NCBI GenBank assembly: GCA_964652205.1
Contig: CAZZAO010000003.1
Coordinates: 15,196 to 79,195, forward strand
DNA length: 64,000 nucleotides
From: an uncultured Anaerolineaceae bacterium
Lineage (GTDB): Bacteria; Chloroflexota; Anaerolineae; Aggregatilineales; Phototrophicaceae
Direction: 5' to 3'
This document shows positions 1 to 64,000 of this stretch, piece after piece. Positions within the stretch are counted from its first letter, which is position 1. Each line of letters opens with the position of its first letter. The translations under genes and the position numbers were made by a program. Below the pieces are notes generated by a model. That model was not told the origin of the DNA. It did no database searches and saw only the letters and a program-made list of their open reading frames with translations.

Positions 1-651
1 GTCGCCGATGTCGAGGTTGAGCTGGCCGGTGCCGATGTTGGCCTGAAGCTCGACCGACGTCCCCGATGGAATGTGGACGTTGACCTCGCCGACGCCGCCG
101 CTGATGTGCGCGGTGTAATGGCGGCTGTTTTCAGGCAGCGTCAGCTCGAGCTGCCCCGTGCCGCCATCAACATCGAGCGCCGCTAACTGGAGTTTACGCA
201 GGTCGAGCGTCGTCTTGCCGATGCCGCTGTGAACGTCGAGATCGAGCGGAATCCGCGAGGTCAGGCCGACGTTCCAGCGCAGGCGACCCTGCGTGCCGAT
301 CCAGCCGAACAGGTTACGCGCCCAGTCAGCGGCGTCGGCCTGCTGGCTGACGTTGATGACCTTGCGCTCGTCCCCGGTGACGGCGAACTTGATCTGACCA
401 ATGTGGGTAATCTCGGCGTCGATCAGGTTGTCGCCACCGACGGCGCTGTTGACGACCGTCTCGGCCACCGGGATATCGAGGCGGACGCGAGCCGCCGTCG
501 CCGCGCCGACCGGCTCGGCGAACTGCTCGGTCTTGACCGCTTCAGGGTCATTGACCCCGATATTGCGGACAAAGCCGTTAATCTGGTCGGCCAGCTCATC
601 GAACGAGAATGACCATTCGGTACGGTAGGTCTTCTGCTTCTCTTCAGCCAT
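1..651 (-). CDS. Partial CDS (N-terminal 217 codons; the C-terminus runs off the left edge). Toastrack / LiaF-C-terminal-like (DUF2154/DUF4097-type) beta-solenoid protein.
   Basis: Absent from the ORF track because it is open at the window edge. Reverse-strand ATG at 651..649 with AAGAAGGG about 7 nt upstream. Translation: MAEEKQKTYRTEWSFSFDELADQINGF...DLRKLQLAALDVDGGTGQLELTLPENSRHYTAHISGGVGEVNVHIPSGTSVELQANIGTGQLNLDIGD. The repeated G-x-G-x-hydrophobic rungs are typical of toastrack domains. High GC3. Confidence 0.6.
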   Translation of the reverse strand, partial: MAEEKQKTYRTEWSFSFDELADQINGFVRNIGVNDPEAVKTEQFAEPVGAATAARVRLDIPVAETVVNSAVGGDNLIDAEITHIGQIKFAVTGDERKVINVSQQADAADWARNLFGWIGTQGRLRWNVGLTSRIPLDLDVHSGIGKTTLDLRKLQLAALDVDGGTGQLELTLPENSRHYTAHISGGVGEVNVHIPSGTSVELQANIGTGQLNLDIGD

Positions 652-954
652 GATTGCCCTTCTTTCGTACTTGATTGATCGGGCGGCGTGAGCCGCGCCC
701 GTGTCTGCTCAGTCCGGGCCATCGGGGCGCTGCTGGCCTGGCGCGCGTTCCAGCGCCGACTTCGCTGCGATGGGTATTCACAGACCAGTACGCAGGGTCA
801 ATGACAGGAGTTGCAAAATCGTGTCATTCGTCATGACGGCTCAACTTATCGCCGCCGTTCTGACGAGATGACTCGCCACAGCCACCCTACGGCTGCCCTA
901 CGCCGATGCGCCCGCCAAGCGCAGAGCGGGCAGGATAGACGCTCCACTCATCTC

Positions 955-963
955 TGCTAGAAT
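955..963 (+). promoter_or_regulatory. Putative extended -10 promoter element (TGCTAGAAT) upstream of the PBP gene
   Basis: TGnTAGAAT motif about 65 nt upstream of the ATG at 1028. The same TGnTA(G/C/A)AAT pattern recurs upstream of several other genes in this window. Motif only. Confidence 0.3.
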
Positions 964-1027
964 AAAGACGACGGGTTGAGGATGGAAGCTCACGCTTCAT
1001 TCTCCGACCCAGGCGAGAAAGTGGAGC

Positions 1028-4000
1028 ATGTCCCTTATGCCCGACCAGGAAAAAGACCCGCGTCCCGACAGCGATTTGCCGGAGAAGCCGCCTTTGAATC
1101 AGGCGCGGCCCGACGATTCCGACAACGCCGCCGATCTGCCCGACGAGCCGAAGCTCGCTGACGACGACACCGCCGATCTGGTGCTGCCGACCTATGGCGA
1201 GCCAGCCGTCAACGAAGAAGAACGCATCGCCGAGCTGGATCGCTTCGACCTGCCGACCATGCCCATCCCGCCGGAGTCGGAAGCGACCGACCCGAAGCGG
1301 ACGCTTCCCGGCAGCGGCGGCTTCGACCCGAACCCCGATTTTGGCCGGGGCAAGTCGCCCGAACCGCAGGACGGCAACACCATCCCGCACATCGTCCCCT
1401 TCGAGTACACGATGGTTCACGTCCCCGGCGAGCAGCCGATCAAGCGCCAGCCGCCGCGCGCCGGGTACACCGAGGCGAACGCGCCTGCCGGGCCATCGGC
1501 GTTCAATCAGCCGACCCTCGGCCCGACACGCTCGCCCTATGAACGCCCGCAGTACACCACGCCGCAGGCCCCGGCCCAGCCGCAGGCCCCGCTGCCGCGC
1601 CGCCGCCCCGGCACGAAAAAACGCCGGATTCTCGGCTGCTCGCCCGGCTGCCTGATGGTCATCGTCGGCCTGCTGGTCACGTTCTGCGGCGGCCTGACGC
1701 TAATTACGCTGGTGCTGTCGGCCACGCTCGGCACGCGGTTAGAGCAGCAGCTTCAGGCGCAGGTCGCCAACGTCGATACCTATCAGAATTTCCAGAGCAC
1801 TTTCTTCTACGACCGCAACGGTAAGCAGCTTTACGAAGCCTTCAACGAAGGCAAGCGCACCAACGTCAGCTATCAGGACTTCCCGCAAGACCTGATTAAC
1901 GCCACCGTCGCCACCGAGGACGACAGCTTCTGGACAAATCCCGGCATCGACGTGGCCTCGACCGCGCGCGCCTTTTTGCAGTACGTCAACATCGCAAAAG
2001 GCGAGAGCGGCGGCAGCACCATCACGCAGCAGCTTGTCCGTGGCGTGCTGTTCAATTACGAGTACCGCTCTGAGCGCAGCGTGCAGCGCAAGGTCGAGGA
2101 GATTATGCTAGCGGTGCTGCTCAATCAGCGCCGGTCGAAACAAGACATCCTCACTATGTACCTGAACGAGATTTACTACGGCAACCTTGCCTATGGCGCG
2201 GAAGCCGCCGCGCAGACCTTCTTCGGCAAGAACGCCAGCCAACTGACGCTCGGCGAGTCGGCGCTGCTGGCCGGGCTGCCGCAAACGCCGTCGGAACTCG
2301 ATCCGCTCAACCCTGACCCGAACACGCAGGCGGCGGTGCAGGCTCGCTGGCGGCTGGTGCTCGACCGGATGGTGCGGCTGCATTACATCACCGACGCGCA
2401 GCGCAATCAGGCGCTGACTGCCGGGCTGACCTTCTCGCCGCCCGACGCGCCGCTCAACGCGCCCCATTTCACCGTCTACGCGCAGCAGGAAATGCAATCG
2501 CTGCTGGCGAGCCTCGGCTACACGCCGCAGGACATCGCTACCGGCGGCCTCAAGGTCTATACGACCGTTGACCTGAACCTCAACGATCTGGCCCAGCAGG
2601 CCGCCCGCGACCAGATTTCCAGGCTGACGGCCAACAACGTCAGCAACGCGGCGGTGCTGGTGCTTAAGCCGGGAACCGGCGAGATCATGGCGATGATCGG
2701 CAGCGTCGATTACAACAACGATGCCATCGACGGCAAGGTGAACGTGACGACTGCGCTGCGCCAGCCGGGCAGCACCATGAAAGCCTTCACCTATTCGGCG
2801 GCGATGGAACGCGGGACGCTGACGCCGGAAAGTATCCTCTGGGACACGCCGACCGACATCAACGGTTACAGGCCGGTCGATTACGACGGCACCTACCACG
2901 GGCCAATGCGGATGCGAACGGCCCTCGCCAACAGTATCAACATCGCTGCGGTGCAGGCGCTCCGGCAAACCGGCGTCGATTACCTGCTGGCCTATATGCA
3001 GCGTTTCGGTGTCGAAAGTCTGGGCAGCGACGCCAGCAAGTATGGCCTGTCGCTGACGCTCGGCGGCGGCGAAATCACGCTGCTCGAACTGACGCGCGGC
3101 TACAGCGTCTTCGCCAATCAGGGCGCGCTCGTGCCGACGACCTCGATCCTGTGCATCGTCAACAGCAAGGACGAAATCCTTTACCAGTACGAGAATAGCT
3201 GCCCCAATGGCACGCCGACCAGCAGGACGGTCAGCCGCGCCGGTTACGGCAAGACGGTGCTTGACCCGCGCATCTCCTACATCATCACCGACATCCTCGG
3301 CGACAACGTCGCCCGCAGCATGGCGATGGGCGCAAACAGCCCGCTCAACACCGGCAGCCTGCAAACCTCGGTCAAGACCGGCACGACGAACGATTTCAAG
3401 GATAACTGGACGGTCGGCTACACCCGCAACGTCGCGGTCGGCGTCTGGGCGGGCAACAGCAATGGCGCGCCGATGGTCAACTCGTCCGGCCTGACCGGCG
3501 CAGCCCCGATCTGGCACAGCGTCATCACGGCGATCTATGCCAACTCGTCGCTGCTGGATGAATTCGCTATCGACGGCCAGCTTCAGGCTGACCGGCCCGA
3601 TCAGCCGCAGGGGATGAGCCTGCATCAGATGTGCGACCTCAACTCAATCAAGGAGCCATCGACCGACTGCTCGGCGACCGTCCGTGATTGGCTGCTCGAC
3701 GGCCCGGCAGGAGTCCCCGACCAGAACGGTAATCTCCAGTTCCCGCAGCAGCAGGCCCAGCCGCCCGACCAGCCGCCGCCAACTGGCCCGTGGCTGCGCG
3801 TGATCGAGCCGGGGATTTATAAAGTCACCGTCCACCCGATTCCACCGGACGTCGCCAGCCAGATTCAGTTCAATGTCCAGCCCGGCCAGCAGCAGCCGCT
3901 GCCGCCGCTCTACTGTCAGGTTCCGGTCGAAGCCATTCCGAGCGATCCGAGCGCCAGAGATCAGATTTTCATCGGCCCGCCGCCGGACGCGCAGGACGCC

Positions 4001-4408
4001 ATCAAGGCCGAGCAGTGGGCGCGCAGCGCCGGGATCGCCTTCCTGCCCTCGATTGCCTGCGACGGCACACTGCTCTCGATCACCAGCGGCAGCAGCCCGA
4101 TTGTCATCACCGCTGTCATCAGCTCGCCGACGCCGAATCAGGTCATGCCGTCAACCGGCTTCCCGATCCTCGGCACGGCAGAATTCGGCCAGAATCAGGC
4201 CAGCTACTATAAGGTCGAGATCACCGGCGGTCAGTTCGGCGACCAGTGGTTAACTATCGGCAGCACGCATCCCAACAGCGTCGTCAACAACCAGTTGGAG
4301 TTCGTGCAGGGCTTGCAGCCAGGCAACTACACGATTCAGTTGATTGTCGTCGGCCTCGACGGCAACTACGTCCAGTCGCCGTATCAGGTTCCGTTCACGG
4401 TGCAGTAA
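1028..4408 (+). CDS. Class A penicillin-binding protein (bifunctional transglycosylase/transpeptidase, PBP1A-like) with long low-complexity N- and C-terminal extensions
   Basis: GT51 motifs EDDSFWTNPGID and GGSTITQQL. Transpeptidase motifs SxxK (STMK), SxN (SIN) and KTG (KTGTT). One TM segment (ILGCSPGCLMVIVGLLVTFCGGLTLITLVL) follows a Pro-rich tail of about 200 aa. A C-terminal region of about 330 aa has PQ-rich linkers. Confidence 0.95.
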   Translation: MSLMPDQEKDPRPDSDLPEKPPLNQARPDDSDNAADLPDEPKLADDDTADLVLPTYGEPAVNEEERIAELDRFDLPTMPIPPESEATDPKRTLPGSGGFDPNPDFGRGKSPEPQDGNTIPHIVPFEYTMVHVPGEQPIKRQPPRAGYTEANAPAGPSAFNQPTLGPTRSPYERPQYTTPQAPAQPQAPLPRRRPGTKKRRILGCSPGCLMVIVGLLVTFCGGLTLITLVLSATLGTRLEQQLQAQVANVDTYQNFQSTFFYDRNGKQLYEAFNEGKRTNVSYQDFPQDLINATVATEDDSFWTNPGIDVASTARAFLQYVNIAKGESGGSTITQQLVRGVLFNYEYRSERSVQRKVEEIMLAVLLNQRRSKQDILTMYLNEIYYGNLAYGAEAAAQTFFGKNASQLTLGESALLAGLPQTPSELDPLNPDPNTQAAVQARWRLVLDRMVRLHYITDAQRNQALTAGLTFSPPDAPLNAPHFTVYAQQEMQSLLASLGYTPQDIATGGLKVYTTVDLNLNDLAQQAARDQISRLTANNVSNAAVLVLKPGTGEIMAMIGSVDYNNDAIDGKVNVTTALRQPGSTMKAFTYSAAMERGTLTPESILWDTPTDINGYRPVDYDGTYHGPMRMRTALANSINIAAVQALRQTGVDYLLAYMQRFGVESLGSDASKYGLSLTLGGGEITLLELTRGYSVFANQGALVPTTSILCIVNSKDEILYQYENSCPNGTPTSRTVSRAGYGKTVLDPRISYIITDILGDNVARSMAMGANSPLNTGSLQTSVKTGTTNDFKDNWTVGYTRNVAVGVWAGNSNGAPMVNSSGLTGAAPIWHSVITAIYANSSLLDEFAIDGQLQADRPDQPQGMSLHQMCDLNSIKEPSTDCSATVRDWLLDGPAGVPDQNGNLQFPQQQAQPPDQPPPTGPWLRVIEPGIYKVTVHPIPPDVASQIQFNVQPGQQQPLPPLYCQVPVEAIPSDPSARDQIFIGPPPDAQDAIKAEQWARSAGIAFLPSIACDGTLLSITSGSSPIVITAVISSPTPNQVMPSTGFPILGTAEFGQNQASYYKVEITGGQFGDQWLTIGSTHPNSVVNNQLEFVQGLQPGNYTIQLIVVGLDGNYVQSPYQVPFTVQ

Positions 4409-4411
4409 AAG

Positions 4412-4509
4412 GAGAACCGAGAACCGAGACAAGGCTAAGTTTTCTCTCGCTATGCGGTCAAGCCACAGTCCGCAGCATTGATCGGTGGGCTTTTACTTTT
4501 CTCGGTTCT
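4412..4509. repeat. Inverted pair of GAGAACC heptamer repeats (GAGAACCGAGAACCGAGA at 4412..4429, TTCTCGGTTCT at 4499..4509) just downstream of the PBP stop codon
   Basis: Read directly. The arms are complementary over about 11 nt and enclose about 70 nt. The same heptamer occurs as a 7-unit array at 51420..51471. Confidence 0.7.
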
Positions 4510-4576
4510 ACGTCTCCGATAGGTTGTGATTCGATGAGACCTGGCCGCGCGCACTCCCCCGACGCCACCGCTCTAA

Positions 4577-4584
4577 TGTAGAAT
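4577..4584 (+). promoter_or_regulatory. Putative extended -10 (TGTAGAAT) upstream of csaA
   Basis: TGnTAGAAT-type motif about 60 nt upstream of the ATG at 4646. Motif only. Confidence 0.3.
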
Positions 4585-4645
4585 GCTGGCAGATCGTCAC
4601 GCGGAATCGCTGCTGTTCTAATAGAGACCGAGGGGAATCAGGGCC

Positions 4646-4978
4646 ATGACCATCACTTACGACGACTTCGAGAAGGTCGATATCCGCGTTGGCGAGATTA
4701 TGGAGGTGCTGGACTTCCCCAAAGCCCGCAACCCGTCGTACCAGATTCTCATCGATTTCGGCGCTGAGATCGGCGAGCGCTGGTCGAGCGCCCAACTCAC
4801 CCACTATTTCAAAGAAGAGCTGGTCGGCAGACAGGTGATCGCGGTCGTCAATTTCGAGCCGAAGAACATCGCCGGGTTCCTGTCCGAATGCCTGATCCTC
4901 GGCGTGCCGATGGACGACGGCCAGGTATCGCTGCTCACCCCGACGAAGCTCGCTACCCTCGGCGGGAAAATGTTCTAG
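4646..4978 (+). CDS. csaA: tRNA-binding domain protein / export-related chaperone CsaA
   Basis: 110 aa. DDFEKVDIRVGEI...IDFGAEIG...SSAQLT...QVIAVVNFEPKNIAGFLSECLILG is collinear with my recollection of Bacillus CsaA and the MetRS C-terminal tRNA-binding domain. Confidence 0.9.
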   Translation: MTITYDDFEKVDIRVGEIMEVLDFPKARNPSYQILIDFGAEIGERWSSAQLTHYFKEELVGRQVIAVVNFEPKNIAGFLSECLILGVPMDDGQVSLLTPTKLATLGGKMF

Positions 4979-4982
4979 CGGG

Positions 4983-5084
4983 TTACTCCAGTACGCGGAC
5001 ACGAAGCTGTTCGGCGAGGGTGTGGCCGATGATGCGGCACTCATTGCCGAGCCGAAGCTGAATCGGGCCGTTGAACGGCCCGAT
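4983..5084 (-). pseudogene. Orphan duplicate of the 3' end of the DtxR-family gene (C-terminal FeoA/SH3-like fragment, no start codon)
   Basis: 4990..5084 matches 5781..5875 at 92 of 95 nt. The reverse-strand frame reads IGPFNGPIQLRLGNECRIIGHTLAEQLRVRVLE-stop, versus IAPFNGPIQLRLGNEYRIIGHTLAEQLRVRVLDQT at the end of the intact gene. Confidence 0.8.
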
Positions 5085-5107
5085 TTTTGTGTGTTTTAGC
5101 AGATTTT

Positions 5108-5599
5108 CTACAGCCGATGCGAGAGCACCCTGAGCACGTGAGTAACCAGATGCTCCGGCGGCACATTGTGGATAATGGCAAGCTGCTTCATCATCTCGCC
5201 GTTGTCGAACACGCTGTTGGCACTCTGAATCCGACCGTCGATGACGCTGGCGATCAGCATCCCGGTCACTGAGATGTGCTGGCCGGACGGCCCCAACTCA
5301 AGGAACTGACCGGTATGCGTCCCGGAGAAGGTATACTGCACCGCCACTTTGTCGTCCTCGGCCAGAATATTATCGACGGTAAAATGAATATCGGGGAAGC
5401 CGGTGCGAAAGAGCATCACCCGGCGCTTGAGGCCGTCACGACCCAGTGTTTGCCCGTGCGCGCTGGCCGAACCATCGGTCTGGACGGGCGCGTCGAGGAC
5501 GTAATAGTCGCCGTAGATCTCGTCAACGACGTCGAGCTTGCCTTGATTGAGCACTTCATCGAAATGGCGGCGCAAAAGGGCCTTGTTCGCCTCAGACAT
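5108..5599 (-). CDS. SnoaL-like ester cyclase / polyketide cyclase family protein
   Basis: 163 aa. The N-terminal NKALLRRHFDEVLNQGKLDVVDEIY... and later FTVDNILAEDDKVAVQYTFSGTHTG are typical of the ester-cyclase (NTF2-like) family. Confidence 0.85.
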   Translation of the reverse strand: MSEANKALLRRHFDEVLNQGKLDVVDEIYGDYYVLDAPVQTDGSASAHGQTLGRDGLKRRVMLFRTGFPDIHFTVDNILAEDDKVAVQYTFSGTHTGQFLELGPSGQHISVTGMLIASVIDGRIQSANSVFDNGEMMKQLAIIHNVPPEHLVTHVLRVLSHRL

Positions 5600-5669
5600 G
5601 GGGACTCCTGATCGCTACGCTGCTGGCGGTATGAACACTGTCTCAGATCAAACTCAGGCGGGGCAGTTC

Positions 5670-5678
5670 ATTGTACCA
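5670..5678 (-). promoter_or_regulatory. Putative extended -10 (TGGTACAAT on the minus strand), sitting in the loop of a GC-rich hairpin upstream of the ester cyclase gene
   Basis: The minus strand reads GGCGGGCAGGGTGGTACAATGAACTGCCCCGCC. Imperfect arms of about 9 bp flank the TGnTACAAT motif, about 70 nt upstream of the ATG at 5599. Motif only. Confidence 0.3.
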
Positions 5679-5767
5679 CCCTGCCCGCCCCGAAACAGGA
5701 AGCTTTCAATAAGGGATCGCAACTGTTTTAGGCGCAATACAAGCTTGTGGCTGTCTGGAAGCAGGTA

Positions 5768-6466
5768 TCAAGTCTGATCGAGTACGCGGACACGAAGCTG
5801 TTCGGCGAGGGTGTGGCCGATGATGCGGTACTCATTGCCGAGTCGAAGCTGAATCGGGCCGTTGAACGGCGCGATGTTCAGTAATTCGAGGTGAACGTCG
5901 GGGACGAGGTGCAGCGCCGCCAGATATTCAAGCCGGTCGGACTCACGCGTGCGGACGCGCGTCAGTTCCAGCGGCGTCTTGAGCGGCGCGCTCAACAGCG
6001 GCAGATCGTGCAGGTCGGGTAAGTTGCCGTCAGCGTCGGGGATCGGCTCACCGTGCGGGCAGCGCGTCGGGTTGCCCGCCATCTGCGCCATGCGCTCGGC
6101 GATGGTATCGCTCAGGGCGCGGCTGATCTGATTGGCCTCGTCGTGAACTTCATGCCACTTGAAGTCCATCACCTTGACCAGAAACGCCTCGACGATCCGG
6201 TGACGGCGCAGGAACTTGAGCGCCTCGCGCGTTCCGGCTTCAGTCAGGCGGATGCCCTGATACGGCTCATGATTGAGCAGGCCGAGTTCCTTGAGCCGCG
6301 TCACCATGCGATTGACGGCAGGCGCGCTGACGTCGAGCAGGTCAGCCAGCGCCGAGGTGCTGACGAACGTCGAGGCATCGCTCTGGCGGTCGCTCAGGCG
6401 ATAAATTTCCGCGAGATAGTCGCGCATGGTGGGGCTGAGGTCGTCGGTTATCGAGGGATCGGCCAT
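5768..6466 (-). CDS. DtxR/MntR/IdeR-family metal-dependent transcriptional regulator with C-terminal FeoA/SH3-like domain
   Basis: 232 aa. N-terminal wHTH (MRDYLAEIYRL...SALADLLDVSAPAVNRMVTRLKELGLL), dimerisation/metal region (RRHRIVEAFL...WHEVHDEA...CPHGEPIP), and a C-terminal FeoA-like domain. Confidence 0.9.
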   Translation of the reverse strand: MADPSITDDLSPTMRDYLAEIYRLSDRQSDASTFVSTSALADLLDVSAPAVNRMVTRLKELGLLNHEPYQGIRLTEAGTREALKFLRRHRIVEAFLVKVMDFKWHEVHDEANQISRALSDTIAERMAQMAGNPTRCPHGEPIPDADGNLPDLHDLPLLSAPLKTPLELTRVRTRESDRLEYLAALHLVPDVHLELLNIAPFNGPIQLRLGNEYRIIGHTLAEQLRVRVLDQT

Positions 6467-6487
6467 GCGGCGTGGGCGCTCCCGGCT

Positions 6488-7219
6488 TTACCAGCCGTGT
6501 TCGAGCCGGGCGATCAGACGCTCCGGCAGGTCATAACGGCGCATCCGCCGCTGAACGGCGGGGATATCATACGGGACGCGGCGATGCTCCCAGACGTTGG
6601 TTTCGACGTCGAGCAGCGCATAGGCCGCTTCCGGGTTGGCATCGCGCGGCTGACCGACGCTGCCGGGATTGATGATCTGCCGCCGCCCGTTCAACTGGCG
6701 CTGATAGCGATAATGCGGCGCGATAGCGGCTGTCTCGCCCTGCTCATTGAGCAGCTCGTAAATCACCGGCTGATGGGTGTGGCCGACGAGGCAGTACGGC
6801 GTCTCGAAGTGGCTGAAATTGAGCGCGGCGATCAGCGGCTCGAGGATATATTCCCAGACCGGTTCGCGCGGACTTCCATGAGCCAGCGTATAATCGCCGA
6901 TGACGAAGGTCGTCGGCAGCGCTTCGAGGTAAGCGGTGTTCTCCGGCTTGAGCGTCTCGCTCGTCCAGTTGACCGCCTTGCGGGCGTCGTGGTTGAAGGT
7001 GCGAATGTCGAGCCGACCGAGCGCCGCCCAGTCGTGGTTCCCGGCGAGGCACAGGTGCGGCAGCGTCTTGAGCAGCTCGACCGACTCGTTCGGGTCAGGC
7101 CCGTAGCCAACGACATCGCCGAGACACCAGACGTAGTCCCACTGCCCTTTAGCATCCTTAAGAACCGTCTCAAAGGCAGTTAGATTGGCGTGAATATCGG
7201 AGATAATGAGGACGCGCAT
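6488..7219 (-). CDS. Calcineurin-like metallophosphoesterase (YfcE/MJ0936-type)
   Basis: Motifs ISDIHAN, CLGDVVGYGP, AGNHD, VGHTH. The start is taken at the ATG (MRVLIISDIH). The ORF track begins 5 codons upstream at a GTG (7234). A 21-nt gap separates it from the downstream DtxR gene, so they likely form an operon. Confidence 0.9.
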   Translation of the reverse strand: MRVLIISDIHANLTAFETVLKDAKGQWDYVWCLGDVVGYGPDPNESVELLKTLPHLCLAGNHDWAALGRLDIRTFNHDARKAVNWTSETLKPENTAYLEALPTTFVIGDYTLAHGSPREPVWEYILEPLIAALNFSHFETPYCLVGHTHQPVIYELLNEQGETAAIAPHYRYQRQLNGRRQIINPGSVGQPRDANPEAAYALLDVETNVWEHRRVPYDIPAVQRRMRRYDLPERLIARLEHGW

Positions 7220-7272
7220 CCGGGCGACCTTCACTGCGGTAGATAACAGGACGTAATCTTTTGCATGATAAC

Positions 7273-7875
7273 ATGCTTTCAGCCCACTTGCGAATTAAGA
7301 GCCGTCCGGCGCAACTGTTTTTGAGCGTGATTCTGGCGCTGACAGCCTGCGCTCCCGCCGCGCCCTCAGCCACGCCGACGCAGGAGATCGCCCCGGTTTC
7401 GACCGCCGTCGTCGGCACGGCAGAAGCTGCGGCGACGACAGTGACCGGCACGCCAGCCATCTCGCCCACGCCGACCGTCTCGCCTTACCCGTGGACGGAC
7501 GCCAGCGCCCTCATGAGCGGGCTGTGCTTCGAGTCGGTCGATGACGCGGCGGGCAAGGTCTACGTGCTGCGCAGCGCCGACGAACTGGCCCACTTCTACG
7601 ATCTGGCCGATCACAGCAGGCTCTGCCGCCAGCCGGTCGGTCGCGGGCAGTTCGATTTCGACGGCGGCAGGATTCTGGCCGGGCTGTGGAGCAAGGGGAC
7701 GGGCTGTAGCGCGCATCACGAGGTCGATGACGTTCGCCGCGACGACACCGCGCGGACGCTGTTCATCTTCCTGCGCTTCGTCACCGAAGGCAACTGCACC
7801 TACGAACTGGTACGCCCGTTCTGGATCGCGCTCGGCGGCCTGAATCAGTACGACATACAGATCGTCGTCAGCTAG
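7273..7875 (+). CDS. Putative lipoprotein, function unknown
   Basis: Signal peptide with lipobox (MLSAHLRIKSRPAQLFLSVILALTAC), an Ala/Thr/Pro-rich linker, then a Cys-containing globular region. The start is taken at the in-frame ATG at 7273; the track gives a TTG at 7261. It overlaps the convergent GT-C gene by 8 nt. Confidence 0.7.
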   Translation: MLSAHLRIKSRPAQLFLSVILALTACAPAAPSATPTQEIAPVSTAVVGTAEAAATTVTGTPAISPTPTVSPYPWTDASALMSGLCFESVDDAAGKVYVLRSADELAHFYDLADHSRLCRQPVGRGQFDFDGGRILAGLWSKGTGCSAHHEVDDVRRDDTARTLFIFLRFVTEGNCTYELVRPFWIALGGLNQYDIQIVVS

Positions 7876-9868
7876 CCGCTGGCGCTGCCGGAATCAGCCG
7901 ATAAAGCACGGCGTCACCGGCGTCATAGACGGCGGTCACATCGGCTATCTGTTCCGGTTTCCAGGAGAGAGAGCGCCAGAGCGTCTTCAGTTTTCCGACT
8001 TTAGCGGTCGCCACCATCACGACGTAAAACGGCCTGTCAGGCAGAGGCGTTTTCCGGCCCACGTGAGCGAGGTTGATGTGGTAGATCAGGCCGTACAGAT
8101 CCATCGACATGCAGTAATTGGCGCAGACAATCTGATCTCCGTCATGGAGATTCTCCTGAACATAACGGAACACGGCTTCAGTCCCAGCGGCGCTGCCTGG
8201 CCCGCTCGCCACCTGAATGGAGTTCGAGCGCATTTCGCCGACCGCCAGCACCAGCGCAATCGCCACCGCCAGCGGCAGCAGCACGCGCAGGGAAGGCCGC
8301 GTGAAGCGGCGAGCGACCCAATCGAGCAGATAAATCAGCCCTGCGATGGCCGTCATCAGCAGCACGGGATACAGATAGACCCAGAAGCGCTCGAATGTCG
8401 CCACAAACTGGATGAAGAATACGACAGGCAGCCATAGAACAGCGCCGCTGTACCAGGCGACGCGATAGCGCGACACGCGGGAATGGGCGGCGACGCCGAT
8501 CCCGAAGCCGATGACCAGCAGCCCGAACAGCCAGGGTGACAGATCACGCTGCAAGTTATGCCAGACAATCACCAGTTCGGTACGGAAATAGAAAATGAAC
8601 TCATACCAGCCAATCGGCTCAGTCACTTTAAACCGCGTATCGAGCTTCTGGGCTTCAAGAATGTGGAGCAGCGCCGGGGTATAAAGCACGAGCGTCAGCA
8701 GCGCGGCGGCAACAATACCCAGAAACAGGTTGCGCAGGGGTCGCCAGAATGGCTGCTCCGGGGCGGCGTTGATATACGTCAGGGCGAGCCAGACGATCAC
8801 GATCCCAATCGGGAAAATCATAATCGGGATCGTTGCCACACCCAGCGCGCTGAAGACGGCGAACAACGTCCAGCGCAGCGCCGTCTGGCGATGCGCCAGC
8901 AGGGAAGCCAGCAGCAGCAGGATCAGGAAATCGAGCGTAATCAGGCTGTAGCCGCGCGCATAGGCGGAATATTCGACCATCCACGAGGCAGCCGACGCAA
9001 CAGCCGCCGCGATCAGCCCGACGCGCAGGCTGTAAAACCGCCGTCCGGCGGCGAAGGTAAACGGGACGATCAGGATGCCGGCAAAATAGGCGGGCAGGCG
9101 CATCGTCCACGGATAAAGTCCAAAAATTGACGTGGAAAAATGGACGAGAACGGTGTGAAAAATGTGGTTGTTGGTCGAGTCATAATGGCTGATGACGTCC
9201 GTCAAGGGCAGTGAAGCGAAGTTGATATAGTTCGTACTTTCGTCGTAGCGCAGGGATTTGGGCAGAAAGTAGGTGCGAACCAGCGCGCCGACCAGCACAA
9301 TCGCAATCATCGTGAACAGGACGGCGTTCCGGGTGCGCGCGTCGGAGATCGCGGGGCTGCGCTTCGGCAGCATTAAGTCCAGACGGCGCGCCAGTCGGGT
9401 CGAATGAATCCAGCGCAGGAAACGATCTGGCGCGCCGCTGACGACAACTGCCAGCCCGAACAGAAAAACGGCGATGACCAGCGCGATCCGTATTGCCATG
9501 CTGTCGAACCGAATTTGCTTGTGGATGGTATAGGTTTCGGCTGCGCCATCGCGGAAAGTGACATCCAGCCGGGCCACTGCGGCGCACGATTCCCGGCTGC
9601 CCTGGCCGACCATCGGATCGCCGTCAACTTCAACCGTGCTGATGTTTTCGACGTTCCATGACACCTGCACGCACTCGGAATCAACCAGCACCGTGGTATC
9701 GTCAGCGGAAAAGTTCACCGTCCCGCCATGTTCAGTCGCCGTCACGCTGCCTGGCACTGTTGAGAAGACCGGCACAAAAACAATCGCGGCCAGAATCAGC
9801 AAAGTCACCGCCAGCAGCGCCGCCAACAGCAGTCGATTGATCCGCAAAATTCGCATCATCCCAGTCAA
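7868..9868 (-). CDS. GT-C fold membrane glycosyltransferase (PMT_2/ArnT-like, GT39/GT83-type) with an N-terminal extracytoplasmic beta-domain
   Basis: 666 aa with many TM helices. A DE motif sits in the first large loop (LRYDESTNYINFA). About 100 aa of soluble segment lies between TM1 and TM2, and there is a C-terminal soluble domain. This is the last gene of a five-gene GT-C array. Confidence 0.85.
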   Translation of the reverse strand: MTGMMRILRINRLLLAALLAVTLLILAAIVFVPVFSTVPGSVTATEHGGTVNFSADDTTVLVDSECVQVSWNVENISTVEVDGDPMVGQGSRESCAAVARLDVTFRDGAAETYTIHKQIRFDSMAIRIALVIAVFLFGLAVVVSGAPDRFLRWIHSTRLARRLDLMLPKRSPAISDARTRNAVLFTMIAIVLVGALVRTYFLPKSLRYDESTNYINFASLPLTDVISHYDSTNNHIFHTVLVHFSTSIFGLYPWTMRLPAYFAGILIVPFTFAAGRRFYSLRVGLIAAAVASAASWMVEYSAYARGYSLITLDFLILLLLASLLAHRQTALRWTLFAVFSALGVATIPIMIFPIGIVIVWLALTYINAAPEQPFWRPLRNLFLGIVAAALLTLVLYTPALLHILEAQKLDTRFKVTEPIGWYEFIFYFRTELVIVWHNLQRDLSPWLFGLLVIGFGIGVAAHSRVSRYRVAWYSGAVLWLPVVFFIQFVATFERFWVYLYPVLLMTAIAGLIYLLDWVARRFTRPSLRVLLPLAVAIALVLAVGEMRSNSIQVASGPGSAAGTEAVFRYVQENLHDGDQIVCANYCMSMDLYGLIYHINLAHVGRKTPLPDRPFYVVMVATAKVGKLKTLWRSLSWKPEQIADVTAVYDAGDAVLYRLIPAAPAAS

Positions 9869-9928
9869 CCTGTCAGCTTCACCTGCTCAAAAGAACAAAA
9901 ATTCAGAACTCGGATCGCGCCAGCCGCC

Positions 9929-11851
9929 TTACGGGCAGGCAATCGTCACGGCCTGTAACTCCGCATAAGGCTTGATCGGTTGGCCCTGCGCGTCGAGCGT
10001 CGGAAGCGGCGTGTTTGGCGCGGCGGTGTCGTACAGGCCGACCGTCAGCTTATAGCTTCCCGGCGCGGTATCCGGCGGAATCTGAAGCTCGAAGGTCGGC
10101 CCCAGCACCAGCTCGCCAGCGTCCGTCCAGCTATTGGTCGGGCGGCGATCCGCCGGAACGCCCTCATAGCTGGCGATCTGCGCCGTCTCATCCGCCGTAA
10201 TCAGTCTGGCGAACATCTGATATTCGTGCTGCGGCTGCGAGAGCCGCTCCCACGTCATTGCCAGCCGGAGCGTCGCGCCGGGGCAGTAAGCAGCCTGCGG
10301 CGGCAAATCGTAGCCGAACAGCCCGATCTCGCCGCCGAAATTGGCGCGCAGTCGATGGAATTTCGATAGATCGACCGAGAACACCGCGTCCCGGTTATTC
10401 GTCAGCAGCAGCGGCCCCCGATAGCGGTCGGCGAACTTCTGCTCTTCCTTGAAGTAGCCCCACGCGCTGTGCAGAATATGCAGTTTCGGCGGGTGATCGA
10501 ACAGTTCACGCATGAACTCAATCCGCGTCAGCGTCACCGGAAAAACCGATGAATCCATCATGTAACCGTCATAGGGCGCCGATGTACAGCTCGCGCGATT
10601 CGTCAGGTAGGTAAAGCGGCGCAGGTTGCCCCACAGCCACAGACAGTCCTGGGGCGCGGTGCGCTGCTCGATCAGGTCGATGACCGGCTGAAGCGCTGCC
10701 AGCTCGTCGGTCGGTCGCGGGGAAAACGAGGGCCAGCCGACTCGATCCACCCCAAACCAGACCGCTCCGGCCAGCAGGCAGGCGGCGAGCGCGGCCTGAC
10801 GACCCGCCGACATCCGCGCGGCGGCAGCCCCCGCCAGCGCGATCAAGGCGATCAGCGGGGGAACCATTTCACGATAGTAATAGGGCTTGAGGCCGCGCGC
10901 AATGCTCGCGCCGATGAAGCTCAACAGCACCCAGCCCAGCGCCGCCCACAACAGCGGGCTGCGCGGCTGCGCTCGCAGCAGGATCACTGCCGAACCAGCC
11001 GCCAGTAGGAAATAAGCAGCCATCAGCGGCAGCGTCGCGCCCAGAAAATAATCGTGAAACAGCGAGAAGAAGTCGCCGCCGAAGTGCCACTGGCCGGTTT
11101 CGGTCAGGACATATTCGCGCGCCATCGTGACCAGATGAAACCACATCGACGCCAGCGAGCCATGACTCAGCGCCCAGACGAGCACCAGCGCGCCGCCCAG
11201 CGCCAGCCCGACAGCCACGCCCGCGAGCGCGCGCAGCCTCGCCAACCGGCCACTCGGCGCGCGAATGGCGGCGAAGGCCAGCAGCGCTGGCAGCTCGAAG
11301 GCCAGCGGCTGCTTGGTCATGACGCCACAAACGAAGACCAGCCCGGCAGCCAGCATCCATACCAGCCGACCACGCCCCAGCAGCGCCAGCGTCATGGCCG
11401 TCGCGCCAAAAGCCGCCATCAACACGGTCGTCTCCGGGCTGCTGATTTGCGCGCTGAACAGCAGGCCGAATGCCGCGCCGATCAGCGCCCCGATCCACGT
11501 CAGGCTGATCGCGTAAGCCGCCGCCGCCGCCGCCAGCGCGAGGAAAACATCCATGAACAGCGTGCTGGCGGCAATCGCAGCCACGGTGTTGCCCATCACG
11601 CGGACGAATCCGGCGATGACGACGAACATCCCCGGCGGCTTATTGTCCCAGACATCGCGGTAGAGGACGCCGCCATTCGCCTGAATCCGCCCCATATCCG
11701 CGAACAGCCCGTTATCCGAAAAGCTGATCTCGAACGTCCGCGCCGTGTGAACATACTGCCCGACGGTCATCACGACCGCCCAGAGCAGCAGGCAGGCCAG
11801 CAGCAGGGCGGGAATGAGACGCAGGGGGCGTTGAGCGCCGTCTGCTCGCAT
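9929..11851 (-). CDS. GT-C fold membrane glycosyltransferase, tandem paralogue A (C-terminal beta-rich module)
   Basis: 640 aa, polytopic. First-loop motif YRDVWDNKPPGMF. C-terminal soluble region ANFGGEIGLFGYDLPPQAAYCPG...TVGLYD...ACP. It is a close paralogue of the next three genes upstream. Confidence 0.9.
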   Translation of the reverse strand: MRADGAQRPLRLIPALLLACLLLWAVVMTVGQYVHTARTFEISFSDNGLFADMGRIQANGGVLYRDVWDNKPPGMFVVIAGFVRVMGNTVAAIAASTLFMDVFLALAAAAAAYAISLTWIGALIGAAFGLLFSAQISSPETTVLMAAFGATAMTLALLGRGRLVWMLAAGLVFVCGVMTKQPLAFELPALLAFAAIRAPSGRLARLRALAGVAVGLALGGALVLVWALSHGSLASMWFHLVTMAREYVLTETGQWHFGGDFFSLFHDYFLGATLPLMAAYFLLAAGSAVILLRAQPRSPLLWAALGWVLLSFIGASIARGLKPYYYREMVPPLIALIALAGAAAARMSAGRQAALAACLLAGAVWFGVDRVGWPSFSPRPTDELAALQPVIDLIEQRTAPQDCLWLWGNLRRFTYLTNRASCTSAPYDGYMMDSSVFPVTLTRIEFMRELFDHPPKLHILHSAWGYFKEEQKFADRYRGPLLLTNNRDAVFSVDLSKFHRLRANFGGEIGLFGYDLPPQAAYCPGATLRLAMTWERLSQPQHEYQMFARLITADETAQIASYEGVPADRRPTNSWTDAGELVLGPTFELQIPPDTAPGSYKLTVGLYDTAAPNTPLPTLDAQGQPIKPYAELQAVTIACP

Positions 11852-11853
11852 CC

Positions 11854-13818
11854 CTAGCAGCCGCTCTGGATGACGATATCCTGCAAGCGCGCGTAACTGC
11901 CGTCCGGCTGGCCGTCCGCACCGAGCGTCGAGACGCGCGCCTGTGTCTCGACATCGTAGAGGCCAGCGATCAGCCGATAGGTTCCCGGCGCGGCGTCGGC
12001 GGGCAGTTGCAGTTCAAAGGTCGGGCCGAGGACGTACTCGCCGACATTCACCCAGGTGTTCGTCGGACGCTCCTCTGCCGGGATGCCATCCCAACCGGCG
12101 ATCTGCGCTGTCTCGTCGGCAGTGACCACCTGCACGAACGCCTGATACTGCTGATTCGGCGTCGCCAGAAGCTGCCACGTCAGCGCGGTCGGCAATGTCT
12201 CGCCGGGGCAGTAAGCGGCTTTCGGCGGCAGATCATAAGCGACGAGGCCGATCTCGCCGCCGAAATTGGCGCTCGTCCGGTGCATCTTCGACAGGTCAGT
12301 TTTGTAGATGCTGACGTGACTTTCGATGTCCGCCGCCTGCGGGCTGACGTAGCGATCAGCAAAGTTTTGCAGCTCCGGGAAGAAGCCCCAGCCGGAGCGA
12401 ACGAGAGTCAGCGTCGGGGGATGGTCGAACAGGTTCTGGATGAATTCGATCTGATTTTCGCGCGTCGGATAGACGGTCGTCACCATGACATTCGAGTCGA
12501 GCAGGTTGGCGGTGCAGGAATAGTGGCCGCTCAGAAAGAGAATATCGTTGAGGTTGCCCCATTCGAGCAGGCAGTCGCTCGGCGCGGTGTTGGCGTTGAC
12601 GTAGTCGATGACGCGCTGATGATCGGCGGTCACGTCGGGCGGGCGGGCCGTGAGCGACAGCCCGCCGACGTATTCGTAACCGAACCAGACTGCGCCGATC
12701 AGCGCCAGCGCCGCGAAGGGAACCTGCCAGCCTGACGCGCGGCGCTGGAGCGCTGCCAGCGCCAGCGCGATCAGCGCGATGAACGGCGGGATCGTCTCGC
12801 GGAAATATTCGGGGCGCAGGGCGAGCTGCACCGCCGCCGCGCCGAACGAGAGGATCACCCATAAAAACGTGACCCAGATAATCGGGTCGCGCCGCCGCAC
12901 GATCAGCAGGACGATGGCGGAAATCGCGCCCAGAATGAACAGGATTGCCATATACGGCAGCGTCGAGTCGAGGAAAATATCGCCGATGAACGACAGGCCG
13001 TACTCGCTGAAGCGATCAGTGCCAGTCGGCCCACCGACGTATTTCCAGGTGCTGCCGAAGACGTGGAACCAGAACAGGTCGGTCATGCCGTTGGCGACCG
13101 TCCAGAGCAGGATCAGACCCATCAGCAGGGCGAAGCCGACGCCGACCGCGACCGCCGAAACGAGTTTGCGCCGCCACGGCCCCGGCGTGCGGATCATGGC
13201 GAACAACAGCAGCGCGGGCATCTCGAAGCCGACCGGTTGCTTGGTCATGAAGCCGAGGCCGAAGATCAGGCCCGACAGCAGCATAACCAGCAGCCGTCCG
13301 CGACCGGCCAGCGCGACGGCCACCGCCAGCGCGCCGAAGGCTGCCATCGTGATCGTCGCGTCCAGCCCGTCCTGCGCGCCGGTATACAGCAGCGCAATCG
13401 CCACGCCGATCAGCGCCGCCAACCGCGATCCGCTCAGTTGGTAGGCCACCAGTCCGCTGCAGATGACGAAGGCCACCAGCGTGAAGATCAGCGCGGCATT
13501 CATGGCGGCGAGCGTGTTGCCGAGCGCGCCGACGAAAATGCTAATGATGAAAATGTTGACTGGCGGCTTGTTGTTCCAGAAATCGCGGTAAAAGACCTGC
13601 CCGGTCGCCTGACCGCGCGCCATCACCGCCCAGATGCCGTCGTCGTTCTGCGCCAGCGAGCGCACCGAGGTCGTGCGCGTGTAGGCCGCCAGCGTCACCA
13701 GCAGCGCGTAAACGATCAGGATCGCCACCAGCACAACCATGATCCGGCGCAGCAGCGGCTCGTTCAGAAGCGAGCGCCGGGGGGGCTTTGCGCTCAGGCG
13801 GTTATCGAGAGTTGCCAT
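11854..13818 (-). CDS. GT-C fold membrane glycosyltransferase, tandem paralogue B
   Basis: 654 aa. Motif YRDFWNNKPPVNIF. C-terminal ANFGGEIGLVAYDLPPKAAYCPG...IAGLYDVETQ...SGC. The stop codon lies 2 nt from the start of paralogue A. Confidence 0.9.
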   Translation of the reverse strand: MATLDNRLSAKPPRRSLLNEPLLRRIMVVLVAILIVYALLVTLAAYTRTTSVRSLAQNDDGIWAVMARGQATGQVFYRDFWNNKPPVNIFIISIFVGALGNTLAAMNAALIFTLVAFVICSGLVAYQLSGSRLAALIGVAIALLYTGAQDGLDATITMAAFGALAVAVALAGRGRLLVMLLSGLIFGLGFMTKQPVGFEMPALLLFAMIRTPGPWRRKLVSAVAVGVGFALLMGLILLWTVANGMTDLFWFHVFGSTWKYVGGPTGTDRFSEYGLSFIGDIFLDSTLPYMAILFILGAISAIVLLIVRRRDPIIWVTFLWVILSFGAAAVQLALRPEYFRETIPPFIALIALALAALQRRASGWQVPFAALALIGAVWFGYEYVGGLSLTARPPDVTADHQRVIDYVNANTAPSDCLLEWGNLNDILFLSGHYSCTANLLDSNVMVTTVYPTRENQIEFIQNLFDHPPTLTLVRSGWGFFPELQNFADRYVSPQAADIESHVSIYKTDLSKMHRTSANFGGEIGLVAYDLPPKAAYCPGETLPTALTWQLLATPNQQYQAFVQVVTADETAQIAGWDGIPAEERPTNTWVNVGEYVLGPTFELQLPADAAPGTYRLIAGLYDVETQARVSTLGADGQPDGSYARLQDIVIQSGC

Positions 13819-13935
13819 CGTGCCTGTCCTTGCTCGGCCTAAGACTCACAAAGGTTTGCGATAGGGTGTCAGGAGCCACACCCCTGTTCAGCCGCCTATC
13901 GTTCACCGCCCGCCATGAGAGCGCAGCGCAGCCTT

Positions 13936-15933
13936 TCACTCGACGGGAGCCGCAGGCTGCGGAGGGGCCGGGGATGAGAGAGCGCAATCTGCCCTCACCG
14001 TAATATCCGTCAGGCGCGCGTAGCTGCCGTCCGGCTGGCCGTCCGCCCCCAGAGTCGGCAGGCGCTGCTGCGTTTCGACCTCGTACAACCCGGCGATCAG
14101 CCGATAGGTCCCCGGCGCGGCGCTGGCGGGAATCTGAAGCTCGAAGGTCGGCCCCAGTATAACCTCGCCGGGATCGACCCAGGTATTGGTCGGGCGGCGA
14201 TCCGCCGGGACGCCATCGTAGCCGACGATCTGCGCCGTCTCGTCGGCGTTGACGAGCTGGGTGAACGCCTGATACTGCTGTTTCGGCGTCGCCAGCCGCT
14301 GCCACGTCAGCGCGGTCGTGAGCGTCGCGCCGGGGCAGTAGCTGGTTTTCGACAGATCGTAGGCAATCAGGCCGATCTCGCCGCTGAAGTTGGCGCTCGT
14401 CCGGTGCATCTTCGACATATCGACCTTGAACATCGAGAAGGTGTCGCGCGTCATCACGACCGGCCCCAGATAGCGGTCGGCGAACTTTTGCAGTTCCTTG
14501 AAGTAGCCCCAGCCGCTCTGCATGATCTGGAGCGCCGGGGGATGGTCAAACAGGTTCTGCATGAACTCGATCCGGTTGATGACGACCGGGAAAGCTGACG
14601 AGTCCATCAGGAAACCTTCGTAACCGGCGCTGACGCAGCTTGGCCGCCCGGTCAGATAGTCGAAGTAGAGCACGCCGCCCCACGGCCAGATGCAGTCAGT
14701 CGGTTTGGTGTTGGCCTCGATGTAATCGACCATCGGGGCGATCACCGCGTCACGCGCGGGCGGGCTGGCGCTCCAGGCGGGCAGCCCGACCCAGCGATAG
14801 CCGAACCAGACCGCGCCGACCAGCGCCGCCGCGCTGCCGACCGCCTGCCACGGCAGACTCATCCGCCGTAGGGTCGGCACAGCCAGCGCGATCAGCGCGA
14901 CCAGCGCGGGAACCATCTGCCGATAGTATTCGGAGCGCATCCCGCGCGCCAGACTGGCCCCGGCGAAGCTCAGAACCACCCAACCTATCGCCGTCCAGAC
15001 GAGCGGATCGCGCCTGCGCCGCGCCAGCAGCACCAGCGCTGCGCCGAGCGCCAGCAGGAAAAACGGGGCCATGCGCGGAACCGTCGAGCCGAGGAAGTAG
15101 TCCTGAAACAGCTCCAGCCGCTCCTGCGTGAACAGCCACTGGCCGTCGGCGCGAAAGACGTACTGCGAGGCCGACTGGAAAACGAAAAACCACATCCGTT
15201 CGGCGACGCCGTTGCTCAGCGCCCAGACGACAAACGCGCCCGCAGTCAGCGCCGCGCCGACCAGCGCCAGCAGAGGGGCCAGCAGCCTGCGCCGCCAGCT
15301 TCCCGGCGCGCGCAGAAACGCGAAGGCCAGCAGGACGGGAAGCTCGAAGGCCAGCGGCTGCTTGGTCATCACGCCGCAGCAAAAGGCGACACCCGCCAGC
15401 AGCATCCACGGCCAGCGTCCGCGTCCGAGCAGCGCCAGCGTCATGGCCGTCGCGCCCATCGCCGCCATCAGAATGGTCGTCTCCGGGTAGGCCAACTGCG
15501 CGCTGAACAACAGCGCCAGCGCCCCGCCGACCAGCCCGCCGAGCTTCGACCGGCTGAGCGCATAGGCCGCCGCCGCGCCGCTGACGGCGAAGAAAAACTC
15601 CATGAAGAGCGTGCTGGCCTCAATCGCCGCGACGGTGTTGCCGAGCGCCTGAACGAACGGGGCCATAACGAAGAACATGAACGGCGGCTTGGTGTCCCAG
15701 ATGTCGCGGTAGAGGACGCCGCCAGTCGCCTGAATCCGCGCCGTTTCCGCGAACCAGCCGGTATCGAGGTACGTCAGGTCGAAAGTGATCGGCAGGCGAT
15801 AGTAGCGCGAGGCCGTCAGCGTCACGCACCAGACGAGCAGCGCGGCCAGCAGCGCCGCGACCAGCAGCCGAAGCGCCTGACTGGACGGGGTCGGACGCGC
15901 CGTGCGCCAATCGGCCTGCGATGGGTCGGTCAT
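13936..15933 (-). CDS. GT-C fold membrane glycosyltransferase, tandem paralogue C
   Basis: 665 aa. Motif YRDIWDTKPPFMFF. C-terminal ANFSGEIGLIAYDL...YCPG...IAGLYEVETQ...ADC, plus a short Pro-rich tail. Confidence 0.9.
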   Translation of the reverse strand: MTDPSQADWRTARPTPSSQALRLLVAALLAALLVWCVTLTASRYYRLPITFDLTYLDTGWFAETARIQATGGVLYRDIWDTKPPFMFFVMAPFVQALGNTVAAIEASTLFMEFFFAVSGAAAAYALSRSKLGGLVGGALALLFSAQLAYPETTILMAAMGATAMTLALLGRGRWPWMLLAGVAFCCGVMTKQPLAFELPVLLAFAFLRAPGSWRRRLLAPLLALVGAALTAGAFVVWALSNGVAERMWFFVFQSASQYVFRADGQWLFTQERLELFQDYFLGSTVPRMAPFFLLALGAALVLLARRRRDPLVWTAIGWVVLSFAGASLARGMRSEYYRQMVPALVALIALAVPTLRRMSLPWQAVGSAAALVGAVWFGYRWVGLPAWSASPPARDAVIAPMVDYIEANTKPTDCIWPWGGVLYFDYLTGRPSCVSAGYEGFLMDSSAFPVVINRIEFMQNLFDHPPALQIMQSGWGYFKELQKFADRYLGPVVMTRDTFSMFKVDMSKMHRTSANFSGEIGLIAYDLSKTSYCPGATLTTALTWQRLATPKQQYQAFTQLVNADETAQIVGYDGVPADRRPTNTWVDPGEVILGPTFELQIPASAAPGTYRLIAGLYEVETQQRLPTLGADGQPDGSYARLTDITVRADCALSSPAPPQPAAPVE

Positions 15934-17903
15934 GCGCCTGCTCCCGCGCAGTCGCGCACGATCATGGCCTGTAAATGAGCGTAACTGCCGTTCGGCTGGC
16001 CGTCCGCGCCGAACGTCGGCAGATGAGCCTGCGTCGTCACGTCGTACAGCCCGGCGATCAGTTGATAGGTCCCCGCTTTCGTCTCCGCTGGAATCTGAAG
16101 CTCGAAGGTCGGGCCGAGGATCAGCTCATGCGGCTGAGTCCATTCGTCGGTCGGGCGCTTGTCCGCCGGGACGCCATCCCAACCGGCGATCCGCGCCGAT
16201 TCGTCCGCCGTGACGACCTGCGCGAACGCCTGATACTGATGGGTCGGCGTCGCCAGCCGCTCCCACGTCAGCGCCAGCGGCAGTGTCGCGCCGGGGCAGT
16301 AAGCGTCCTGCGGCGGCAGGTCGTAACCGAACAGCCCGATCTCGCCGCCGAAATTGGCGTCAGCGCGATGAAATTTCGAGCTGTCGAAGCTGAAAACGGC
16401 GTAGCGCCCGCTCGCCAGTACCAGCGGCCCGACGTAGCGATCCGAGTATTTCTGCAATTCAGGGAAATAGCCCCACGCGCTGTTGAGGATTTCCAGCGTC
16501 GGCGGACGGTTGAACAGGTCATGCATATACTCGACGCGGAAGGCATCGACCGGAAAAGTCGATGTATCCATCAGATAGCCTTCGTAGGACGCGCCGACAC
16601 AGCTTCGCCGCCCCGTCAGGAAGCTGAAATGAATGATGTTACCCCACATCCACAGGCAGTCGTCGGGCTGCGTGTGCGCCTCAATATAGTCGATGACCGG
16701 CTGATCGTCGGCCAGGCCGCCGGTCGGACGGCTGTCGATGCGCTGCACGCCGACCCATTCGTAACCGAACCAGACCGAGCCGAGCAGCAGCAGCGCGCTC
16801 AGGGCGATTTTCGGCACGGCGGACATCCGCTGAACCAGCGGCACAGCCAGCGCGACCAGCGCGATGATCGGCGGGATCGTCTGGCGATAATAGGCAATCG
16901 ACAGGCCACGCGGCGTGCTGGCCGCGACGAACGCGAGCAGGAACCAGCAGATTGCCACCCATGTTAGCGGATTGCGCCGCTGCCGGACGAGCAGCACGAC
17001 CCCGGCCACCCCGGCGAAGACAAAGCCGGTCAGCATAAACGGCAGCGTCGATTTCAGGAAGTCGTCCTGAAAAATCTCCAGGCCCCCGCTGGAGAAATGC
17101 CAGTTGCCATCCGAGCGCAAGATGTACTGACCGACCGAACTGTAGACGTGGAACCACATCGACGGAGCCGAGTCGTTGCTGATCGCCCACCCCGCAAAGA
17201 CGGCGACCGCCAGCACAACGCCGATCAGCACACCGGCGGCAGCCAGTAACTTGCGCCGCCGCGTCCCCGGCGCGCGGACTACCGCGAAGGCCAGCAGCGC
17301 CGGAAGCTCGGCCATCAGCGGCTGCTTGGTCAGCGCGCCAAAGACGAACACCGCGCCCGCCGCGATCATCCACACCCGGCGTCCGCGCCCCAGCAGCGCC
17401 AGCGTCATCGCCGCTGCGCCGAGCGCCGCCATCGGGATGGTCGTCTCAGGGATGCGGAAATTGCTGCTGAAGATCAGCGCCAGCGCCGCCCCAACCACCG
17501 TCGAAGCCCACGAGCCGCTGATCGCATAGGCCAGCGCCGTCAGCGCGACGACAAAGCCGACGTTCATGAAAACCGCGCTGGCCGCAATCGCCGTGACCGT
17601 GCTGCCCATCGCCTTGACGAACAGGCCCATGAGGATGAACATGCCCGGCGGCTTATTGCTCCACAGGTCGCGGTAGAGAACGCCCTCGGCGACGGTGCGC
17701 GCTTCTTCGGCGAAGATGCCGACGTTGCCAGACGAGGCGGTTACGTCAAGCCGGAGCGGATTATTATAGTAATGGGGGATGGCGACGATCAGCGCCCAGA
17801 CGACGAGGAATCCCAGCACCAGCGCCGATGACAATCGCGGCGGTCGTTCGCGGGTCCGAGTTTGCGGGCGAGCGGTGAGTCTCAAAACGGCAAGCTCATT
17901 CAA
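15930..17903 (-). CDS. GT-C fold membrane glycosyltransferase, tandem paralogue D (first gene of the array)
   Basis: 657 aa. Motif YRDLWSNKPPGMFI. C-terminal ANFGGEIGLFGYDLPPQDAYCPG...IAGLYDVTTQ...RDC. ATGA stop/start overlap with paralogue C at 15930..15933. Confidence 0.9.
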   Translation of the reverse strand: MNELAVLRLTARPQTRTRERPPRLSSALVLGFLVVWALIVAIPHYYNNPLRLDVTASSGNVGIFAEEARTVAEGVLYRDLWSNKPPGMFILMGLFVKAMGSTVTAIAASAVFMNVGFVVALTALAYAISGSWASTVVGAALALIFSSNFRIPETTIPMAALGAAAMTLALLGRGRRVWMIAAGAVFVFGALTKQPLMAELPALLAFAVVRAPGTRRRKLLAAAGVLIGVVLAVAVFAGWAISNDSAPSMWFHVYSSVGQYILRSDGNWHFSSGGLEIFQDDFLKSTLPFMLTGFVFAGVAGVVLLVRQRRNPLTWVAICWFLLAFVAASTPRGLSIAYYRQTIPPIIALVALAVPLVQRMSAVPKIALSALLLLGSVWFGYEWVGVQRIDSRPTGGLADDQPVIDYIEAHTQPDDCLWMWGNIIHFSFLTGRRSCVGASYEGYLMDTSTFPVDAFRVEYMHDLFNRPPTLEILNSAWGYFPELQKYSDRYVGPLVLASGRYAVFSFDSSKFHRADANFGGEIGLFGYDLPPQDAYCPGATLPLALTWERLATPTHQYQAFAQVVTADESARIAGWDGVPADKRPTDEWTQPHELILGPTFELQIPAETKAGTYQLIAGLYDVTTQAHLPTFGADGQPNGSYAHLQAMIVRDCAGAGA

Positions 17904-18080
17904 TCGGCAGTTAGCGAGCCAGTATACACGATACCGCGCTCGAACCTCAAAGCCGATCCTCGCGGTTGGCCGTCCGTCGATCCGGGGCGCGATGGGAACA
18001 CCCGCTTCACCGGGGGCTTTGTGGACGCCCTCATTGCAGGCTGCGAACGAGCCAGGGACAGGGATTCAGAAGCACAGCCG

Positions 18081-18089
18081 TGCTAAAAT
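18081..18089 (+). promoter_or_regulatory. Putative extended -10 (TGCTAAAAT) upstream of the CoiA-like gene
   Basis: TGnTAAAAT about 35 nt upstream of the ATG at 18123. Motif only. Confidence 0.3.
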
Positions 18090-18122
18090 GCCGGGTATGA
18101 ATGGAAATATTGGAGCCAACTG

Positions 18123-19223
18123 ATGCCGCTGAGGGCGATCATCGACGGGCAGGAAGTCATCGCGCCGCTGCTCGATGAGGCAGCGTGGGACGCGCTGCAT
18201 CGCCGCGTGGCCGATGAGCATCTGCGCGTTATTCTGCCCTGCTGCGACGTCGAGGGCTATTTGCGCCGCAGCCAGCACGGGACGCAGCATTTCGCCCACA
18301 AGGTCAGCACTGACTGCCTGAGCAAAGGCGAAACGGTCGAGCATCTGCGCGCCAAAGCCGAAATCGTCGTCGCCTGCCAGGCGGCGGGCTATGACGCCTC
18401 GACTGAAGTCGCTGGCGACAACTGGCGCGCCGACGTGCTGGCGACGCGCGGGTCGGCGCGGATCGCGTTCGAGGTACAGTGGAGCTTTCTGCGCCTGCGC
18501 GACGTGCTTTATCGCCAGCGCCGGTATGCCGACGACGGCGTGCGCGGCTGCTGGTTCTTCCGCCGACCGCCCGCGCCGCTCCAGAACACCGACGACCTCG
18601 GCCCGGAACTGGAAGCGCGGCGCGAACTGCCGCTGTTTCATCTGTTCGCGGCAGTCGATGGCTCGTATGCCGTCGCCCTGCACCGCCGCCTGCACAAGCT
18701 GCCCGATTTCGTCGGCGCGCTGCTCGGCGGGCGCATCCGCTTCTGCGAGCGCGCCCGTTATCAGGGCAGGCGAGCGCTGCGCGCCGTCTTCTTCACGCTC
18801 GACTGCGCTCGCTGTGGGCAGCGCTCACAGCTCTACGTCGTCGATACGCGCCAGACGGCAGGCTGCGGCGTCCGTTTTCAGCCCGACGACGTCGATGCTG
18901 CCGAATCATTCACCTTTCATCCAGCGGTGCTGGCGGCGCTCGACCGCTACCGGCAGACCGAGGCCGGGGCGCATCTCCGTATGGGCGCAATCAAGGTTCG
19001 CAGCGACGGCCACAACTCATATCGCTCGTTCGGCTGCGCGCATTGTGACGCCATCTTCGACGCGCGTCAGGTCGGGCTGGCGTTGAGCGGGTCACGCCGT
19101 TTCCGGGACGACCCGGCGGCGGAGTCGTTCGAGGTGACGCTGCCGCTGCGCGTCAGCGGCGTGCTGCCGCACTGGTGCTATCCCGCCGACGGCCATTTCT
19201 GCTGTGAAAGCGCCGGTGGCTAA
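18123..19223 (+). CDS. CoiA-family (competence protein CoiA-like) PD-(D/E)xK nuclease-fold protein with a Cys-rich C-terminal region
   Basis: 366 aa. Collinear with the CoiA N-terminal and nuclease regions: ...HFAHK..., ETVEHLRAK, RADVLA, IAFEVQWS (E-x-Q/K-type motif). The C-terminal half carries CxxC pairs (CARCG, CAHCD). Confidence 0.75.
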   Translation: MPLRAIIDGQEVIAPLLDEAAWDALHRRVADEHLRVILPCCDVEGYLRRSQHGTQHFAHKVSTDCLSKGETVEHLRAKAEIVVACQAAGYDASTEVAGDNWRADVLATRGSARIAFEVQWSFLRLRDVLYRQRRYADDGVRGCWFFRRPPAPLQNTDDLGPELEARRELPLFHLFAAVDGSYAVALHRRLHKLPDFVGALLGGRIRFCERARYQGRRALRAVFFTLDCARCGQRSQLYVVDTRQTAGCGVRFQPDDVDAAESFTFHPAVLAALDRYRQTEAGAHLRMGAIKVRSDGHNSYRSFGCAHCDAIFDARQVGLALSGSRRFRDDPAAESFEVTLPLRVSGVLPHWCYPADGHFCCESAGG

Positions 19224-19269
19224 AAGTCCGGTACGGCTGAAGCCAGCCGAAGCGAAAAGAGCGCTGCCG

Positions 19270-19600
19270 AGGAAACGCGGGAAGGCGTCGCGCAGAGCAG
19301 GCAGGAGATGGTTGTAGCTGACATGGACGCGCGCCAGCGACCCGACAGGCTCTTGAGGATTGAGGTCGGGGCTGGCAGGCGGGGAACAAGCCGGTTTCAA
19401 CGCTGCGCCTTCTCTTTTGTTGAACCGCAAGAGTCGTGTCCTCACTCTGCCATAGCTGTACCTTTGAGGCCAACAGTCCATAACTGCCTGTGAAATTCTC
19501 CCGCAACTGTGTTCTAATTAACCTGAGTTTTCGATCAGCGGGACAGCTTTGCTGCGGCTGCGCAGACGCTTTATCATCGAAACGATCAACGACTGACTGA
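19270..19600 (-). pseudogene. Degenerate, frameshifted remnant of an IS630/Tc1-mariner-type DDE transposase (C-terminal part)
   Basis: Two overlapping minus-strand frames. One reads ...ACSPPASPDLNPQEPVGSLARVHVSYNHLLPALRDAFPRFL, which resembles the IS630 signature LPPYSPxLNPIExxW around the catalytic E. No intact ORF and no terminal repeats were identified. The local sequence is comparatively AT-rich. Confidence 0.35.
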
Positions 19601-19880
19601 AGAATCAATCGCAAATCGAGCATTCCCGTCATCGCCGGGGTGACAGGTTTGACTGTCTCGCTGCGTCAGCCTGAGAAACCCACTTTCAACCGGTCTACTC
19701 GTGACGTTCAGGCGCCTGTTCTGCCGGGGCAGCTATCCAGAATTCAGGTTACTTAATCAACATCAACAGGTTAGCATTCATGGTCTAATTCGTGCCGGTG
19801 TTCATGCCATCTGGCCGCGCTCACGATTTTCTTTCTCTCCTCATTTCGCTGGGAGAGGAGACAGGCTGAGGGAGAAGCTC

Positions 19881-20627
19881 ATGCATATCGACATCGCAGG
19901 GCAGGTCGCGCTCGTCACGGGGTCGGCACATCGCGTCGGCAAGATCATCGCGCTGGAGCTGGCCCGTAACGGCGTCCATATCATGGTCCATTACGCCAGC
20001 AGCGCCGAAGAAACGGTCAAGGAGACGCTGCGCGAGATCAAGTCTGAGGGCGTCGACGCCTTTGCTGTGCAGGCGGACATCAGCACGCCAGCGGGCGTCG
20101 CGGCGGTTTTTGCCGCCGTGGGCGAGCAGTTCGGGCGGCTCAACATCCTCGTCAACAGCGCCTCGAATTTTCAGCGGCGCAGGCTGATGGACGTCAGTTA
20201 TGCCGACTGGCAGGCGACGATGGCGATCAACCTGACCGCGCCCTTCCTCTGCACGCAGCAGGCCGTCGCGCTGATGCTCCAGAACGACCCGTCGGGCGGC
20301 GCGATTGTCAACATCCTCGACCGGGGCGCGCTGGAGCCGTGGCCGGCTTTCGCCCATCACGGCATCAGCAAGGCCGGGCTGCTGGCGCTGACTGAAGTGA
20401 CTGCCGCCAGCCTGGGGCCGGAAATCCGCGCCAACGGTATTATTCCGGGCGCGATCCTCAAGTCGGAAAACCAGAGCCAGGAACAGTGGGAAGCCAACGC
20501 GCTCAAAACGCCGATGAAGCGTCCCGGCACGGCTGAGGACGTCGCCCGCGCCGTCGTCTATCTCGTCAGCGAGGACTGGATCACCGGCGCAACTCTGAAG
20601 GTCGATGGCGGGGCGTTTCTGATCTAG
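19881..20627 (+). CDS. Short-chain dehydrogenase/reductase, pteridine-reductase/FolM-like subgroup
   Basis: Start taken at ATG 19881 (MHIDIAGQVALVTGSAHRVGKIIALELARNG), preceded by GGGAGAAG. The track start at 19701 adds 60 non-homologous residues. TGxxxRxG nucleotide motif and NSAS are present. The usual YxxxK reads HGISK, so His sits at the Tyr position. Confidence 0.85.
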   Translation: MHIDIAGQVALVTGSAHRVGKIIALELARNGVHIMVHYASSAEETVKETLREIKSEGVDAFAVQADISTPAGVAAVFAAVGEQFGRLNILVNSASNFQRRRLMDVSYADWQATMAINLTAPFLCTQQAVALMLQNDPSGGAIVNILDRGALEPWPAFAHHGISKAGLLALTEVTAASLGPEIRANGIIPGAILKSENQSQEQWEANALKTPMKRPGTAEDVARAVVYLVSEDWITGATLKVDGGAFLI

Positions 20628-20796
20628 CGCCCGTTCTGGCTGATCGTTTTGAGCGAAGCGGTTCGGATGCGAAAAAGCGCCCCTATGGAAGGTCAATTCT
20701 CCGCTCCGAAACCTGACCCGACTGAGCGGCGGGCTGGCCGGGGTGATGAGTTGTGAAATCGAGCGCCCCCCTCATTCCGCGCTCACGTAAGGCTTT

Positions 20797-20818
20797 TATA
20801 ATGATTGCACCCTAGAAT
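20797..20818 (+). promoter_or_regulatory. Putative promoter -10 elements (TATAAT at 20797..20802 and TAGAAT at 20813..20818) upstream of the Trx-NHL gene
   Basis: Consensus hexamers 30-50 nt upstream of the ATG at 20850. Motif only. Confidence 0.3.
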
Positions 20819-20849
20819 CAACAGACTTGAGCGTAAACGGGGCAATCTT

Positions 20850-22910
20850 ATGCGTAAATGGATGCTGTTATCGGTGCTGTTCGCCCTGACCTCGCTGGGA
20901 ATGGCGCGCGCGCAGGACGCTACCCCCGAAGCGACTCCCGGCGAAACCAGCCCCTACGTCGGCGACCCGGCCTATCCCGCGCCGGACTTTCCCGCTGGCC
21001 TCGACTGGATCAACGTCAGCGCGCCGCTGACGATGCAATCCCTGCGCGGCAAGGTGATTGTGCTGGATTTTTGGACGTATGGCTGCATTAACTGCATCCA
21101 CATGATCCCGACGCTGCAAAAACTCGAAGCCAAATATGGCAGCGCGCTCCAGATCGTCGGCGTCCATTCAGCCAAGTTCGCCAACGAAGGCCAGACCGAG
21201 AACATCCGCGAAATCGTCCAGCGTTATGGTCTCGAACATCCGGTCATCAACGACAACGAATTTAAGACCTGGAACCTGTACCAGCCCTACGGCGTCAGCG
21301 CGTGGCCGACCTTCGTCATGATCGACCCGCGCGGCAACCTGCTGGCGGTGCAGCCCGGCGAAATCCCCTACGAGGGCTTCGACGCGGTGATCGGCGGCAT
21401 CGTCAACTACTACGACGGCCTCGGCGAAATTGACCGGACGCCGATTCATCTGGCGCTCGAAGGCGCGGGCCTGCCGGGCAGCACGCTGGCCTTCCCCGGC
21501 AAGGTGCTGGCTGACCCGACCGGCAGCCGCCTGTTCATCGCCGACAGCAACCATAACCGCATCGTCGTCGCCGACCTTCAGAGCTATCAGGTCGAGGCCG
21601 TCATCGGCACGGGCGCAGCCAGCCTGACCGATGGCGCTTATGACAGCGCGACTTTCGACAAGCCGCAGGGCATGGCGCTCGACGGCAGCACGCTCTACGT
21701 CGCCGATACGTACAATAACGCCATCCGCGCCATCGACCTCGACAAAAAGACGGTCACGACGGCTGCCGGAACCGGCGCGCAGGGCTACGCCGGAATCGCG
21801 CAGCAGAACCCGACTCAGGTTGCCCTGAGCAGTCCGTGGGACGTGGTCATGGGGCCGGGCCACATCCTCTACATTGCGATGGCCGGCCAGCATCAGATCT
21901 GGGCGCTGAGGCTGGACAAGGGCGTGATCGGGCCAGTGGTCGGCAGCGGCTACGAGGGCATGGAGAACGCGGGCTTTAAGGCGGCGCAGTTGGCTCAACC
22001 GAGCGGCCTGTACCTCGCTGACGACCAGCTCTACTTCGCCGACAGCGAGTCAAGCAGCGTGCGCGTGGCCGACCTCGGCAGACAGATCGTCACGTCGCTG
22101 GCCGGGCCGACGATCAACGACCTGTTCGACTTCGGCGATACCGACGGCAGCTATGGCACGTCGCGGCTTCAGCATCCGCTCGGCGTGACCGGCGGGCCGG
22201 ACGGCACAATCTTCGTCGCCGATACCTATAACAGCCGCGTCAAGAAGATCGACCCGGCGACGAAAACGACGACGACCGTTTTCGGCCTCGACGACAGCGG
22301 CTTCCACGACGGCGACAGCCAGACGGCGCAGTTCTACGAGCCGGGCGGCCTGAGCTACGCCAACGGCAAACTGTACGTGGCCGATACCAATAACAACGCC
22401 ATCCGCGTGATTGATCTGGCGGCGGGACAGGTCAGCACGGTCAGCTTCCCCAATCCCGAAGCGCTCCAGATTGCCGACCAGATCACCGTCGCAGGCGGCA
22501 ACAGCGCGGCAGGCGAGCATCTGACGCTCGACGCGCAGACGGTCAAGGCCGGAACCGGCTCGATCACGCTCAGGATCACGCTGCCAGACGGCTACAAGAT
22601 CAACGATCAGGCCCCGTCGTATGCCACCTGGACGAGCGGCGGCAAGGTCAACCTGGCGGATGAGACGGCCAACAGCGGCCACATCACCACCGCTACCGTC
22701 AGCTACCCGGTGATGTTCACCGAAGGCAGCGACACGCTCCACGGCGAACTCGCCATTTACTACTGCGAAGCCGTCCACGAGAGCCTGTGCTATCTCGACG
22801 CGCTGACGGTCGATCTGCCGGTGACGGTCAGCCGCAGCGCGACTTCCAGCGATCTGGTCGTCGAGCGCTCAATCACGCCGCCGAAGGTCGTCAGCGGCAG
22901 TCTGCCCTGA
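20850..22910 (+). CDS. Secreted thioredoxin-like domain plus NHL-repeat beta-propeller protein (NHLRC2-like architecture)
   Basis: Start taken at ATG 20850 (signal peptide MRKWMLLSVLFALTSLGMARA). Trx-like CxxC (WTYGCINCIH). Repeated NHL blades: LFIADSNHNRIVVADL, LYVADTYNNAIRAIDL, LYFADSESSSVRVADL, IFVADTYNSRVKKIDP, LYVADTNNNAIRVIDL. C-terminal beta-rich domain. Confidence 0.9.
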   Translation: MRKWMLLSVLFALTSLGMARAQDATPEATPGETSPYVGDPAYPAPDFPAGLDWINVSAPLTMQSLRGKVIVLDFWTYGCINCIHMIPTLQKLEAKYGSALQIVGVHSAKFANEGQTENIREIVQRYGLEHPVINDNEFKTWNLYQPYGVSAWPTFVMIDPRGNLLAVQPGEIPYEGFDAVIGGIVNYYDGLGEIDRTPIHLALEGAGLPGSTLAFPGKVLADPTGSRLFIADSNHNRIVVADLQSYQVEAVIGTGAASLTDGAYDSATFDKPQGMALDGSTLYVADTYNNAIRAIDLDKKTVTTAAGTGAQGYAGIAQQNPTQVALSSPWDVVMGPGHILYIAMAGQHQIWALRLDKGVIGPVVGSGYEGMENAGFKAAQLAQPSGLYLADDQLYFADSESSSVRVADLGRQIVTSLAGPTINDLFDFGDTDGSYGTSRLQHPLGVTGGPDGTIFVADTYNSRVKKIDPATKTTTTVFGLDDSGFHDGDSQTAQFYEPGGLSYANGKLYVADTNNNAIRVIDLAAGQVSTVSFPNPEALQIADQITVAGGNSAAGEHLTLDAQTVKAGTGSITLRITLPDGYKINDQAPSYATWTSGGKVNLADETANSGHITTATVSYPVMFTEGSDTLHGELAIYYCEAVHESLCYLDALTVDLPVTVSRSATSSDLVVERSITPPKVVSGSLP

Positions 22911-23043
22911 TCGCATCCTGTCAGGCTGCCGCTGGCAGCGGCCCCACGAGCGGAATAGGCGCGCTCGCGGGGCCGTTTGCTTCTAACGGCGCTGCCGGTC
23001 TATAGTTGCCGCAGAGACATCCTCCACAAAAGGGCAGGCTTCC

Positions 23044-25224
23044 GTGCGTTCGACACTCCTCTTCAATGCTGGCTGGCTGTTCGCCCCGCGCGAGCTGGAC
23101 GAGCGCGCGCCGGACAGCGCCTTCGAGCCGGTCACGCTGCCGCATACCAACGTCGTGCTGCCGTGGCACAATTTCGACAACGCCGAATATCAGTTCATCT
23201 CGACTTATCGCAAGCACTTCACCCTGCCGGAAGCGCGAGCAGGACGCCGCGTGTACGTCGATTTCGACGGCGCGATGATCGCCGCGGACGTCTTTATCAA
23301 CGGCCAGCACGTCGCCACTCACGGCGGCGGCTACACGCCGTTTTCCGCCGACCTGACGCCGTACCTTCACGATGGCGACAACGTCCTGCGCGTCCGGCTC
23401 GATTCGACCGAACGGGCGGACATCCCCCCCTACGGTTTCGTCGTCGATTACCTGACCTTCGGCGGCCTCTACCGTGACGCGCATTTACGGATGGTCGAGC
23501 CGTGCTACATCGCCGACGTCTTCGCCCGCCCGCTCAACGCGCTGACGCAGCCGCGGCTTGAACTTGACGTCACGCTGGTCAACGAAAGCGACCAATCGGC
23601 GCAGGCCGAGCTGGCAGCAGCGGTCGAAGGGCTGATCGACCTTCCGGCGCGGCTGGTGACACTGGCGCCGGGAGAGCGGAAAACCGTCGTCTTTGAAGCC
23701 AGCGCGCCGCCGGAAGTCCGGTTGTGGACGCCGGACTCGCCCGCGCTGTACGTCGTCCGCGCCAGCCTGCTCGACGCGCAGGGCAGCGCCGCCGATCAGG
23801 TCGAGACGCACATCGGCTGGCGCGAGGCGCATTTCGATGCCGACGGCGGTTTCACACTCAACGGCCAGCCGCTCAAACTGCGCGGCCTCAATCGGCATCA
23901 GACCTACCCGTATATCGGCGCGGCGGCTCCGGCGCGGCTTCAGCGTAAGGACGCCGACATCCTGCGCGACGAACTGGGCGTCAACCTCGTCCGCACCTCG
24001 CATTACCCGCAGTCGCCACATTTTCTCGACCGCTGCGACGAGATCGGCCTGCTGGTGTTCGAGGAAATCCCCGGCTGGCAGTACATCGGCGACGACGACT
24101 GGCAGGCGCTGACGCTCGCCAACGTCGAGGCGATGATCCGACGCGACCGCAATCATCCGTCGATCATCCTGTGGGGCGTCCGCATCAACGAATCGCCCGA
24201 CGACCATGATCTGTATGTTAAGACCAACGCGCTGGCGCGCCGGCTCGACGCGACGCGGCAGACCGGCGGCGTCCGTAACTTCCTCGAAAGCGAGCTTTTA
24301 GAGGATGTTTACACGTTCAACGACTTCTCGAAGGGCGTGCTTGAGCCGCGCGTGACGCCGCACCTGATTACCGAGTTCAACGGCCACATGTTCCCGACGA
24401 AAACATGGGACGGCGAAGAACGCGCCATCGAGCACGCGCTGCGCCACGCGGCGATTCAGGACGCGGCGGCGGGCAACCCGCGCGTCAGCGGGGCGATTGG
24501 CTGGTGCGCCTTCGACTACAACACGCACCGCGAGTTTGGCTCCGGCGACCGCCTGTGCTATCACGGCGTCAGCGACATCTTCCGGCTGCCGAAGATGGCG
24601 GCCTACTTCTATGAGAGCCAGCAGCCCCCGGCGCGCCGTCCAGTCGTGCGCGCCGCGACCTACTGGACGATGGGCGACCGCAGCGAAGGCGGCAACGACC
24701 CGCTGACGGTCTTCAGCAACTGCGAGGAGATCGACGTCTACTGCGGGGCGATTCTGCACGGGCGCTTCCAGCCCGACCGCGTGACTTATCCGCACCTCGA
24801 CTATCCGCCGTTCACCGTGCCGGGACTGCCGATCACGGCGACGTGGGGATCGCTGTATGAGGATTTGCGCGTGATCGGCTATATCGGCGGGCAGGCCGTG
24901 GCTGAGGAATGGCACGCCGCCGATGGGCTGCCGAAGGCGCTGCTGCTCACGCCGGACGATGCCGCGCTGGACGCCGACGGCGCGGACATGACCCGGCTGA
25001 CGATCAGGATCGTCGATGCTTACGGCAACCGCCTGCCCTACGCAGCGCAGGCCGTGACGCTGACCGTCGATGGCCCCGCCGAAATTATCGGCGAGAATCC
25101 GTTTGTGACGCTGGGCGGACAGGGCGCGGTCTACCTGAAGGCGCGGCGCGAAAAGGGCGTCGCCACGATTCACGCGACGACGCCCCGTTTGCCCGCAGCG
25201 CAGGCGCAGGTCAGGCTGCGTTAG
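23044..25224 (+). CDS. Glycoside hydrolase family 2 (beta-galactosidase/beta-glucuronidase/beta-mannosidase-type)
   Basis: 726 aa. Sugar-binding N-domain (FDGAMIAADVFINGQHVATHGGGYTPFSADLT). TIM barrel with NHPSIILWGVRINES (acid/base region) and ITEFNGH (nucleophile region). Confidence 0.9.
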   Translation: MRSTLLFNAGWLFAPRELDERAPDSAFEPVTLPHTNVVLPWHNFDNAEYQFISTYRKHFTLPEARAGRRVYVDFDGAMIAADVFINGQHVATHGGGYTPFSADLTPYLHDGDNVLRVRLDSTERADIPPYGFVVDYLTFGGLYRDAHLRMVEPCYIADVFARPLNALTQPRLELDVTLVNESDQSAQAELAAAVEGLIDLPARLVTLAPGERKTVVFEASAPPEVRLWTPDSPALYVVRASLLDAQGSAADQVETHIGWREAHFDADGGFTLNGQPLKLRGLNRHQTYPYIGAAAPARLQRKDADILRDELGVNLVRTSHYPQSPHFLDRCDEIGLLVFEEIPGWQYIGDDDWQALTLANVEAMIRRDRNHPSIILWGVRINESPDDHDLYVKTNALARRLDATRQTGGVRNFLESELLEDVYTFNDFSKGVLEPRVTPHLITEFNGHMFPTKTWDGEERAIEHALRHAAIQDAAAGNPRVSGAIGWCAFDYNTHREFGSGDRLCYHGVSDIFRLPKMAAYFYESQQPPARRPVVRAATYWTMGDRSEGGNDPLTVFSNCEEIDVYCGAILHGRFQPDRVTYPHLDYPPFTVPGLPITATWGSLYEDLRVIGYIGGQAVAEEWHAADGLPKALLLTPDDAALDADGADMTRLTIRIVDAYGNRLPYAAQAVTLTVDGPAEIIGENPFVTLGGQGAVYLKARREKGVATIHATTPRLPAAQAQVRLR

Positions 25225-25234
25225 ACGGTGTACC

Positions 25235-25705
25235 CTACTTGCCGGAGAAAGCAGGAACCTGACTGAAGATGTCGTTCAGATCGTCGAGCGCGCGCTGAAT
25301 CCGCGCCAGATGATCGACCGGGATGGACGAAAACAACTCGCGCATCTTTTCTTCCCGGCGCTGATCGATCCGCTCCAGCAGGGCCATACCCTCATCGTTG
25401 ATCGAGATCAGCTTCTGGCGGCGATCTTCCGGGTTTTCGCGCCGCGTCAGCAGGCCGCGCTGAAGCAGTCGGTCGATTAACTGGCTGGCCGCAGGCTGCG
25501 ACAGCGTAATGACCGAAGCCAACTGCGAGACGGTCAGGAGTTCCTCACGATGACGGCTGAGATAGTAGAGCACCATGAACTGAGGCAGCGTGAAGTCGAG
25601 GTCCTGAATCGAGGTGAAATGGCCCATGACGCGGTCGGAAACGCCGGTCTGCATGGCGCGCATGGTTTCGATGATACTGTCGATAGCATCGGCCTTGTCG
25701 GTCAT
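25235..25705 (-). CDS. MarR-family transcriptional regulator
   Basis: 156 aa. wHTH LTVSQLASVITLSQPAASQLIDRLLQRGLLTRRENPEDRRQKLISINDEG. Confidence 0.9.
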   Translation of the reverse strand: MTDKADAIDSIIETMRAMQTGVSDRVMGHFTSIQDLDFTLPQFMVLYYLSRHREELLTVSQLASVITLSQPAASQLIDRLLQRGLLTRRENPEDRRQKLISINDEGMALLERIDQRREEKMRELFSSIPVDHLARIQRALDDLNDIFSQVPAFSGK

Positions 25706-25884
25706 TGAATTTGTCTCCCTGTAACGACCATCCGAGTGATCGGACGTGAGGCCGACGGCAGGCCGAATTAATCATTCATACGGTCAATTAGATTTTAACA
25801 CCAATGTAATTGCTGCACCAGCCAACGACAGCGGCGGCTGCCGGGCATTAAGGACGCTCTAACGCCGGATCGCTCGCCCCGGCG

Positions 25885-25902
25885 TTACAATGTAGGTTGT
25901 AA
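25885..25902. promoter_or_regulatory. Palindrome TTACAA-N6-TTGTAA overlapping TACAAT/TGTAAT -10-like hexamers. Candidate MarR operator and promoter of the baeRF1-like gene.
   Basis: Read directly. Perfect 6-bp inverted arms, 20-35 nt upstream of the ATG at 25921 (RBS AAAGGAG), in the divergent MarR/baeRF1 intergenic region. Confidence 0.4.
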
Positions 25903-25920
25903 TGCAAAGGAGCGCAGCCG

Positions 25921-27042
25921 ATGATCGACGTCAAAGAAGTCAAGGAACTGCTCGAACAAATCGGAGATCAAACACTCAGCCTGTACCTTGATGTCAGCGA
26001 AGGCAAGCTCGAAAATCAGGCGGTCGCGCCGCAGTGGAGCGTGTGGCTCAAGAATACGCTGCGCGATCTGGGCAGCGGCCTGACCCGTGAAGACGCTCAG
26101 GCATGGCCGCAGATTCGTGACCGGGTCGAAGGCTATTTCGACCCGTACAGCGCGGGCTACAAGCCGCAGGCGCGCGGGATTGTGCTGTTCACCAGTCCCT
26201 CGTATCAGCAGGCTTACGAGCTGCCGATCTCCTTCAAAAATCAGGCGTCGTTCGGCAAGCCCCACGTCGCGCCGCTGTTGTGGGCGATTGACGAGTACGA
26301 GCCGTATCTGGTCGCCATGGTCGATAAGGAAAAGGCGCGCTTTTTCAGCAGTTATCTGGCGTCCATCGACTTTCAGGACAGCCTCGAAATCGACCTCGAC
26401 CAATACGATTTCGCCGAGCGCCCGATGAGGAATGTCACCATCGGCGGCAACGAAGGCGGCGGTGGAACGAACAAGGAAGCGTGGCAGCGGATGATCAACG
26501 AGCACGAGCGGCGCTTCTACCGGCAGGTAGCGGATACGGCGGTTAAACTGGCCGACCAGCAGAAGGCCGAGCGCATCATCATCGCTGGCTCGGAAGACTC
26601 GCTGCACGAGGTCTACAACCTGTTCAGCGAGCACGATCAGACGCGAATCGCCGGGATGGCAGCCATCCCGATGCAGTCAACGACTGCCGAAATCTTCCAG
26701 CAGATTTTGCCGGTGGCGCAGGCGTTCGAGCGCGAGCAGGAGATGACGCTGGTTTCCGAAGTGATCGACTTCGCCCGATCAGGCGGGCGCGGCGCGCTGG
26801 GGCGCGAGGCGGTCGATAGGGCGATATCGATGCAGCGCGTCGAACGGCTGATCCTGCCGTGGCCGGTCGACAGCCCTTCGATGAATGAGTATCTGGAAAC
26901 GCTCGCTTACCGAGCGCTCCAGCTCAACAGTCAGGTTGAGCTGGTTCATGAGGCCGCCGCAGATCGACTGACAGCGGAAGGGGGCGTCGCGGCGCGGCTG
27001 TATTACGCCATCGACGCCCGACCGGACAGCGACGGACATTAA
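25921..27042 (+). CDS. Bacterial eRF1-fold protein (baeRF1 / host-attachment / VLRF1-like family), paralogue 1
   Basis: 373 aa. The central loop TIGGNEGGGGTNKEAWQRMINEHERRFYRQVADTA aligns with the eRF1 GGQSALRFARLR...Y.RKVAE region, but there is no GGQ. It is followed by an eRF1 domain-3-like ERIIIAGSEDSL... Confidence 0.75.
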   Translation: MIDVKEVKELLEQIGDQTLSLYLDVSEGKLENQAVAPQWSVWLKNTLRDLGSGLTREDAQAWPQIRDRVEGYFDPYSAGYKPQARGIVLFTSPSYQQAYELPISFKNQASFGKPHVAPLLWAIDEYEPYLVAMVDKEKARFFSSYLASIDFQDSLEIDLDQYDFAERPMRNVTIGGNEGGGGTNKEAWQRMINEHERRFYRQVADTAVKLADQQKAERIIIAGSEDSLHEVYNLFSEHDQTRIAGMAAIPMQSTTAEIFQQILPVAQAFEREQEMTLVSEVIDFARSGGRGALGREAVDRAISMQRVERLILPWPVDSPSMNEYLETLAYRALQLNSQVELVHEAAADRLTAEGGVAARLYYAIDARPDSDGH

Positions 27043-27060
27043 TCAGGCCGCGCACAAATG

Positions 27061-27082
27061 AGGCGAATGGGTTCGCCTTTTG
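27061..27082 (+). terminator. Rho-independent terminator after the baeRF1-like gene
   Basis: AGGCGAA-TGGG-TTCGCCT followed by TTTGG, 19 nt after the stop codon. Confidence 0.6.
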
Positions 27083-27221
27083 GTGATCGCCGCGCGCGTT
27101 ATGGATAAGGTCAGGCGCAGCATGTCTGCCTTCTGTATGGGCGCGATTTTCCGCACCAGTGCGCCGAAAACCTCGCTCAGAACGGCGATCTATAACGAGC
27201 GTCATCGGGTGGAATGGCGCG

Positions 27222-27256
27222 CAAAAACAACAGCGCGGGGATGATGCCCGCGCTGT
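27222..27256 (-). terminator. Rho-independent terminator after the V4R gene
   Basis: The minus strand reads CAGCGCGGG-CATCATC-CCCGCGCTG followed by TTGTTTTTG, 25 nt after the stop codon. Confidence 0.65.
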
Positions 27257-27280
27257 CGGTGGTGCAGCGGAAAGCCAGCG

Positions 27281-27913
27281 CTAACCTATCGGCTCTTTGT
27301 AGATCACATAGCGGCCAATGTCATCGCCTTTGGCGATGCAGGTCGCCATATCGACCTTGAATTCGTGGCCGCCGGACACCCAACCAAGCCCTTCCTGCAG
27401 CAGCCCCTGGCCGGCGAAGCAGACCGGCTTATCGGCCTTGCGGTTCCAGCACATCGGGCAGCGCTCAAGCGTGTAGATGATACGGTCGCTGCCTTCATCA
27501 TAGACATTCGAAATCTGATCGGAAAACTGCGAGAAGATGTTCGCCATCGCCGGGACGCCAACCTTGAGCTTGGCATTGAGCGGCAGCACCTTAAACGCCA
27601 GGTCGCCGACGCCCGCCAGCGCGCCGAACGAGCGCAGCGCCTGAGCGAAGGTCGCGCGACCGGCGCGCAGCGCCAGCCCCCGACCGCCGCGCGGCCCATA
27701 CATCTCTTCAAGCGCGACGTTGAGCGCGGTAAACTCGGCGAAGTCGAAGCCCTTTTCGAGATTGTCCGGCGGGTAGTGATCGACGTACTGCTGCAACCCG
27801 GCCAAATTCAGGACGGCATTGAGGCCGTTCTTGCCCATAACATCTTCCATCGCCTCGATGAAGATGCGCGCAAACTTATTCGGGTAATAATATCCACTCT
27901 TTTCAGGTGGCAT
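27281..27913 (-). CDS. V4R (4-vinyl reductase) domain protein / COG1719-like predicted small-molecule-binding protein
   Basis: Start taken at ATG 27913 (MPPEKSGYYYPNKF), with GGGAGGA upstream. The track start at 27988 adds an Arg/Ser-rich extension. The C-terminal ERCPMCWNRKADKPVCFAGQGLLQEGLGWVSGGHEFKVDMATCIAKGDDIGRYVI matches the V4R Cys pattern. Confidence 0.8.
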   Translation of the reverse strand: MPPEKSGYYYPNKFARIFIEAMEDVMGKNGLNAVLNLAGLQQYVDHYPPDNLEKGFDFAEFTALNVALEEMYGPRGGRGLALRAGRATFAQALRSFGALAGVGDLAFKVLPLNAKLKVGVPAMANIFSQFSDQISNVYDEGSDRIIYTLERCPMCWNRKADKPVCFAGQGLLQEGLGWVSGGHEFKVDMATCIAKGDDIGRYVIYKEPIG

Positions 27914-28286
27914 TCTACGGAGTCCTCCCATTCGTGCGCGGCTCGGCGCGGCGTTCGTCGGCGCGCGGGATCGAGCGCGACTTGACACTTGAGGCTAGGT
28001 CAAGTATACGGCAAAACATTCGCTTGCCAACTTAAGATGCCGACGGCTCGGATGACAAATGTCACCTCATGCGCGGGTCAGACCCCGGTGGACGCGGCGC
28101 GAATGCACTTCCGGCGGATGACGCCGCGGTTATTGCGCATGGCAAAACTAAAAGTGAGCAGTCAGTGAAATGCGGATTGTAAACTTTGAGAACAATGCTA
28201 AAGTTTGCATAAGCACCCGACGCTGCGAGATTTGCTTTGACGACCGGGCAAGCGGCACGGTCGCCGTTACCGAACCGAGGTGACAG

Positions 28287-29360
28287 ATGCGATTGAAATC
28301 CCTGATCGGTTTTATGATCCTTGCGCTGAGTCTGAGCATGATTTCCACGGCTTTGGCGCAAAGCCCCAGCGTCGAATGGAGCGCCTGGAACGCGCAGATC
28401 ACAGCGCATCCGGGCAGCGCCCCGCTCGACATCGCCGAGACCCAGATCATTAAGGTGACGGGCGGGACGCTCCACGGCGGGACGCGCAATTTCTCGCAGC
28501 CCGTCAATATCCAGAGCGTCTATCTGGCGCTCAACGGCAGCCAGCCAACTCAGCTTTCACAGGGCAGCAGCCCCGGCAGCTACAGCGTCAGCAGCGCCAA
28601 CGGCGATGTGGTCGTCAATTACGAACTGCCGCGAGCGGCTAACGTCGGCGACAGCTTCGCCGTCCAGATCAACTACACCGTCAACCCGACGACGGCGGGC
28701 CTGATCGACTGGAACGTTGTCCCCGGTACGCATCCCGGCCCGGTCAACAGCAGCAAAGTCACGATCAACTTTCCCGACGGGCAGGCTCCGAGCGCCGATT
28801 TCGTCCGCGTGCCGCAGGGCAGCGGAACTGTCACCGCGTCGGGCAGCAGCATCGTCGTCCAGTCGCAGGGCGTGATTCCCGCCAACCAGCCGTTCGAGAT
28901 TCAACTCCCCTACGGCGCGAACGTCGGCCAACCGGCCAACGGCAACAGCGCCCCGGTGCAGAACGCGCCGGTACAGAATGCCCCGATCCAGAACGCGCCC
29001 GCAAGTGGCGCGACCGGCACGAGCAATGACAGCGGCGGCATCCTCGGCAGCCTCCTGCCGATCCTGTGCATCATCGGCCTGTTAGTGATCTTCGGCGGCA
29101 GCTCGCTGCTGCGCGGCCTGCTCGGCGGCGTTCTGGGCGGCGCGGTCGGGGGCGCGCTCGGCAGGGGCGGCAATTCTGGCGGCGGTATTTTTGGCGGCAG
29201 GGGCGGCAGTTCCGGCGGCGGCATCTTCGGCGGCGGGAGTGGCAATTCCGGCGGCAGCGGGTCGAGCGGGCGTGGCTTCCGCCAGAGCGCCGACCAGAAC
29301 CGGGAAGTGCCGACCATCAACAATGATAAAGAATCCGGCGGCGGCGCGGGCTTCCATTAG
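28287..29360 (+). CDS. DUF2207-like membrane protein (signal peptide, extracytoplasmic beta domain, TM, Gly-rich cytoplasmic tail)
   Basis: 357 aa. Signal peptide MRLKSLIGFMILALSLSMISTALA. (APVQN)3 repeats. TM segment ILGSLLPILCIIGLLVIFGG. The tail is rich in GGxxGG repeats (GGNSGGGIFGGRGGSSGGGIFGGGSGNSGGSGSSG). Confidence 0.75.
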   Translation: MRLKSLIGFMILALSLSMISTALAQSPSVEWSAWNAQITAHPGSAPLDIAETQIIKVTGGTLHGGTRNFSQPVNIQSVYLALNGSQPTQLSQGSSPGSYSVSSANGDVVVNYELPRAANVGDSFAVQINYTVNPTTAGLIDWNVVPGTHPGPVNSSKVTINFPDGQAPSADFVRVPQGSGTVTASGSSIVVQSQGVIPANQPFEIQLPYGANVGQPANGNSAPVQNAPVQNAPIQNAPASGATGTSNDSGGILGSLLPILCIIGLLVIFGGSSLLRGLLGGVLGGAVGGALGRGGNSGGGIFGGRGGSSGGGIFGGGSGNSGGSGSSGRGFRQSADQNREVPTINNDKESGGGAGFH

Positions 29361-29369
29361 AGGCAGGGC

Positions 29370-31160
29370 ATGAAAAACAGATCGCAGCACTTCATCGGCC
29401 TTGTGCCGCTCATCGTCGCGCTTTGTCTTCTGCTGCCGATCTCGCCAGCCTCGGCAGCGACCCGGCTCAACTATAACCAGCCTGCGACCGGCACCCTGAG
29501 CGCCGGTCAGCAGGCCGAGTACACCTTCAGCGGCCAGGCCGGCGACAAGCCGATCATCAGGGCCAACGCCCACGGCGGCGACATCGTCCCTTATGTCGCG
29601 CTCTACGACCCGGCAGGCCATCTGATCGGCGAGGACATCAACGGCGGGCTGAAGGGCAACGCGCTGCTCAAGGGGCAGGTGCTGGCCGCTGACGGGACGT
29701 ATAAGGTGGTGGTCGCCAATAAGGCGCAGAACGGCAGCGGCAATTACAACCTGCTCATCAGCGAGGAACAGCGGCAGGTGTTCTTCGACGGCCCCGCGAC
29801 CGGAACCGGCGGCAAGCAAGCCTACCAGCTTTCGCAGCCGTGGGATCACAGCAATATCACCTACCATATCCTCAACAAGCTGCCGCAGTTTAGCGAGCAG
29901 GAAACCCGCGCCATGTTCGCGCAGGCGTTCCAGTCGTGGGCGAGCCTGTCAACGCTGCGCTTCACCGAAGTGGCCGGACAGGGGGACATCAACATTCAGT
30001 TCGGGCAGATCGACGGGCAGTTGAATATCCTCGGCGAAACCTGCCCGCCCTATCAGCCGTGCGATTCCGGCAGCGTGACCTTCGACAGCGACGAGAACTG
30101 GACGCTCGGCCAGCCGACCGGCTTCGGCGATATTTCGCTGCTCGGCGTCGCCAGCCACGAATTCGGTCACGCCATCGGGATGCTGCATACCGACGACCAG
30201 AACGCGCTGATGTTCCCGGAATACAGCCCCTACGTGCTCGCGCCCTCGCAGGACGATGCGGCAGGCGTGGCGCGGCTTTACGGCCCCGGCAACGGCACGG
30301 TTTCCAATCCGCCGGTCGGCAGCAATCCGCCATCGACCAACCCGAACCAGATGCAGGTGACGGACAGCCTCGACAACTCGCACTATACGACTTTCTGGGA
30401 TTTTGACGTGGTCGCGGGCGACACGGCGACGATCACCATGAGCGCGACGCAGGGCGACCTCGACTCGTTCCTCGTGCTGCTCGACGCCAACAATCAGGTG
30501 ATCGCCTACGACGACGACAGCGGCGGTGGCCGGAACGCGGCGCTGGCGAATCTGAAGTTCCCGTATGCCGGGACGTACACCGTCGCAGCAACGCGCTACT
30601 TGCAGGCGCAGGGCTACACCGCCGGAAGCTACCGGCTGTCGATCCAGTACGACGTTGGCGCAGGACAGAACACTGTCCCGGCGACGACCGTCGCCAGCGC
30701 GCCGCCGGTCAGCGGCACGGGCGGCGTGCAGGCCAGCGCCGGTCAGCCGTCGCAGCTTCAGCAGCTTCCCTCACTCGACAGCGTCCTGACGAGCGCCTTC
30801 GCCGACAGCGCCTCACCGGGCAAGCAAACGCGGCAAGGCACGGTCAGCGCCGGTCAGTCGTATAGCTGGCAGCAGAACTGGTGCGCCACGAACTCGCCAA
30901 CGCTTGCGGCCAATCTCCAGCAGATCAGCGCGACATTCGCTATCAACGGCCAGCCCGTCAGTCCGAGCGCCGTCTCACAGACGAGCGCAGCCAACGCGCC
31001 CTATCAGTGTCAGGTGTTCTTCGTCGTGCTGTCGAACTGGACGCGCGGCAGCGTCACCCTGACGACGACGCTGACGCTCAGGGGCGCGGTCTTTGACGGC
31101 GAGACTATCTATCCCGCTGGAGACTACGTCACCGAGTATCAGCTTCAGGCGAGCGGATAA
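29370..31160 (+). CDS. Secreted matrixin-type (M10) zinc metalloprotease with pre-peptidase C-terminal (PPC)-like beta domains
   Basis: 596 aa with a signal peptide. Zinc motif HEFGHAIGMLH plus a Met-turn region (ALMFP). PPC-like segments lie N-terminal (YNQPATGTLSAGQQAEYTFSG...YNLLIS) and C-terminal (DFDVVAGDTATITMS...GSYRLSI). It starts 9 nt after the DUF2207-like gene. Confidence 0.9.
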   Translation: MKNRSQHFIGLVPLIVALCLLLPISPASAATRLNYNQPATGTLSAGQQAEYTFSGQAGDKPIIRANAHGGDIVPYVALYDPAGHLIGEDINGGLKGNALLKGQVLAADGTYKVVVANKAQNGSGNYNLLISEEQRQVFFDGPATGTGGKQAYQLSQPWDHSNITYHILNKLPQFSEQETRAMFAQAFQSWASLSTLRFTEVAGQGDINIQFGQIDGQLNILGETCPPYQPCDSGSVTFDSDENWTLGQPTGFGDISLLGVASHEFGHAIGMLHTDDQNALMFPEYSPYVLAPSQDDAAGVARLYGPGNGTVSNPPVGSNPPSTNPNQMQVTDSLDNSHYTTFWDFDVVAGDTATITMSATQGDLDSFLVLLDANNQVIAYDDDSGGGRNAALANLKFPYAGTYTVAATRYLQAQGYTAGSYRLSIQYDVGAGQNTVPATTVASAPPVSGTGGVQASAGQPSQLQQLPSLDSVLTSAFADSASPGKQTRQGTVSAGQSYSWQQNWCATNSPTLAANLQQISATFAINGQPVSPSAVSQTSAANAPYQCQVFFVVLSNWTRGSVTLTTTLTLRGAVFDGETIYPAGDYVTEYQLQASG

Positions 31161-31194
31161 GCCAGCGCAAAAATGAGCCAACCGCGCTCAACCT

Positions 31195-32205
31195 TCAGGG
31201 ACGGTTGCTGACCGAGATAATTTCGGCCATGACGGCGAGGGCGATCTCTTCGGGCGATTTGGCGCCAATCGAGAGGCCAATCGGCGCGTGCAGGCGGGCG
31301 AAGTCCTGATCGGTCAGGCCGCGCTGGCGCAGTCGTTCGAGGCGCAGCGCGTGGGTGCGCCTGCTGCCAAGCACGCCGATGTAAGCCGCATCGCTCCTGA
31401 GCGCAAACTCAAGCGCCGGATCGTCGATCTTGGGATCGTGAGTCAGCAGGGCGAGAAAGGTATTCCGCCCGACCGGTATTGAGGCAAGCGCGCGGTCGGG
31501 ATACTCATGGATGAGGGTTACGCCGGGGAACCGTTCGGCGGTCGCAAATGCCTGACGCGGGTCGATCAGCGTGACGGCCATGCCGAGCACGCGCGCATAC
31601 TGGCTGAGGGCGATAGCGATGTGAACGCCGCCCACCATAATCAGATGCCGCTGTTCCTGCGCCGGGTCAATCATGACAGCGCAGCCGAGCAGCGACTCCC
31701 GCCCCGGCGTCGCCTGATGGGGCGCGTCGGCCAGCGCCCTGACCTGCGCGTCGGGCAGGATGGCGTTCGCGTAAACGAGGCTGCCGCGCTGGTCGAGCGC
31801 CAGTTTCGCGCCCGCCGCCGCCCCTTCGACGACCGTCAGGGTGGTCAGGGCCGGGTGAGCAGCGGCAGCGCGCCACCAGGCGGTATCCAGCGGCTCGACC
31901 CAGATGCTGATTTCGCCGCCGCACGAGAGGCCCACGTCCCACGCCTGTTGATCGCTGACGCCGAAATGCAGCAGGCGCGCCTGGCTATCAGCCAGCACCT
32001 CAAGCGCCTGATCGACCACGGCGGCCTCGACGCAGCCGCCGCTGACCGAGCCGATCATCTGCATATCGGCGCTGACGGCCATTTTCGCTCCGGCCTGACG
32101 CGGCGCTGACCCCCACGTTTCGACCACGGTAGCGAGCGCAACCGGTTTGCCAGCGGCCAGCCACTGATCGACGGTTTCTACAAGCTCACGCATTGTGTTA
32201 GCCAC
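31195..32205 (-). CDS. XdhC/CoxI-family molybdenum-hydroxylase maturation (accessory) protein
   Basis: 336 aa. N-terminal XdhC_CoxI motif (KPVALATVVETWGSAPRQAGAKMAV...GSVSGGCVE) and a Rossmann-like C-domain (HLIMVGGVHIAIALSQYARVLGMAVTLIDPR). Confidence 0.9.
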   Translation of the reverse strand: MANTMRELVETVDQWLAAGKPVALATVVETWGSAPRQAGAKMAVSADMQMIGSVSGGCVEAAVVDQALEVLADSQARLLHFGVSDQQAWDVGLSCGGEISIWVEPLDTAWWRAAAAHPALTTLTVVEGAAAGAKLALDQRGSLVYANAILPDAQVRALADAPHQATPGRESLLGCAVMIDPAQEQRHLIMVGGVHIAIALSQYARVLGMAVTLIDPRQAFATAERFPGVTLIHEYPDRALASIPVGRNTFLALLTHDPKIDDPALEFALRSDAAYIGVLGSRRTHALRLERLRQRGLTDQDFARLHAPIGLSIGAKSPEEIALAVMAEIISVSNRP

Positions 32206-32324
32206 TCACTCATTGCAGGATACTCGTATGATAGCGAGATTGCCCCGGTTACGACACAGACCATCTGCCCTTCGTTATGGTCTTAATGCGCGTCGGCCTT
32301 TGTTTCCTAAAGTCATGAACGCGC

Positions 32325-32330
32325 TATAAT
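32325..32330 (+). promoter_or_regulatory. Putative -10 hexamer (TATAAT) for the Mo-hydroxylase operon
   Basis: Consensus hexamer about 55 nt upstream of the first NTF2-like gene. Motif only. Confidence 0.3.
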
Positions 32331-32384
32331 AACGGCGAACTTCCACTTGTAATACGGTCTTTTCAGGCGCTATGCCGATTGGAG

Positions 32385-32753
32385 ATGCAAATCGTGGCCG
32401 ATAAAGAAGCAATGAAAGCATTTTATGACCGCCAGCTCGATTTTATCGCCAGGAAAGACATCGAAGGGCTGATCGACAACCAGTACACCCCGGACGCCGA
32501 GCTGCTGAATTTTGATTACTATATCAAGGGCGAGAAGGCGCTGAAGGACTATTTCCGCAGTTACATCGACGGCCTCGGCTACATTAAGCTGATCTCGACC
32601 GACAAGTTCTCGGTCGGCGACGACTCGATGATGTTCGAATCGACGGTTGAGGTCGCTGGCGGAATCGCCAGAGTTTATGATGTGATGCTGATGCGCGACG
32701 GCAAGATCTGGCGACACTTCGCCGGGCTGCTCGGTTTCACGCCGAAGTCGTAG
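32385..32753 (+). CDS. NTF2/SnoaL-like small protein (module N1 of three paralogues)
   Basis: About 120 aa. KAFYDRQLDFIARKDIEGLIDNQYTPDAELLNFDYYIKGEKALKDYF...STDKF...FESTVEV...RVYDVMLMRDGKIWRHF aligns position by position with the C-terminal half of the 32949 gene product and with the 33773 gene product. The start is uncertain: TTG 32379, ATG 32385 or GTG 32394. Confidence 0.8.
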   Translation: MQIVADKEAMKAFYDRQLDFIARKDIEGLIDNQYTPDAELLNFDYYIKGEKALKDYFRSYIDGLGYIKLISTDKFSVGDDSMMFESTVEVAGGIARVYDVMLMRDGKIWRHFAGLLGFTPKS

Positions 32754-32948
32754 AGCAACCTCTCCCTCACCCCAACCTCTGGTCAGGCCCGCTGCGCGGC
32801 ACGAGCGAAGCCCTAACCACTTCGTCTCCCGGCGGGAGAGGGGCTTCATTTCCCCTCTCCCGGCATCGAGTCAGGTCACGGCAGGCTGGCCGATGGACGG
32901 GTGATTGAGAGAGCCTCATCGTTCGCTGATTGAAGAACGAGGAACGTT

Positions 32949-33758
32949 ATGCAGGTATCTGTAACGGTCAATAATCAGACGCACAGCGCCGAGGTTGAGC
33001 CGCGGCTGCTGCTGGTCGACTTTCTGCGCGAGCAGGTCGGGCTAACCGGCACAAAGGTGGGCTGCGATACCGGCCAGTGCGGCGCGTGCGTCGTGCTGAT
33101 GGACGGCGTCTCGGTCAAGAGCTGCGCGCTGATCGCCGCGCAGGCCGACGGCAGCACGATCACAACCATCGAAGGTGTGTCGGCGATGGGCCATCTGAAC
33201 GCATTGCAGGCCGGTTTTCAGGCGATGCACGCCGTCCAATGCGGCTTCTGCACTCCCGGCATGATGATGTCACTCTCCGACCTGATCGAGCGCAGCCCGA
33301 ACGCGACTGAGCCGGAAATCCGCGAATGGCTGGCTGGCAACCTGTGCCGCTGCACCGGCTACGAGAACGTCATCCGCGCAGTCGAAGCGTCACGCAGTAT
33401 CGCAGCCAACCCGGCGCATATGCTGCCGGATTCCACCTTCAAAGTCCTGTACGAGCAGCAGGTCATAGCGATGCAGTCAGGCGACATCGACGCCTGGGCT
33501 GAGTTCTACAGTGACGACATCATCCTGACCACCTTCGAGGGCGTCATCAGCGGTAAGGAAGCGCTCAAGGGCTACTTCGCCGACTATCTGAACCAGCGGC
33601 GCAGCATCGAGATTCTCTCGACCGACCGATTCATCGAAGCGCCGAACGCCTTCTATGTCGAAGCGACCGTGCGGGTCGATGGCAAGGTGACGCACATCTA
33701 CAACGAGTTCGTCGTCCAGTCCGGCAAGATCACGCATCAGTTCGCCAGCGTGAAATAA
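32949..33758 (+). CDS. Mo-hydroxylase small [2Fe-2S] subunit (CoxS/XdhC-small-type) fused to a C-terminal NTF2/SnoaL-like module (N2)
   Basis: 269 aa. Residues 1 to about 158 carry both 2Fe-2S motifs ([12 protein letters not shown]... and [12 protein letters not shown]...LCRCTGY). Residues about 165-269 are paralogous to N1 and N3 (KVLYEQQV...GKEALKGYF...STDRF...[29 protein letters not shown]). Confidence 0.9.
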
Positions 33759-33772
33759 GCGGGAGCAGAAGC

Positions 33773-34186
33773 ATGATTGTTGTGAGCAACACCCCGGCTC
33801 CGCTGCAATTTGACCCGAACAGCCGGATTAAAATCGCCATCGACACGCCCCGGAAGGCGTTCTACGAGGAACACGTCCGCTACCTCGACGCCGGAGACTT
33901 CCGCCAACTGGTGGAAACGCATTACGCCGCAGACGCCATCGTTATGTCAACCGAGTACGTCGTCGTGGGGCGCGAGGCGCTGTTACGCCACTTCGCCAAG
34001 TACACCGGGCTGATGGCGCATCTCTCGGTCGTAACGACCGATAAATGGATCGAGTCGGAAACTACGTTCGCCTTCGAGGCGACGTCGCGCACCCAGTGGG
34101 GGCTATCGCGCGTACACGATGCTTTTGTCCTGCGCGACGGCCTGATTTACCGCCACTTCACCGGCAGCATCCCCATGGTGCGCTAG
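33773..34186 (+). CDS. NTF2/SnoaL-like small protein (module N3)
   Basis: 137 aa. KAFYEEHVRYLDAGDFRQLVETHYAADAIVM...GREALLRHF...TTDKW...FEATSRT...RVHDAFVLRDGLIYRHF. Confidence 0.8.
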   Translation: MIVVSNTPAPLQFDPNSRIKIAIDTPRKAFYEEHVRYLDAGDFRQLVETHYAADAIVMSTEYVVVGREALLRHFAKYTGLMAHLSVVTTDKWIESETTFAFEATSRTQWGLSRVHDAFVLRDGLIYRHFTGSIPMVR

Positions 34187-34202
34187 ACGAGGAATAACCC
34201 TG

Positions 34203-36596
34203 ATGGCTGAACACGTCTTTGGAAAGCCCGTCAAGCGCAAGGAAGACCCGGCAATGCTTCAGGGCCACGCGCCCTTCATCGCCGACATCACTCTGCCGAA
34301 CATGGCGTACATGGAAATCCTGCGCAGCCCGCACGCGCACGCGCGCATTCTCTCGGTCGATACGTCGGCAGCGGAAAAGATGCCCGGCGTCCTCAAGGTC
34401 ATCACCGGCAAGGATTTGATTGGTCGCATGAGGCCGCTGCCGTGCGTCTGGATTCCCGGCGGCGTCGAGAGCCATTTCCCGCTGCATCCGCAGAACGTCC
34501 CCGGCGCAGGGATGCCGCTGCAATCCGAAAAAGTCCTGTTCATCGGCGACGGGGTGGCGGCGATTGTGGCCGAGACTCGCTATCAGGCGCAGGACGCCCT
34601 GAGCGCGATCAAGGTCGAGTATGAGGTGCTGGAAGCCGTCACGCAGGCCGATCTGGCGGTCGCTGACGGCGCGCCGCAGCTTCACGACGTCGTGCCGAAC
34701 AACCTCAATGCCTACTGGACGTGCGGCGACCCGGCAGCGACCGATCAGGCGATCAAACAGGCCGAAGTGGTCGTCGATATCGACATCCTCAACCAGCGCA
34801 CGATCAACAGCCCGATTGAGCCGCGCGGCGCGGTCGGGGCCTACGACGCGGTCACGGGGGATTTCACGCTGTACGCCAGCACCCAGTCCCCGCACAACCA
34901 CCGCCTGATCCTGTGCTTTTACGTCCTCAACCTGCCGCTGAACAGGCTGCGGGTGATTTCGCCGACGGTGGGCGGCAGCTTCGGCACCAAAGGTTATGTC
35001 TACCCGGATATGCCGCTGGTGCTGTTTCTGGCGCGCGAACTGAACCGCCCGATCAAGTGGGTCGACTCGCGGGAAGGCTATATGCGCTCGACCGTCCAGG
35101 GCCGCGATCACAAGCAGCACGCACAGATGGCCGGAACGCGCGACGGCAAAATTACCGCGCTGCGCTGCACCAGCTACGCCAATCTCGGCGCGTACCCATC
35201 GACCATCGGCCCCGGCGTCGCCACCGCCATGATGGGCCGCAGCATCACCGGCTCCTACGCCATCCCTGACGCTTTCTGCGAGGTCTACGCCGCCTTTACC
35301 AACGTCGTGCCGCTGGGCGCGCAGCGCGGCTCCGGGCGCGCGGAAGCGACCTTCATGGTGGAAAGGCTGATCGATCTGTACGCCGCCGAAATCGGCATCG
35401 ACCCGGCGGAAGTCCGACTGAAGAACATGGTGCAGCCCGAACAGATGCCGTATGACAACGGCCTCGGCTGGCTGTATGACTCCGGCGATTACCCGCGCCT
35501 GCTGAAGCGCGCGCTGGAGATGGCGGGCTACGCCGGCATCCCGGCACTCAAGGAAGAAGCAAAAAGACGCGGCAAGCGGCTCGGCGTGGGCATGGCGAGT
35601 TTCGTCGCCGTCAGCGGCGTCGGCCCTTCCCCACGGATGGCGAAGGAAGGGATGCTCGGCGGGACGTGGGAAGCAGCCAGCATTCGCATCGAACCCACCG
35701 GGGAAGTGGTCTGCACGGTCGGCTCGAAGCCGCACGGCCAGTCGCATGACACGGTGTTCGCGCAGATCGTGGCCGACCAACTGAGCATCCCGGTCGAACG
35801 GATTATCGTTCGCCATTCGGATACGGTCGGGACGCCGTTCGGTCAGGGCAGCTACGGCAGCCGCTCGTTCAGCATGGCTGGCCCGGCGCTGTACATCACC
35901 GCCGAAAAGCTGATCCAGAAAGCCTGCGTCGCGGCGGCGCATCTCCTCAAAGCCGACCCGGCGGAACTGGAGTTCGAGAACAGCCGCTTTTATGTCCGCA
36001 GCGATCTGAGTCGCGGCATCACCCTGCTGGAAACTTCGCTGGCGCTGTTTTACGCCTGGGATATCCCCGCCGGTGTCGAACCCTGTCTGGAAGCGACGAC
36101 CTTCTGGGACGCGCCTGACTTTAATTACCCGAACGGCGCGCAGGTGGCTATCGTCGAGATCGACGAGGAGAGCGGCGAGATCGAACTCAAGCGGCATATC
36201 GCCGTCAGCGACGTCGGCACTATCGGCAACCCGATGGTGATCGAGGGACAAATTCAGGGCGGCATCGTCCACGGGCTGGGACAGGCGCTGTTCGAGCAGG
36301 CGATCTACGATGAGGAAGGCCATCTGTTGAGTAACTCGCTCGAAAACTACGCCCTGCCGAAAGCGCCGGGGCTGCCGCACTTTGAACTGGACTACGTGAT
36401 GACGCCGACGCAGCATAACCCGCTCGGCTCAAAGGGCGCGGGCGAAGTCGGCACGGTCGGCGCGACGGCGGCGATTGGCAACGCCGTCTGCGACGCGCTG
36501 CGCGACTATGGCGTTAAACATCTGGACATGCCGTACACGCCGGAAAAGCTCTGGCACGCCATGCAGGCCCTGCCTTCACCCCCGGCCTCTGGTTAG
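34203..36596 (+). CDS. Mo-hydroxylase large molybdopterin-binding subunit (xanthine dehydrogenase/CoxL family; substrate unknown)
   Basis: 797 aa. Typical N-terminal a/b hammerhead (GKPVKRKEDPAMLQG...YMEILRSPHAHARI). The active-site loop reads GAQRGSGR where family members usually have GAYRG(A/P)G(R). The C-terminal catalytic-Glu motif GSKGAGEVG is present. The form-I CODH AYxCSFR motif is absent. Confidence 0.95.
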   Translation: MAEHVFGKPVKRKEDPAMLQGHAPFIADITLPNMAYMEILRSPHAHARILSVDTSAAEKMPGVLKVITGKDLIGRMRPLPCVWIPGGVESHFPLHPQNVPGAGMPLQSEKVLFIGDGVAAIVAETRYQAQDALSAIKVEYEVLEAVTQADLAVADGAPQLHDVVPNNLNAYWTCGDPAATDQAIKQAEVVVDIDILNQRTINSPIEPRGAVGAYDAVTGDFTLYASTQSPHNHRLILCFYVLNLPLNRLRVISPTVGGSFGTKGYVYPDMPLVLFLARELNRPIKWVDSREGYMRSTVQGRDHKQHAQMAGTRDGKITALRCTSYANLGAYPSTIGPGVATAMMGRSITGSYAIPDAFCEVYAAFTNVVPLGAQRGSGRAEATFMVERLIDLYAAEIGIDPAEVRLKNMVQPEQMPYDNGLGWLYDSGDYPRLLKRALEMAGYAGIPALKEEAKRRGKRLGVGMASFVAVSGVGPSPRMAKEGMLGGTWEAASIRIEPTGEVVCTVGSKPHGQSHDTVFAQIVADQLSIPVERIIVRHSDTVGTPFGQGSYGSRSFSMAGPALYITAEKLIQKACVAAAHLLKADPAELEFENSRFYVRSDLSRGITLLETSLALFYAWDIPAGVEPCLEATTFWDAPDFNYPNGAQVAIVEIDEESGEIELKRHIAVSDVGTIGNPMVIEGQIQGGIVHGLGQALFEQAIYDEEGHLLSNSLENYALPKAPGLPHFELDYVMTPTQHNPLGSKGAGEVGTVGATAAIGNAVCDALRDYGVKHLDMPYTPEKLWHAMQALPSPPASG

Positions 36597-36652
36597 GCCC
36601 GGTCGGCGCTACCTGATCTAAGGTTCAAACCCTTCGGACGGAGGACGTTGGT

Positions 36653-37498
36653 ATGTTGCCAGCAAGTTTCAACTACGTCGCGCCGAGCAGCGTTCTGGCT
36701 GCCGTCGAGGCATTGAGTACGACACCGGGCGCGCGTTTCGCCGCCGGAAGCGTTCATCTGCTGATCGACCTGAAAATGCGCCGGGTCAACCTGAGCACGC
36801 TGGTCGATCTACGCAAAATCCCTGAACTCTACGGCGTCATGACCGAGGGCGAAGGGCTGAAGATCGGCGCGATGACGTCGCTGCGCGCCGTGATGGACGA
36901 CAGGGCGATCCAGTCGCGTTACGGCGCGCTGGCCGAGGCCGCTGCCCGGAGCGGCGACGCGCAGATGCGCAATATGGAAGCCATCGGCGGGGCGCTGGCC
37001 TATGCGTCGCCAGCGAGCGCCATCGCGGCGGCAGTGCTGGCGCTCGACGCCACGATCTGCGCCACCGGAATACAGGGCGCGCGCCGCATCCCTGCCGCGA
37101 CGTTTTTTACCGGCGACAGAACGACTGCGCTGGCGCCTGACGAGATCATCACGGCGCTGTCGCTGCCGAAGCCGTTCACGGGCAGCGTTTACGAACAGCT
37201 TCGCCACCCTGCGCATCTGGGCGCGATCTGCGGCGTGGCTGCCGCTGTGCCAAAGGCGGCTGACGGCAGCCTCGAGCGGACACGCATCGGCGTGACCGGC
37301 GCGACCGACCATGCCTTCCGGCTCACAGCCGTCGAGGATGCGCTGACCGGAAGCACGCTCGACGCGAGCAGCATCGCTTCAGCGGCGTCACGCGCGGCGG
37401 AAACCCGCGACTACCGCTCCGACTTACAATTCTCCGCCGACTACCGCGCGCATCTCGTCACGGTGCTGACGAAACGGGCGTTGTCGCGGCTCACCTAA
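36653..37498 (+). CDS. Mo-hydroxylase medium FAD-binding subunit (CoxM/XdhB-type)
   Basis: 281 aa. FNYVAPSSVLAAVEAL..., AGSVHLLIDLKMR (a variant of AGGxSL), RNMEAIGGALAYASPASAIAAAVLALDA, and a C-terminal CO_deh_flav_C-like region. Confidence 0.9.
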   Translation: MLPASFNYVAPSSVLAAVEALSTTPGARFAAGSVHLLIDLKMRRVNLSTLVDLRKIPELYGVMTEGEGLKIGAMTSLRAVMDDRAIQSRYGALAEAAARSGDAQMRNMEAIGGALAYASPASAIAAAVLALDATICATGIQGARRIPAATFFTGDRTTALAPDEIITALSLPKPFTGSVYEQLRHPAHLGAICGVAAAVPKAADGSLERTRIGVTGATDHAFRLTAVEDALTGSTLDASSIASAASRAAETRDYRSDLQFSADYRAHLVTVLTKRALSRLT

Positions 37499-37517
37499 CG
37501 ACTCGCCTGCCAGCCCG

Positions 37518-37554
37518 GTTGAGGCAGAGAACAGGTCACACGCCCTGCCTCAAC
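37518..37554 (+). other. GC-rich stem-loop downstream of the Mo-hydroxylase operon (possible terminator lacking a T-tract)
   Basis: GTTGAGGCAG-N17-CTGCCTCAAC, 20 nt after the stop codon. Confidence 0.3.
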
Positions 37555-37704
37555 GGGCTTCGCAGGAGAGGGCGAAGCGGCTGCGCGTCGAACAGACGCG
37601 CTTCGTCTTCGCTTATAGTCAGCCTACATCCCTGTCAAGCCCCCTGCTGGCACTCAATTTCCAGCCTAACGCGCTCTGGGCGGTTAGCTGGCTTATCTGA
37701 TTCA

Positions 37705-37859
37705 TCAGGGCAAACGCATCAAATTTGATCGGAGTTTCAAGAAAGCTGATATCGGCTTATCCAGGGTCAACGATAACGTAGGGGCGACCCGCCGGGTCGC
37801 CCCTACACACCCTCATGACCTTTTATAGCCTGAACTGTGATTTAGACGCGATTGCCCTG
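37705..37859 (+). mobile_element. MITE-like non-autonomous element, copy 1 (about 155 bp, terminal inverted repeats, central perfect palindrome, 9-bp TSD)
   Basis: Ends are TCAGGGCAAACGCATCAAAT... and ...ATTTAGACGCGATTGCCCTG (inverted). Central palindrome GGGGCGACCCGCCGGGTCGCCCC. Flanked by a perfect direct repeat TCTGATTCA at 37696..37704 and 37860..37868. Confidence 0.75.
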
Positions 37860-37972
37860 TCTGATTCACGGAGTCAGCCGCATCGTCGCGGATGGCGGTG
37901 GTGTTCGGTCGGACAGGCAGTTATCATCGGGAGAGGATTATGCGCCGCGCCGGTTTTTGAAGGTTCAACTCT

Positions 37973-39277
37973 GTGACACCTGAGCCACACAGCCCATCAG
38001 GACCTGCGCTGGAAAAAATTTACCGGCGCAATTTCTTCATTTTTCTGATCGACAACGTGCTGTTCAGTCTGGCGATGAATATCCTCGGCCCGACGACGCT
38101 GGTTCCTGACTTCATTCGCCACCTGACGCGCTCGGAAATTCTGATCGGCCTGTCGTCGAGCATGTTCGATTTCGGCTGGCCGCTGCCGCAGTTGTTCGTC
38201 GCGCGCTATATCGTCCGCTCGGAGCGCAAGAAGTGGTGGTTTATCGGGCCGAATATCCCGATTCGCTTCGTCATGCTGACGTTCGCCATCGTGACGATTC
38301 TGCTCGGCAAAGAGCAGCCGGGGCTGATCCTCGCGGCCTTCCTGCTGAGCTACGGGATCGCGTCGGTCGGTGATGGCATCGTTGGCGTGCCGTGGTCTGA
38401 CCTGATCGGGACGAGCCTCGACGGTCGCTGGCGCGCGCGGATGTTCGGCTTTACGTCGGCGGTGACGGGCGTCATTATGCTCGGCCTCGCGCCGCTGATC
38501 GGCCTCGTCTTGAGCGATCCACGGCTGATCTTCCCCAACAATTACGCCGCCGTCTATCTGGCCGCCGGGGTGCTGTTCGTCATCTCGATTTTTCCGGGGA
38601 TGCTGATCCACGAGCTTCCCGGCGGCAAGGTTGTCGAGCAGGTCGCGCCGCTGCGCGAATTTCTGCCGACGCTCGGTCGCGTGCTGCACCGCGATTCGGC
38701 CTTCCGCGCCATCCTCATCACGCGCATGATCGCCAGCCTGTTTGCGATGGCCGGGCCGTTCTACATCGGCTTCGCCACCGTGCAGTTGGGCCTCTCCAGC
38801 ACGGTCGCCGTGCCGACGCTGCTGGCGATGCAGACCATCGGCAGCGTGCTCGGCGCGCTGCTCTACACCTGGCTCGGCGCGAAGAATAACCTGCTCTACA
38901 TTCGGCTGGCGCTGGTCGGCGCGGCCTTCCTGCCGATCAGCGCGCTGCTCGCCGCGCGCGTCGGGCCGGGGCCGCTCTATCTGGGCTTTCTGGCGTCGGG
39001 GCTGACGCTGGCGAACCTGTTCGCCAGCTTTCAGAACTGGGTCATCAGCTACGCGCGCCATGACCAGCGCCCGATTTACACCGGCCTGTTCAACACGGTT
39101 TCCGCCGGGGTTGGGCTGATCGCGCCGTTCATCGCCGGAACTATCGCGCAGCAGGTCGGCTATGAAGCGCTGTTCGTCGTCGCGCTGGTGATGGCGCTGG
39201 CCGCGCTGTTCGTCACGCTGCGCTTCATCCGTCCGCCGAACGCGGAGATCGTGGCCGAAATCGTCGCCGCCGACTGA
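37973..39277 (+). CDS. MFS transporter
   Basis: 434 aa with about 12 predicted TM helices. GTG start with GAAGG upstream. The antisense 354-aa ORF is rejected. Confidence 0.85.
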   Translation: MTPEPHSPSGPALEKIYRRNFFIFLIDNVLFSLAMNILGPTTLVPDFIRHLTRSEILIGLSSSMFDFGWPLPQLFVARYIVRSERKKWWFIGPNIPIRFVMLTFAIVTILLGKEQPGLILAAFLLSYGIASVGDGIVGVPWSDLIGTSLDGRWRARMFGFTSAVTGVIMLGLAPLIGLVLSDPRLIFPNNYAAVYLAAGVLFVISIFPGMLIHELPGGKVVEQVAPLREFLPTLGRVLHRDSAFRAILITRMIASLFAMAGPFYIGFATVQLGLSSTVAVPTLLAMQTIGSVLGALLYTWLGAKNNLLYIRLALVGAAFLPISALLAARVGPGPLYLGFLASGLTLANLFASFQNWVISYARHDQRPIYTGLFNTVSAGVGLIAPFIAGTIAQQVGYEALFVVALVMALAALFVTLRFIRPPNAEIVAEIVAAD

Positions 39278-39326
39278 GGCGCAGGCAACCTGCGGGCGCG
39301 TGATGGAACACGGGCCAGCGGAAGGA

Positions 39327-39479
39327 TCAGGGCAAACGCATCAAATTTGATCGGAGTTTCAAGAAAGCTCATATCGGCTTATCCAGGGTCAACGGTAACG
39401 TAGGGCGACCCGGCGGGTCGCCCTACACACCCTCATGACCTTTTATAGCCTGAGCTGCGATTTTGATGCAATTGCCCTG
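39327..39479 (+). mobile_element. MITE-like element, copy 2 (same orientation as copy 1)
   Basis: About 90 percent identical by eye to 37705..37859, with the same ends and the central palindrome GGGCGACCCGGCGGGTCGCCC. Flanked by GCGGAAGGA (39318..39326) and GCAGAAGGA (39480..39488), an 8/9 TSD. Confidence 0.75.
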
Positions 39480-39666
39480 GCAGAAGGATCGCCTTCCGCG
39501 CGGACTGGCGCAAAATACGATATTATTAAAGACCCTGTCCAGCCTGATTTATGAGAGGATATTTCACCGAATCCAAAAATAGCGTGATATTGCGTTTGAT
39601 GTGCCGCCCCTGTATCCTTTTCAGGCACGCTCACGGGCGGCTAGATTACACAGGAGAGAAAACACC

Positions 39667-41328
39667 TTGAGGAAACTGGCACTATTTTTAATGCTCGTCA
39701 TGACCGTCGGCGCGGTCGCTGTTCACGCTCAGGACAGCACGCCAGCGGTGAATACGTCCCCGGCGATTACGGCTTACACCTGCCCGCAGCAGGGTGGCAC
39801 GCTGATTACGGCCATTGCCGATAACCCGGTCAGTCTGAACGGCATCTATGCCAACGACGGCATCTCCGGCTCGGTGCTGTCGTTCCTGTTCAACCCGCTG
39901 ACGCTCGGCGGCGAGAACTGGGGGACCAACATCACCGGCGATCTGGCCGAATCGTGGTCAACCAGCGAAGACGGGCTGACCTGGACGTTCAACCTGCGTC
40001 ACGACGTCAAATTCAGCGATGGCAGCGACCTGACGTCGGCGGATGTCCTCTATACGTTCAATACCATCGAGACGTCAGCGGAAGACATCGCGCCGTTCCG
40101 CCCGCGCTTCTATCAGGGCGATACCGCGATCAAGTTCGACGCGCCGGACGACTATACTGTTGTCGCGCATCTGACGACGCCGAACGCCTCGTTCTTCACC
40201 GACATCAGCGTGCCGATCATCCCGGACAAGTCGCTCGATGGTCAGGATTTACGCACCGGGCCATTTAATCGCGCGCCCGTCGGCACCGGGCCATTCAAGG
40301 TCGCAGAATGGAAATCCGGCGAGAGCGTCACGCTCGACGCCAACGAATATTACTTCAAGGGCCGCCCGTGCCTCGACCACATCATCTTCAAGATCATCGC
40401 CGACCCGCAGGCGCAGGTGACGGCGCTTCAGGCCGGTGACATCGACTATCTGAATAACCTGCCCGGCGCGTCGGTGGCGCAGTTCCAGAGCGATTCAAAC
40501 TTTAACGTCACGATTGCCGACTACGACAGCAACTTCGGCATCTTTTTCAACAATTCCCGCGAGCAGTTCAAGGATGTCAACGTCCGCAAGGCGCTGATGA
40601 TCGCTCTCGACCGCAAGGCGCTGGTCGATACCGTCCGTCAGGGCTTCGGCGCGGTGCAGAACTCGCACTTTGACAGCGTCGTGCCGTTCTACCAGCAGGA
40701 TAAGCTCGGCGGTTACGACTACGACCCGGCGCGCGCGGGCAAGCTGCTCGACGACGCGGGGATCAAGGACACCGACGGCGACGGCATCCGCGATCAGGAT
40801 GGCAAGCCGTGGGTGATCCACCTGCTGACATTCCAGCAGGGCTTCCGCGACTATTACAGCTTTGCGACCGTCGTCCAGGCGTACTGGAAAGACATCGGTA
40901 TCGACGTCGAGCTGGAGACACGCGACCTGAACACGATGGTCACGCAGCTCTATCAGGCCCGCATCGAGGATAAGCCGTTCGATGTGGTCACGTCGGGCTG
41001 GTCGCAGATCGGCCCGGAGCCGAACAGCTACGCCAACTTCTACATCACGACGCCGGAACTCGGCCCCAATCTGGAGAACTACAACAACCCGCAGGTCAAC
41101 GACCTGTTCGCGCAGGCGCAGAAATTGAGCGACAGCGCGCAGCGGATGGCGATCTACGAGCAGATCGAGCAGATTCTGTGGGATGACCTGCCGACGCTGC
41201 CGCTCTACCGCAACCAGAATCCGTTCGTCATCAGCAAGAACTTCAGCATTGACGACGCCAAACTCGACCTGTCCATCGGGTCGGGCTTCGACTACCCGGA
41301 GCGCATCTCGATGGCAGCGACGAGCTAA
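39667..41328 (+). CDS. ABC transporter substrate-binding protein, family 5 (peptide/nickel, DppA/OppA-like)
   Basis: Start taken at TTG 39667 (LRKLALFLMLVMTVGAVAVHA signal peptide), with AGGAGA 9 nt upstream. The track start is 39601. Family-5 SBP features run throughout (for example GTGPFKVAEWKSGESVTLDANEYYF). Confidence 0.85.
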   Translation: MRKLALFLMLVMTVGAVAVHAQDSTPAVNTSPAITAYTCPQQGGTLITAIADNPVSLNGIYANDGISGSVLSFLFNPLTLGGENWGTNITGDLAESWSTSEDGLTWTFNLRHDVKFSDGSDLTSADVLYTFNTIETSAEDIAPFRPRFYQGDTAIKFDAPDDYTVVAHLTTPNASFFTDISVPIIPDKSLDGQDLRTGPFNRAPVGTGPFKVAEWKSGESVTLDANEYYFKGRPCLDHIIFKIIADPQAQVTALQAGDIDYLNNLPGASVAQFQSDSNFNVTIADYDSNFGIFFNNSREQFKDVNVRKALMIALDRKALVDTVRQGFGAVQNSHFDSVVPFYQQDKLGGYDYDPARAGKLLDDAGIKDTDGDGIRDQDGKPWVIHLLTFQQGFRDYYSFATVVQAYWKDIGIDVELETRDLNTMVTQLYQARIEDKPFDVVTSGWSQIGPEPNSYANFYITTPELGPNLENYNNPQVNDLFAQAQKLSDSAQRMAIYEQIEQILWDDLPTLPLYRNQNPFVISKNFSIDDAKLDLSIGSGFDYPERISMAATS

Positions 41329-41388
41329 GGTCGCCCTCACCCCGGCCCCGCTCCCGATAGGAGAGGGGCGCAAGCGATGTTGACCATC

Positions 41389-41419
41389 GCCCTGCTCCCT
41401 GATCGACAGGGAGCAGGGC
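41389..41419 (+). other. Perfect 13-bp-stem hairpin between the SBP and permease genes (intercistronic stabiliser or attenuator-type structure)
   Basis: GCCCTGCTCCCTG-ATCGA-CAGGGAGCAGGGC, read directly. No T-tract. Confidence 0.45.
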
Positions 41420-41526
41420 CATTCTGTCGCTGATAATTCAGACGGCTCATGGCTCACCGGGGGGCCGAAAGCCTTCTGGCCGAAGTCACCACAAACACAA
41501 CCTACCCACCCCAGAACTGTTATCGA

Positions 41527-42498
41527 ATGTCCGCCTACCTGCTTCGCCGTCTGCTGCAAACCATCCCGCTGCTGATCGGGATATCGCTGTTTTCGTTCCT
41601 GATTATCAAGGCCGCGCCGGGCGACCCGCTGGCCGTCTATATTGACCCGAATCGACCGCCGCCAACGGCTGAACAACTGGCGCATCTGCGCGAGCAGCTC
41701 GGCCTCGATCAGCCGGTGCTGGTGCAGTACGCGCGCTGGCTCGGCAGCGCCTTACAGGGCGATCTGGGCTTCTCGTTCACGGCGCGGCGGGCGGTGACGC
41801 TGGAAATCGGCGACCGGCTCGGCGCAACCGTGCTGCTCGGCCTTAGCTCGCTGCTGCTGGCGCTGATCCTGTCGGTTCCAGTGGCGCTGTTCTCGGCGCT
41901 CAAACGCTACACGCCCGGCGATTACATCATTACGATGCTGTCGTTTATCGGCCTCAGTATGCCCGCGTTTTTTCTGGCGCTGGTGCTGATGCAGGTCTTC
42001 AGCGTTCAGCTTCACTGGCTGCCAGCCACCGGCCTGCGTAACGCCCGCCACAACTATCAGGGCTGGCAGCTCGCGCTCGACATCGGCCAGCACCTGATTC
42101 TACCGACGATTGCTCTGGCAACGGCCTCGCTGGCCCGCTGGGTACGTTACCAGCGTTCCAGCCTGCTCGACGTCCTCTCGCAGGATTATATCCGCACGGC
42201 GCGCGCCAAAGGCCTCAGTGAAGGCCGCGTGCTGCGCGTCCACGCGCTTCGCAACGCGCTGCTGCCGCTGGTGACGCTGATTGGCCTGTCGATTCCGCAG
42301 ATCGTCTCCGGCTCTTTCGTGATCGAGTTCGTTTTCGGCTGGCCGGGCCTCGGTTTTCTGGCGGTCAACGCGGCGCTCAGGCGCGATTTCCCGATCATTA
42401 TGGGCGTGACGATGTTGAGCGCGCTGTTCATCGTCATCGGCAACTTTCTGGCAGACATCGCCTACTACTGGGTCGATCCCCGGATTCGTTATGACTGA
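41527..42498 (+). CDS. ABC transporter permease (DppB/OppB-type)
   Basis: Start taken at ATG 41527 (MSAYLLRRLLQTIPLLIGISLFSF, the canonical N-terminus). EAA-like loop YIRTARAKGLSEGRVLRVHALRNALLP. Confidence 0.9.
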   Translation: MSAYLLRRLLQTIPLLIGISLFSFLIIKAAPGDPLAVYIDPNRPPPTAEQLAHLREQLGLDQPVLVQYARWLGSALQGDLGFSFTARRAVTLEIGDRLGATVLLGLSSLLLALILSVPVALFSALKRYTPGDYIITMLSFIGLSMPAFFLALVLMQVFSVQLHWLPATGLRNARHNYQGWQLALDIGQHLILPTIALATASLARWVRYQRSSLLDVLSQDYIRTARAKGLSEGRVLRVHALRNALLPLVTLIGLSIPQIVSGSFVIEFVFGWPGLGFLAVNAALRRDFPIIMGVTMLSALFIVIGNFLADIAYYWVDPRIRYD

Positions 42499-43384
42499 CG
42501 CCGTTCACCTGAACACGCGCCCGCAGCAGAGCCTGTGGTGGATGACGCTGTGCCAGTTTCAGCGCCATAAGCTGGCCGTCGCCAGCCTGATTGTGCTGAT
42601 TATCTTCGGCCTGCTGTCGATCTTCGCCAGCGTCATTTCGCCCTACAACCCGAACGACATCGACCCGCGCGCCGCCGGGGTTACGCGCGGCTTTCCGCAG
42701 CCCCCGACCGCCGAGCATCTCCTCGGCACGGACAGCTTCAACCGCGACCTGCTGGCCCGCGCGCTGTACGGGATGCGTGTCTCGCTGGCGGTCGGCGTGT
42801 TCGCCATGCTCATCAGCCTGCTTGCCGGGGTCACGGTCGGCGCGCTGGCGGGCTATGCCGGCGGGCTGCTCGACAACGTGCTGATGCGGCTGGTGGATAT
42901 TTTCCTGTCCGTGCCGAGCTTCCTGATCTTCCTGACGCTCAACGCGCTGCTGCCGCCGAGCATCTGGAACGTCGTCTTTATCCTCGGCTTCTTTAGCTGG
43001 ATGGACGTAGCGCGGCTGGTACGGGCGGAATTTCTGGGGCTGAAGGAGCGCGATTTCATTCTGGCGGCGCAGGCGTTGGGCGCGCCGCCGTGGCGGCTGA
43101 TCGTCAGTCATTTGCTGCCGAACGCGGTCGCGCCGGTGCTGGTCGCGGCGACGCTGGCGATTCCGGCGGCGATCCTGAGCGAATCGGCGTTGAGTTTCAT
43201 CGGCCTCGGCGTGCCGCCGCCGGACGCCAGCCTCGGCAATATTTTGCAGGACGCGAAAGCCTGGCTGACGAGCGCCTGGTGGATGTGGCTGACGCCGGGC
43301 CTGCTCATCAGCCTGATCGTGCTGGCGTTCAACTTCGACGGCGACGGCCTGCGCGACGCCCTTGACCCGACGCTGCGACGGTAA
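42491..43384 (+). CDS. ABC transporter permease (DppC/OppC-type)
   Basis: 297 aa. Overlaps the upstream permease gene by 8 nt. Contains ...FILAAQALGAPPWRLIVSHLLPNAVAP... Confidence 0.9.
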   Translation: MTDAVHLNTRPQQSLWWMTLCQFQRHKLAVASLIVLIIFGLLSIFASVISPYNPNDIDPRAAGVTRGFPQPPTAEHLLGTDSFNRDLLARALYGMRVSLAVGVFAMLISLLAGVTVGALAGYAGGLLDNVLMRLVDIFLSVPSFLIFLTLNALLPPSIWNVVFILGFFSWMDVARLVRAEFLGLKERDFILAAQALGAPPWRLIVSHLLPNAVAPVLVAATLAIPAAILSESALSFIGLGVPPPDASLGNILQDAKAWLTSAWWMWLTPGLLISLIVLAFNFDGDGLRDALDPTLRR

Positions 43385-43577
43385 ATACCTTCACCCTGTC
43401 GCGCCCCTGAGCGCGCGGGGCGAACACGCGACACAGGATGGGGACGGACATGATGGATCATGCCCGTCCTGAGCTACAGACCCGTTTAGCCTGCTCCTCA
43501 CAAAGTTGCCCCACGGATGGAACAGGCGGCGCTGTAATCGGGAACTGGCTGCTTTTTGACCTGCTGCCTGACCTTCG

Positions 43578-43907
43578 TCAGTAATGACGCTGCTGCGCGC
43601 GCCGGTCACGAATCTGTCGTTCAGCAGCCTCTAGAGCGCCATTCAAGGCGGCTCTGAACTGCTCACTTTGCTCAGTCGCGGCGATTTGCGCCGCTCCCAT
43701 ATAGACGACGATAGTGACTTCATAGATGTGGGGTGTCACACGAGCCTGCGCCGGCTGCTTGAAGTTAACAACCGCGCCTGAAATATCGGTGTAGCCCTCG
43801 GCCAGCTTGCTGAGTCGGTCGACCGCCAGAGTATAGTACTCGTTTTCACTTTTCTTGATGTCGTCGATTTCATTATTGAATTCGACCGGGAAATTCGCGC
43901 TGTCCAT
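43578..43907 (-). CDS. Short HPF/RaiA (YfiA)-family ribosome-associated protein-like (Ribosomal_S30AE fold), 109 aa
   Basis: Start taken at ATG 43907 (MDSANFPVEF), with AGAGGGGA upstream. The beta-alpha-beta-beta-beta-alpha pattern is present. The C-terminal helix EQSEQFRAALNGALEAAERQIRDRR parallels, from my recollection, E. coli HPF EGQDMYAAIDGLIDKLARQLTKHKDK. There is no long-HPF C-terminal domain. Confidence 0.65.
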   Translation of the reverse strand: MDSANFPVEFNNEIDDIKKSENEYYTLAVDRLSKLAEGYTDISGAVVNFKQPAQARVTPHIYEVTIVVYMGAAQIAATEQSEQFRAALNGALEAAERQIRDRRAQQRHY

Positions 43908-43994
43908 TGTCTGTCCCCTCTTTGAACTGCTTAACGGCACCAGTCCTCGCAGCAACCGGGTTTGGTGTCTGCCTTTTTGGCCGGTGGAACAGGC

Positions 43995-45164
43995 TTAATA
44001 GCGGAGAAGCGCCGCAGCAGGTGAAGTGGCTGGCATTTCCGCCAGTGGCAGCGCATAGACGATTCCGCCGTTTCGGAGAGTCTGCATCGCGGCAAAATCC
44101 AGCAGCGCGAGGTCATCTTCCTGGCTTTGTCCATCCTGATAATGAACAACTTCCCCGCTATCAGGATTGAAGATGCCCCAGACCTGCGTATCGACGGCCA
44201 GAATGAGTTTGTCTACGCGCCCGTAAAAGGCTGCCGCGACAATTTCTTCAATGCGATCCGTGGCGTTTTCCGTGACGGCAAGCTCGTGATATTGCTCGAT
44301 CACCTTTTCCATCGCCTGACGGAAGTAAGGCTCGACGATGGGCCAGGTCTGTTCCTGGAGTTCTTCAGGGCGCAGCAGATCAGGATTGCCTGTGACCCCT
44401 TCCGGCATGATATTCGCGTATTCGCTGACCTGACGGTAAATCGGTAGCAGGTAATCGACACCCGCCAGAACAAGCGGTGCCTGCTCCTCACGAAAGACTT
44501 CTTTCAGCCCGGCATCGACCACATTAAGAAACTGCTCGATCCTGACCTTCTGATCTTCATCGCCCGGCCCCTGTCCATGAAACATGGCCGCCCGTTTGCC
44601 GCCCTGGGCTGTACTCGGCGATGTCCCCGAATGGAATTGCAGGTGTTTTTGCAGATTATCGGACTTGAGAGCTTCGTCCAGACTCCCCGGTACACCCTCT
44701 GGCAAATCAATTTGACCGACGCTGTGCCGGGTTCCTTCAAACAAACGAACTTCATTCTGACTGATTGCCAGAATGTAATAATGTCCGTTGTTGGTGAATA
44801 ACGGTAGAACCGGCTTGACGTAATAGGACTGAGCGATGACGAGCAGTTCTTCAACGCGAAAAGGCAGGTGATAGTAATGGAAGTCATCCTGGGCGATAAA
44901 GACCGCCAGAGCATCACGCTGATGCTGCCAGAAGTACGGCGCATTCAGTAAGGCCTGCGCCGGTTGGAGCAAGGCGCTCACCTGACGAGGCCCCATGCCC
45001 CTGTCCAGCAGACGCAGCTCGGCTTCTCGAAGCAGGTTTTTGAAGCGGATCGGGTCTTGCTGAGTATCCTGACCGGCGCGATGGGTCGGCAGGAAAATCG
45101 AGATACTCGGACTCCCGGTTTGCTGCGCCAATTCCTTGATCTGCTCTAACGTCAAGTTTTCCAT
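43995..45164 (-). CDS. Bacterial eRF1-fold protein (baeRF1 family), paralogue 2
   Basis: 389 aa. RBS GGAGGGAG. N-terminal TLEQIKELAQQTGSPSISIFLPTHRAG..., typical of baeRF families. Central loop AAMFHGQGPGDEDQKVRIEQFLNVVDAGL at the GGQ-loop position, with no GGQ. Domain-3-like C-terminal region (LVLAGVDYLL...). Confidence 0.75.
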   Translation of the reverse strand: MENLTLEQIKELAQQTGSPSISIFLPTHRAGQDTQQDPIRFKNLLREAELRLLDRGMGPRQVSALLQPAQALLNAPYFWQHQRDALAVFIAQDDFHYYHLPFRVEELLVIAQSYYVKPVLPLFTNNGHYYILAISQNEVRLFEGTRHSVGQIDLPEGVPGSLDEALKSDNLQKHLQFHSGTSPSTAQGGKRAAMFHGQGPGDEDQKVRIEQFLNVVDAGLKEVFREEQAPLVLAGVDYLLPIYRQVSEYANIMPEGVTGNPDLLRPEELQEQTWPIVEPYFRQAMEKVIEQYHELAVTENATDRIEEIVAAAFYGRVDKLILAVDTQVWGIFNPDSGEVVHYQDGQSQEDDLALLDFAAMQTLRNGGIVYALPLAEMPATSPAAALLRY

Positions 45165-45299
45165 TAGGGACTCCCTCCGTTGATGGTAGGCGGACAGAGG
45201 AAGCCAGTATACGTTATAAATTATGAAATAGATAGCCCGAGATAAGCCGCTCGTGCTGGCCCAACTAACGGGCCATCGGTGACGTTGCCCCGCTCTACT

Positions 45300-46427
45300 T
45301 CACGGGCGCAGGCGGCGCTTGAGCGCGCGCAGCCTGTCAATCTGCGCGTCGATCAGCGGCTCCAGCGCGGAATAATCGGTGTCAGGATGCTTGCTGATCT
45401 GCTGCTCGACCTTCGTCAGCGCCAGCGTATGGGTGCTGAAGGCGCTGGCGGTGCGCTCGATGAATGAGGCGGGCGCGGAACGCCGTCTGGCGGGCGGTTT
45501 CCCCTCGGAACGTGAATTGTCCTTCGTGCGGAACAATTCGCGTTCCGATAGGTCCTGATCGTCGGCTCGGAGCCACTGCTCGTCGCTCAGGCCGAGGATG
45601 TCGCGGTAGCGGCTGAGGGCGGATCGACTGGTGACGCCGAGCGCTGACAGCAGGCGTTCATTCTGCCCGGACGGGACGCGCAGGCCGAGCACCTGCGCGT
45701 AAAAGGCGCGGTCGCTCTCCGATTCGTGGTAGAGCCGGAAAGGCGTCGTTTCGGCCAGCAAGTCCATCATCAGAATCGCGTACTGACGGGCGCGGGCGAC
45801 GGCATTGAGGTTGTCGCGGGCGCTGTTCTCGCTGGCCTGACGCCAGACATTCGGCGTAACTTCAGTCGCCGGAATCCGGGCGAAGCGCTCGTCGGCAAGG
45901 GCCGCGTACAGCAGGTGGAACGCCAGCCAGCGGCGCTCGCCCGTTTCGATGACGTAGACGTTATCGACTGCGCCGACCGTAATCGGGTTGAGCAGCCCGT
46001 CGTGAAAAATGCTCGACGCCAGATCAATCAACCGTACCAGGCTGGCTTCAAGCGTGGACAAGTTCTCGGAATCGTCGTCAGTTAGCAGGCGAGCGCCGCT
46101 GCCGGTAAGCAGCGCAGGCAGGTCGTAGCGCCGCCCACTTTCGGCCTCAATCGCCGTCAGCCAGCCATCGAAGGCCGACGCCAGATGGGCAGGATCGCTA
46201 TCCCATGTGGCGCGGACTTCCGATGGCAGGGCGCGGCGCGGCTGCGCGGGGTCGGGATAGATACTGGCGATGTCAATCGGCTTGGCGACCTGCCGCGACG
46301 ACTTGAGTCCCCGGCGCTCGCGCTGCGGATCGCCGTAGGTATCGGCATCGACCGACTGCGGCGAGGTGGGTTCTGGCTCCGGCTGAAGCGGCTCCCAGTT
46401 GGCAAAACCAAATTCCTTGCGCTTCAT
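45300..46427 (-). CDS. parB: ParB/Srx-domain protein (ParB-like partition protein, atypical)
   Basis: 375 aa. Box I-like IASIYPDPAQPRR and box II GERRWLA (CTP-binding motif region) are separated by an unusually long segment of about 60 aa. An HTH-like segment is present (SALSRYRDILGLSDEQW). ATGA overlap with parA. Confidence 0.75.
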   Translation of the reverse strand: MKRKEFGFANWEPLQPEPEPTSPQSVDADTYGDPQRERRGLKSSRQVAKPIDIASIYPDPAQPRRALPSEVRATWDSDPAHLASAFDGWLTAIEAESGRRYDLPALLTGSGARLLTDDDSENLSTLEASLVRLIDLASSIFHDGLLNPITVGAVDNVYVIETGERRWLAFHLLYAALADERFARIPATEVTPNVWRQASENSARDNLNAVARARQYAILMMDLLAETTPFRLYHESESDRAFYAQVLGLRVPSGQNERLLSALGVTSRSALSRYRDILGLSDEQWLRADDQDLSERELFRTKDNSRSEGKPPARRRSAPASFIERTASAFSTHTLALTKVEQQISKHPDTDYSALEPLIDAQIDRLRALKRRLRP

Positions 46428-47206
46428 GCCAGCTTCGCCTCAACTCGGTCGATCAGCGCCCAGGTTTCGGTCGTCGCGCCAGATTCAGGCGCATAGGCGA
46501 AGATCATCTTCTGCGCCCACGCCCGCTCAACCCAGACGGTGCGCTGGGTGATCGCCGGCCACATCAGGCCCTCGAAGCGCTTCTGAAGCTGCGCCAGACC
46601 GTGATCGTGGGCGTTGGTGTTGGCGCGGTACATCGTCGGCTGAATGCCCATGACGGCCATCGGGCGCAGGCCCTCGCGCTCGCGGCGGACGTTATTGGCC
46701 TCTTTATGCTCGATGCTGGCGGCGATTGCGTCGAGGCTCAGGCTCTCACATTCGGTCGGGTAAATCAGGCTGTCGCTGGCGAAGTAGACGACGGAGTGAA
46801 ACAGCGACGGCGTCGGCGGCGTGTCGATCACGACGACGTCAATATCGTCCTCGACTTCGCTCAGACGGTCGCGCAGCACAAAGACATCCTCCAGCAGCTC
46901 GGAGATGACGCGCGTCTCGACGTTGCTCGGCAGCATCCACAACGCGCCCTTGATCGTCCGGCCCCCGGCCTGATAGCGCTCGGCGGGAATCTCGCGGGTG
47001 ACATCCTCGAAGTCCGCGCCGCGCACCAGCAGATTGTACAGTCCGGCCTCTTTGGGCAGGCCGTAGCTCGACGCGACGTGACCCTGCGGGTCGCCGTCGA
47101 TAATCAGCACGCGCTGGCCGCGAATCGCCAGCCCGGCGGCAATGTGCGTGGCGAGGGTCGTCTTGCCGACGCCGCCCTTCTCGTTGACCAGCGATAAGAC
47201 GTGCAT
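46424..47206 (-). CDS. parA: ParA/Soj-family partition ATPase (short, plasmid-type)
   Basis: 260 aa. Deviant Walker A NEKGGVGKTT, IIDGDPQG, Walker B VVIDTPP. Confidence 0.9.
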   Translation of the reverse strand: MHVLSLVNEKGGVGKTTLATHIAAGLAIRGQRVLIIDGDPQGHVASSYGLPKEAGLYNLLVRGADFEDVTREIPAERYQAGGRTIKGALWMLPSNVETRVISELLEDVFVLRDRLSEVEDDIDVVVIDTPPTPSLFHSVVYFASDSLIYPTECESLSLDAIAASIEHKEANNVRREREGLRPMAVMGIQPTMYRANTNAHDHGLAQLQKRFEGLMWPAITQRTVWVERAWAQKMIFAYAPESGATTETWALIDRVEAKLA

Positions 47207-47592
47207 GGTTGGTTCCTTTGGCCCTCACCCCCGGCCTCTCTCCCGGAAGCGGCGGGGAGAAAGGAAATGCCGTGGGGGAACGTTCGTTCTAGCCTTAGTG
47301 TAGCGCAAAACCTGCATCGTCGTAAACCGCCGACGTGTTCTGATGGAGAATCGGTTTAGGAATAGCATGACATCATGAAGCCATGACGACACGAGAATTT
47401 ATATTTAATGAAGCAGCGCTGAAGGCCCTGGAACGGACAGAACAGGCCGCCGAGCCGGTCGATAAGCTGCGTCGGATGCAAACAGCGCGCCGGGTTGCCC
47501 GCTCTAACGAAAGGGATAGCAGCGGGTTAGGCGAGCGCTGGCAGGGCGGCAGCCACCGGCGGGACAACTGTAAAAGAAGCAGGGTTGAGGGT

Positions 47593-49233
47593 TTAGATTT
47601 CCGAGAATGGATTCCCGGCGATATCGACGAAGCGCAGGTGCTTGAGTTCCTTACGCGCGTAGTTGAGCTGCCACGGCGTCTCGAACAGGATCACCCAGCG
47701 GTCATGATCGTCGCGGGTGCGAATGCTCTGCATCGGCCAGTGCGCGGCGCGAATGTCGTCCTCATCGCCTTCGATCCACGCCGCCACGCTCGATGGCATC
47801 AGGTCGATGGACGTCTCGACGTTATATTCGGCCTGAAGGCGCGAAGCGACCACCTCGAACTGAAGCTGGCCGACCGCGCACAGGATCGGCTCGTGGCGCG
47901 TCGAATCGACGCCGTACAGCACCTGCACCACCCCTTCCTGCAAAAGCTGTTCGAGTCCCTTATTGAACTGTTTGTATTTCTCGATGCTGACGTTCCGCAG
48001 CCGCGCGAACACTTCGGGCTGGAAACGCGGGATCGACGGGTAGCTGAAGCTCTCGCCGACGCAGACCGTGTCGCCAATCGTGAAGATGCCCGGATTGCTC
48101 AGGCCGATGACATCGCCCGCGAACGCTTCCTCGACCGTCTCTCGGTCACGCGCGAACAGCCGATGAGGCCGCGTCATGCGGACTTTGCGCCCCAGGCGCG
48201 GATGCGAAACGGTCATGTCCTTCTCGAAGCGCCCCGAACAGATGCGCATAAACGCCAGACTGTCGCGGTGCTGCGGGTCCATGTTGGCCTGAATCTTGAA
48301 GACGATGCCGCTGAAAGCGCCGCTCGTCGGCTCGACCGGGCCGATGCTGCTTTCGCGCGGGCGCGGGGACGGCGCGAAGGCGCTCAAGGCTTCGAGAAAC
48401 GGCTCGACGCCGAAGTTGTTGAGCGCGCTGCCGAAGTAAACCGGCGTCAGCGTACCGTGAGCGAAAGCTTCCGGGTCGAACGGCGCGCCCGCGCCCGCTA
48501 GCAGCTCGGCGTCGTCGATCAACTGATGATGCGCCCGCTCGCCAATTGTCGCCTTCAACAGCGGGTCGTAGAGGTCAGTCACCTGCACCGGAGCGCGGAA
48601 CTTGCCGCGCGCCGTCCGCTCGAACAGCAGCACCTGCTGGTTTTGCAGGTCGTAGACGCCCTGAAAATCCGGGCCGCTGCCAATCGGCCAGTTCATCGGC
48701 GAGACGCGCAGCGCCAGCACCCGCTCGATCTCGTCGAGCAGTTCGAGCGGGTCGCGGCCCGGACGGTCGAGCTTGTTGATGAAGGTCAGAATCGGCAGCT
48801 TGCGCATCCGGCAGACCTCGAACAGCTTTCGGGTCTGCGGCTCGATACCTTTGGCGCTGTCGAGCACCATCACGGCGCTGTCGACGGCCATCAGCGTGCG
48901 GTAAGTGTCTTCGCTGAAATCGCGGTGGCCGGGCGTGTCGAGCAGGTTGAAGATGCGGTCTTCGTACTCGAATTGCAGCACCGATGAGGTGATCGAGATG
49001 CCGCGCTGCTGTTCCATCGCCATCCAGTCCGAGGTCGCGCTGCGCTGGTTTTTGGCGGCGCGCACCGACCCGGCCTGATTGACCGCTCCAGCGTAGAGCA
49101 GCAGCTTCTCAGTCAGCGTCGTTTTACCGGCGTCCGGGTGTGAGATGATGGCGAACGTCCGGCGGCGCTGAATTTCCCGCTGAAGTTCGGTACCGGGATT
49201 GATCGTCGTAATCGCAGGGGCAGGTTGTAACAT
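47593..49233 (-). CDS. prfC: Peptide chain release factor 3 (translational GTPase)
   Basis: Start taken at ATG 49233 (MLQPAPAITT...RRRTFAIISHPDAGKTTLTEKLLL). G-motifs AHPDAGKT/DTPGH/NKLD (here ISHPDAGKT, LLDTPGHRDF, INKLD). Collinear with my recollection of E. coli PrfC over the full length. Confidence 0.95.
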   Translation of the reverse strand: MLQPAPAITTINPGTELQREIQRRRTFAIISHPDAGKTTLTEKLLLYAGAVNQAGSVRAAKNQRSATSDWMAMEQQRGISITSSVLQFEYEDRIFNLLDTPGHRDFSEDTYRTLMAVDSAVMVLDSAKGIEPQTRKLFEVCRMRKLPILTFINKLDRPGRDPLELLDEIERVLALRVSPMNWPIGSGPDFQGVYDLQNQQVLLFERTARGKFRAPVQVTDLYDPLLKATIGERAHHQLIDDAELLAGAGAPFDPEAFAHGTLTPVYFGSALNNFGVEPFLEALSAFAPSPRPRESSIGPVEPTSGAFSGIVFKIQANMDPQHRDSLAFMRICSGRFEKDMTVSHPRLGRKVRMTRPHRLFARDRETVEEAFAGDVIGLSNPGIFTIGDTVCVGESFSYPSIPRFQPEVFARLRNVSIEKYKQFNKGLEQLLQEGVVQVLYGVDSTRHEPILCAVGQLQFEVVASRLQAEYNVETSIDLMPSSVAAWIEGDEDDIRAAHWPMQSIRTRDDHDRWVILFETPWQLNYARKELKHLRFVDIAGNPFSEI

Positions 49234-49541
49234 GAGGGGTCCCTCATACTCAAGCGCGGCATGGCAATGGCTGAAGCGCGGAAACGTCTGGCAAAGCTGG
49301 AGTCGCAGCCAGCGAACGATCATCCCTCGCGGACAGACATTCCATGGACTCCTAAGAGTGAAGGTCGAACCGATTCGGTTGGGCCGTGGGCTTCACGCAG
49401 CGCGGCGGAAAGCCCGCCGCCATGAGGAGCGAATTATAGTCGCCGAAGGACTCAAAGGCCAGAGGGAACCGACTCGGCAATCGACGGTTTATTGTGACTG
49501 GGCCTTTATGTTATCGGCGGCAAAGGGAGCGTACCGAAAAA

Positions 49542-49679
49542 CCCCATAGACGCCAACTTAAGCGGATAAGACTGGAAAATCGCTGCCGGTTGTGACCGTT
49601 TTCCTCTCTCCGCTTGCGGAGAGGGGGAAGGGGGAGGGGTCGGATAAGCAACGTGATCCTTAAGTTGGCGTGCATGGGA
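49542..49679. repeat. Palindromic MITE/REP-like element with 13-bp perfect terminal inverted repeats and a central GGAGAGGGG hairpin
   Basis: ACGCCAACTTAAG at 49550..49562 and CTTAAGTTGGCGT at 49659..49671. Internal direct CGGATAAG repeats. Central CTCTCCGCTTGCGGAGAG hairpin. The 11-nt core GCCAACTTAAG also occurs at 28026..28036. Confidence 0.55.
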
Positions 49680-49695
49680 GCCTGGCGAAAAATCC

Positions 49696-51363
49696 TTATA
49701 GCGCTATCTCCACCGTCGCAGCGGCGGGGGCCTTGACCGGCAGCGTGATCGTGAAAGTCGTGCCGACGCCGAGCTTGCTGTCCACGGCAATCGTCCCGCC
49801 GTGCAGTTCGACAGCCTGATGGACGATATACAGGCCGAGTCCGGTTCCGCTGATCCGCTCGGTGTTCCCGGCGCGCTGGAACGGCTCGAACAGGTGGGGA
49901 AGGTCTTCTTCAGGGATGCCGATGCCGTGATCGCTGACGCTGATCTTGACCTGCCCCCGTTTGCGCGCCAGTTCCAGCCGCACATCGCCGCCTTCCGGTG
50001 AATACTTGATGGCGTTGGTCAGCAAGTTGGAGATGGCGTGGCGCAGCAGCTTGTCATCGACCATCGCCTCGACCGGCTTCTGCGGCCCGCTAAACAGGAT
50101 TTTATGCCTGCTGCGGGTCGCCTTCTGCACCTCGCTCAGGACTTCAAGGCACAGCATCTCGATGCTGCGCGGCTCCGGGTTGTAAGCCAGCCCGGTCGCT
50201 TCAGTCCGACTCAGACTGAGGATGTCGCTAATCATCTGCGACAGGTGTTCGACCTCTTCGCTGATGGTCGTCAGGTATTCCTGTCGTTCCTCAGGGCTGG
50301 CGCGGTCGCCGAACTTACTGAGCATATTATTCGCCAGCAGAATAGCCGCCAGCGGCGTCCGCAGCTCATGGGAGAGTGTCGAGACGAAGCGGCCTTTCAA
50401 CTCGCGCATCTCCTTCTCTTTTTCGAGCGCCAGCACCAGCCGTTCCTTTTCCATCCGCTCGGTTTCGAGGCGTCTGCTTTCCGTCAAATCCTGAATAATC
50501 GCGGTATAGAGCCAGCGGTCGCCGAGCGCGACGATATTGACCGCCATGTACATCGGGAAGGTCGTCCCATCGAGCCGCCGCCCGATGAACTCGCGCTGAT
50601 GCTCGTGCGCTTCAGCAACCAGCATCTCCAGCAGGTCGCCCTGACGTTTTACGCCTGTCATCAGGTCGCCGAGCTTCCTGCCGACCACGTCAGCCGCCTC
50701 GCAGCCGAAGATGCGCGCCCCCGCCGGGTTGATCGCCTCGATGACCCCATCCTCATTGGTGGTCACGATGCCGTCAAGCACGTTATCGACGATAGCGCGC
50801 ATCCGGTTATCGTTCTCCAGCACTCGTTCCGCGCCAGGGTTGAGGTCGGTCACTTCCTGTCGTCGCTCGATAGCGACGGCCACCAATCGCCCGAATGAGC
50901 GCGCCCGCGCGAACGCCGCCTCATCGACCGGAATCGCATCCGGGCTGCCCAGATTGAGCACGCCGAGCAGCCGGGTCTCGCTCTGAATCGGCGCGCAGAT
51001 CAACGTCTCCGCAGCCTGATCGTCCCAGACACCGCCCGCCGCCTCGCCGAAACGGGCCAGCGGCTGACCGTTGCGGATCGCTTCCGCCGACGGGGCGGTA
51101 TCGGCAGGCAGTTCGCGGATGCCCGCTGCGCTGGCAGGCACGCGCCAGCCGCCTTTGTCGAGCAGCGTGCTTCGGGTGCTGTCATAGAGTTGAATCTTGA
51201 TGAGTGGAAAGCCGGACAGCTCGCGTATTTCGACGGCGATCCGTTCCAGCGCGTGGTCAAACGTTGAGTCGTGGAGTAGAAGTTCAGAGAGTCGATTCGC
51301 GTTATCGGCGGTCAGCAGCGACGAACGTGAAGCGCTCACCGCCGCTGTTGATGCGTTGAGCAT
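49696..51363 (-). CDS. Sensor histidine kinase (GAF-PAS-HisKA-HATPase_c), cytoplasmic
   Basis: Start taken at ATG 51363 (MLNASTAAV), with AAGGGGGA upstream. The track TTG start is 51390. H-box FVSTLSHELRTPLAAI. N-box NLLTNAIKYSPEGG. G-boxes DHGIGI and GTGLGLYIV. Confidence 0.9.
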   Translation of the reverse strand: MLNASTAAVSASRSSLLTADNANRLSELLLHDSTFDHALERIAVEIRELSGFPLIKIQLYDSTRSTLLDKGGWRVPASAAGIRELPADTAPSAEAIRNGQPLARFGEAAGGVWDDQAAETLICAPIQSETRLLGVLNLGSPDAIPVDEAAFARARSFGRLVAVAIERRQEVTDLNPGAERVLENDNRMRAIVDNVLDGIVTTNEDGVIEAINPAGARIFGCEAADVVGRKLGDLMTGVKRQGDLLEMLVAEAHEHQREFIGRRLDGTTFPMYMAVNIVALGDRWLYTAIIQDLTESRRLETERMEKERLVLALEKEKEMRELKGRFVSTLSHELRTPLAAILLANNMLSKFGDRASPEERQEYLTTISEEVEHLSQMISDILSLSRTEATGLAYNPEPRSIEMLCLEVLSEVQKATRSRHKILFSGPQKPVEAMVDDKLLRHAISNLLTNAIKYSPEGGDVRLELARKRGQVKISVSDHGIGIPEEDLPHLFEPFQRAGNTERISGTGLGLYIVHQAVELHGGTIAVDSKLGVGTTFTITLPVKAPAAATVEIAL

Positions 51364-51419
51364 ATCATCCCCCTTAGGACTATCCTGCAATCATAACAGA
51401 AATTATAAAGAGTCCAAAA

Positions 51420-51471
51420 AACCGAGAACCGAGAACCGAGAACCGAGAACCGAGAACCGAGAACCGAGAAC
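51420..51471. repeat. Tandem heptamer array (GAGAACC) x about 7
   Basis: Six perfect units starting at 51424, 51431, 51438, 51445, 51452 and 51459, plus partial units at both ends. It lies 30-110 nt upstream of the histidine kinase start codon, which is on the opposite strand. Confidence 0.95.
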
Positions 51472-51516
51472 AGGCTGCTTGATGTGATCGCGGGTGTCAA
51501 GCCTTCCCGGTCATTG

Positions 51517-51665
51517 CAGGGCAATCGCCTGTTAAGCCGGGAAGGTTCAGGATGGCCTGATAGAGGCGACCCGGCGGGTCGCCTCTGCGAAGCCTCACCC
51601 ACCCCGACCTGATAAAATTATGGACTCGCTTTAGCCAGCTTTCGGCTGATTTTGATCGCCGCCTG
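51517..51665 (-). mobile_element. Diverged, probably decayed relative of the 37705/39327 MITE (opposite orientation)
   Basis: Begins CAGGGCAATCGCC (like the MITE right end, inverted). Contains the palindrome GGCGACCCGGCGGGTCGCC and ends ...GATTTTGATCGCCGCCTG. No convincing TSD. Confidence 0.35.
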
Positions 51666-51774
51666 CGGCCTTTTAGCCACCGGCGCTAGCGAGTCGATTC
51701 CTTCTGTCGCAGCCCGGTTGACACGGGTGTAGGCTAATGAAGGAGTGACCAATCTCGTCATCAGCGCTATCCTT

Positions 51775-51806
51775 TTCTCGGTTCTCGGCTCTCATTTCTC
51801 GGTTCT
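51775..51806. repeat. Complementary-strand copies of the GAGAACC heptamer (TTCTCGGTTCTCGGCTCTCATTTCTCGGTTCT)
   Basis: Read directly. It ends 8 nt before the ATG of the GT9 gene and forms a long-range inverted repeat with 51420..51471. Confidence 0.85.
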
Positions 51807-51814
51807 TTCTTTAT

Positions 51815-52921
51815 ATGACCACATCGACCCGCACCATTGTCTTAAGCATCCTGCGCCGACTCGTTCGACAGCGCCCCGCGCCGACTGATCCGCGCCGCAT
51901 CGTCTTGATTCTGACCTGCTGCATCGGCGACGTCATCATGGGGACGGCAACGCTGGCCGCGCTTCGCCGCGCTTACCCGAACGCGCAGATCACCTGGGCG
52001 GTCAGCGGCTGGTCGAAAGCCGCCATCGCTCATCACAACCTGCTCAACGGCCTGATCGATACCGGGCCGGAAGCCGTCCCCGCGCGAACTCCGGCGGGCT
52101 TCATTCGGCTGCTGCGCCAGCTTCGCGCCGGACAGTTCGATTTATCGGTGTCGCTGACGCGCTCAGTTTACATGAGCGCGGCGGCGCTGCTGTCTGGCAT
52201 CCCCAACCGTGCCGGCCTCGACAGCGTTGGGCTGGGCTTCGGCTACACGGTGCGCGCGCCTATCGACCCGAAAATCGCCCGACTCGAAGGCGATGTCTAC
52301 CTCGACGCCGCGCGGGCGCTCGGCCTCGACGTCCGTAACTGTTGGGCCAACGTCCCGGTCGATGCGACCGACGCCGAACAGGTGCGCGGGCTGCTCGCCG
52401 GTCAGGGCCTCGCTGGCCCCTATCTGGTCGTCAACCCGGCGGGTGGACGCAATCCCGGAATGGTGCTCGACATCAAGCGCTACCCGCCCGACTCGCTGGC
52501 CGAACTGACAAACCGGCTGGCCGCGCGGCTCAAGCTAGCCGTGGTCGTCATCGGCGGGCCGGGCGATACGCCGCTGGTCGAGCAGGTCAGCGTGCGGCTG
52601 TCCGGCCCACACGCCAGCTTTTCCGGCACGCTGTCATTCGGGGAAATTGCGGCGCTGGCTCACGCATCGGCTGTCTACATCGGCAACGATACCGGCCTGA
52701 CTCATCTGGCGGCAGCCGCAGGCGCGCGAACGGTCATGATCTTCGGCCCGTCTGACCCGGCGCGCTACGCCCCCTTCGTGCCGGATGCGCTGGCGGTCTG
52801 GCGTCCGGTCGCGCTCAAGGGCGGAGTCTCGGCGGGTGCGCCGCCAGACTGGCGCTGGCCGCGCGACGGCATTTCGGTCGATGAGGCCGAAGCGCAGATT
52901 ATCGCCTATCTCGGTCGGTAA
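51815..52921 (+). CDS. Glycosyltransferase family 9 (heptosyltransferase-like)
   Basis: 368 aa. N-terminal RRIVLILTCCIGDVIMGTATLAALRRAYPNAQITW and C-terminal VYIGNDTGLTHLAAAAGARTVMIFGPSDP are GT9 hallmarks. Confidence 0.85.
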   Translation: MTTSTRTIVLSILRRLVRQRPAPTDPRRIVLILTCCIGDVIMGTATLAALRRAYPNAQITWAVSGWSKAAIAHHNLLNGLIDTGPEAVPARTPAGFIRLLRQLRAGQFDLSVSLTRSVYMSAAALLSGIPNRAGLDSVGLGFGYTVRAPIDPKIARLEGDVYLDAARALGLDVRNCWANVPVDATDAEQVRGLLAGQGLAGPYLVVNPAGGRNPGMVLDIKRYPPDSLAELTNRLAARLKLAVVVIGGPGDTPLVEQVSVRLSGPHASFSGTLSFGEIAALAHASAVYIGNDTGLTHLAAAAGARTVMIFGPSDPARYAPFVPDALAVWRPVALKGGVSAGAPPDWRWPRDGISVDEAEAQIIAYLGR

Positions 52922-53104
52922 ACAGCCATTTGCGATATTACCGCCTGGGATATTGGGGATATATTTGGGATACCGGGGCGAATCGACGCGCTCCGGTCAG
53001 CGTTTATAACCGGACGCCGGTCGAGATTGTGATAGACTACACGGACGGGTCAGATTCCGAAGAATGTCCAGAAGAGCGTCAAGACTCCTATCGCTCACTT
53101 TAGA

Positions 53105-53110
53105 TACAAT
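53105..53110 (+). promoter_or_regulatory. Putative -10 hexamer (TACAAT) upstream of the large sensor kinase
   Basis: 25 nt upstream of GTG 53135. Motif only. Confidence 0.25.
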
Positions 53111-53134
53111 AGTTATTACAAGCGAGCAGCCATT

Positions 53135-56100
53135 GTGAGAGGAAGCACCGGCATGGGTGCGCGCGCCAGAAAAGCCTTACCTGATCTAACCGATCTGCAA
53201 ACCGGCGAAGCCCGCAGTCATCGCAGTCGATCTGCCGCTGCGGTTAGCTCGCCGCGCCTCGACGTCCTGATCGAACAAATCGACGTCGGCCTGATCTTCA
53301 CCGACGATGTCGGGCGCATTATCATCAGCAACAGCGCGTTTCGCCGCCTGTTCAACCTCAAGTCGACTCGCGCCGCCTTCGGCCAGCGCCTGACCGACCT
53401 GATCGCCGCCAGTCGTGGCGCAGTCGGGCGGCCTTCCATGCTTGCAGCGCAGATCGCCGACATTCAATCGGCGCAGCAGCCGGTCGATGCGCTGGAATTT
53501 ACGCTGACCGGGGGCCGGTTAGCGCGAGCGCAGTATCAGCCGGTCACGTCCGATCAGGTGACGCTCGGCGCGCTCTGGCTGCTTCAGGAAACCGATGACC
53601 GCCTCGACCCGGCCCGGCTGAACCCTCTCAGCAGCGCGCTCGACCATGCGCCGATGATCGTCTTTGCGCTCGACGCCCGGCCCGGCGACGATCAAGCTGC
53701 CGACGATCCGCCGCTCTACGAAATTCTTCGGGCCGCGCCGTCCCGAGTCGGCGAGCGAATCCTGAATGCCTTTGCCGGGCGGGATACCAGCCTGATCGTC
53801 GAATTCAAGCGCCGCGCCTACGATGTGCGCGTCACTCCCTTCCGCGATGACAGCGGCGTGGTCACGCGCCTGCTCGGCGTCGTCCACGACATCACCGAAC
53901 ACAAGCTGATGGAAGAATCGCTCCGGCGGCAGAACAGCTACCTGGCGATGCTCCACGAAACGACGCTCACGCTCGTCAACCGCCTCGACCTGCGCGACGT
54001 GCTTGAAGGGATCGTCATCCGCGCCGCCGCGATAGTCGGCAGCGAGCATGGCTACATCTATGTGGTCGATCCCGGCGGGCAGACGATCACTTCCCAGTTC
54101 GGCTGCGGGCTGTTTCAGAATTCCATCGGCTTCCAGATGCAGATCGGCGAAGGCATCGGCGGCAAGGTCTGCGCCAGCGGCCAGCCGCTCGTCGTGCCGG
54201 ATTACGAGACCTGGGACGGGCGCTCGCCCAACTGGCCGCGCGGGCTGTTCCACAGCGTCGCGGCAGTCCCGCTCAAGTCGGGCGAAGAAGTGACCGGCGC
54301 GATTGGCGTCGCCTATGCGGACTCCAGTCAGTCTTTCGACGAAAACGATCTGAAGGCGCTGGCGCAGTTCGCCGAGCTGGCGGCGATTGCCATCGACAAT
54401 GCCCGGCTCTACGCCTCGGCTCAGGGCGAGATCGCCGAACGCCGCCGCACCGAAGAAGCCCTGCGCAGCAGTGAAGCCCGCTATCGCTCGATGATCGCCG
54501 CGATGGCGGAAGGCGTGCTGCTCTACGACCTGCGCGGACGAATCACCGCCTCGAATGAGACAGCGCAGCGGCTGCTCGGCATGAGCGATAGTGAACTGCT
54601 CGGCCAGACGCCGGACGACCCGAGACCGTATTACATCCGTGAAGATGGCTCGGCCTTCCCCGGCGCGGAACACCCGGCCTCGGTGACGCTGCGTACCGGC
54701 AAGCCGCAGTCCAACGTCGTTATGGGCATTCATCCCCCCGAAGGGCCGGTGTCGTGGATCTCGGTCAATTCGCAGTTGGTATCCGATGCCGATGACCCGG
54801 CGCTGCGCTCAGTCGTGACCTCGTTCTCGGACATCACCGAGAGCCGACAGGCCGACGATGCCCTGCGCCGCAGCGAGCGGCGCAATATCGCCCTGCTCGA
54901 AGCCATTCCCGACATCATTCTGGTGCTGACACGCGCGGGCGTCTGCGTCGAATGCAAGCCCGACGACGCGGGGACGCTGATCGCTCCGCCTGACCAGCTT
55001 ATCGGCCAGCATCTCCACGACTTCCCGCTTGGCGCGGATGTCAACCGGCTGCTCCAAAATCATCTGGAGCGCACGCTGGTTTCCGGCAAGCTGGAAACCT
55101 TCATCTACGAGCAGCCCGCGACCAACGGCCATTATGAAGCGCGCATGGTCGCCCTGAACGGCGAGGAAGCGCTGTGCATCATCCGCGACGTCACCGACCA
55201 GCGCTCCGCCGAGATTGAATTGAATAAGCGACTCGACGTGCTGGCTGCGCTCCAGCAGGTCGACGCCGAGGTGACGCAGACGCTCAATATCGATTACGTG
55301 CTGGCGGTCGCGCTCGACGCCACGCTGCGCCTGAGTAACGCCAACGCAGGCTTCATCGCGCTGGTCGAAGGCGAGCAGATTCAGGTGGCGCAGGCGATTG
55401 GCCGCTACCCGCTCGAACCGGACAAGTCCGACCCGCTGCGCCTGCGCGAAGGGATCGTCGGTCGAGTCGTCCGTACCCGCCGCGCCGCCCTGATCCCCGA
55501 CGTCTTCGAGGACGGCGATTACATCCCCGTCCTGCCGACGACGCGCGCGCAGATGGTCATCCCGCTCGTCTCGCACGATAGGCTGGTTGGCGTGCTCAAT
55601 CTGGAAACCAACCAGATCGGGCGCTTCAACGCTGAGCTGTTCAAGTTCCTTGAGCTGCTGACCGCGCGGATTGCCGTCGCCATCGACAACGCGCGGCTCT
55701 ATCAGGTCTCGCAGACGCAGCTAACCCAGTTGAAAGACCTCTACAATCAGGTCAGCGAACTGGAGCAGCTCAAAACGCAGATGATCCGCATCGCCGCCCA
55801 CGACCTGCGCAGCCCGCTCGGCGTCGTCAGCGGCTACATTTCGCTGCTCGAAGAAGAACTCGGCAGCGACCTGATCGAGCAGCACCGCGCCTACTTCGGC
55901 CCGATCCACCGCGCCATCAACCGGATGCAGCGCATGACGACCGATGTGCTGTCGCTGGAGCGAATCCACGCCGCGCAGGCGCGTGACTGGCAGGACATGA
56001 GCCTGCGTGATCTGGTCGAGCGGGCGGTACTCGATCAGCGCGACCAGAGTACCAGCGCCGAATTAGAGATGCGCGTTGAGATGCCGACCGACGACATCGT

Positions 56101-56482
56101 GCTGCGCGCCGACCCGGTGCAGCTTTACGAGGCCGTGACCAACCTGATTAACAACGCGATCAAGTACACGCCTAAAGGCGGCACAGTGACCGTGCGCCTG
56201 TTCGAGGATGGACAAAACGCCATCTTCGCCGTCCGGGATACCGGCATGGGCGTGCCGGAAGAATATCGCGCCGGGCTGTTCCGCCCGTTCTACCGCGTCA
56301 AGACGCAGGAGACGAAGGACATCGACGGAACCGGGCTGGGGCTGTATCTGGTCAAGGGAATCATCGAGCGGCATAATGGCACGATGCTGTTCGAGTCGGA
56401 GCATGGCAAAGGCAGCCTGTTTGGTTTCCAACTGCCGCTCGCCGGGCCAGAGACAGCGCCGATTGAGGAAACGCCGACATGA
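53135..56482 (+). CDS. Multi-sensor hybrid-type histidine kinase (PAS/GAF x several, HisKA, HATPase_c), no receiver domain
   Basis: 1115 aa. At least two GAF-like regions (...IAIDNARLYASAQ..., ...VAIDNARLYQVSQ...) and two or three PAS regions (SEARYRSMIAAMAEGVLLYD..., SERRNIALLEAIPDIILVL...). H-box IAAHDLRSPLGVV. N-box NLINNAIKYTPKGG. G-boxes DTGMGV and GTGLGLYLV. The start could be GTG 53135 or ATG 53153. Confidence 0.9.
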   Translation: MRGSTGMGARARKALPDLTDLQTGEARSHRSRSAAAVSSPRLDVLIEQIDVGLIFTDDVGRIIISNSAFRRLFNLKSTRAAFGQRLTDLIAASRGAVGRPSMLAAQIADIQSAQQPVDALEFTLTGGRLARAQYQPVTSDQVTLGALWLLQETDDRLDPARLNPLSSALDHAPMIVFALDARPGDDQAADDPPLYEILRAAPSRVGERILNAFAGRDTSLIVEFKRRAYDVRVTPFRDDSGVVTRLLGVVHDITEHKLMEESLRRQNSYLAMLHETTLTLVNRLDLRDVLEGIVIRAAAIVGSEHGYIYVVDPGGQTITSQFGCGLFQNSIGFQMQIGEGIGGKVCASGQPLVVPDYETWDGRSPNWPRGLFHSVAAVPLKSGEEVTGAIGVAYADSSQSFDENDLKALAQFAELAAIAIDNARLYASAQGEIAERRRTEEALRSSEARYRSMIAAMAEGVLLYDLRGRITASNETAQRLLGMSDSELLGQTPDDPRPYYIREDGSAFPGAEHPASVTLRTGKPQSNVVMGIHPPEGPVSWISVNSQLVSDADDPALRSVVTSFSDITESRQADDALRRSERRNIALLEAIPDIILVLTRAGVCVECKPDDAGTLIAPPDQLIGQHLHDFPLGADVNRLLQNHLERTLVSGKLETFIYEQPATNGHYEARMVALNGEEALCIIRDVTDQRSAEIELNKRLDVLAALQQVDAEVTQTLNIDYVLAVALDATLRLSNANAGFIALVEGEQIQVAQAIGRYPLEPDKSDPLRLREGIVGRVVRTRRAALIPDVFEDGDYIPVLPTTRAQMVIPLVSHDRLVGVLNLETNQIGRFNAELFKFLELLTARIAVAIDNARLYQVSQTQLTQLKDLYNQVSELEQLKTQMIRIAAHDLRSPLGVVSGYISLLEEELGSDLIEQHRAYFGPIHRAINRMQRMTTDVLSLERIHAAQARDWQDMSLRDLVERAVLDQRDQSTSAELEMRVEMPTDDIVLRADPVQLYEAVTNLINNAIKYTPKGGTVTVRLFEDGQNAIFAVRDTGMGVPEEYRAGLFRPFYRVKTQETKDIDGTGLGLYLVKGIIERHNGTMLFESEHGKGSLFGFQLPLAGPETAPIEETPT

Positions 56483-56880
56483 CCGACAACTCGCCGGATA
56501 TGGAACTGATTAACCGCGTCCAGCAGGCGCGCATGGCGCACGACGCCGAAGCTGTCCCCTCGCAGGCGGCGGGAGTCTACTGGATCGAGGCTAAACGGCA
56601 GGCGGCTGGCCCCGGCCCGACGCCGCGCGCCGGTCACTGGCGCATCGTCACCACGGCAGCCGAGGTCGATCTGCTCTGGGCGCGCATCAAGGCCGCGACC
56701 GAAGCCGGGCTGCTCGGCTATAAGGCGAAGGTCACGACCGCCTCGCGCAGCGGTCAGGCCGACGAGCGCGAAATCCACGTCGTCACCTACGACGCTGACG
56801 ACGGCGCGGACGTCGCCCGCGTCCGCGCGGCGCTCATGGCCCTCGGCATCCGTGAGAAACTTGCTTATCAGGTGAGCTAG
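56479..56880 (+). CDS. DUF1917 / Bles03-like ('putative phosphothreonine lyase domain') small protein
   Basis: 133 aa. ATGA overlap with the kinase stop codon. GHWRIVTTAAEVDLLWARIKAATEAGLLGYKAKVTT...EIHVVTYDADDGADVARVRAALMALG matches the family pattern G-x-W...VD..W..I......G.LG...KV......I.VYT.D..D...V.RV...L...G, as I recall it. Confidence 0.7.
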   Translation: MTDNSPDMELINRVQQARMAHDAEAVPSQAAGVYWIEAKRQAAGPGPTPRAGHWRIVTTAAEVDLLWARIKAATEAGLLGYKAKVTTASRSGQADEREIHVVTYDADDGADVARVRAALMALGIREKLAYQVS

Positions 56881-57026
56881 CGCGACTTTCTGACTGAATC
56901 CGGTCGCTGTTGCCGGAGCCTGAAAGCCAGCTCACAAGTCATCCGGTTGAAGCGTTTCTGCCGGACTGTTGAGGCTGCCGGGTGGCTTCTGACCCCCGGC
57001 CTGTAACGAGCGGAGAGGCTCAACCT

Positions 57027-58496
57027 TTGTCCATCTTCCGCGATGCAGCACTTCAACCTGAACAATCGACGCCGCTCTACCAGCAGTTGTACAACTACCT
57101 GCGCGCGGCCATCCTCTCCGGCCAACTGGCGCAGGGGATGAAAGTGCCATCAACGCGGATGCTGGCCGACGAGCTGGGCATCTCGCGCAATACCGTCCTC
57201 GGCGCTTACGATCAACTGCTGGCCGAGGGCTATCTCGAATCCATCGAGGGGCGCGGAACCTTCGTCACCCGTGTGCTGCCAGAGCAGTACCTCGACGGTG
57301 GGCCGCGCGAGCCTCGCGCCCGCCGCCCCGCGCCAACCGCGCATCGCATCTCGCGGCGAGCGCAGGCGGTCGTCGATGCGCCGTCGATGTCCGAGCCGCG
57401 TCAGGAACGCCGCGCGCTCAACGCCTTTCAGACCGGGCTGCCCGCGCTTGAGCAGTTCCCGTTCGACCTGTGGGGCAAGCTGGTCGCGCGCCATGCCCAT
57501 CGGCTGACGCCGCAGGCCATGAACTATCAGGACGTGGCGGGTTATCGACCGCTGCGCGAGGCGATTGCCCGCCATGTGATCGTCGCCCGGCAGGTGCGCT
57601 GCGTGCCGGAACAGGTGCTGATCGTCAGCGGCTCGCAGGGCGGACTCGACGTGGCGGCGCGCGTCCTGCTCGATCCGGGCGACGCCGCGTGGATCGAAGA
57701 CCCCGGCTATCTCGGCGGGCGTAACGCGCTGCTGGCCGCCGGCGCGCGGCTGATCCCGGTTCCGGTCGACCGCGACGGCCTGATCGTCAGCGCCGGAATC
57801 GAGCGCGCGCCGCGCGCCCGCGTCGCCTACCTGACGCCGTCGCACCAGTTCCCGCTCGGTGTCACGCTCAGTCTGCGCCGTCGGCTGGCGCTGCTCGACT
57901 GGGCGCGCCACGCCGGAGCCTATCTCCTCGAAGATGATTACGACAGCGAGTATCGCTTCGCCGGTCGGCCCGTCGCGTCGCTGCAAGGGCTGGACGGCGG
58001 CGAGCGCGTGATCTACGTCGGCACGTTCAGCAAGGTGCTGTTCCCGGCGCTGCGAATCGGCTACTTGATCGTGCCGCCGGAGCTGGCCGACGCCTTCGTC
58101 GCCATGCGCCGCGCGACGAACTATCACCTGCCCTATCTCGAACAGGCCGTCGTCGCCGACTTCATCGCCGAGGGCCACTTCGCCCGCCACATCCGCCGGA
58201 TGCGGACGCTCTACAGCCAGCGCCGCGCGGCCCTGCTCGACGCCGCCCGCGCACTGCCGCTGGAAATTGACGCGCCTCAGGCCGGGATGCATCTGGTCGG
58301 CTGGCTGCCAGCGGCTCTGGACGATGAACGCGCCTTCACGCACGCGGCGGCGCATCAGGTGGCGACGCTGCCCGTCTCGCGCTTCGCGCTGGAACCGACC
58401 CGCGCCGGTCTGATCCTCGGCTACGCGGCGGTCGATGAAGCCGAAATCTCCAGCGCGGCGCAGCGTCTCGCGGCGGCGCTCGCCGAGTTGGCGTGA
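57027..58496 (+). CDS. MocR/PdxR-subfamily GntR transcriptional regulator with a fold-type I aminotransferase-like domain
   Basis: Start taken at TTG 57027 with GGAGAGG 8 nt upstream. The track gives GTG 56982. N-terminal PLYQQLYNYLRAAILSGQLAQGMKVPSTRMLADELGISRNTVLGAYDQLLAEGYLES. The C-terminal aminotransferase domain carries the PLP lysine context (YVGTFSKVLFPALRIGY). Confidence 0.9.
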   Translation: MSIFRDAALQPEQSTPLYQQLYNYLRAAILSGQLAQGMKVPSTRMLADELGISRNTVLGAYDQLLAEGYLESIEGRGTFVTRVLPEQYLDGGPREPRARRPAPTAHRISRRAQAVVDAPSMSEPRQERRALNAFQTGLPALEQFPFDLWGKLVARHAHRLTPQAMNYQDVAGYRPLREAIARHVIVARQVRCVPEQVLIVSGSQGGLDVAARVLLDPGDAAWIEDPGYLGGRNALLAAGARLIPVPVDRDGLIVSAGIERAPRARVAYLTPSHQFPLGVTLSLRRRLALLDWARHAGAYLLEDDYDSEYRFAGRPVASLQGLDGGERVIYVGTFSKVLFPALRIGYLIVPPELADAFVAMRRATNYHLPYLEQAVVADFIAEGHFARHIRRMRTLYSQRRAALLDAARALPLEIDAPQAGMHLVGWLPAALDDERAFTHAAAHQVATLPVSRFALEPTRAGLILGYAAVDEAEISSAAQRLAAALAELA

Positions 58497-58596
58497 GCTG
58501 CTTTTACCTGTCATGTCCGCGCCAGCGTTCAGCGCCCACCCAACAAAAAAGGGGCATGATGCCTCATGCCCCTGCGGAAAACTGCGCGCGTGGAGA

Positions 58597-59079
58597 TCAG
58601 GTCGCGGCGGGCTGACGCTCGGCGCGCGGCTCTGGCTCATAGCTGCCGGGGACGCTGCGGAAGCCGACGCCGAAGCGATTCCAGCTATTGATAATGGTGA
58701 TCGCCAGCGTCAGATCGACCAGGTCCTTGTCATTGAACTGCTGGCGCACCTGCTCATAGACCTCGTCCGAGGCGCGCGACTCCGGCAGCAGCGTCAGCGC
58801 TTCCGTCCAGAGCAGGGCGGCGCGCTCGCGTTCGGTGTAGAACGGCGTCTCTTCCCAGACACTGACGGCGTACAGCCGCTGCTCGGTTTCGCCAGCGAGA
58901 CGCGCGTCTTTGGTGTGCATATCGACGCAGTAGGCGCAGCCATTGAGCTGCGAGGAACGCAGGCGCACCAGTTCCAGCAGCGCCGGTTCCAGATTAGTTG
59001 TGCGGATGTAGGCTCCGAGGCCGCTCATCGCCTTCATCGCGCCGGGGGCAATGGCGGAATAATCGAGTCGCGCTTTCAT
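58597..59079 (-). CDS. Carboxymuconolactone decarboxylase/AhpD-like family protein (alkylhydroperoxidase-like)
   Basis: Start taken at ATG 59079 (MKARLDYSAIAPGAMKAM), with GAGGAGA upstream. CxxC-type motif in LRSSQLNGCAYCVDMH. Confidence 0.85.
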   Translation of the reverse strand: MKARLDYSAIAPGAMKAMSGLGAYIRTTNLEPALLELVRLRSSQLNGCAYCVDMHTKDARLAGETEQRLYAVSVWEETPFYTERERAALLWTEALTLLPESRASDEVYEQVRQQFNDKDLVDLTLAITIINSWNRFGVGFRSVPGSYEPEPRAERQPAAT

Positions 59080-59186
59080 GTCTCTACTCTCCTCTAACTC
59101 AGTCGGTGTGAGTCTAGCATACGGCCATTCGTGGTCTGGGAAAAGCGCCAGTTCTGTCCTTATCCGTAGTACCACGCTGACCGGGG

Positions 59187-59453
59187 CTAGTCTTCGTCCG
59201 TCTCCGAGTTGATGATGTCATAAACCGCGTCGAGCAGGTCGTCAGCGTTTTCGAGCATGTCGAGCGCGCCCTCGTCGTTCGATTGCAGCAGCAGCATCGC
59301 CGCGTCGAGCAGCGCCGCCGTGGCCTGTGTTATCAGCGAGGCCACGTCCTGATAATCATGCTCGACGATCAGGTTATCGACGACCTTCTGCGCGGCGACG
59401 GTCGCCGTCCGCGCCTGTTCGAGTAGATGAATCGCTTCGCTTGAAGTGCTCAT
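59187..59453 (-). CDS. Small acidic helical protein, function unknown
   Basis: 88 aa. RBS AAAGGGAA. High GC3. Lies 12 nt downstream of the RraA-like gene on the same strand. I recognise no family. Confidence 0.55.
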   Translation of the reverse strand: MSTSSEAIHLLEQARTATVAAQKVVDNLIVEHDYQDVASLITQATAALLDAAMLLLQSNDEGALDMLENADDLLDAVYDIINSETDED

Positions 59454-59465
59454 GACAGTTCCCTT

Positions 59466-60086
59466 TCATGATTTACCGCGCAGATTGAGAAGATCGAGGG
59501 TCAGCGCTCCGGCGCGAAGCTGCGCCAGCATGGCCGTCTCGCGGGCGAGCCGGGCGTCCGCGCCCGCCAGCACCGATTCAGCGGCGTCGGCCTGAATCAC
59601 AACCACGCCGTCGTCGTCGCCTAGCAGAAGATCGCCGGAGCGGATCAACGCGCCGCCGAGCGTCAGCGGCTCTCCAAGAATGCCCGGCCACTGCTTGACC
59701 GTCCCGGCAATGGCGACGCCCGCGCAGTAGATCGGGAAACCGAGCGCCCGCACCGCCGCGACATCGCGCACTGCGCCGTCGGTGACGAGGCCGCGCACGC
59801 CGCGCGCCTGCGCCGCCGTCGCCAGAATCTCGCCCCAGAAGCCTCTATCGACGCAGCCGCCGGTCGAGACGACCAGCACCGAGCCGGGCGGGACGAGTTC
59901 GAGCGCCCGATGCACCGGCAGATTATCCCCCGGCGCGGTCATAACGGTGTAGGCCGTTCCGACCAGCGCAGCCGGTCGGTAGAGCGGCGCGATCCCCGGC
60001 GCGAGCGCCCGCACCGCGTCGGAAACCTCAAACAGCGTCGGCGTGGCGTGCGCCCCCAATCGCTCGATCAGTTCAGTTCGCTCCAT
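59466..60086 (-). CDS. RraA-family protein (RNase E regulator-like / 4-hydroxy-4-methyl-2-oxoglutarate aldolase-like)
   Basis: About 206 aa. ...GSVLVVSTGGCVDRGFWGEILATAAQARGVRGLVTDGAVRDV...FPIYCAG... is typical of RraA/HMG aldolase. Start is either ATG 60086 or GTG 60089. Confidence 0.85.
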   Translation of the reverse strand: MERTELIERLGAHATPTLFEVSDAVRALAPGIAPLYRPAALVGTAYTVMTAPGDNLPVHRALELVPPGSVLVVSTGGCVDRGFWGEILATAAQARGVRGLVTDGAVRDVAAVRALGFPIYCAGVAIAGTVKQWPGILGEPLTLGGALIRSGDLLLGDDDGVVVIQADAAESVLAGADARLARETAMLAQLRAGALTLDLLNLRGKS

Positions 60087-60180
60087 CACTATCGGGTTCC
60101 TTTCCTGACCAGCCCTGTCGCTTTCGACCGCCGGTACTCAGCGCCTGCTTAAGGCGAGAGAACGCGCGTTGTCTATTATA

Positions 60181-60406
60181 GGGCGCGATTGGTCGCGCCC
60201 GCTGACCTCACCCCCGGCTCCCTCACCCCCGGCTCCCTCACCCCCGGCCCCCTCACCCTCGGCTCCCTCACTCCCGGCCCCTCTCCCGGTGGGAGAGGGG
60301 AGAAAGGACAAAGCCGCGACGGTTCGTATCCGCTCCCCCTCTCCGTAAACGGAGAGGGGGCCAGGGGGTGAGGTCGTCTTCCGTCGGGGCGCGATTGGTC
60401 GCGCCC
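60181..60406. repeat. Composite palindromic intergenic element: two identical 20-bp hairpins flanking a 15-bp tandem repeat (x5) and two 10-bp-stem GGAGAGGGG hairpins
   Basis: GGGCGCGATTGGTCGCGCCC at 60181..60200 and 60387..60406. (CCTCACCCCCGGCTC)x5 with small variations at 60206..60280. CCCCTCTCCC-GGT-GGGAGAGGGG and CCCCCTCTCC-GTAAAC-GGAGAGGGGG follow. The 3' part (GGCCAGGGGGTGAGG) is complementary to the tandem unit. Confidence 0.9.
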
Positions 60407-60614
60407 ATCAGGTAAAATTGCTTGTTCAGGATCATCATCCATCGCTCCCCTGTTCAGTTATCCCTGAAATAACAGGACAATTGCCGTGGTCATCATGGGA
60501 ACAGCAGAACCTGTTATACTTCGTCGTTAAATGAGTATTATGCTGGCATGATGCGTCGCTGTTCCCCCTCATCGCTGTCAACGTCACAGGGAAGCCCTCT
60601 GCCCTTGAAGTCTG

Positions 60615-61037
60615 ATGGAGAACATCGCTATGATGATGGTCGATCCTGAATTTATGGGCAGCAGCATTCTGCTGATTGACGACGACGAAGCGCTGCGCAC
60701 GACCGTTGTTCAGATGCTCGAATTTGCCGGATTCCACGCCATCGGCGCGTCGAGCGCCGCGCTTGGCTTGCAACTGACCGCTGAACAGCCCTTCCGGCTG
60801 ATCCTGACCGACCTGATGATGCCGGAAATGGACGGCTATACGCTGATCGCCGAGCTGAAGAAAACGCCGCAAACCGCCCGCATCCCGATCATCGTGGCGA
60901 CCGGCAAGGCCGATCCGGTCGATCAGGAAGAAAGCCTGCGGCGCGGCGCGGCGGGCTATCTGGTCAAGCCGTTCAAGCTCGAAACCCTGCTCGCGGTGAT
61001 TCAGCAGACGATGCGCGCCGCCGAGTCGGCGACTTAA
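60615..61037 (+). CDS. Single-domain response regulator (CheY-like receiver)
   Basis: 140 aa. LLIDDDE..., phospho-acceptor context LILTDLMMPEMDG, and conserved T (VATG) and K (YLVKPF). Confidence 0.9.
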   Translation: MENIAMMMVDPEFMGSSILLIDDDEALRTTVVQMLEFAGFHAIGASSAALGLQLTAEQPFRLILTDLMMPEMDGYTLIAELKKTPQTARIPIIVATGKADPVDQEESLRRGAAGYLVKPFKLETLLAVIQQTMRAAESAT

Positions 61038-61043
61038 GCCGTC

Positions 61044-62033
61044 TCAGGGCGCGAAATCGACCACCTGCCCGCCCCGAATCGACGCCTCAGCCGCCTCAAT
61101 CAGCCTTTGCGCCATGACCGCGTCTTCCAGCGTCGATAACGGCGGTTGCCCGTTGAGCAGACACTGGCGCACGAAATAGTCGATCTCGTAGACGAAGCTT
61201 TCCTCGTAGGACGTATAGCGCCAGTCCATGCCCACGCCCTGCCGGGTCGATATCGAGTCGCGCCAGCTAAAGGTTCCACCGCCTTCGGTGCCGAGGACTT
61301 TATAACGGAAAGTGAACGGGTCGTTGGTCTGGTCATTGGCGGCAAAGGTGGCGAACAGCGTCGCCAGCGCGCCGTTGGGCATCTCGGCCACCAGCGCGTA
61401 CTGATCCTCGCGGTCGAGCGAGACTGGGCGCGTTTCCGTCACTATCGTCACCAGCCGTTTCGGCGTGCCGAGCAGATAGAGCAGCGAGTACAGATGATGA
61501 GTGGCGATCTGGCGCAGAATGCCGGGATAGCGCGCGGCGACAACGGGCGGATGATGGATAGCGTACAGAATCCACGCGGCGACGATCTGCCCGTAGTCGC
61601 CCGCGTCGATGTGCTGCTTGATCTGGCGAACGCCGGGGGTGTAGACGACGTTATGGCCGGGGACGCACAACTGGCCGCTCGCCTGCGCCGCGTCGAGGAT
61701 CGCCTGCACGTCCGCCACCGACGCGCCGACCGGCTTTTCGACCAGCACGGCCTTGCCCGCGTCCATTGCCCGCAGCGCCGGGTCGCGGTGAAACTCCATC
61801 GGCGTCGCCACGATCACGGCATCGACCGCCGGATCGCCGAGCAGTTCGTCGAGCGACCGCGCCGCCTTCGTCTCGAACTGGCGCGCCAGTGTCTCGGCCT
61901 GTTCGGGCCGCGCGTCGAAAATACCGATCAGAGTCGCCGCCGAGCAGGCGCGCACCCCGGCGGCATGAAGCTGCCCGGCGACGCCCGCGCCGACAATCGC
62001 AATGCCGATAGAAGCCGAGTCAGACATGGTCAA
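61044..62033 (-). CDS. Gfo/Idh/MocA-family NAD(P)-dependent oxidoreductase
   Basis: 329 aa. N-terminal Rossmann IGIAIVGAGVAGQLHA and the EKP motif (AVLVEKP). Confidence 0.9.
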   Translation of the reverse strand: MTMSDSASIGIAIVGAGVAGQLHAAGVRACSAATLIGIFDARPEQAETLARQFETKAARSLDELLGDPAVDAVIVATPMEFHRDPALRAMDAGKAVLVEKPVGASVADVQAILDAAQASGQLCVPGHNVVYTPGVRQIKQHIDAGDYGQIVAAWILYAIHHPPVVAARYPGILRQIATHHLYSLLYLLGTPKRLVTIVTETRPVSLDREDQYALVAEMPNGALATLFATFAANDQTNDPFTFRYKVLGTEGGGTFSWRDSISTRQGVGMDWRYTSYEESFVYEIDYFVRQCLLNGQPPLSTLEDAVMAQRLIEAAEASIRGGQVVDFAP

Positions 62034-62045
62034 CTCCAGAAGAAA

Positions 62046-62206
62046 GTGATGAGTGATGAAGTGATGAGTGATGAGTAAAAGATAGGACGAACAACAAGCT
62101 GGTTGATTCTTGCTTTTAACTCCTTACTCCTCCCTCTTTACTCCTTACTCATCACTCGTCACTCATCACTCCTCACTCCTCACTCCTCACTTCATCACTC
62201 CTCACT
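62046..62206. repeat. Inverted heptamer arrays: (GTGATGA)n at 62046..62076 and (TCATCAC/TCACTCC)n at about 62120..62206
   Basis: Read directly: GTGATGAGTGATGAAGTGATGAGTGATGAGT versus ...CTCATCACTCGTCACTCATCACTCCTCACTCCTCACTCCTCACTTCATCACTCCTCACTT. It lies in the divergent intergenic region between the oxidoreductase and the YkgJ-like gene. Confidence 0.9.
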
Positions 62207-62242
62207 TTTTCTACGCCCTTGAAGCGAGCCGGTCAACGGCCT

Positions 62243-62248
62243 TAGAAT
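62243..62248 (+). promoter_or_regulatory. Putative -10 hexamer (TAGAAT) upstream of the YkgJ-like gene
   Basis: 29 nt upstream of GTG 62277. Motif only. Confidence 0.25.
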
Positions 62249-62276
62249 CAGCATCCGAGTAGAAAGGATCATCACG

Positions 62277-62780
62277 GTGGAACTCATCACCGACCTGAAC
62301 GAGATCAAGCGCCGCGCCGTCGAGCGCCGCGACGAGTTCGAAGTCATGCGCTATCTGATCGAAGATCAGATCGAACTGACCGATGCTGAGGTCGATACGC
62401 TGGTCGATGAACTGGCTGCGCCGATCATCGCGGGCATCGACTGTACCGCCTGCGGCAACTGCTGCCGCTCGCTCGACGTCGGCCTGACGCCGAGCGACAT
62501 CGACCGACTCTCGGCGGGAATCCAGATTCCCGTTGACGCCATCATCAGCGAATACGTCGATCTGGAACGCGGGCGCGAGATGGACGAATGGGGCGTCTTT
62601 CGGCAGAAGCCGTGCGCCTTCTTCGATGGCCGTCTCTGCACCGTCTACGCGCATCGACCCGACTCGTGGTTCACGCCCGACTTTCGCTGGACGCTGGAAT
62701 ACACGATTGCCGGGGCGGGGATGTGTCCGATCATCTACAATCTGCTCGACGCGCTGCAAAAGAAAGTTGACGGAATGTAG
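62277..62780 (+). CDS. YkgJ-family (UPF0153, CxxCxxCC) cysteine-cluster protein
   Basis: 167 aa. DCTACGNCCRSLDV...RQKPCAFFDGRLCTVYAHRP matches the CxxCxxCC ... C-x-F ... C-x-x-Y-x-x-RP pattern. Confidence 0.8.
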   Translation: MELITDLNEIKRRAVERRDEFEVMRYLIEDQIELTDAEVDTLVDELAAPIIAGIDCTACGNCCRSLDVGLTPSDIDRLSAGIQIPVDAIISEYVDLERGREMDEWGVFRQKPCAFFDGRLCTVYAHRPDSWFTPDFRWTLEYTIAGAGMCPIIYNLLDALQKKVDGM

Positions 62781-62783
62781 CGC

Positions 62784-63269
62784 CTACTTATGATTTGCGC
62801 CGTAGCGATTGTAGAGCGTCAGCGCGGTGATGATCGCCGCCCCGCCGATCCCGCTGACGAGCATCTCATCGGGATGCTCCCACTCGATGAAGTATTCGGC
62901 GAACTTAATCACGATCACCAGCACGAGGATGCCGCTGAGTTTGGCTTTCAGCTCCTCGAGGCTGTGGATCACCAGCCATTCAGGCAGCGTGAGGTCTTCG
63001 ATGAACAGCTCGTACAGCGCGATGGCGAAGATATAAAGAACCGCCGCCACGAGGAAGATGTCCATCAGCTCGATGAACGAGACTGTGACTCCCGGCATGG
63101 TGTTGGCCTGCGTGACCAGCGTGACGATGGTGTTGATCGTCCTGACCGCGCCGAGAATCAGGGCGGTCAGCGCCGCCGCGAACAACGCGGCCACAGCGAT
63201 GAACAGAACGTAACGACTGCGTTCCAGTAGTCCCTTCACAACCTGCTCCTGCCTTCCATTCACGCTCAT
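62784..63269 (-). CDS. YqhA-family (UPF0114) membrane protein
   Basis: Start taken at ATG 63269 (MSVNGRQEQVVKGLLERSRYVLFIAV...), giving about 161 aa with 3-4 TM helices, the usual size for UPF0114. The track start at 63353 adds 28 residues. Confidence 0.75.
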   Translation of the reverse strand: MSVNGRQEQVVKGLLERSRYVLFIAVAALFAAALTALILGAVRTINTIVTLVTQANTMPGVTVSFIELMDIFLVAAVLYIFAIALYELFIEDLTLPEWLVIHSLEELKAKLSGILVLVIVIKFAEYFIEWEHPDEMLVSGIGGAAIITALTLYNRYGANHK

Positions 63270-63399
63270 CAATCGCTGCTCAGTGTACTCGAAATCCGTG
63301 AAACAGAGTCGCTGTCCTGTGAAGGAATCGCTGCTCGACGCGCTCGACCGCACCCGCCAGCCGCTGCGACGATGAGATCGCCTGCCGAACTCGCGCCCC

Positions 63400-63408
63400 G
63401 GTGTTACA
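63400..63408 (+). promoter_or_regulatory. Putative extended -10 (TGTTACAAT) upstream of the GNAT gene
   Basis: TGnTACAAT 41 nt upstream of ATG 63449. Motif only. Confidence 0.3.
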
Positions 63409-63448
63409 ATAGAAGTAATTGGCGGCGTACACCACGGCGACGGGTGTG

Positions 63449-64000
63449 ATGGCAGAACTTCAGGTCAGACAGGCAACGCTCGACGATACCGATGCAATCA
63501 GCCGGTTGTTCCGGTCGCAGATTCAGGTCTGGCAGCGGCTGGACGAGCAGAATCGCGTCCAGACCGTGCCGCACGAGTCGCTGACGATCTACGAACGCTG
63601 GCTGCATGGCGGCGCGTGGATGAGCATCGAGACCGGCGCGATCCACCTCAGCCACCTGTTATCGGGCGCGGGGCTGGCCTTCGTCGCCGAGAGCGAAGGC
63701 GCGCCGAGCGCCTACCTTGAAGCCTATCAGAGTAACGAAGCGCCGCCGTTCGGCAATCACATTCACCTCTCGACGCTGGCCGTCGCCGCTGGAACGCCGG
63801 TCAGCGCGCAGGCCGCGCTGATCGCCCGCGTGCTGGAGCAGGCCAGAGCGCTCAAGGTACAGCAGGTCACAGTCAGCCGACTCGGCGACGCCGACGCCGA
63901 ACTGTTCAGCGGCTATTTTCACCTGACGCCGCTGGCGCGCGTCCGCCGTTTCAGCCTGCCCGCGCGCCAGGGGCAGATTTTCTACCAGTCGAGCGAACAC
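63449..64000 (+). CDS. Partial CDS (184 codons, runs off the right edge): GNAT-family N-acetyltransferase-like protein
   Basis: Absent from the ORF track because it is open at the window edge. ATG at 63449. Translation MAELQVRQATLDDTDAISRLFRSQIQVWQRLDEQ...AFVAESEGAPSAYLEAYQ...IHLSTLAVAAGTPVSAQAALIARVLEQARALKVQQVTV. The 'ATLDD...I..L' N-terminus and the A-motif-like region fit GNAT. The minus-strand ORFs 63404..63655 and 63659..64000 are antisense shadows. Confidence 0.65.
   Translation, partial: MAELQVRQATLDDTDAISRLFRSQIQVWQRLDEQNRVQTVPHESLTIYERWLHGGAWMSIETGAIHLSHLLSGAGLAFVAESEGAPSAYLEAYQSNEAPPFGNHIHLSTLAVAAGTPVSAQAALIARVLEQARALKVQQVTVSRLGDADAELFSGYFHLTPLARVRRFSLPARQGQIFYQSSEH

Follow-up and report, generated by a model that had tools for sequence, protein, structure and literature searches.

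The five co-directional genes on the minus strand between positions 7868 and 17903 of the window (the whole stretch of 64,000 nucleotides that was analyzed) are best explained as one transcription unit encoding five GT-C glycosyltransferases, which would extend or decorate a glycan of the cell envelope, and we consider this explanation, taken as a whole, to be fairly probable. The open reading frames and their translations agreed with the first-pass annotation in that the five consecutive genes encode polytopic proteins of 640-666 amino acids. Gene 1 (P0005; 15930-17903, minus strand), the first in the array, encodes 657 amino acids from a TTG start, versus 629 in the database gene call (P0015). 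It is followed, on the same strand, by gene 2 (P0004; 13936-15933, 665 amino acids), gene 3 (P0003; 11854-13818, 654 amino acids), gene 4 (P0002; 9929-11851, 640 amino acids) and gene 5 (P0001; 7868-9868, 666 amino acids, or 663 from an ATG, P0165). Genes 1-4 are GT-C paralogues of the ArnT-like kind, with pairwise protein identities of 46-57% and with gene 3 as the one most divergent in the membrane part, while gene 5 belongs to a separate GT-C family. The tight packing noticed before was read directly in the sequence: the stop codon of gene 1 and the start of gene 2 overlap as ATGA, and the following gaps are of 117 nt (genes 2-3), 2 nt (genes 3-4) and 60 nt (genes 4-5). Just 5′ of gene 1 there is a sigma-70-like promoter match on the minus strand (TTGAGG, 18 nt, TATACT; 17921-17950), which is a match to consensus only, and terminator-like matches within the array were no commoner than in shuffled sequences. 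The gene spacing, together with this one promoter-like match, suggests that the five genes are probably transcribed as a unit.

GT-C enzymes use polyprenyl-phosphate sugars to glycosylate extracytoplasmic acceptors. The membership of the proteins in this group was not apparent from single sequences, as phmmer runs of the single proteins against the PDB sequences gave no match, and direct searches of the five proteins in Pfam and NCBIfam gave matches that were weak or absent. With PMT_2 (PF13231, gathering threshold 26.1 bits), gene 3 scored 26.4 bits, being the only one of the four paralogues to exceed the threshold, gene 2 scored 19.6 and gene 1 19.1, and genes 4 and 5 had no match; neither PF02366 (PMT) nor the MIR domain matched any of the five proteins in Pfam. 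By sequence, ArnT was reached through a profile of the 44-sequence family of genes 1-4, which matched ArnT 5EZM with E 1.1e-10. Gene 2, as modelled by AF2 (pLDDT 93.8, pTM 0.90), has 11 transmembrane helices; its first extracytoplasmic loop (EL1) contains two short helices, and a periplasmic alpha/beta domain (residues 394-505) is followed by a beta-sandwich (residues 506-650). When this model was submitted to Foldseek, ArnT came first (E 2.9e-8), followed by PglB, DPY19, ALG3 and AftB, and PIG-U was also among the matches. The GT-C fold was understood as a polytopic core of 7-13 transmembrane helices matching solved GT-C enzymes, and such a core was found in the models of genes 2 and 5. On the basis of these models and profiles, all five proteins are assigned to the ArnT/PMT_2 clan of GT-C fold enzymes, and the earlier description of the proteins as GT-C membrane glycosyltransferases is upheld for both gene types. 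Among database names, a distant homologue of the family bears those of ‘hypothetical protein’ and ‘glycosyltransferase family 39 protein’, and the close homologues bear none.

ArnT (CAZy GT83; undecaprenyl-phosphate-L-Ara4N:lipid A transferase; PDB 5EZM/5F15) was thus the best match by profile and by fold, and, by fold, it was so for both gene types. The likeness includes a GT-C_A membrane core, the EL1 loop with its two short helices, and the periplasmic alpha/beta domain after the last transmembrane helix. On the other hand, the proteins are not orthologous to ArnT (the best score with the NCBIfam equivalog PRK13279 was 19.3 bits versus a cut-off of 567), ArnT has 13 transmembrane helices versus the 11 predicted here, its Zn ligand E84 is matched by Asn or Thr in the alignment, and the array proteins carry an extra C-terminal beta-sandwich and include four tandem paralogues. 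The host belongs to the monoderm Chloroflexota, which are not known to produce lipid A.

Enzymes of the GT-C_A class are expected to have a catalytic acid in EL1 right behind TM1, for which gene 5 has its invariant D209/E210, and basic or Tyr residues that hold the phosphate of the polyprenyl-phosphate carrier. In ArnT, D55 is the catalytic aspartate and K85, D158, K203 and Y345 are ligand residues (PMC7801869). These five residues align, in the same order, with D57, K82, E151, K191 and Y336 of gene 2. The equivalents of the four ligand residues are retained in all four paralogues, and those of the complete set of five in genes 2-4. Within the family, the D55 column contains Asp in 39 of the 44 members and the K85 column contains Lys in 38, while K191 and Y336 (gene 2 numbering) are invariant in the 44. 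In gene 1, however, the D55 position is occupied by Asn60 (codon at 17724-17726, minus strand, located by alignment), and the L001 orthologue also has Asn. As the catalytic Asp is replaced in gene 1 of both genomes, this protein may be non-catalytic; from sequence, it is probably a non-catalytic partner or else a mechanistic variant. The motif YRD(V/F/I/L)W(D/N/S)(N/T)KPP, which had been pointed out in the first loop, was present in the proteins of genes 1-4, but it does not supply the catalytic acid. The Lys of the motif occupies the position of K85, which binds phosphate in ArnT, and the equivalent of the catalytic Asp lies 20 residues upstream (D57 in gene 2, Asn in gene 1). The pattern of acidic residues in EL1 is distinct for each paralogue and identical in orthologues.

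Concerning the age of the duplications, collinear one-to-one orthologues of all four paralogues were found, in the same order and with 75-80% identity, in GCA_040959605.1. In the phylogenetic tree every orthologue pair was recovered with support 100, within a clade that also had support 100. Each copy evolves with a dN/dS of 0.20-0.25 between orthologues, and no internal stop codon was found in any of them. The paralogues showed dS values of 0.74-1.08 and DNA identities of 58-66%, and the dS of the orthologues across the two genomes was about 0.6-0.8; the synonymous sites of the latter are near saturation (pS 0.41-0.50), so that the events cannot be dated from them. The fourfold duplication is older than the split of the two genomes, whose collinear orthologues are only 75-80% identical. 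Judging from sequence comparison, genes 1-4 are old and conserved copies of one ancestral gene, arisen by three duplications. The recent duplication proposed in the first-pass annotation was therefore wrong, given the paralogue dS, the collinear orthologues and the tree. The same annotation would have been abandoned by its author if the proteins had fallen in a family other than glycosyltransferases, or if related genomes had carried a single copy without selection; what was found was a GT-C fold, purifying selection and collinear retention.

Sites specific to each paralogue and conserved in its orthologue accounted for 35% of the outer loops; their share was lower in the transmembrane helices (18%, p = 0.0014) and in the beta-sandwich (13%, p = 1e-4), which means that they concentrate in the extracytoplasmic loops of the active site. 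This divergence, specific to each paralogue yet conserved, suggests that the copies may differ in the specificity for the donor, the acceptor or the linkage.

The C-terminal beta-sandwich follows a different course. Its coordinates, all on the minus strand, are 13984-14418 in gene 2, as given by the AF2 model, and, for the modules corresponding to it, 15948-16379 in gene 1, 11857-12291 in gene 3 and 9935-10366 in gene 4. A comparison with carbohydrate-binding modules had been proposed for it, and in Foldseek the carbohydrate-binding domain of Wzt was among its best matches of solved structure; it likewise resembles the lipid-binding Ig-like folds of NPC2 and RhoGDI. By its modelled structure it looks like a Wzt-type, putative sugar-binding module. 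It has no Pfam entry, and profile searches located it on many further GT-C families, including PMT_2, TMEM260-like and PTPS_related ones. Two of its cysteines, C533 and C650, co-vary (both present in 37 sequences and both absent in 6), which makes a stapling disulfide a sequence-based prediction; this pair and C414/C433, invariant in 44 of 44 family members, were counted in support of an outward-facing C-terminal tail.

Between genes 2 and 3, the beta-sandwiches were 77% identical, whereas identity reached only 44% in the transmembrane part and 42% in the middle domain. A tandem pair of the sister genome G001 gave a similar picture (36% in the transmembrane part, 41% in the middle domain and 74% in the beta-sandwich) and formed a clade, with support 100/98, in the beta-sandwich tree only. 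In addition, a tract of 28 nt in gene 2 (14390-14417, plus strand) matches exactly another one in gene 3 (12266-12293, plus strand). It covers the SKMHRTSAN codons at the start of the beta-sandwich in both genes, no exact run of this length was expected in shuffled sequences, and it is probably, as far as sequence can tell, a micro gene-conversion tract; the run test for gene conversion gave p = 0.0055 in one of the six paralogue pairs. Of the long identical runs reported initially, this one was thus exact, but it is a single short tract in genes with DNA identity otherwise of 58-66%. Gene conversion itself was correctly suspected, with the restriction, evident from the domain-wise identities and the G001 tree, that it is confined to the 3′ module encoding the beta-sandwich rather than extending over whole genes. 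In G001 the homogenisation of the beta-sandwich in this way is clear. In the array studied here, an AU test on the transmembrane plus middle parts did not reject a clade of genes 2 and 3 (p = 0.187), so that conversion between them is supported by the identity contrasts and the 28-nt tract, and homogenisation between neighbors is probable. That the beta-sandwiches are kept alike across neighbors may indicate that a single acceptor polymer or partner is bound by all of them.

Gene 5 is a GT-C type separate from genes 1-4. The RYDES motif and the extra N-terminal beta domain attributed to it were seen again in the sequence and in the AF2 model (pLDDT 76): the motif reads LRYDEST, with D209 and E210 invariant across the gene 5 family, and the DE pair is absent from the other four genes. 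An N-terminal membrane anchor is followed by an extracytoplasmic beta domain of eight strands (residues 40-116), and there is a small alpha/beta domain at the C-terminus. The fold matches were headed by ArnT (E 4.8e-10), followed by PglB, ALG9, STT3, Emb and Pmt4, and they also included Pmt1-Pmt2. The profile of the gene 5 family gave no match with the PDB sequences, and homologues of gene 5 carry precomputed PF13231 matches.

Besides ArnT, other known systems resemble the array in part. The mycobacterial Emb and Aft enzymes transfer sugars from decaprenyl-phosphate donors to envelope polysaccharide in successive, linkage-specific steps. EmbC-EmbA-EmbB (GT53) and Aft share with the array the occurrence of tandem GT-C paralogues with C-terminal carbohydrate-binding modules, and Emb chains are distant fold matches of gene 5. 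However, the Emb proteins are of about 1,050-1,100 amino acids, with 15 transmembrane helices and two-part carbohydrate-binding modules, in contrast with the 640-666 amino acids and 11 predicted helices of this array, they belong to another phylum, and no sequence relationship was detected. The embCAB comparison made earlier is thus reasonable as to architecture, as an analogy and not as membership. ORF12 of Citrobacter youngae O1 (GT136) is the GT-C ribofuranosyltransferase of a three-component system, which uses a polyprenyl-phosphate sugar donor to glycosylate, outside the membrane, a polysaccharide that is already polymerised (PMC11127046). By its described architecture alone, it coincides with the array proteins in having 11 transmembrane helices, with TM1 followed by a small helical domain and TM11 by a beta-rich CBM-like one, and an essential Asp near TM1 (PMC11127046). 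It differs in that GT136 was founded on no similarity to existing GT families, whereas the family studied here still matches ArnT and PMT_2; in that ORF12 adjoins its own donor synthase and flippase, neither of which is adjacent here; and in being single-copy rather than part of a paralogue array.

Concerning the genomic context, the array is ordinary, being one among many such in its genome and lineage. With about 86 GT-C genes, three five-gene arrays included, the genome has more of them than any other of the about 120 Chloroflexota genomes sampled. The arrays on C2 and C11 consist of co-directional PMT_2-like genes, often with the same uncatalogued beta-sandwich as a tail, and the one on C11 contains four close paralogues (50-63% identical) and one divergent gene; both differ from the array studied here in subfamily. 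The combination of transmembrane core and middle domain of genes 1-4 is, in contrast, rare: an exhaustive profile search of 1.84 billion representatives returned about 57 clusters at E ≤ 1e-30, restricted to a few Anaerolineae lineages, while a word-indexed homologue search gave only two close relatives. The flanks of the array contain genes for PBP1, SnoaL, a DtxR-like regulator, a phosphoesterase, a CoiA-like protein and an SDR. No gene for donor synthesis, flippase or glycan backbone was found adjoining the array in a search of the window and the genome, and no GT2 or GtrA gene was found in its flanks; the genome has a single GtrA-like gene, which lies on a different contig (C46:15228-15833). 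A three-component-type system with unlinked genes may be considered. In favor of a glycan context, the gene of one distant family member comes immediately after two GT4 genes and one GT9 gene. In the literature, no paper was found describing expansions of GT-C, GT39, GT83 or PMT_2 proteins in Chloroflexota.

Other interpretations of the array have to be weighed. The paralogues could be, instead of performing successive steps, alternative decorators comparable to the serotype-converting GT-C enzymes of the Gtr type, each attaching its own side branch to a polymer that all share, with a fast turnover of copy number that varies the cell surface against phages or predators. The copy number at the syntenic site does vary (2 in G001, 4+1 in this genome and 4+2 in L001), a homogenised acceptor module combined with divergent active-site loops would fit the same polymer with different decorations, and the GT-C gene count of this genome points in the same direction. 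Nevertheless, the retention of four copies in order and under purifying selection in two genomes separated by a dS of about 0.6-0.8 is unlike a fast-turnover locus, and neither phase-variation repeats nor mobile elements were found within the array, so we regard such a variation set as rather unlikely. More doubtful still is that the proteins are O-glycosyltransferases of the PMT kind, acting on secreted or S-layer proteins either as hetero-oligomers like Pmt1-Pmt2 or on different substrates. The GT39 protein O-mannosyltransferases have a PMT domain, a luminal MIR and a DE motif. The weak PMT_2 matches, the DE motif of gene 5 (typical of PMTs), the presence of Pmt4 and Pmt1-Pmt2 among its fold matches and the possibility that a catalytically impaired gene 1 acts as a partner subunit would fit this idea; against it, PF02366 and MIR are lacking, the top match by profile and by fold is ArnT, and the tail resembles the glycan-binding Wzt domain and not a peptide-binding one.

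It is very improbable that the proteins are not transferases at all but lipid-binding or scaffold subunits with a GT-C fold, like PIG-U in the GPI transamidase. Such a role could be entertained from the Asn of gene 1 in two genomes and from the appearance of PIG-U among the fold matches, but it would apply at most to gene 1, because genes 2-4 retain all five of the aligned catalytic and ligand residues of ArnT and gene 5 has its invariant DE. Finally, one gene could have been amplified recently and neutrally, without upkeep of the individual copies, and the 28-nt identical tract could be ascribed to this; such an amplification has practically no likelihood in view of the low DNA identity of the paralogues and the integrity of every copy, and it is refuted by the collinear orthologues of all four, the tree and the dN/dS of each.

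Returning to the preferred explanation, in which the array extends or decorates an envelope glycan, each enzyme would take a sugar from a polyprenyl-phosphate-linked donor and pass it to an acceptor at the outer face of the cytoplasmic membrane. The N-terminus is predicted to lie inside, followed by 11 transmembrane helices, with the first outer loop holding the active site and the C-terminal domains located outside. Both topology and mechanism are deduced from the fold together with the retained ligand residues of ArnT. Genes 1-4 would derive from one ancestor by three old duplications followed by divergence of the active-site loops, while gene conversion between neighbors would keep the beta-sandwiches alike and directed to the same acceptor polymer or partner, and gene 1 would probably act as a non-catalytic partner, or as a mechanistic variant, beside the active copies. 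The product would be an extended or decorated envelope glycan (most likely) or glycoprotein (less likely) of a monoderm filamentous host; in other words, the array probably helps to build a cell-surface sugar polymer. A more specific and tentative version, to which we grant a low probability, is a hetero-oligomeric extracytoplasmic assembly line composed of a dead gene 1 product, three active paralogues whose active-site loops are tuned differently, and acceptor-binding beta-sandwiches matched by conversion. In such an assembly, gene 1 may be a lipid-donor-binding or scaffold subunit, and recurrent gene conversion may keep the beta-sandwiches matched to one lineage-specific envelope polymer.

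No new type of system emerges from the array. Soils, sediments, mats and wastewater sludge all harbor abundant Chloroflexota, whose cell envelope is, to our knowledge, largely uncharted in its chemistry and assembly. It is in this setting that one genome holds about 86 genes predicted to encode glycosyltransferases that face outward and depend on lipid-linked donors, and many of these genes stand in tandem arrays. The array described here, with old paralogues, collinear orthologues, clear active-site differences, a homogenised tail and one copy devoid of the catalytic Asp, is a compact case for study and offers hypotheses on how the family diversifies and on which of its parts set specificity. 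If the pattern were general, the concerted evolution of the binding module together with the divergence of the catalytic loops would be a rule of the GT-C expansion in Chloroflexota.

The interval 7868-17903 of the window was filled on the minus strand by five open reading frames, numbered here along transcription: gene 1 (15930-17903, 657 aa), gene 2 (13936-15933, 665 aa), gene 3 (11854-13818, 654 aa), gene 4 (9929-11851, 640 aa) and gene 5 (7868-9868, 666 aa). This bears out the same-strand array described in the first-pass annotation, and so do the junctions: genes 1 and 2 overlap at ATGA, and the three gaps that follow measure 117, 2 and 60 nt. Genes 1-4 share the motif YRD(V/F/I/L)W(D/N/S)(N/T)KPP and a protein identity of 46-57%, their overall DNA identity being just 58-66%; the divergent gene 5 has the LRYDEST motif and the N-terminal beta domain that had been attributed to it. 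A sigma-70-like consensus match directly precedes gene 1; terminator signals within the array did not exceed chance level. Between gene 5 and a metallophosphoesterase gene there is a 204-aa ORF (7261-7875, plus strand) with no family match; contig L021 of the sister genome G001 has a 217-aa ORF at that position.

In direct family searches of the array proteins, the PMT_2 threshold (PF13231) was reached by gene 3 alone (26.4 vs 26.1 bits), the ArnT equivalog score of 19 bits stayed far below the cut-off of 567, and PDB searches with single array sequences returned zero matches. The profile of a 44-sequence family alignment matched ArnT of Cupriavidus metallidurans (5EZM) across the membrane core, with an E-value of 1.1e-10. 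The same alignment served to build a confident AF2 model of gene 2 (pLDDT 93.8, pTM 0.90), whose best matches among solved structures were ArnT (E 2.9e-8), followed by PglB, DPY19, ALG3 and AftB. For the model of gene 5 (pLDDT 76), the top match was again ArnT (E 4.8e-10), followed by PglB, ALG9, STT3, Emb and Pmt4, and a profile-profile comparison indicated that the gene 5 family and that of genes 1-4 are distant kin (93.8% probability, E 1.8e-7). Since ArnT leads both the profile and the fold matches, and the two families are related, all five proteins are assigned to the GT-C fold of the ArnT/PMT_2 clan, and the GT-C claim made for them is sound.

In ArnT, D55/E56 form the active-site motif after TM1, K85 contacts the carrier-lipid phosphate, D158 and K203 interact with either sugar or acceptor, and Y345 is close to the phosphate; in GT-C enzymes, any substitution of the first Asp of the motif leads to loss of function (PMC7801869). 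By HMM alignment, D57, K82, E151, K191 and Y336 of gene 2 correspond to ArnT D55, K85, D158, K203 and Y345. K191 and Y336 are invariant in the family (44/44 members), D57 is present in 39/44 and K82 in 38/44. As K82 lies in the YRD...KPP motif and aligns with ArnT K85, this motif holds the equivalent of the phosphate-binding Lys and not the catalytic acid. The equivalent of the catalytic Asp is 20 residues upstream, inside D-x-G-x-F-A-E. In gene 1, codon 17724-17726 puts Asn at this position, and the orthologue on contig L001 of the independently assembled related genome GCA_040959605.1 carries Asn as well; gene 1 also has Ser at the position that is D80 in most members. The remaining ligand residues are retained, and the constraint on gene 1 (dN/dS 0.245) is the same as on the other copies. 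Taken together, these features indicate that gene 1 is probably either a non-catalytic partner or a variant in mechanism. PIG-U is a precedent for the non-catalytic use of a GT-C fold, and it was listed among the fold matches of the gene 2 model.

Concerning the architecture, the gene 2 model shows a membrane core of 11 TM helices whose first outer loop contains two short helices, followed by an alpha/beta middle domain (residues 394-505) and a C-terminal beta-sandwich (residues 506-650; window 13984-14418). Homology with ArnT predicts an intracellular N-terminus and an outward-facing tail, and the outside location of the tail is supported by two Cys pairs: C414/C433, invariant in 44/44 members, and C533/C650, present together in 37 sequences and absent together in 6. 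The beta-sandwich (~140 aa), though very widespread, has no model in Pfam or NCBIfam. Its fold matched that of the carbohydrate-binding domain in Wzt, an O-antigen transporter (6O14, E 7e-4), and also resembles other Ig-like sandwiches (NPC2, RhoGDI, MG2 domain). Largely through this module, the family profile retrieved 2,251 representatives at E<=1e-10, often as the tail of a protein of 650-1,200 aa that is matched in several places, sometimes by 3-4 copies, behind N-terminal parts of the PMT_2, PMT, TMEM260-like or PTPS_related type. In the genome holding the window, the module occurs in 24 ORFs, and the middle domain is essentially confined to genes 1-4. A layout alike by description is that of the characterised GT136 enzyme ORF12 of Citrobacter youngae, in which 11 TM helices are combined with a helical domain behind TM1 and a beta-rich CBM behind TM11; this enzyme adds ribofuranose to finished O-polysaccharide from a polyprenyl-phosphate donor (PMC11127046).

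The first-pass annotation had suggested recent duplication or gene conversion. The first part is contradicted by the L001 contig (15 kb), which carries four collinear genes beside the same CoiA-like gene, 75%, 77%, 80% and 75% identical to genes 1-4, respectively. In the tree, every window gene paired with its collinear partner (support 100), and a single clade (support 100) united these eight genes with a database copy of gene 1. Orthologue dS was 0.60-0.78 and paralogue dS 0.74-1.08, with orthologue dN/dS of 0.20-0.25. From this collinear pairing and these rates, the three duplications are judged to predate the split of the two genomes, each copy having since been kept by purifying selection; the collinear orthologues and the dN/dS of every copy rule out a neutral amplification. 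The gene 5 family likewise duplicates in place, as two gene-5-like genes follow the four paralogues at L001:12357-14996 (39% identical over full length, 58% for the copy cut by the contig end). At the same syntenic site, G001, of the same genus, has two copies only, both outside the four-gene clade, and no gene-5-like gene. The full-length family is small, as a search of 1.84 billion representatives at E<=1e-30 gave ~57 clusters, and its named matches are all Chloroflexota/Anaerolineae MAGs.

Gene conversion fared better, though not equally in both genomes. Mean paralogue identity was 66% in the beta-sandwich vs 48-49% elsewhere, while orthologue identity was alike in all three domains; for the neighbours gene 2 and gene 3, paralogue identity was 44% (TM part), 42% (middle domain) and 77% (beta-sandwich). 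The tandem pair of G001 (L021:7969-11902) showed 36%, 41% and 74%, respectively, with beta-sandwich DNA identity of up to 86% and an exact run of 34 nt. The two G001 modules formed a clade (100/98) in the beta-sandwich tree, whereas the rest of each protein fell in a different well-supported clade. This contrast of identities, together with the conflict between domain trees, is clear module-level gene conversion between neighbours in G001. The evidence in the window is weaker. The exact 28-nt run that had been noticed was found at 12266-12293 and 14390-14417, with a chance expectation of none; it encodes SKMHRTSAN in genes 2 and 3, whose L001 orthologues both have SKMHRTRAN but differ from each other by three synonymous changes. 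For the pair of genes 2 and 3, the run test gave p=0.0055, uncorrected for six pairs, and the AU test found no significant domain conflict (p=0.187).

The outer loops followed a different course. Positions identical within every orthologue pair and different between paralogues made up 35% of the outer loops, a larger share than in the TM helices (18%, Fisher p=0.0014) or in the beta-sandwich (13%, p=1e-4). The acidic pattern of the first loop (gene 2 positions 57/63/77/80) is paralogue-specific and the same in orthologues: N/E/D/S in gene 1, D/E/D/D in gene 2, D/V/D/N in gene 3 and D/D/D/D in gene 4. Both observations point to different catalytic specificities.

The array is flanked on one side by PBP1, SnoaL, DtxR-like regulator and metallophosphoesterase genes, and on the other by genes for a CoiA-like protein, an SDR, an NHL/thioredoxin protein and a GH2 enzyme. 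No glycan genes were found in these flanks, a GT9 gene being 34 kb off. The CoiA-like nuclease-domain gene (18123-19223, plus strand) is divergent from the array and keeps its position in L001 and L021. Further along, a stretch of less than 25 kb holds two baeRF (bacterial eRF1-like) genes together with one for an RF3-type GTPase (25921-27042, plus; 43995-45164 and 47593-49323, minus). The only contextual link to glycan synthesis comes from a remote member of the family, 31% identical, whose gene immediately follows a pair of GT4 genes and a single GT9 gene. The sole GtrA-like gene of the genome belongs to a separate glycan cluster (C46:13909-22160) with a GT4 gene, a 497-aa polytopic membrane protein, a UDP-sugar decarboxylase-like SDR and a 1,078-aa protein, all read from translations except GtrA, which was a search match. 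This cluster could serve the supply or flipping of lipid-linked donors.

The 5.5-Mb genome gave 84 PMT_2 matches, 76 of them above threshold, and has 86 GT-C genes once genes 4 and 5 are added, the highest count of ~120 Chloroflexota genomes sampled (others 0-56). PMT_2 matches numbered 14-56 in same-order relatives and 0-37 in a phylum-wide sample; thus, a high GT-C load is typical of the lineage, with this genome at the top of the range. Thirteen co-directional arrays hold 36 of the 86 genes, and three of them are five-gene arrays, the other two being C2:34749-44022 and C11:11082-20348; the latter again consists of four close paralogues (50-63% identical) and one divergent gene. Gene 5 has dispersed paralogues on contigs C116, C166 and C67. 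A literature search found no publications describing such Chloroflexota GT-C arrays. The array is real and typical for its genome. Most likely, its enzymes glycosylate an envelope glycan outside the cytoplasmic membrane, with polyprenyl-phosphate sugars as donors. The catalytic loops of the paralogues have diverged, a putatively acceptor-binding tail is common to the copies and probably homogenised, and the first copy may be non-catalytic.

Follow-up and report, generated by a model that had tools for sequence, protein, structure and literature searches.

A molybdenum hydroxylase operon with three NTF2-like paralogues, one fused to the iron-sulfur subunit, in an uncultured Anaerolineaceae bacterium

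[quoted passage not shown] Comparisons across loci indicate that partnership with an NTF2 protein is a property of the whole clade of molybdopterin subunits (L) that carry the loop GAQRGSGR, the triple arrangement being a lineage-specific elaboration.

We analyzed a 64,000-nucleotide stretch of this genome (the window); the host is a bacterium from wastewater. An ORF check of the window recovered all six open reading frames, five of them on the plus strand at 32379-37498, and with Pfam domains it bore out the gene order given in a preliminary description of this DNA: N1, S::N2, N3, L, and the FAD subunit M, with xdhC divergent. Upstream, xdhC (31195..32205, minus strand) encodes a predicted Moco insertion/sulfuration chaperone with XdhC_CoxI and XdhC_C domains, whose best NCBIfam score is to XdhC_rel_AOR (224 bits, below the cutoff of 350). 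N1 (124 amino acids; 32379..32753, plus strand, as are all features that follow) starts at either TTG 32379 or ATG 32385. The 195-nucleotide gap between N1 and S contains an 11-bp G+C hairpin (32833..32862); its RNA folding gives a z of -2.25, and it has no match in Rfam. The S::N2 gene comprises a CoxS-type S part (residues 1 to 150; 32949..33398) and a linker plus N2 (residues 151 to 269; 33399..33758), and is followed after 14 nucleotides by N3 (137 amino acids; 33773..34186) and, after another 16-nucleotide gap, by L (797 amino acids; 34203..36596; Ald_Xan_dh_C, MoCoBD_1, and MoCoBD_2). M (281 amino acids; 36653..37498; FAD_binding_5 and CO_deh_flav_C) comes last. A terminator-like hairpin (37583..37601), 85 nucleotides past the M stop, is a possible operon end, for which it argues only weakly because such sites in the region do not exceed the number expected by chance. 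No further copies of S, L, M, or N were found elsewhere in the window.

L carries TQSPH at residues 227 to 231 (Gln228), GAQRGSGR at residues 372 to 379 (nucleotides 35316-35339), and KGAGE at residues 744 to 748 (catalytic Glu748), and AYxCSFR is absent; motif positions and alignment to solved structures uphold the preliminary account of these features. A clade-specific insert, PLPCVWIPGGVESHFPLHP, occupies residues 78 to 96 (pattern PLPCxWxPGGxESHFPxHP). The GAQRGSGR loop is present in 115 of the 120 best L homologues, with clade members in Chloroflexota, Actinomycetes, Gemmatimonadota, Deinococcota, and Myxococcota, and on these comparisons it marks a large, widespread, uncharacterised clade.

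Like the carbon monoxide dehydrogenases (CODH; CoxSML/CutSML; 8UEM, 1N5W, and 1FFU), this enzyme has a three-subunit S/L/M architecture, and L retains the Mo-site Gln and Glu in alignment with these structures and with 1T3Q. True CODH is a closer relative of L (622 bits to Mycobacterium smegmatis CoxL, 8UEM) than any aldehyde oxidoreductase is, and S is 51 to 52% identical to CoxS (Foldseek). The operon differs from CODH, however, in lacking the Cu-binding AYxCSFR motif, in a loop two residues shorter than that of form I CODH, in having only XdhC as an adjoining accessory gene, in scores below the NCBIfam cutoffs (642 against 991 for TIGR02416), and in its NTF2 modules, which occur in no solved CODH member. 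L, with its own loop, is neither form I nor form II CODH. The top scores of S, M, and XdhC are to glyceraldehyde/aldehyde-oxidoreductase models, and all NCBIfam XDH models fall far under their cutoffs. Quinoline 2-oxidoreductase (Qor, 1T3Q), whose loop GAYRGVGF is of equal length, 6-hydroxypseudooxynicotine dehydrogenase (7DQX), and Sulfolobus glyceraldehyde oxidoreductase (4ZOH) are non-CO enzymes of the same CODH-like branch with an XdhC-type Mo=S center; they reach just 379 to 405 bits to L, however, have Tyr where the loop here has Gln, lack the insert, and have no NTF2 partners. Because there is no Cu-binding Cys loop, the TIGR02416 score is below cutoff, and XdhC is the only adjacent maturation gene, CO is unlikely as a substrate; xanthine is likewise unlikely because of the low XDH scores, which supports the earlier proposal that the substrate is probably neither. 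Maturation by XdhC would make the enzyme a Mo=S type rather than a Mo-Cu type.

The position-by-position alignment of N1, N2, and N3 described earlier was reproduced, motif string included. BLASTP gave 31% identity for N1/N2 (E = 1e-17), 32% for N1/N3 (E = 2e-24), and 32% for N2/N3 (E = 2e-18), a similarity far above chance on which we consider the three true paralogues. All three fall to Pfam SnoaL_2 (cutoff, 27 bits), N2 above the cutoff (32.6 bits) and N1 (24.7 bits) and N3 (26.6 bits) narrowly under it, with the assignment of N1 resting also on its paralogy to N2 and N3 and that of N3 on structure prediction; the N2 score answers the concern that the modules might fail every NTF2-like profile. 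None matches PF07366 or Ring_hydroxyl_B. The AlphaFold2 model of N3 (pLDDT 90.3) retrieves KSI-fold, SnoaL-like, and limonene-epoxide-hydrolase (LEH) structures in Foldseek, confirming its NTF2 fold at the level of the predicted structure. The best solved match is MtPC (7E85), a SnoaL-like protein of Mycobacterium tuberculosis (E = 1.6e-4; Foldseek TM 0.66 to 0.78) that dimerizes via its sheet; MtPC differs in its hydrophobic pocket, lacks STDK/RF and Tyr31/Tyr77, and has no reported link to a Mo enzyme. N3 has a conserved N-terminal arm of 24 residues, and its orthologues form a tight family (61 to 94% identity). The N family is small: clustering of 1.84 billion proteins at 50% identity puts it in just 280 clusters. 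Across loci N3 (64 to 74%) equals S (64 to 75%) in conservation and exceeds M (32 to 52%); the fused copy, N2 (43 to 54%), is the least conserved module and evolves fastest.

The S::N2 protein (269 amino acids) has Fer2 and Fer2_2 domains at residues 5 to 146 and SnoaL_2 at residues 174 to 263 (Pfam). S carries two [2Fe-2S] sites (Cys39/44/47/59 and Cys98/101/133/135), and all eight cysteines are invariant across 73 fusion homologues. The AlphaFold2 model of the whole chain has a pLDDT of 91.5 and a pTM of 0.84 although S makes up only 55% of its length (TMq 0.55), so a confident contact between S and N2 is predicted. Every Foldseek match of this model to solved structures is confined to the S half, and no solved XOF member has an NTF2 domain on S; nor did full-text literature searches, on NTF2/SnoaL proteins with XOF enzymes and on the conserved neighbor genes, return a linking paper. 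Both results agree with the preliminary view that canonical XDH/CODH enzymes lack NTF2-like partners. S::NTF2 fusions of about 270 amino acids are rare, with about 77 clusters at 90% identity among 5.8 billion, down to 44% identity; these clusters bear automatic names only, so the fusions are not the common, already assigned architecture that they might have proved to be.

For an unbiased sample of the clade, six loci were picked via L alone (Streptomyces, Dictyobacter, Actinoplanes, Sphaerisporangium, a deltaproteobacterial MAG, and a JGI contig), and all six contain an N-family member (50 to 143 bits). The partner occurs in three arrangements: as a free gene a short way before S, as a fusion to S, and, in a single lineage to which this window belongs, as a triplication. 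In other loci the free gene of the same family is directly followed either by an unfused S or by an S::L fusion. Type A loci conserve only the unit N1-S::N2-N3-L-M, and all three modules are present in each of the five such loci that cover the region upstream of S. The Actinomycete N homologue may not be a subunit, because it lies 3 to 6 kb from S, behind a gene for a cNMP-binding HATPase, and has no STDKF/FEAT motifs. On one contig (L026), N and GMC/DJ-1 genes occur with no Mo enzyme between them. Genes for ThiJ/DJ-1, glyoxalase, GMC oxidoreductase, TPP enzyme, and aldehyde dehydrogenase recur beside the clade, and because these travel with it a reactive carbonyl compound or aldehyde is the probable ligand; such carbonyl-metabolism neighbors are absent from this window, and the substrate class is a guess.

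Pocket and outer-face residues were assigned by sequence alignment to MtPC plus strand alternation. The MtPC pocket list maps to conserved Tyr31, Tyr77, Thr89, Lys/Arg91, Asp116, and Thr130. Asp116 of N3 aligns to MtPC Asp97, the equivalent of KSI Asp99, which points into the pocket, and His128 aligns to MtPC His109; the pocket placement of His128 is not secure because the β5/β6 register is ambiguous and strand alternation is its sole basis. The alignment shows no conservation of the KSI Tyr14/Asp38 pair. Asp116 and His128 (Asp101 and His113 in N1) are retained in N1, N3, the fused N of type B loci, the free N of type C/D loci, and the N130 paralogue. Their N2 counterparts are Asn252 and Gln264, and across six type A N2 modules the Asp position is Asn (His in one) and the His position is Gln. 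Besides Asp and probably His, the conserved polar pocket kept by N1 and N3 would comprise two Tyr, Thr, and Lys/Arg. A conserved, family-specific patch (Asp90, Glu102, Thr104, and Tyr/His115), missing from the nonadjacent Actinomycete homologues, appears to lie on the outer sheet face.

We favor, with evenly poised confidence, a reading that makes the NTF2 modules accessory subunits dedicated to the Mo enzyme and docked on it, N2 being a degenerate anchor and N1 and N3 holding or processing a small ligand. In its favor are the recurrent fusion and adjacency, the N-family member in every locus picked via L, the small size of the family, the minimal type A unit with its short gene gaps, the predicted S-N2 contact, the constraint on N3, the pocket residues, and the carbonyl-metabolism neighbors of the clade. 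The operon product would be a cytoplasmic XOF molybdenum hydroxylase matured by XdhC, with N2 its S-fused anchor, devoid of the pocket Asp and conserved His, and with N1 and N3 made from the same tightly spaced operon. NTF2 proteins usually pair through the outer sheet face, and N1 and N3 probably do likewise, their partner being N2, each other, or both. Their pocket would most likely hold the small molecule that the Mo site takes up or releases, or process it by acid/base chemistry, e.g., tautomerisation, hydration, or isomerisation.

Against this reading stand the nonadjacent Actinomycete N, contig L026, the closeness of L to true CODH, and the fact that Rosetta-stone fusions also occur between successive pathway enzymes. 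N1, N2, and N3 could instead be soluble enzymes of NTF2 type (isomerases, hydratases, or cyclases) for steps that precede or follow hydroxylation, the fusion serving only co-expression or loose channelling without a stable assembly. Their conserved polar pocket, their nearest folds among NTF2 enzymes (LEH and SnoaL-like), the additional NTF2 genes (PF07366 SnoaL, c3) amid clear catabolic enzymes in type B loci, and the nonadjacent Actinomycete N fit such a role, which we nonetheless judge unlikely: three near-identical pockets are implausible as three separate steps, it would be strange for an enzyme kept through fusion to have lost Asp and His, type A loci conserve nothing beyond the N modules with S, L, and M, and the pTM of S::N2 points to a fixed contact. 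The missing PF07366 match and KSI pair also weigh against it. In Rieske aromatic-ring dioxygenases, the β subunits are NTF2-fold, obligatory nonredox parts of a multicomponent oxidoreductase, and the modules could similarly only stabilize or oligomerize the enzyme, their pockets empty. Structural hetero-oligomers typically have paralogous subunits that go back to an ancestral homo-oligomer, and the outer-face patch and the N3 arm would suit this role. Rieske β subunits, however, belong to another enzyme class with α3β3 homomeric stoichiometry and no conserved polar pocket, and the N modules do not match their Pfam family; structural β subunits usually lose such constellations, whereas the inward-facing polar residues are kept here in all subfamilies but N2, making a purely structural role very improbable.

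A further precedent is CoxG, an SRPBCC protein that shuttles quinone for Mo-CODH and other XOF enzymes: a small cavity-bearing accessory, genetically linked to XOF enzymes and sometimes fused to CoxL, that carries menaquinone, is predicted to dock on the enzyme near FAD, and needs its membrane anchor to extract quinone (PMC12202499). The NTF2 cones might replace it: they would bind a hydrophobic molecule, either an electron acceptor such as a quinone or a substrate, and present it to the FAD site or substrate funnel; no CoxG family member was found in nine gene-called loci or adjoining this operon. The FAD domain comes after the Fe-S domains in XOF enzymes that are single chains (XDH architecture), so a domain at the S C terminus could lie near M. 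CoxG, however, is an SRPBCC-fold protein anchored by a transmembrane segment and has a hydrophobic cavity, whereas the N modules are soluble NTF2 proteins in several paralogues, without an anchor in N1, N2, or N3. In CoxG and MtPC the pocket lining is hydrophobic throughout, whereas here the pocket carries several conserved charged or polar residues, and that N2 has lost Asp and His points to chemistry or polar recognition; we regard replacement of CoxG as quite unlikely.

The clade-wide pairing with NTF2 proteins, across several phyla, is new here and goes beyond the preliminary description. With the modules as accessory subunits, the partner of this clade would be a small, dedicated NTF2 (SnoaL_2-like) family sitting on the enzyme, encoded right before S or fused to it C-terminally and triplicated in the lineage of this window.

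Five closely packed genes on the + strand at 32379-37498 of the window encode the three subunits of a molybdenum hydroxylase and three NTF2-like modules. In order, these are N1 (32379-32753, 124 amino acids [aa]), a free module; S::N2 (32949-33758, 269 aa), in which a CoxS-type 2Fe-2S subunit (S; Fer2 and Fer2_2) is fused to a C-terminal SnoaL_2 domain (N2); N3 (33773-34186, 137 aa), again free; the molybdopterin subunit L (34203-36596, 797 aa; hammerhead and MoCoBD_1/2); and the FAD subunit M (36653-37498, 281 aa; FAD_binding_5 and CO_deh_flav_C). A gene for an XdhC-type maturation factor, xdhC (31195-32205), is divergent from the operon. The ORFs and these Pfam assignments agree with the operon as laid out in the preliminary description. 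No further copy of S, L, M, or N is present in the 64-kb window, and the sequence is represented in metagenomes from wastewater. A scan of ten ORFs flanking the operon (25.9-45.2 kb) showed proteases, transporters, and baeRF genes, with no cox accessory gene (coxD/E/F/G) among them. We rejected an MFS transporter gene (37973-39277) as an operon member because it is not conserved at other loci of the same arrangement (type A, below) and is preceded by a terminator-like hairpin.

The gap between N1 and S (32754-32948) is unusually long at 195 nt, compared with only 48 to 104 nt in orthologous loci, and contains an 11-bp G+C hairpin at 32833-32862 (folding z = -2.25 for the gap); it matches no Rfam family. 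No Moco riboswitch or other RNA family was found at 30-40 kb, where the sole match was a chance snoRNA (E 0.29). Two bacterial eRF1-like (baeRF family) genes lie at 25921-27042 (+) and 43995-45164 (-), the second adjoining a ribosome-hibernation-factor-like (S30AE) gene (43578-43955, -). Just upstream of xdhC, 28287-31160 (+) encodes a Gly-rich membrane protein resembling DUF2207 and a PPC-domain protease of the matrixin (M10) type that is secreted; both appear unrelated to the Mo operon.

[quoted passage not shown] The eight Cys ligands for two [2Fe-2S] clusters in S (Cys39/44/47/59 and Cys98/101/133/135) are invariant across 73 homologues. In L, Mo-site Gln228 (TQ228SPH) and catalytic Glu748 (KGAGE748) align with the Gln and Glu of CO dehydrogenase (CODH). 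The best matches of L among solved enzymes are true Mo-Cu CODHs (8UEM, 622 bits; 1FFU, 532; 1N5W, 499), followed by quinoline 2-oxidoreductase (Qor), 6-hydroxypseudooxynicotine dehydrogenase, and Sulfolobus glyceraldehyde oxidoreductase. Its active-site loop, GAQRGSGR, lacks the Cu-ligand Cys and is two residues shorter than form I AYRCSFR; the Qor loop, GAYRGVGF, is of equal length.

All curated NCBIfam models tried (CODH, glyceraldehyde dehydrogenase, XDH, 4-HBCR, and others) scored below their own cutoffs. Form I Mo-Cu CODH was rejected on the missing Cys of AYxCSFR and a TIGR02416 score of 642 bits against a cutoff of 991, form II CoxL (AYRGAGR) on the replacement of Tyr by Gln and Ala by Ser in GAQRGSGR, and xanthine dehydrogenase on its XdhA (396/780 and 361/916, score/cutoff) and pucD (282/784) models. 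Glyceraldehyde/aldehyde oxidoreductase models (NF041018-20, NF045664) were nearest for S, M, and XdhC, though all remained below cutoff (alpha, 578/790; beta, 206/350; gamma, 216/290; XdhC_rel_AOR, 224/350). A literature search for loop motifs beyond form I and form II returned nothing relevant. Together, the loop without a Cu Cys, the subcutoff models, and the presence of XdhC with no cox accessory genes nearby identify the enzyme, as far as its sequence can tell, as a hydroxylase of the Mo=S type within the CODH-like branch, whose predicted substrate is neither CO nor xanthine. The preliminary description had considered both substrates improbable, a view that the missing Cu Cys, the CODH and XDH scores, and the XdhC maturation gene uphold; its reading of the GAQRGSGR loop, the Glu in GAGE, and the lack of form I AYxCSFR was borne out by alignment to solved enzymes.

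N1, N2, and N3 are clear paralogues, as first proposed, with pairwise identities of 31 to 32% (E 1e-17 to 2e-24). The NTF2 fold is an alpha+beta cone of three helices and a curved six-stranded sheet, and the AlphaFold2 model of N3 (pLDDT 90.3) has the topology of this cone (H-H-E-E-H-E-E-E-E). Foldseek searches of the PDB with N3 returned KSI-fold proteins, SnoaL-like 7E85, and limonene epoxide hydrolase, with TM scores of 0.6 to 0.78 to NTF2-fold proteins. The suggested NTF2/SnoaL assignment was upheld: N2 scores 32.6 bits against SnoaL_2 (PF12680, Pfam), above the cutoff of 27 bits, N1 (24.7) and N3 (26.6) fall slightly below it, and the model of N3 has the fold. SnoaL polyketide cyclase (PF07366) was rejected, with no match to any of the three at an E value of ≤1 and a catalytic set that is not conserved; a separate PF07366 gene occurs only in type B loci. 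The S::N2 model (pLDDT 91.5, pTM 0.84) implies a confidently fixed contact between S and N2, since the S half accounts for only 55% of the chain. Foldseek matches of this whole model in the PDB were CoxS-type and covered the S half only (TMq 0.55); thus, no solved XOF enzyme carries such a domain.

The fusion, which the preliminary description had set apart from canonical enzymes, proved to be rare. Among 5.8 billion protein clusters, a search with S::N2 recovered full-length fusions of ~270 aa in about 77 clusters, with identities as low as 44%; ordinary CoxS proteins of 155 to 170 aa ranked beneath them. Nearly all fusion clusters are metagenomic, and they bear automatic names only ("carbon-monoxide dehydrogenase small subunit," "nuclear transport factor 2 family protein"). 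We scanned the fusion N domains as two sets, type A on genome contigs and type B on metagenome contigs. With one genome per species (185,579 species), the type A N2 motif was found at five loci, all in MAGs (three Anaerolineae, one Chloroflexia, and one Trueperaceae). Full-text literature searches yielded nothing linking NTF2 or SnoaL to CoxS or Mo hydroxylases, nor anything on the neighbour gene set.

Local ORF and HMM analysis of 54 related loci resolved four arrangements of one NTF2 family and one L clade. Type A (the window, Anaerolineae, Chloroflexia, and Trueperaceae) has the order N1 - S::N2 - N3 - L - M, with no other surrounding gene conserved; three modules are present in 5/5 type A loci covering the region upstream of S. 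Type A orthologues share 75 to 79% identity with the window in L, 64 to 75% in S, 64 to 74% in N3, 50 to 74% in N1, 32 to 52% in M, and 43 to 54% in N2; judged by these values, N3 is constrained like the Fe-S subunit and the fused N2 is loosest. In type B, which occurs in Anaerolineae, in Gemmatimonadota, and on many metagenome contigs, S::N - L - M lies inside a conserved cluster of genes for ThiJ-like, TPP enzyme, weakly SnoaL_4-like (150 aa), PF07366 SnoaL, GMC oxidoreductase, DJ-1, and glyoxalase proteins and a 130-aa N paralogue. Type C, seen in Dictyobacter arantiisoli, in a deltaproteobacterial MAG, and on metagenome contigs, has a free N immediately upstream of an unfused S. Type D combines a free upstream N with an S::L fusion of ~960 aa (relative loci L040-L044, e.g., L042:8329-11217), with the loop GPIRGSGR and the catalytic Glu replaced by Asp (KGAGD). 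The L signatures of types A to C are near-invariant (TQSPH(N/D)HR, GGSFGTKGY, LGAQRGSGR, ANLGAYPSTIGPGVATAM, GVGPSPRMAKEGMLGGTWE, KGAGE, and the insert PLPCxWxPGGxESHFPxHP), which points to a common reaction.

Several variants were seen among these loci. Many type B loci encode an L of 925 to 1002 aa that has an FHA (phosphothreonine-binding) domain at its N terminus and is preceded by a separate FHA gene (L002:9336-12302 and L002:8874-9311, respectively; also proteins P0208, P0209, P0218, and others), which suggests control by Ser/Thr phosphorylation. The N family also includes a 292-aa tandem of two modules (L030:1279-2157) and proteins of ~365 aa in which the module is C-terminal and the 250 N-terminal aa match no Pfam family (L045-L048, e.g., L048:7164-8261). 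In a Chloroflexia MAG (L001/L009: 9072-12517), L and M are broken up into ORFs that overlap, probably by long-read assembly frameshift errors rather than pseudogene formation.

We assessed the partnership between enzyme and module through a homologue search using L alone. Among the 120 best homologues (at least 59% identity), GAQRGSGR is present in 115 and the insert in 109; cultured genera among them include Dictyobacter, Archangium, Streptomyces, Actinoplanes, Sphaerisporangium, Kibdelosporangium, and Streptosporangium. Six L-homologue loci picked irrespective of NTF2 content all contain an N-family member (50 to 143 bits against the family HMM). N adjoins S in Dictyobacter and the deltaproteobacterial MAG, is fused to it in a JGI contig, and lies 3 to 6 kb away in three actinomycetes, two of which have it after a cNMP-binding HATPase gene. 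CoxG is not listed in any of the nine loci with gene calls. The N family is small, with 280 clusters at 50% identity (E ≤ 1e-3; 111 at 1e-10) among 1.84 billion proteins. Given this co-occurrence and small family size, the three-module arrangement is an elaboration, specific to one lineage, of an enzyme-NTF2 partnership that spans the clade. We rejected a fixed number of three NTF2 modules per locus as a general rule, since there are four NTF2-like genes in type B loci, three in Dictyobacter (from different families), and a single one in actinomycetes.

Elsewhere, the clade is accompanied by genes for ThiJ/DJ-1, glyoxalase, GMC oxidoreductase, TPP enzyme, and aldehyde dehydrogenase proteins. 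No carbonyl, stress, or glycogen neighbour gene is among the ten scanned ORFs flanking the window operon (25.9-45.2 kb). Across phyla, the GAQRGSGR enzyme is also linked to partner-switching genes (STAS/HATPase_c_2 [RsbW-like]/SpoIIE) and to glycogen-metabolism genes (isoamylase, GlgE, GlgB). These gene associations hint at reactive-carbonyl or stress-linked metabolism for the clade. Carriers of the partner-switching, glycogen, ThiJ/DJ-1, and glyoxalase links are Gemmatimonadota, Streptomyces, Sphaerisporangium, and Dictyobacter (three phyla), with gene sets at L003:6084-9117, L049:1-2696, L052:1-2581 and 10346-14397, and L050:14073-16247.

Among solved proteins, the best sequence match is MtPC of Mycobacterium tuberculosis (7E85; E 1.6e-4), a dimer of unknown function whose Asp97, equal to KSI Asp99, points into the pocket (PMC9828297). 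Asp97 aligns with N3 Asp116, and the published MtPC pocket residues map by alignment to Tyr31, Leu38, Tyr77, Val87, Phe101, Ala103, Asp116, Phe118, and Thr130 of N3. From strand alternation, we infer that Thr89, Lys/Arg91, and His128 lie beside these. Tyr31, Tyr77, Thr89, Lys/Arg91, Asp116, and His128 are conserved across the N family, with Asp116 and His128 kept even in the divergent 130-aa paralogue; in type A N2 domains (n = 6), the Asp116 position is Asn (one His) and the His128 position is Gln. A second family-specific set (Asp90, Glu102, Thr104, and Tyr/His115) alternates with the pocket residues and appears to face outward from the sheet, where NTF2 proteins usually dimerise; the nonadjacent actinomycete N homologues lack this set. 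Both assignments come from alignment, in which the beta5/beta6 register is ambiguous. The ketosteroid isomerase triad, Tyr14/Asp38/Asp99, is not conserved in the modules: Asp99 alone has a counterpart (Asp116), whereas His/Gln34 aligns with Tyr14 and a nonacidic residue (Ser/Thr/Asn59) with Asp38. Limonene-1,2-epoxide hydrolase, which uses Asp101-Arg99-Asp132 plus Tyr53/Asn55, is a repeated Foldseek match (18 to 22% identity), and the N modules have a Lys/Arg91 and Asp116 pair in the sequence-assigned pocket, a possible parallel at the level of sequence.

The N modules appear to serve the Mo enzyme as dedicated accessory subunits. This reading draws on their fusion or adjacency to S, tight spacing, clade-wide co-occurrence, small family, and modelled S-N2 contact, and on the minimal type A operon, in which only N modules accompany S, L, and M. 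The putative polar pocket of N1 and N3 would suit a small polar ligand, either bound there or processed by acid/base chemistry, and N2 appears to be a degenerate anchor. Less likely readings are that the modules are independent pathway enzymes or a purely structural decoration. The interpretation first offered for the modules is partly supported, and the set of three belongs to one lineage.

The modules could also be CoxG-like carriers of a quinone or hydrophobic ligand, and a CoxG-type carrier has precedent for XOF enzymes (PMC12202499). However, CoxG (PF06240) has an SRPBCC fold, a membrane helix at its C terminus, and a hydrophobic cavity for quinone, whereas the N modules have an NTF2 fold, no SRPBCC match in Pfam or Foldseek, no C-terminal helix after the last strand of the models, and a sequence-assigned polar pocket; the resemblance is possible as functional analogy only. 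Returning to accessory subunits, a bolder version, which we consider rather unlikely, has N1, N3, and the S-tethered pseudo-enzyme N2 forming one hetero-oligomeric NTF2 cap per S/L/M protomer. This five-chain machine would couple a second active site or ligand chamber to the Mo or FAD site, and the enzymes of the GAQRGSGR clade would be linked to stress and act on a trace substrate or small reactive carbonyl that has not yet been assigned to any XOF member.

CODH-branch molybdenum hydroxylases are abundant in soil, sludge, and actinomycete genomes and are routinely misannotated as CO dehydrogenase. For most clades of this branch, to our knowledge, the substrate and electron acceptor are not known. 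One large clade can now be defined by two simple sequence features, GAQRGSGR and the insert PLPCxWxPGGxESHFPxHP, and has its own dedicated NTF2 partner family, and its cultured carriers (Dictyobacter arantiisoli and Streptomyces, Actinoplanes, and Sphaerisporangium species) make experiments possible. The operon thus encodes a known kind of enzyme with a new, uncharacterised accessory system whose function we infer, a result relevant to Mo-enzyme specialists that would correct a widespread "CO dehydrogenase" annotation. Should the NTF2 modules prove to be true subunits, XOF enzymes would have a second kind of small cavity protein attached to them, after CoxG, and the triplicate set, with its degenerate fused member, would cleanly illustrate how a subunit is duplicated and a pseudo-enzyme serves as an anchor.

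Follow-up and report, generated by a model that had tools for sequence, protein, structure and literature searches.

Balon and RaiA have been solved together on the Psychrobacter urativorans 70S ribosome (PDB 8rd8, with further Balon entries 8rdv and 8rdw; Helena-Bueno et al., Nature 2024, PMC10901736), in a study that provided cryo-EM, knock-out and in vitro data on Balon and drew on a set of 1,572 species. Balon can bind ribosomes still holding peptidyl-tRNA, and the nascent chain stays intact with the solved Balon (PMC10901736). The traits of the Balon family include A-site binding to both vacant and translating 70S ribosomes under stress, an N-domain 'HP motif' insertion at the decoding centre, a lasso loop around A2602 with the bL27 trap, and a C-domain beta-hairpin that contacts EF-Tu. 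Linkage of baeRF-1 and HPF genes had been reported, and a role as a non-catalytic inhibitor acting in the A site together with HPF proposed, in 2019 (Burroughs and Aravind, Int J Mol Sci, PMC6514570); that work, a purely computational prediction, also reported the spread of the association by lateral transfer and tied baeRF-1 clades to biological conflicts. Further aeRF1-fold A-site hibernation factors are the mycobacterial MSMEG_1130 and Rv2629 proteins (PDB 8v9j, 8v9l and 8v9k).

Here we analyze a two-gene locus within a 64-kb window, the whole 64,000-nucleotide stretch of an uncultured Anaerolineaceae bacterium contig. The original prediction, made from the DNA letters and their open reading frames, had read the pair as a candidate ribosome rescue or hibernation module and knew of no biochemical characterization of such eRF1-like proteins, a statement that the 2024 data have made out of date (PMC10901736). 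The pair is a new, divergent example of a known system, the mechanism, gene linkage and lateral spread of which are already published.

Results

The ORF coordinates bore out the predicted sizes and spacing of the two genes, which encode proteins of 389 and 109 aa and lie 87 nt apart on the same strand (Table 1). All other sequence statements of the original prediction likewise held, though it had not mentioned their location on the minus strand. The gene three upstream in the same orientation was confirmed as RF3 by NF001964, ParA and a ParB-like gene separating it from the pair, and the second baeRF paralogue proved to be a member of baeRF_family10. Apart from that paralogue, the 64-kb window contains no further Balon copies and no second HPF, and an Rfam scan of the whole window gave no match. 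The paucity of antisense shadow ORFs was also real, antisense ORFs across the pair reaching at most 106 aa, as against 225-396 aa in the neighbours; same-strand alternative-frame ORFs across the pair reach 146 aa.

Table 1. Coordinates of the gene pair and associated features in the window
Feature	Position	Strand	Remarks
Balon-type ribosome hibernation factor gene	43995-45164	minus	389 aa; aeRF1-fold, Pfam baeRF_family3
Short HPF/RaiA-type (S30AE fold) gene	43578-43907	minus	109 aa, without C-terminal dimerization domain
Inter-gene spacer	43908-43994	minus	87 nt
Upstream intergenic region	45165-45299	minus	G+C 0.53; Shine-Dalgarno sequence and AT-rich promoter-like block
12-bp GC-rich hairpin	43442-43469	minus	candidate terminator
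prfC (RF3)	47593-49323	minus	NF001964, E 1e-223
Second baeRF paralogue	25921-27042	plus	baeRF_family10; NF052288, E 3e-24

The 389-aa protein was expected to belong to the eRF1-fold families, and it scored 163.7 bits against Pfam baeRF_family3 (PF18845; cut-off 31.5), which ranks first in Pfam for this protein and for P. urativorans Balon alike. In a sequence search, its residues 9-389 aligned to residues 5-369 of PDB 8rd8_B (E 1.3e-18), a match that strengthened to E 5.8e-28 with a profile and that corresponds in BLASTP to 24% identity over the full length (E 1e-24). The top NCBIfam match was NF052287 ("AOC03_06830 family ribosome hibernation factor"; 177.9 bits, E 4.1e-52), with complete coverage of the model (1-361 of 361). 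Because this score is below the 330-bit equivalog cut-off of NF052287 (P. urativorans Balon scores 506.7 bits), the protein is a homologue that the curated equivalog set does not include. Close relatives are annotated 'hypothetical protein' wherever their source gives a name. The mycobacterial branch was matched as well, by the profile (MSMEG_1130 Balon, 8v9j_z, E 8.5e-5) and by NF052288 (E 7.7e-4), but it is much more distant, and the family-10 paralogue elsewhere in the window is nearer to it.

An AF2 model of the 389-aa protein, for which the alignment comprised 32 sequences 68-100% identical to the query, was poor (pLDDT 53, TM to Balon ~0.26) and was used only for Foldseek ranking, not for claims about loops. 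The five PDB chains that it matched with E<=1e-3 were all Balon, with 8v9l_z and 8v9j_z among the Foldseek matches. In the proposed comparison with eRF1-type folds, eRF1, Pelota and Vms1 in the PDB gave no significant match by sequence, profile or fold.

The loop and helix said to occupy the eRF1 positions are AAMFHGQGPGDEDQK (residues 192-206) and VRIEQFLNVVDAGL (residues 207-220). A motif search confirmed that GGQ is absent and found no NIKS either; neither the catalytic Gln in a GGQ/GxxQ loop nor the stop-codon recognition motif of aeRF1-type release factors and Vms1 is present. What the clade conserves instead is PTHR (26-29; P26-T27-H28-R29 invariant), FHG[Q/H]G (195-199) and, in the C-domain, W329-G330-x-F332. 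Among 32 relatives F195-H196-G197 is invariant while position 198 alternates between Q and H, and since many relatives have H in place of Q198, HGQ was rejected as a degenerate GGQ. The N-domain loop is of equal length in this protein and in Balon and sits in a conserved frame, THR-AGQDTQ-QDPI here versus THR-EHPAND-QDPI in Balon. The Balon 'HP motif' THREHPANDQDPI corresponds to THRAGQDTQQDPI, in which the literal His-Pro is absent and Gly-Gln stands in its place. [quoted passage not shown]

The smaller protein had been assigned the HPF/YfiA beta-alpha-beta-beta-beta-alpha pattern without a dimerization domain. Its residues 29-105 passed the Pfam PF02482 (Ribosomal_S30AE) gathering threshold (34.5 versus 23.7 bits), while its score against the yfiA equivalog TIGR00741 (24.3 bits) missed the cut-off of 40.9. 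Since both proteins fall below the curated cut-offs, NF052287 and TIGR00741, both are divergent and functional equivalence is not guaranteed. A phmmer search against the PDB was empty and a profile gave only weak matches (9i5v RaiA-domain protein, 8e-4; S. aureus HPF, 0.22), so fold comparison was needed. The AF2 model (pLDDT 76.7, pTM 0.70) has the predicted pattern (E8-12 H23-36 E42-50 E63-70 E73-80 H84-108), and the C-terminal dimerization domain of long HPFs is absent because the chain stops at residue 109, directly past helix 2. Foldseek ranks 1-35 in the PDB were all HPF, RaiA, YfiA or pY (TM 0.55-0.83, probability 1.00); they include E. coli HPF (6h4n_x, 2rql), V. cholerae HPF (4hei), YfiA (4v8i) and the RaiA that adjoins Balon (8rd8_D; E 1.1e-5, TM 0.68-0.71). 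The protein is a member of a small, divergent S30AE subfamily, the matches with E<=1e-3 among 1.84 billion proteins amounting to only 159 clusters at 50% identity; its length of 109 aa and its start are kept in about 120 relatives. The computed pI is 5.1.

The 87-nt spacer contains a Shine-Dalgarno-like GAGGGGA (43914-43920) 6 nt upstream of the HPF ATG. The spacer showed neither a terminator nor any unusual structure (fold z-score -0.77), and the two genes are therefore probably co-transcribed. Upstream of the 389-aa gene are a strong Shine-Dalgarno sequence, GGAGGGAG (45171-45178), and an AT-rich block, TATCTATTTCATAATTTATAACGTATACTGGCTTCCTCTGTCC (45192-45234), which recurs near-verbatim in the orthologous locus L011 and is a putative promoter. 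A strict sigma-70 consensus scan of 43300-45500 returned no promoter, and a terminator consensus scan of the same interval returned one intragenic terminator-like site, below shuffle counts. Between convergent genes, 109 nt past the HPF stop, is a perfect hairpin, GGACGGGCAUGA-UCCA-UCAUGUCCGUCC, in a region with a fold z-score of -3.15; having no U-tract, it is a possible terminator.

The low G+C of the pair, earlier judged by eye, was upheld by computation (0.548, the mean of the window being 0.629). No other 1587-nt sliding window has a G+C as low as that of the pair (0.24th percentile, ~3.3 sd under the mean), and its GC3 values of 0.608 and 0.627 compare with 0.77-0.89 in eight neighbouring genes. 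These values back the hint of separate ancestry. That no other 1.6 kb of the window is so poor in G+C fits lateral acquisition, and the unit was probably acquired in this way from a member of the Chloroflexota with ~50% G+C.

Whether the adjacency is conserved was a check that the original prediction had proposed, and it is, in 8 of 15 related Chloroflexota loci, often near stress genes. The HPF gene lies 44-230 nt downstream of the Balon-type gene in 7 of 12 GTDB loci and in the complete genome CP129480.1. The arrangement is present in L003-5, L007, L008, L010, L011, L015, L019, L020 and L022 and absent from L001, L002, L006, L009, L012, L023/24 and L025; about half of the Balon-anchored loci lack it. 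At least 11 distinct loci keep the two genes in this order and orientation amid otherwise unrelated neighbours, and the relatives of the 109-aa HPF that were looked up all directly follow a baeRF_family3 gene. Pairwise identities of the Balon-type and HPF proteins co-vary (Mantel r 0.71, p 2e-4). Stress-gene neighbours in relatives are CsbD, YtxH, Transgly_assoc, DnaJ, ClpB, RelA_SpoT, BON and sigma-70, and one orthologous pair (L021/L022) has transposases and a resolvase at its flanks.

Discussion

The 389-aa protein resembles P. urativorans Balon (AOC03_06830) in its family, its full-length alignment and size (389 versus 369 aa), its lack of GGQ and NIKS, the THR...QDPI frame round the N-domain loop and a two-strand insert predicted in the C-domain; its gene, like that of Balon, adjoins a RaiA/HPF gene in a stress context. 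It differs in the low identity, the substitution of the HP-motif His-Pro and the score below the NCBIfam equivalog cut-off. The loop on the side of the peptidyl-transferase centre also differs, being the clade-specific FHG[Q/H]GPGDE versus GDGGSDRS in P. urativorans Balon. Moreover, the host is a member of the Chloroflexota, whereas that of Balon is a gammaproteobacterium. The 109-aa protein is like the short HPF/RaiA proteins (YfiA, protein Y) in fold, in its length of ~100 aa and in the basic end of its C-terminal helix, but shares only 11-17% identity with solved HPFs. Unlike the long, 100S-forming HPFs typical outside Gammaproteobacteria, it has no dimerization domain, and its close relatives are also ~109 aa. 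In its two-gene linkage and proposed role the locus is one more instance, in Chloroflexota, of the baeRF-1/HPF association (PMC6514570).

Direct observations are the homology of the 389-aa and 109-aa proteins, the fold of the latter, the loss of the catalytic and stop-codon motifs, the conserved adjacency, the stress-gene neighbourhoods and the anomalous composition. We consider it likely that the two genes are a Balon plus RaiA/HPF-type ribosome-hibernation unit in an Anaerolineae-type Chloroflexota genome. The original prediction of an eRF1-fold A-site factor acting with a 30S binder on dormant ribosomes agrees with the solved Balon and RaiA pair (8rd8), the 389-aa protein corresponding to chain 8rd8_B by sequence and fold and the 109-aa protein to 8rd8_D by fold.

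By analogy with that pair, ribosome binding, simultaneous occupancy, contact with EF-Tu and stress induction may be expected. Starvation, stationary phase or another stress would cause the unit to be transcribed from its own AT-rich promoter region. The 389-aa protein would then enter the ribosomal A site, as its homologue does in 8rd8, 8rdv and 8rdw, with the N-domain loop past the conserved PTHR contacting the decoding centre and the mRNA channel left unused. The middle-domain loop that replaces GGQ would lie beside the peptidyl-transferase centre with no hydrolysis of peptidyl-tRNA, and the C-domain beta-hairpin would touch EF-Tu. The S30AE-fold protein would sit on the 30S subunit and cover the mRNA/tRNA path. 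Together, the two may silence the ribosome and protect its active centres until regrowth.

The 'rescue' half of the predicted function is unsupported, there being no catalytic Gln and either Q or H at position 198. That the eRF1-fold protein frees or recycles stalled ribosomes as Pelota/Dom34 or Vms1 do, helped by the small protein, is suggested by its aeRF1 superfamily fold and three-domain layout, by the Gly-rich HGQGPG loop at the GGQ position and by the ability of Balon to bind ribosomes with peptidyl-tRNA (PMC10901736). However, the loop contains no GGQ, its residue 198 varies across the 32 relatives while the three before it do not, and eRF1, Pelota and Vms1 were not significantly matched by sequence or fold. 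Further, the nascent chain is intact with the solved Balon, and the partner gene specifies a hibernation factor rather than a recycling ATPase or GTPase, all of which makes rescue improbable. An anti-phage or conflict system, in which the pair as a mobile defence cassette stops translation upon infection or in response to ribosome-targeting effectors, is if anything a shade less probable. The link of baeRF-1 clades to conflicts (PMC6514570), the foreign composition and the transposases and resolvase flanking the L021/L022 pair would all suit such a system, but neither protein matches any PADLOC-DB 2.0 model, the genes conserved around the pair serve general stress responses and proteostasis, not defence, and the pair has no nuclease, sensor or toxin as a partner.

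The RF3 gene on the same strand raises the question of whether the pair belongs to a termination-linked cluster with prfC, or whether the genes are functionally unrelated chance neighbours, as the lack of adjacency in about half of the Balon-anchored loci might imply. The former was looked for by tblastn in 13 GTDB loci (L001-L013), none of which has prfC, ParA, ParB or the permease gene near the pair, and the Pfam gene tables of the further loci looked up show no ParA, ParB or translational-GTPase neighbour. Thus, prfC is indeed three genes upstream here, as predicted, but its proximity is conserved in no related locus and looks coincidental; prfC and ParA/ParB were rejected as module members because neither is conserved beside the pair. 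In addition, parB and the pair are 135 nt apart, and the conserved promoter-like block lies in this intergenic region. As for chance, the reading is already contradicted by the synteny data, namely the retention of order and orientation among unrelated neighbours, and we give this explanation in either form hardly any credence.

Beyond the hibernation unit itself, a more ambitious proposal is that the Chloroflexota baeRF_family3 clade and its dedicated, acidic 109-aa S30AE partner constitute a hibernation cassette that is self-contained, moves laterally and carries a conserved promoter/operator of its own. The two proteins would be co-evolved obligate partners, possibly touching on the ribosome, with a decoding-centre contact unlike the Balon HP motif. 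In genomes that receive it, the cassette would work alongside the canonical long HPF or take its place. We regard this proposal as rather unlikely.

The present pair opens no new question; its main value is for annotation, in that this copy and its relatives can be named Balon-type hibernation factors. It also provides a clear case of the pair as a compositionally foreign, co-inherited unit. Finally, it extends the Balon and RaiA pairing to Anaerolineae-type Chloroflexota, slow-growing environmental bacteria in which dormancy is ecologically important.

The large protein is a divergent relative of Balon

The 389-aa protein, predicted from its sequence to be eRF1-like, was placed by profile search in the Pfam baeRF families, with family 3 scoring best (163.7 bits). 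The original prediction's descriptive statements on the genes were all correct, and its peptide strings lie at residues 192-206 and 207-220 of this protein. The best NCBIfam match was NF052287 ('AOC03_06830 family ribosome hibernation factor'; E 4e-52, whole model), at 178 bits, under the curated 330-bit cut-off. AOC03_06830 is Balon, a hibernation factor that cryo-EM revealed on ribosomes of Psychrobacter urativorans (PMC10901736). P. urativorans Balon likewise has baeRF_family3 as its best Pfam family, and its chain in the 70S structure 8rd8 (8rd8_B) was the only PDB sequence match of the large protein (end to end, E 1.3e-18; 24% identity by BLASTP). A profile of 32 relatives reached 8rd8_B at 5.8e-28 and also the mycobacterial Balon MSMEG_1130. 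AF2 gave a poor model (pLDDT 53); in a Foldseek search of the PDB its significant matches were five Balon chains only, with no significant eRF1, Pelota or Vms1 chain.

Both GGQ and NIKS are absent from the large protein. The N-domain loop has the same frame and length as that of Balon (THR-x6-QDPI), and PTHR is invariant across the clade, but the literal His-Pro of the Balon loop is replaced by Gly-Gln. Where GGQ would sit, the clade conserves F195-H196-G197-x-G199. A two-strand insert is predicted, in the pLDDT 53 model, at residues 329-343 around invariant W329, G330 and F332; in Balon the matching position is occupied by the EF-Tu-binding hairpin.

The small protein belongs to the HPF/RaiA family

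The suggestion that the 109-aa protein is HPF/YfiA-like held on profile, topology and structural search. It passed the Pfam Ribosomal_S30AE cut-off (34.5 vs 23.7 bits) and fell below the stricter TIGR00741 cut-off. Its AF2 model (pLDDT 76.7) has beta-alpha-beta-beta-beta-alpha topology, the chain ending after helix 2, and HPF/RaiA/YfiA/pY structures filled Foldseek ranks 1-35, rank 2 being the RaiA chain bound alongside Balon in 8rd8. A plain sequence search of the PDB gave no match. Relatives are nearly all exactly 109 aa, at 70-80% identity, and several carry the name 'HPF/RaiA family ribosome-associated protein' in NCBI or JGI annotation. Run against 1.84 billion proteins, the profile found just 159 clusters (50% identity) at E<=1e-3; judged by sequence, the protein is a member of a small, divergent subfamily.

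Gene layout and upstream DNA

Features of the window
Feature	Position	Strand	Remarks
Balon-type gene	43995-45164	-	389 aa; 5' member of pair
HPF-109 gene	43578-43907	-	109 aa; ATG start preceded by GAGGGGA; 3' member of pair
Spacer between the pair genes			87 nt
Promoter-like block	45192-45234		upstream of Balon-type gene
ParB-like gene	45300-46427	-	375 aa; upstream of pair, same strand
ParA gene	46424-47206	-	upstream of pair, same strand
prfC (RF3)	47593-49323	-	upstream of pair, same strand
MarR gene	25235-25705	-	divergent from second paralogue
Second eRF1-fold paralogue	25921-27042	+	Pfam baeRF_family10

The 135-nt region 5' of the Balon-type gene is AT-rich (G+C 0.53) with a strong GGAGG, and its promoter-like block recurs nearly verbatim in L011, a GTDB-scan locus. 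The spacer within the pair holds no terminator or unusual fold; 109 nt past the HPF-109 stop, between convergent genes, the sequence contains a perfect 12-bp hairpin. We infer that the pair forms a bicistronic unit of its own, apart from parAB.

Six Anaerolineales loci (L004:5900-5975, L005:2900-2960, L007, L008, L010 and L019) conserve a different non-coding block of ~75 nt, TTGAGnnTAATATCnATATTnnTATAnGAnTGTTnCGTnTATnTCnTnGCGAGGTAA, 5' of their Balon-type genes. Palindromic half-sites occur within it (AATATCnATATT; TACGAn5TCGT), and it may serve as both operator and promoter. The block in the window is instead the one shared with L011.

Between prfC and the pair, the ParA ATPase and ParB-like genes overlap by 4 nt, have normal G+C (0.65) and are not kept beside Balon in other loci. 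The ParB_N match is weak (25.6 bits, just below the Pfam cut-off); the two may be an orphan partition pair, or one that belongs to the chromosome or derives from a plasmid. The prfC ORF as listed starts ~45 codons ahead of the RF3 profile match (residues 46-568), and translation probably begins at an internal Met, e.g. MLQPAPA.

The baeRF_family10 paralogue has normal G+C (0.606) and no adjoining HPF gene. Among NCBIfam models it comes closest to the MSMEG_1130 Balon family (E 3e-24, far under cut-off), and it has a weak Pelota match in the PDB. Burroughs and Aravind considered family 10 possibly catalytic via a conserved Gln (PMC6514570). Many relatives have the loop GGH-x-[LI]TQGSNR; the window copy reads GGNEGGGGTNKE, without the Gln.

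Conservation of the pair

Scanning one genome per GTDB species gave 13 loci, all Chloroflexota MAGs, spanning Anaerolineales, Thermoflexales, Aggregatilineales, Caldilineaceae and 'Chloroflexia'. The proposed adjacency recurs but is not universal: among the 12 loci whose Balon-type gene is complete, 7 have the HPF-109 gene in the same orientation at a downstream distance of 44-215 nt, and the others do not. Three extra Balon-anchored look-ups found the pair once (complete genome CP129480.1) and twice a Balon-type gene without it, and all three HPF-109 relatives looked up on long contigs lie directly 3' of a baeRF_family3 gene. The genes that recur nearby are of stress and proteostasis types: CsbD, YtxH, Transgly_assoc, dodecin, DnaJ, ClpB, BON, PRC barrel, a small RelA_SpoT synthetase and a sigma-70 factor. 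The two proteins track each other in pairwise identity over 11 loci (Mantel r 0.71, p 2e-4), which indicates joint inheritance, although the same is expected of any two genes with a common history.

In two long metagenome contigs (L018:3861-4905, L020:3809-4955) gene calling splits the Balon-type gene into two pieces that overlap (113+244 aa and 246+151 aa); near-identical L019 is intact (380 aa), and the splits probably reflect frameshifts in the assembly, not pseudogenes. About 0.9 kb past the intact HPF gene, L004:8233-8466 and L005:5404-5529 hold short stretches that match the HPF-109 C-terminal helix alone (profile positions 73-109 and 90-109) and may be remnants of a duplicated copy.

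Composition and possible lateral spread

The lower G+C noted by eye was borne out: 0.548 for the pair against 0.629 for the window, the minimum among all 1587-nt sliding windows, with GC3 of 0.61-0.63 against 0.77-0.89 in neighbours and ordinary GC1 and GC2. Across hosts the Balon-type gene is constant at 0.48-0.55 while flanks vary from 0.48 to 0.66, so that it stands out in high-GC hosts only (window, L001, L002, L013). One orthologous pair, with a PRC-barrel gene after it (look-up loci L021:1-10363 and L022:397-5201), has a serine resolvase and IS-type transposases (rve, Transposase_mut, IS21 IstB, IS110) on its flanks, which suggests carriage on a composite mobile element. The low G+C and GC3, host-independent G+C, these flanks and the upstream block common to L011 are consistent with the pair having been acquired laterally from a Chloroflexota donor of ~50% G+C; selection for a fixed codon composition is a possible alternative. 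Lateral acquisition agrees with published accounts of lateral transfer of baeRF-1 genes and extra hpf copies (PMC6514570; bioRxiv 10.1101/2025.11.04.686544).

Discussion

The present evidence consists of homology, fold and synteny together with the loss of motifs. Judged by the solved homologous complexes, the pair probably constitutes a Balon + RaiA-type hibernation unit. In such a unit the A site would be filled by the 389-aa protein, which would span from the decoding centre to the rim of the peptidyl-transferase centre, release no peptide and touch EF-Tu, and the 30S mRNA/tRNA path would be taken up by the 109-aa protein. Balon geometry permits simultaneous Balon + RaiA-type binding (PMC10901736), and we infer ribosome binding, simultaneous occupancy and stress induction for the window pair.

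A rescue or hydrolase role seems very improbable: residue 198 alternates between Q and H among clade members, which argues against a catalytic glutamine. Function as a conflict or defence cassette is very improbable, there being no PADLOC matches. Pairing by chance, or through linkage to prfC, is scarcely credible; the 13 GTDB loci all lack prfC, ParA, ParB and the permease gene, and no such neighbours are listed in the gene tables for the later look-ups. It is conceivable, if rather unlikely, that in this clade the genes form a mobile, co-evolved cassette in which the partner is dedicated and the decoding centre is contacted in another way.

The operon association of baeRF-1 with HPF dates from a 2019 paper, as does the model of a non-catalytic A-site inhibitor that works with HPF (PMC6514570). 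The belief that biochemical characterisation was lacking is outdated because a Balon structure and knock-out phenotype appeared in 2024, with Balon genes found most often adjacent to RaiA (PMC10901736). The window pair is a new, divergent member of a known two-gene system, differing from Balon in its putative decoding-centre loop and Chloroflexota host, with both proteins scoring under the NCBIfam equivalog cut-offs (NF052287, TIGR00741).
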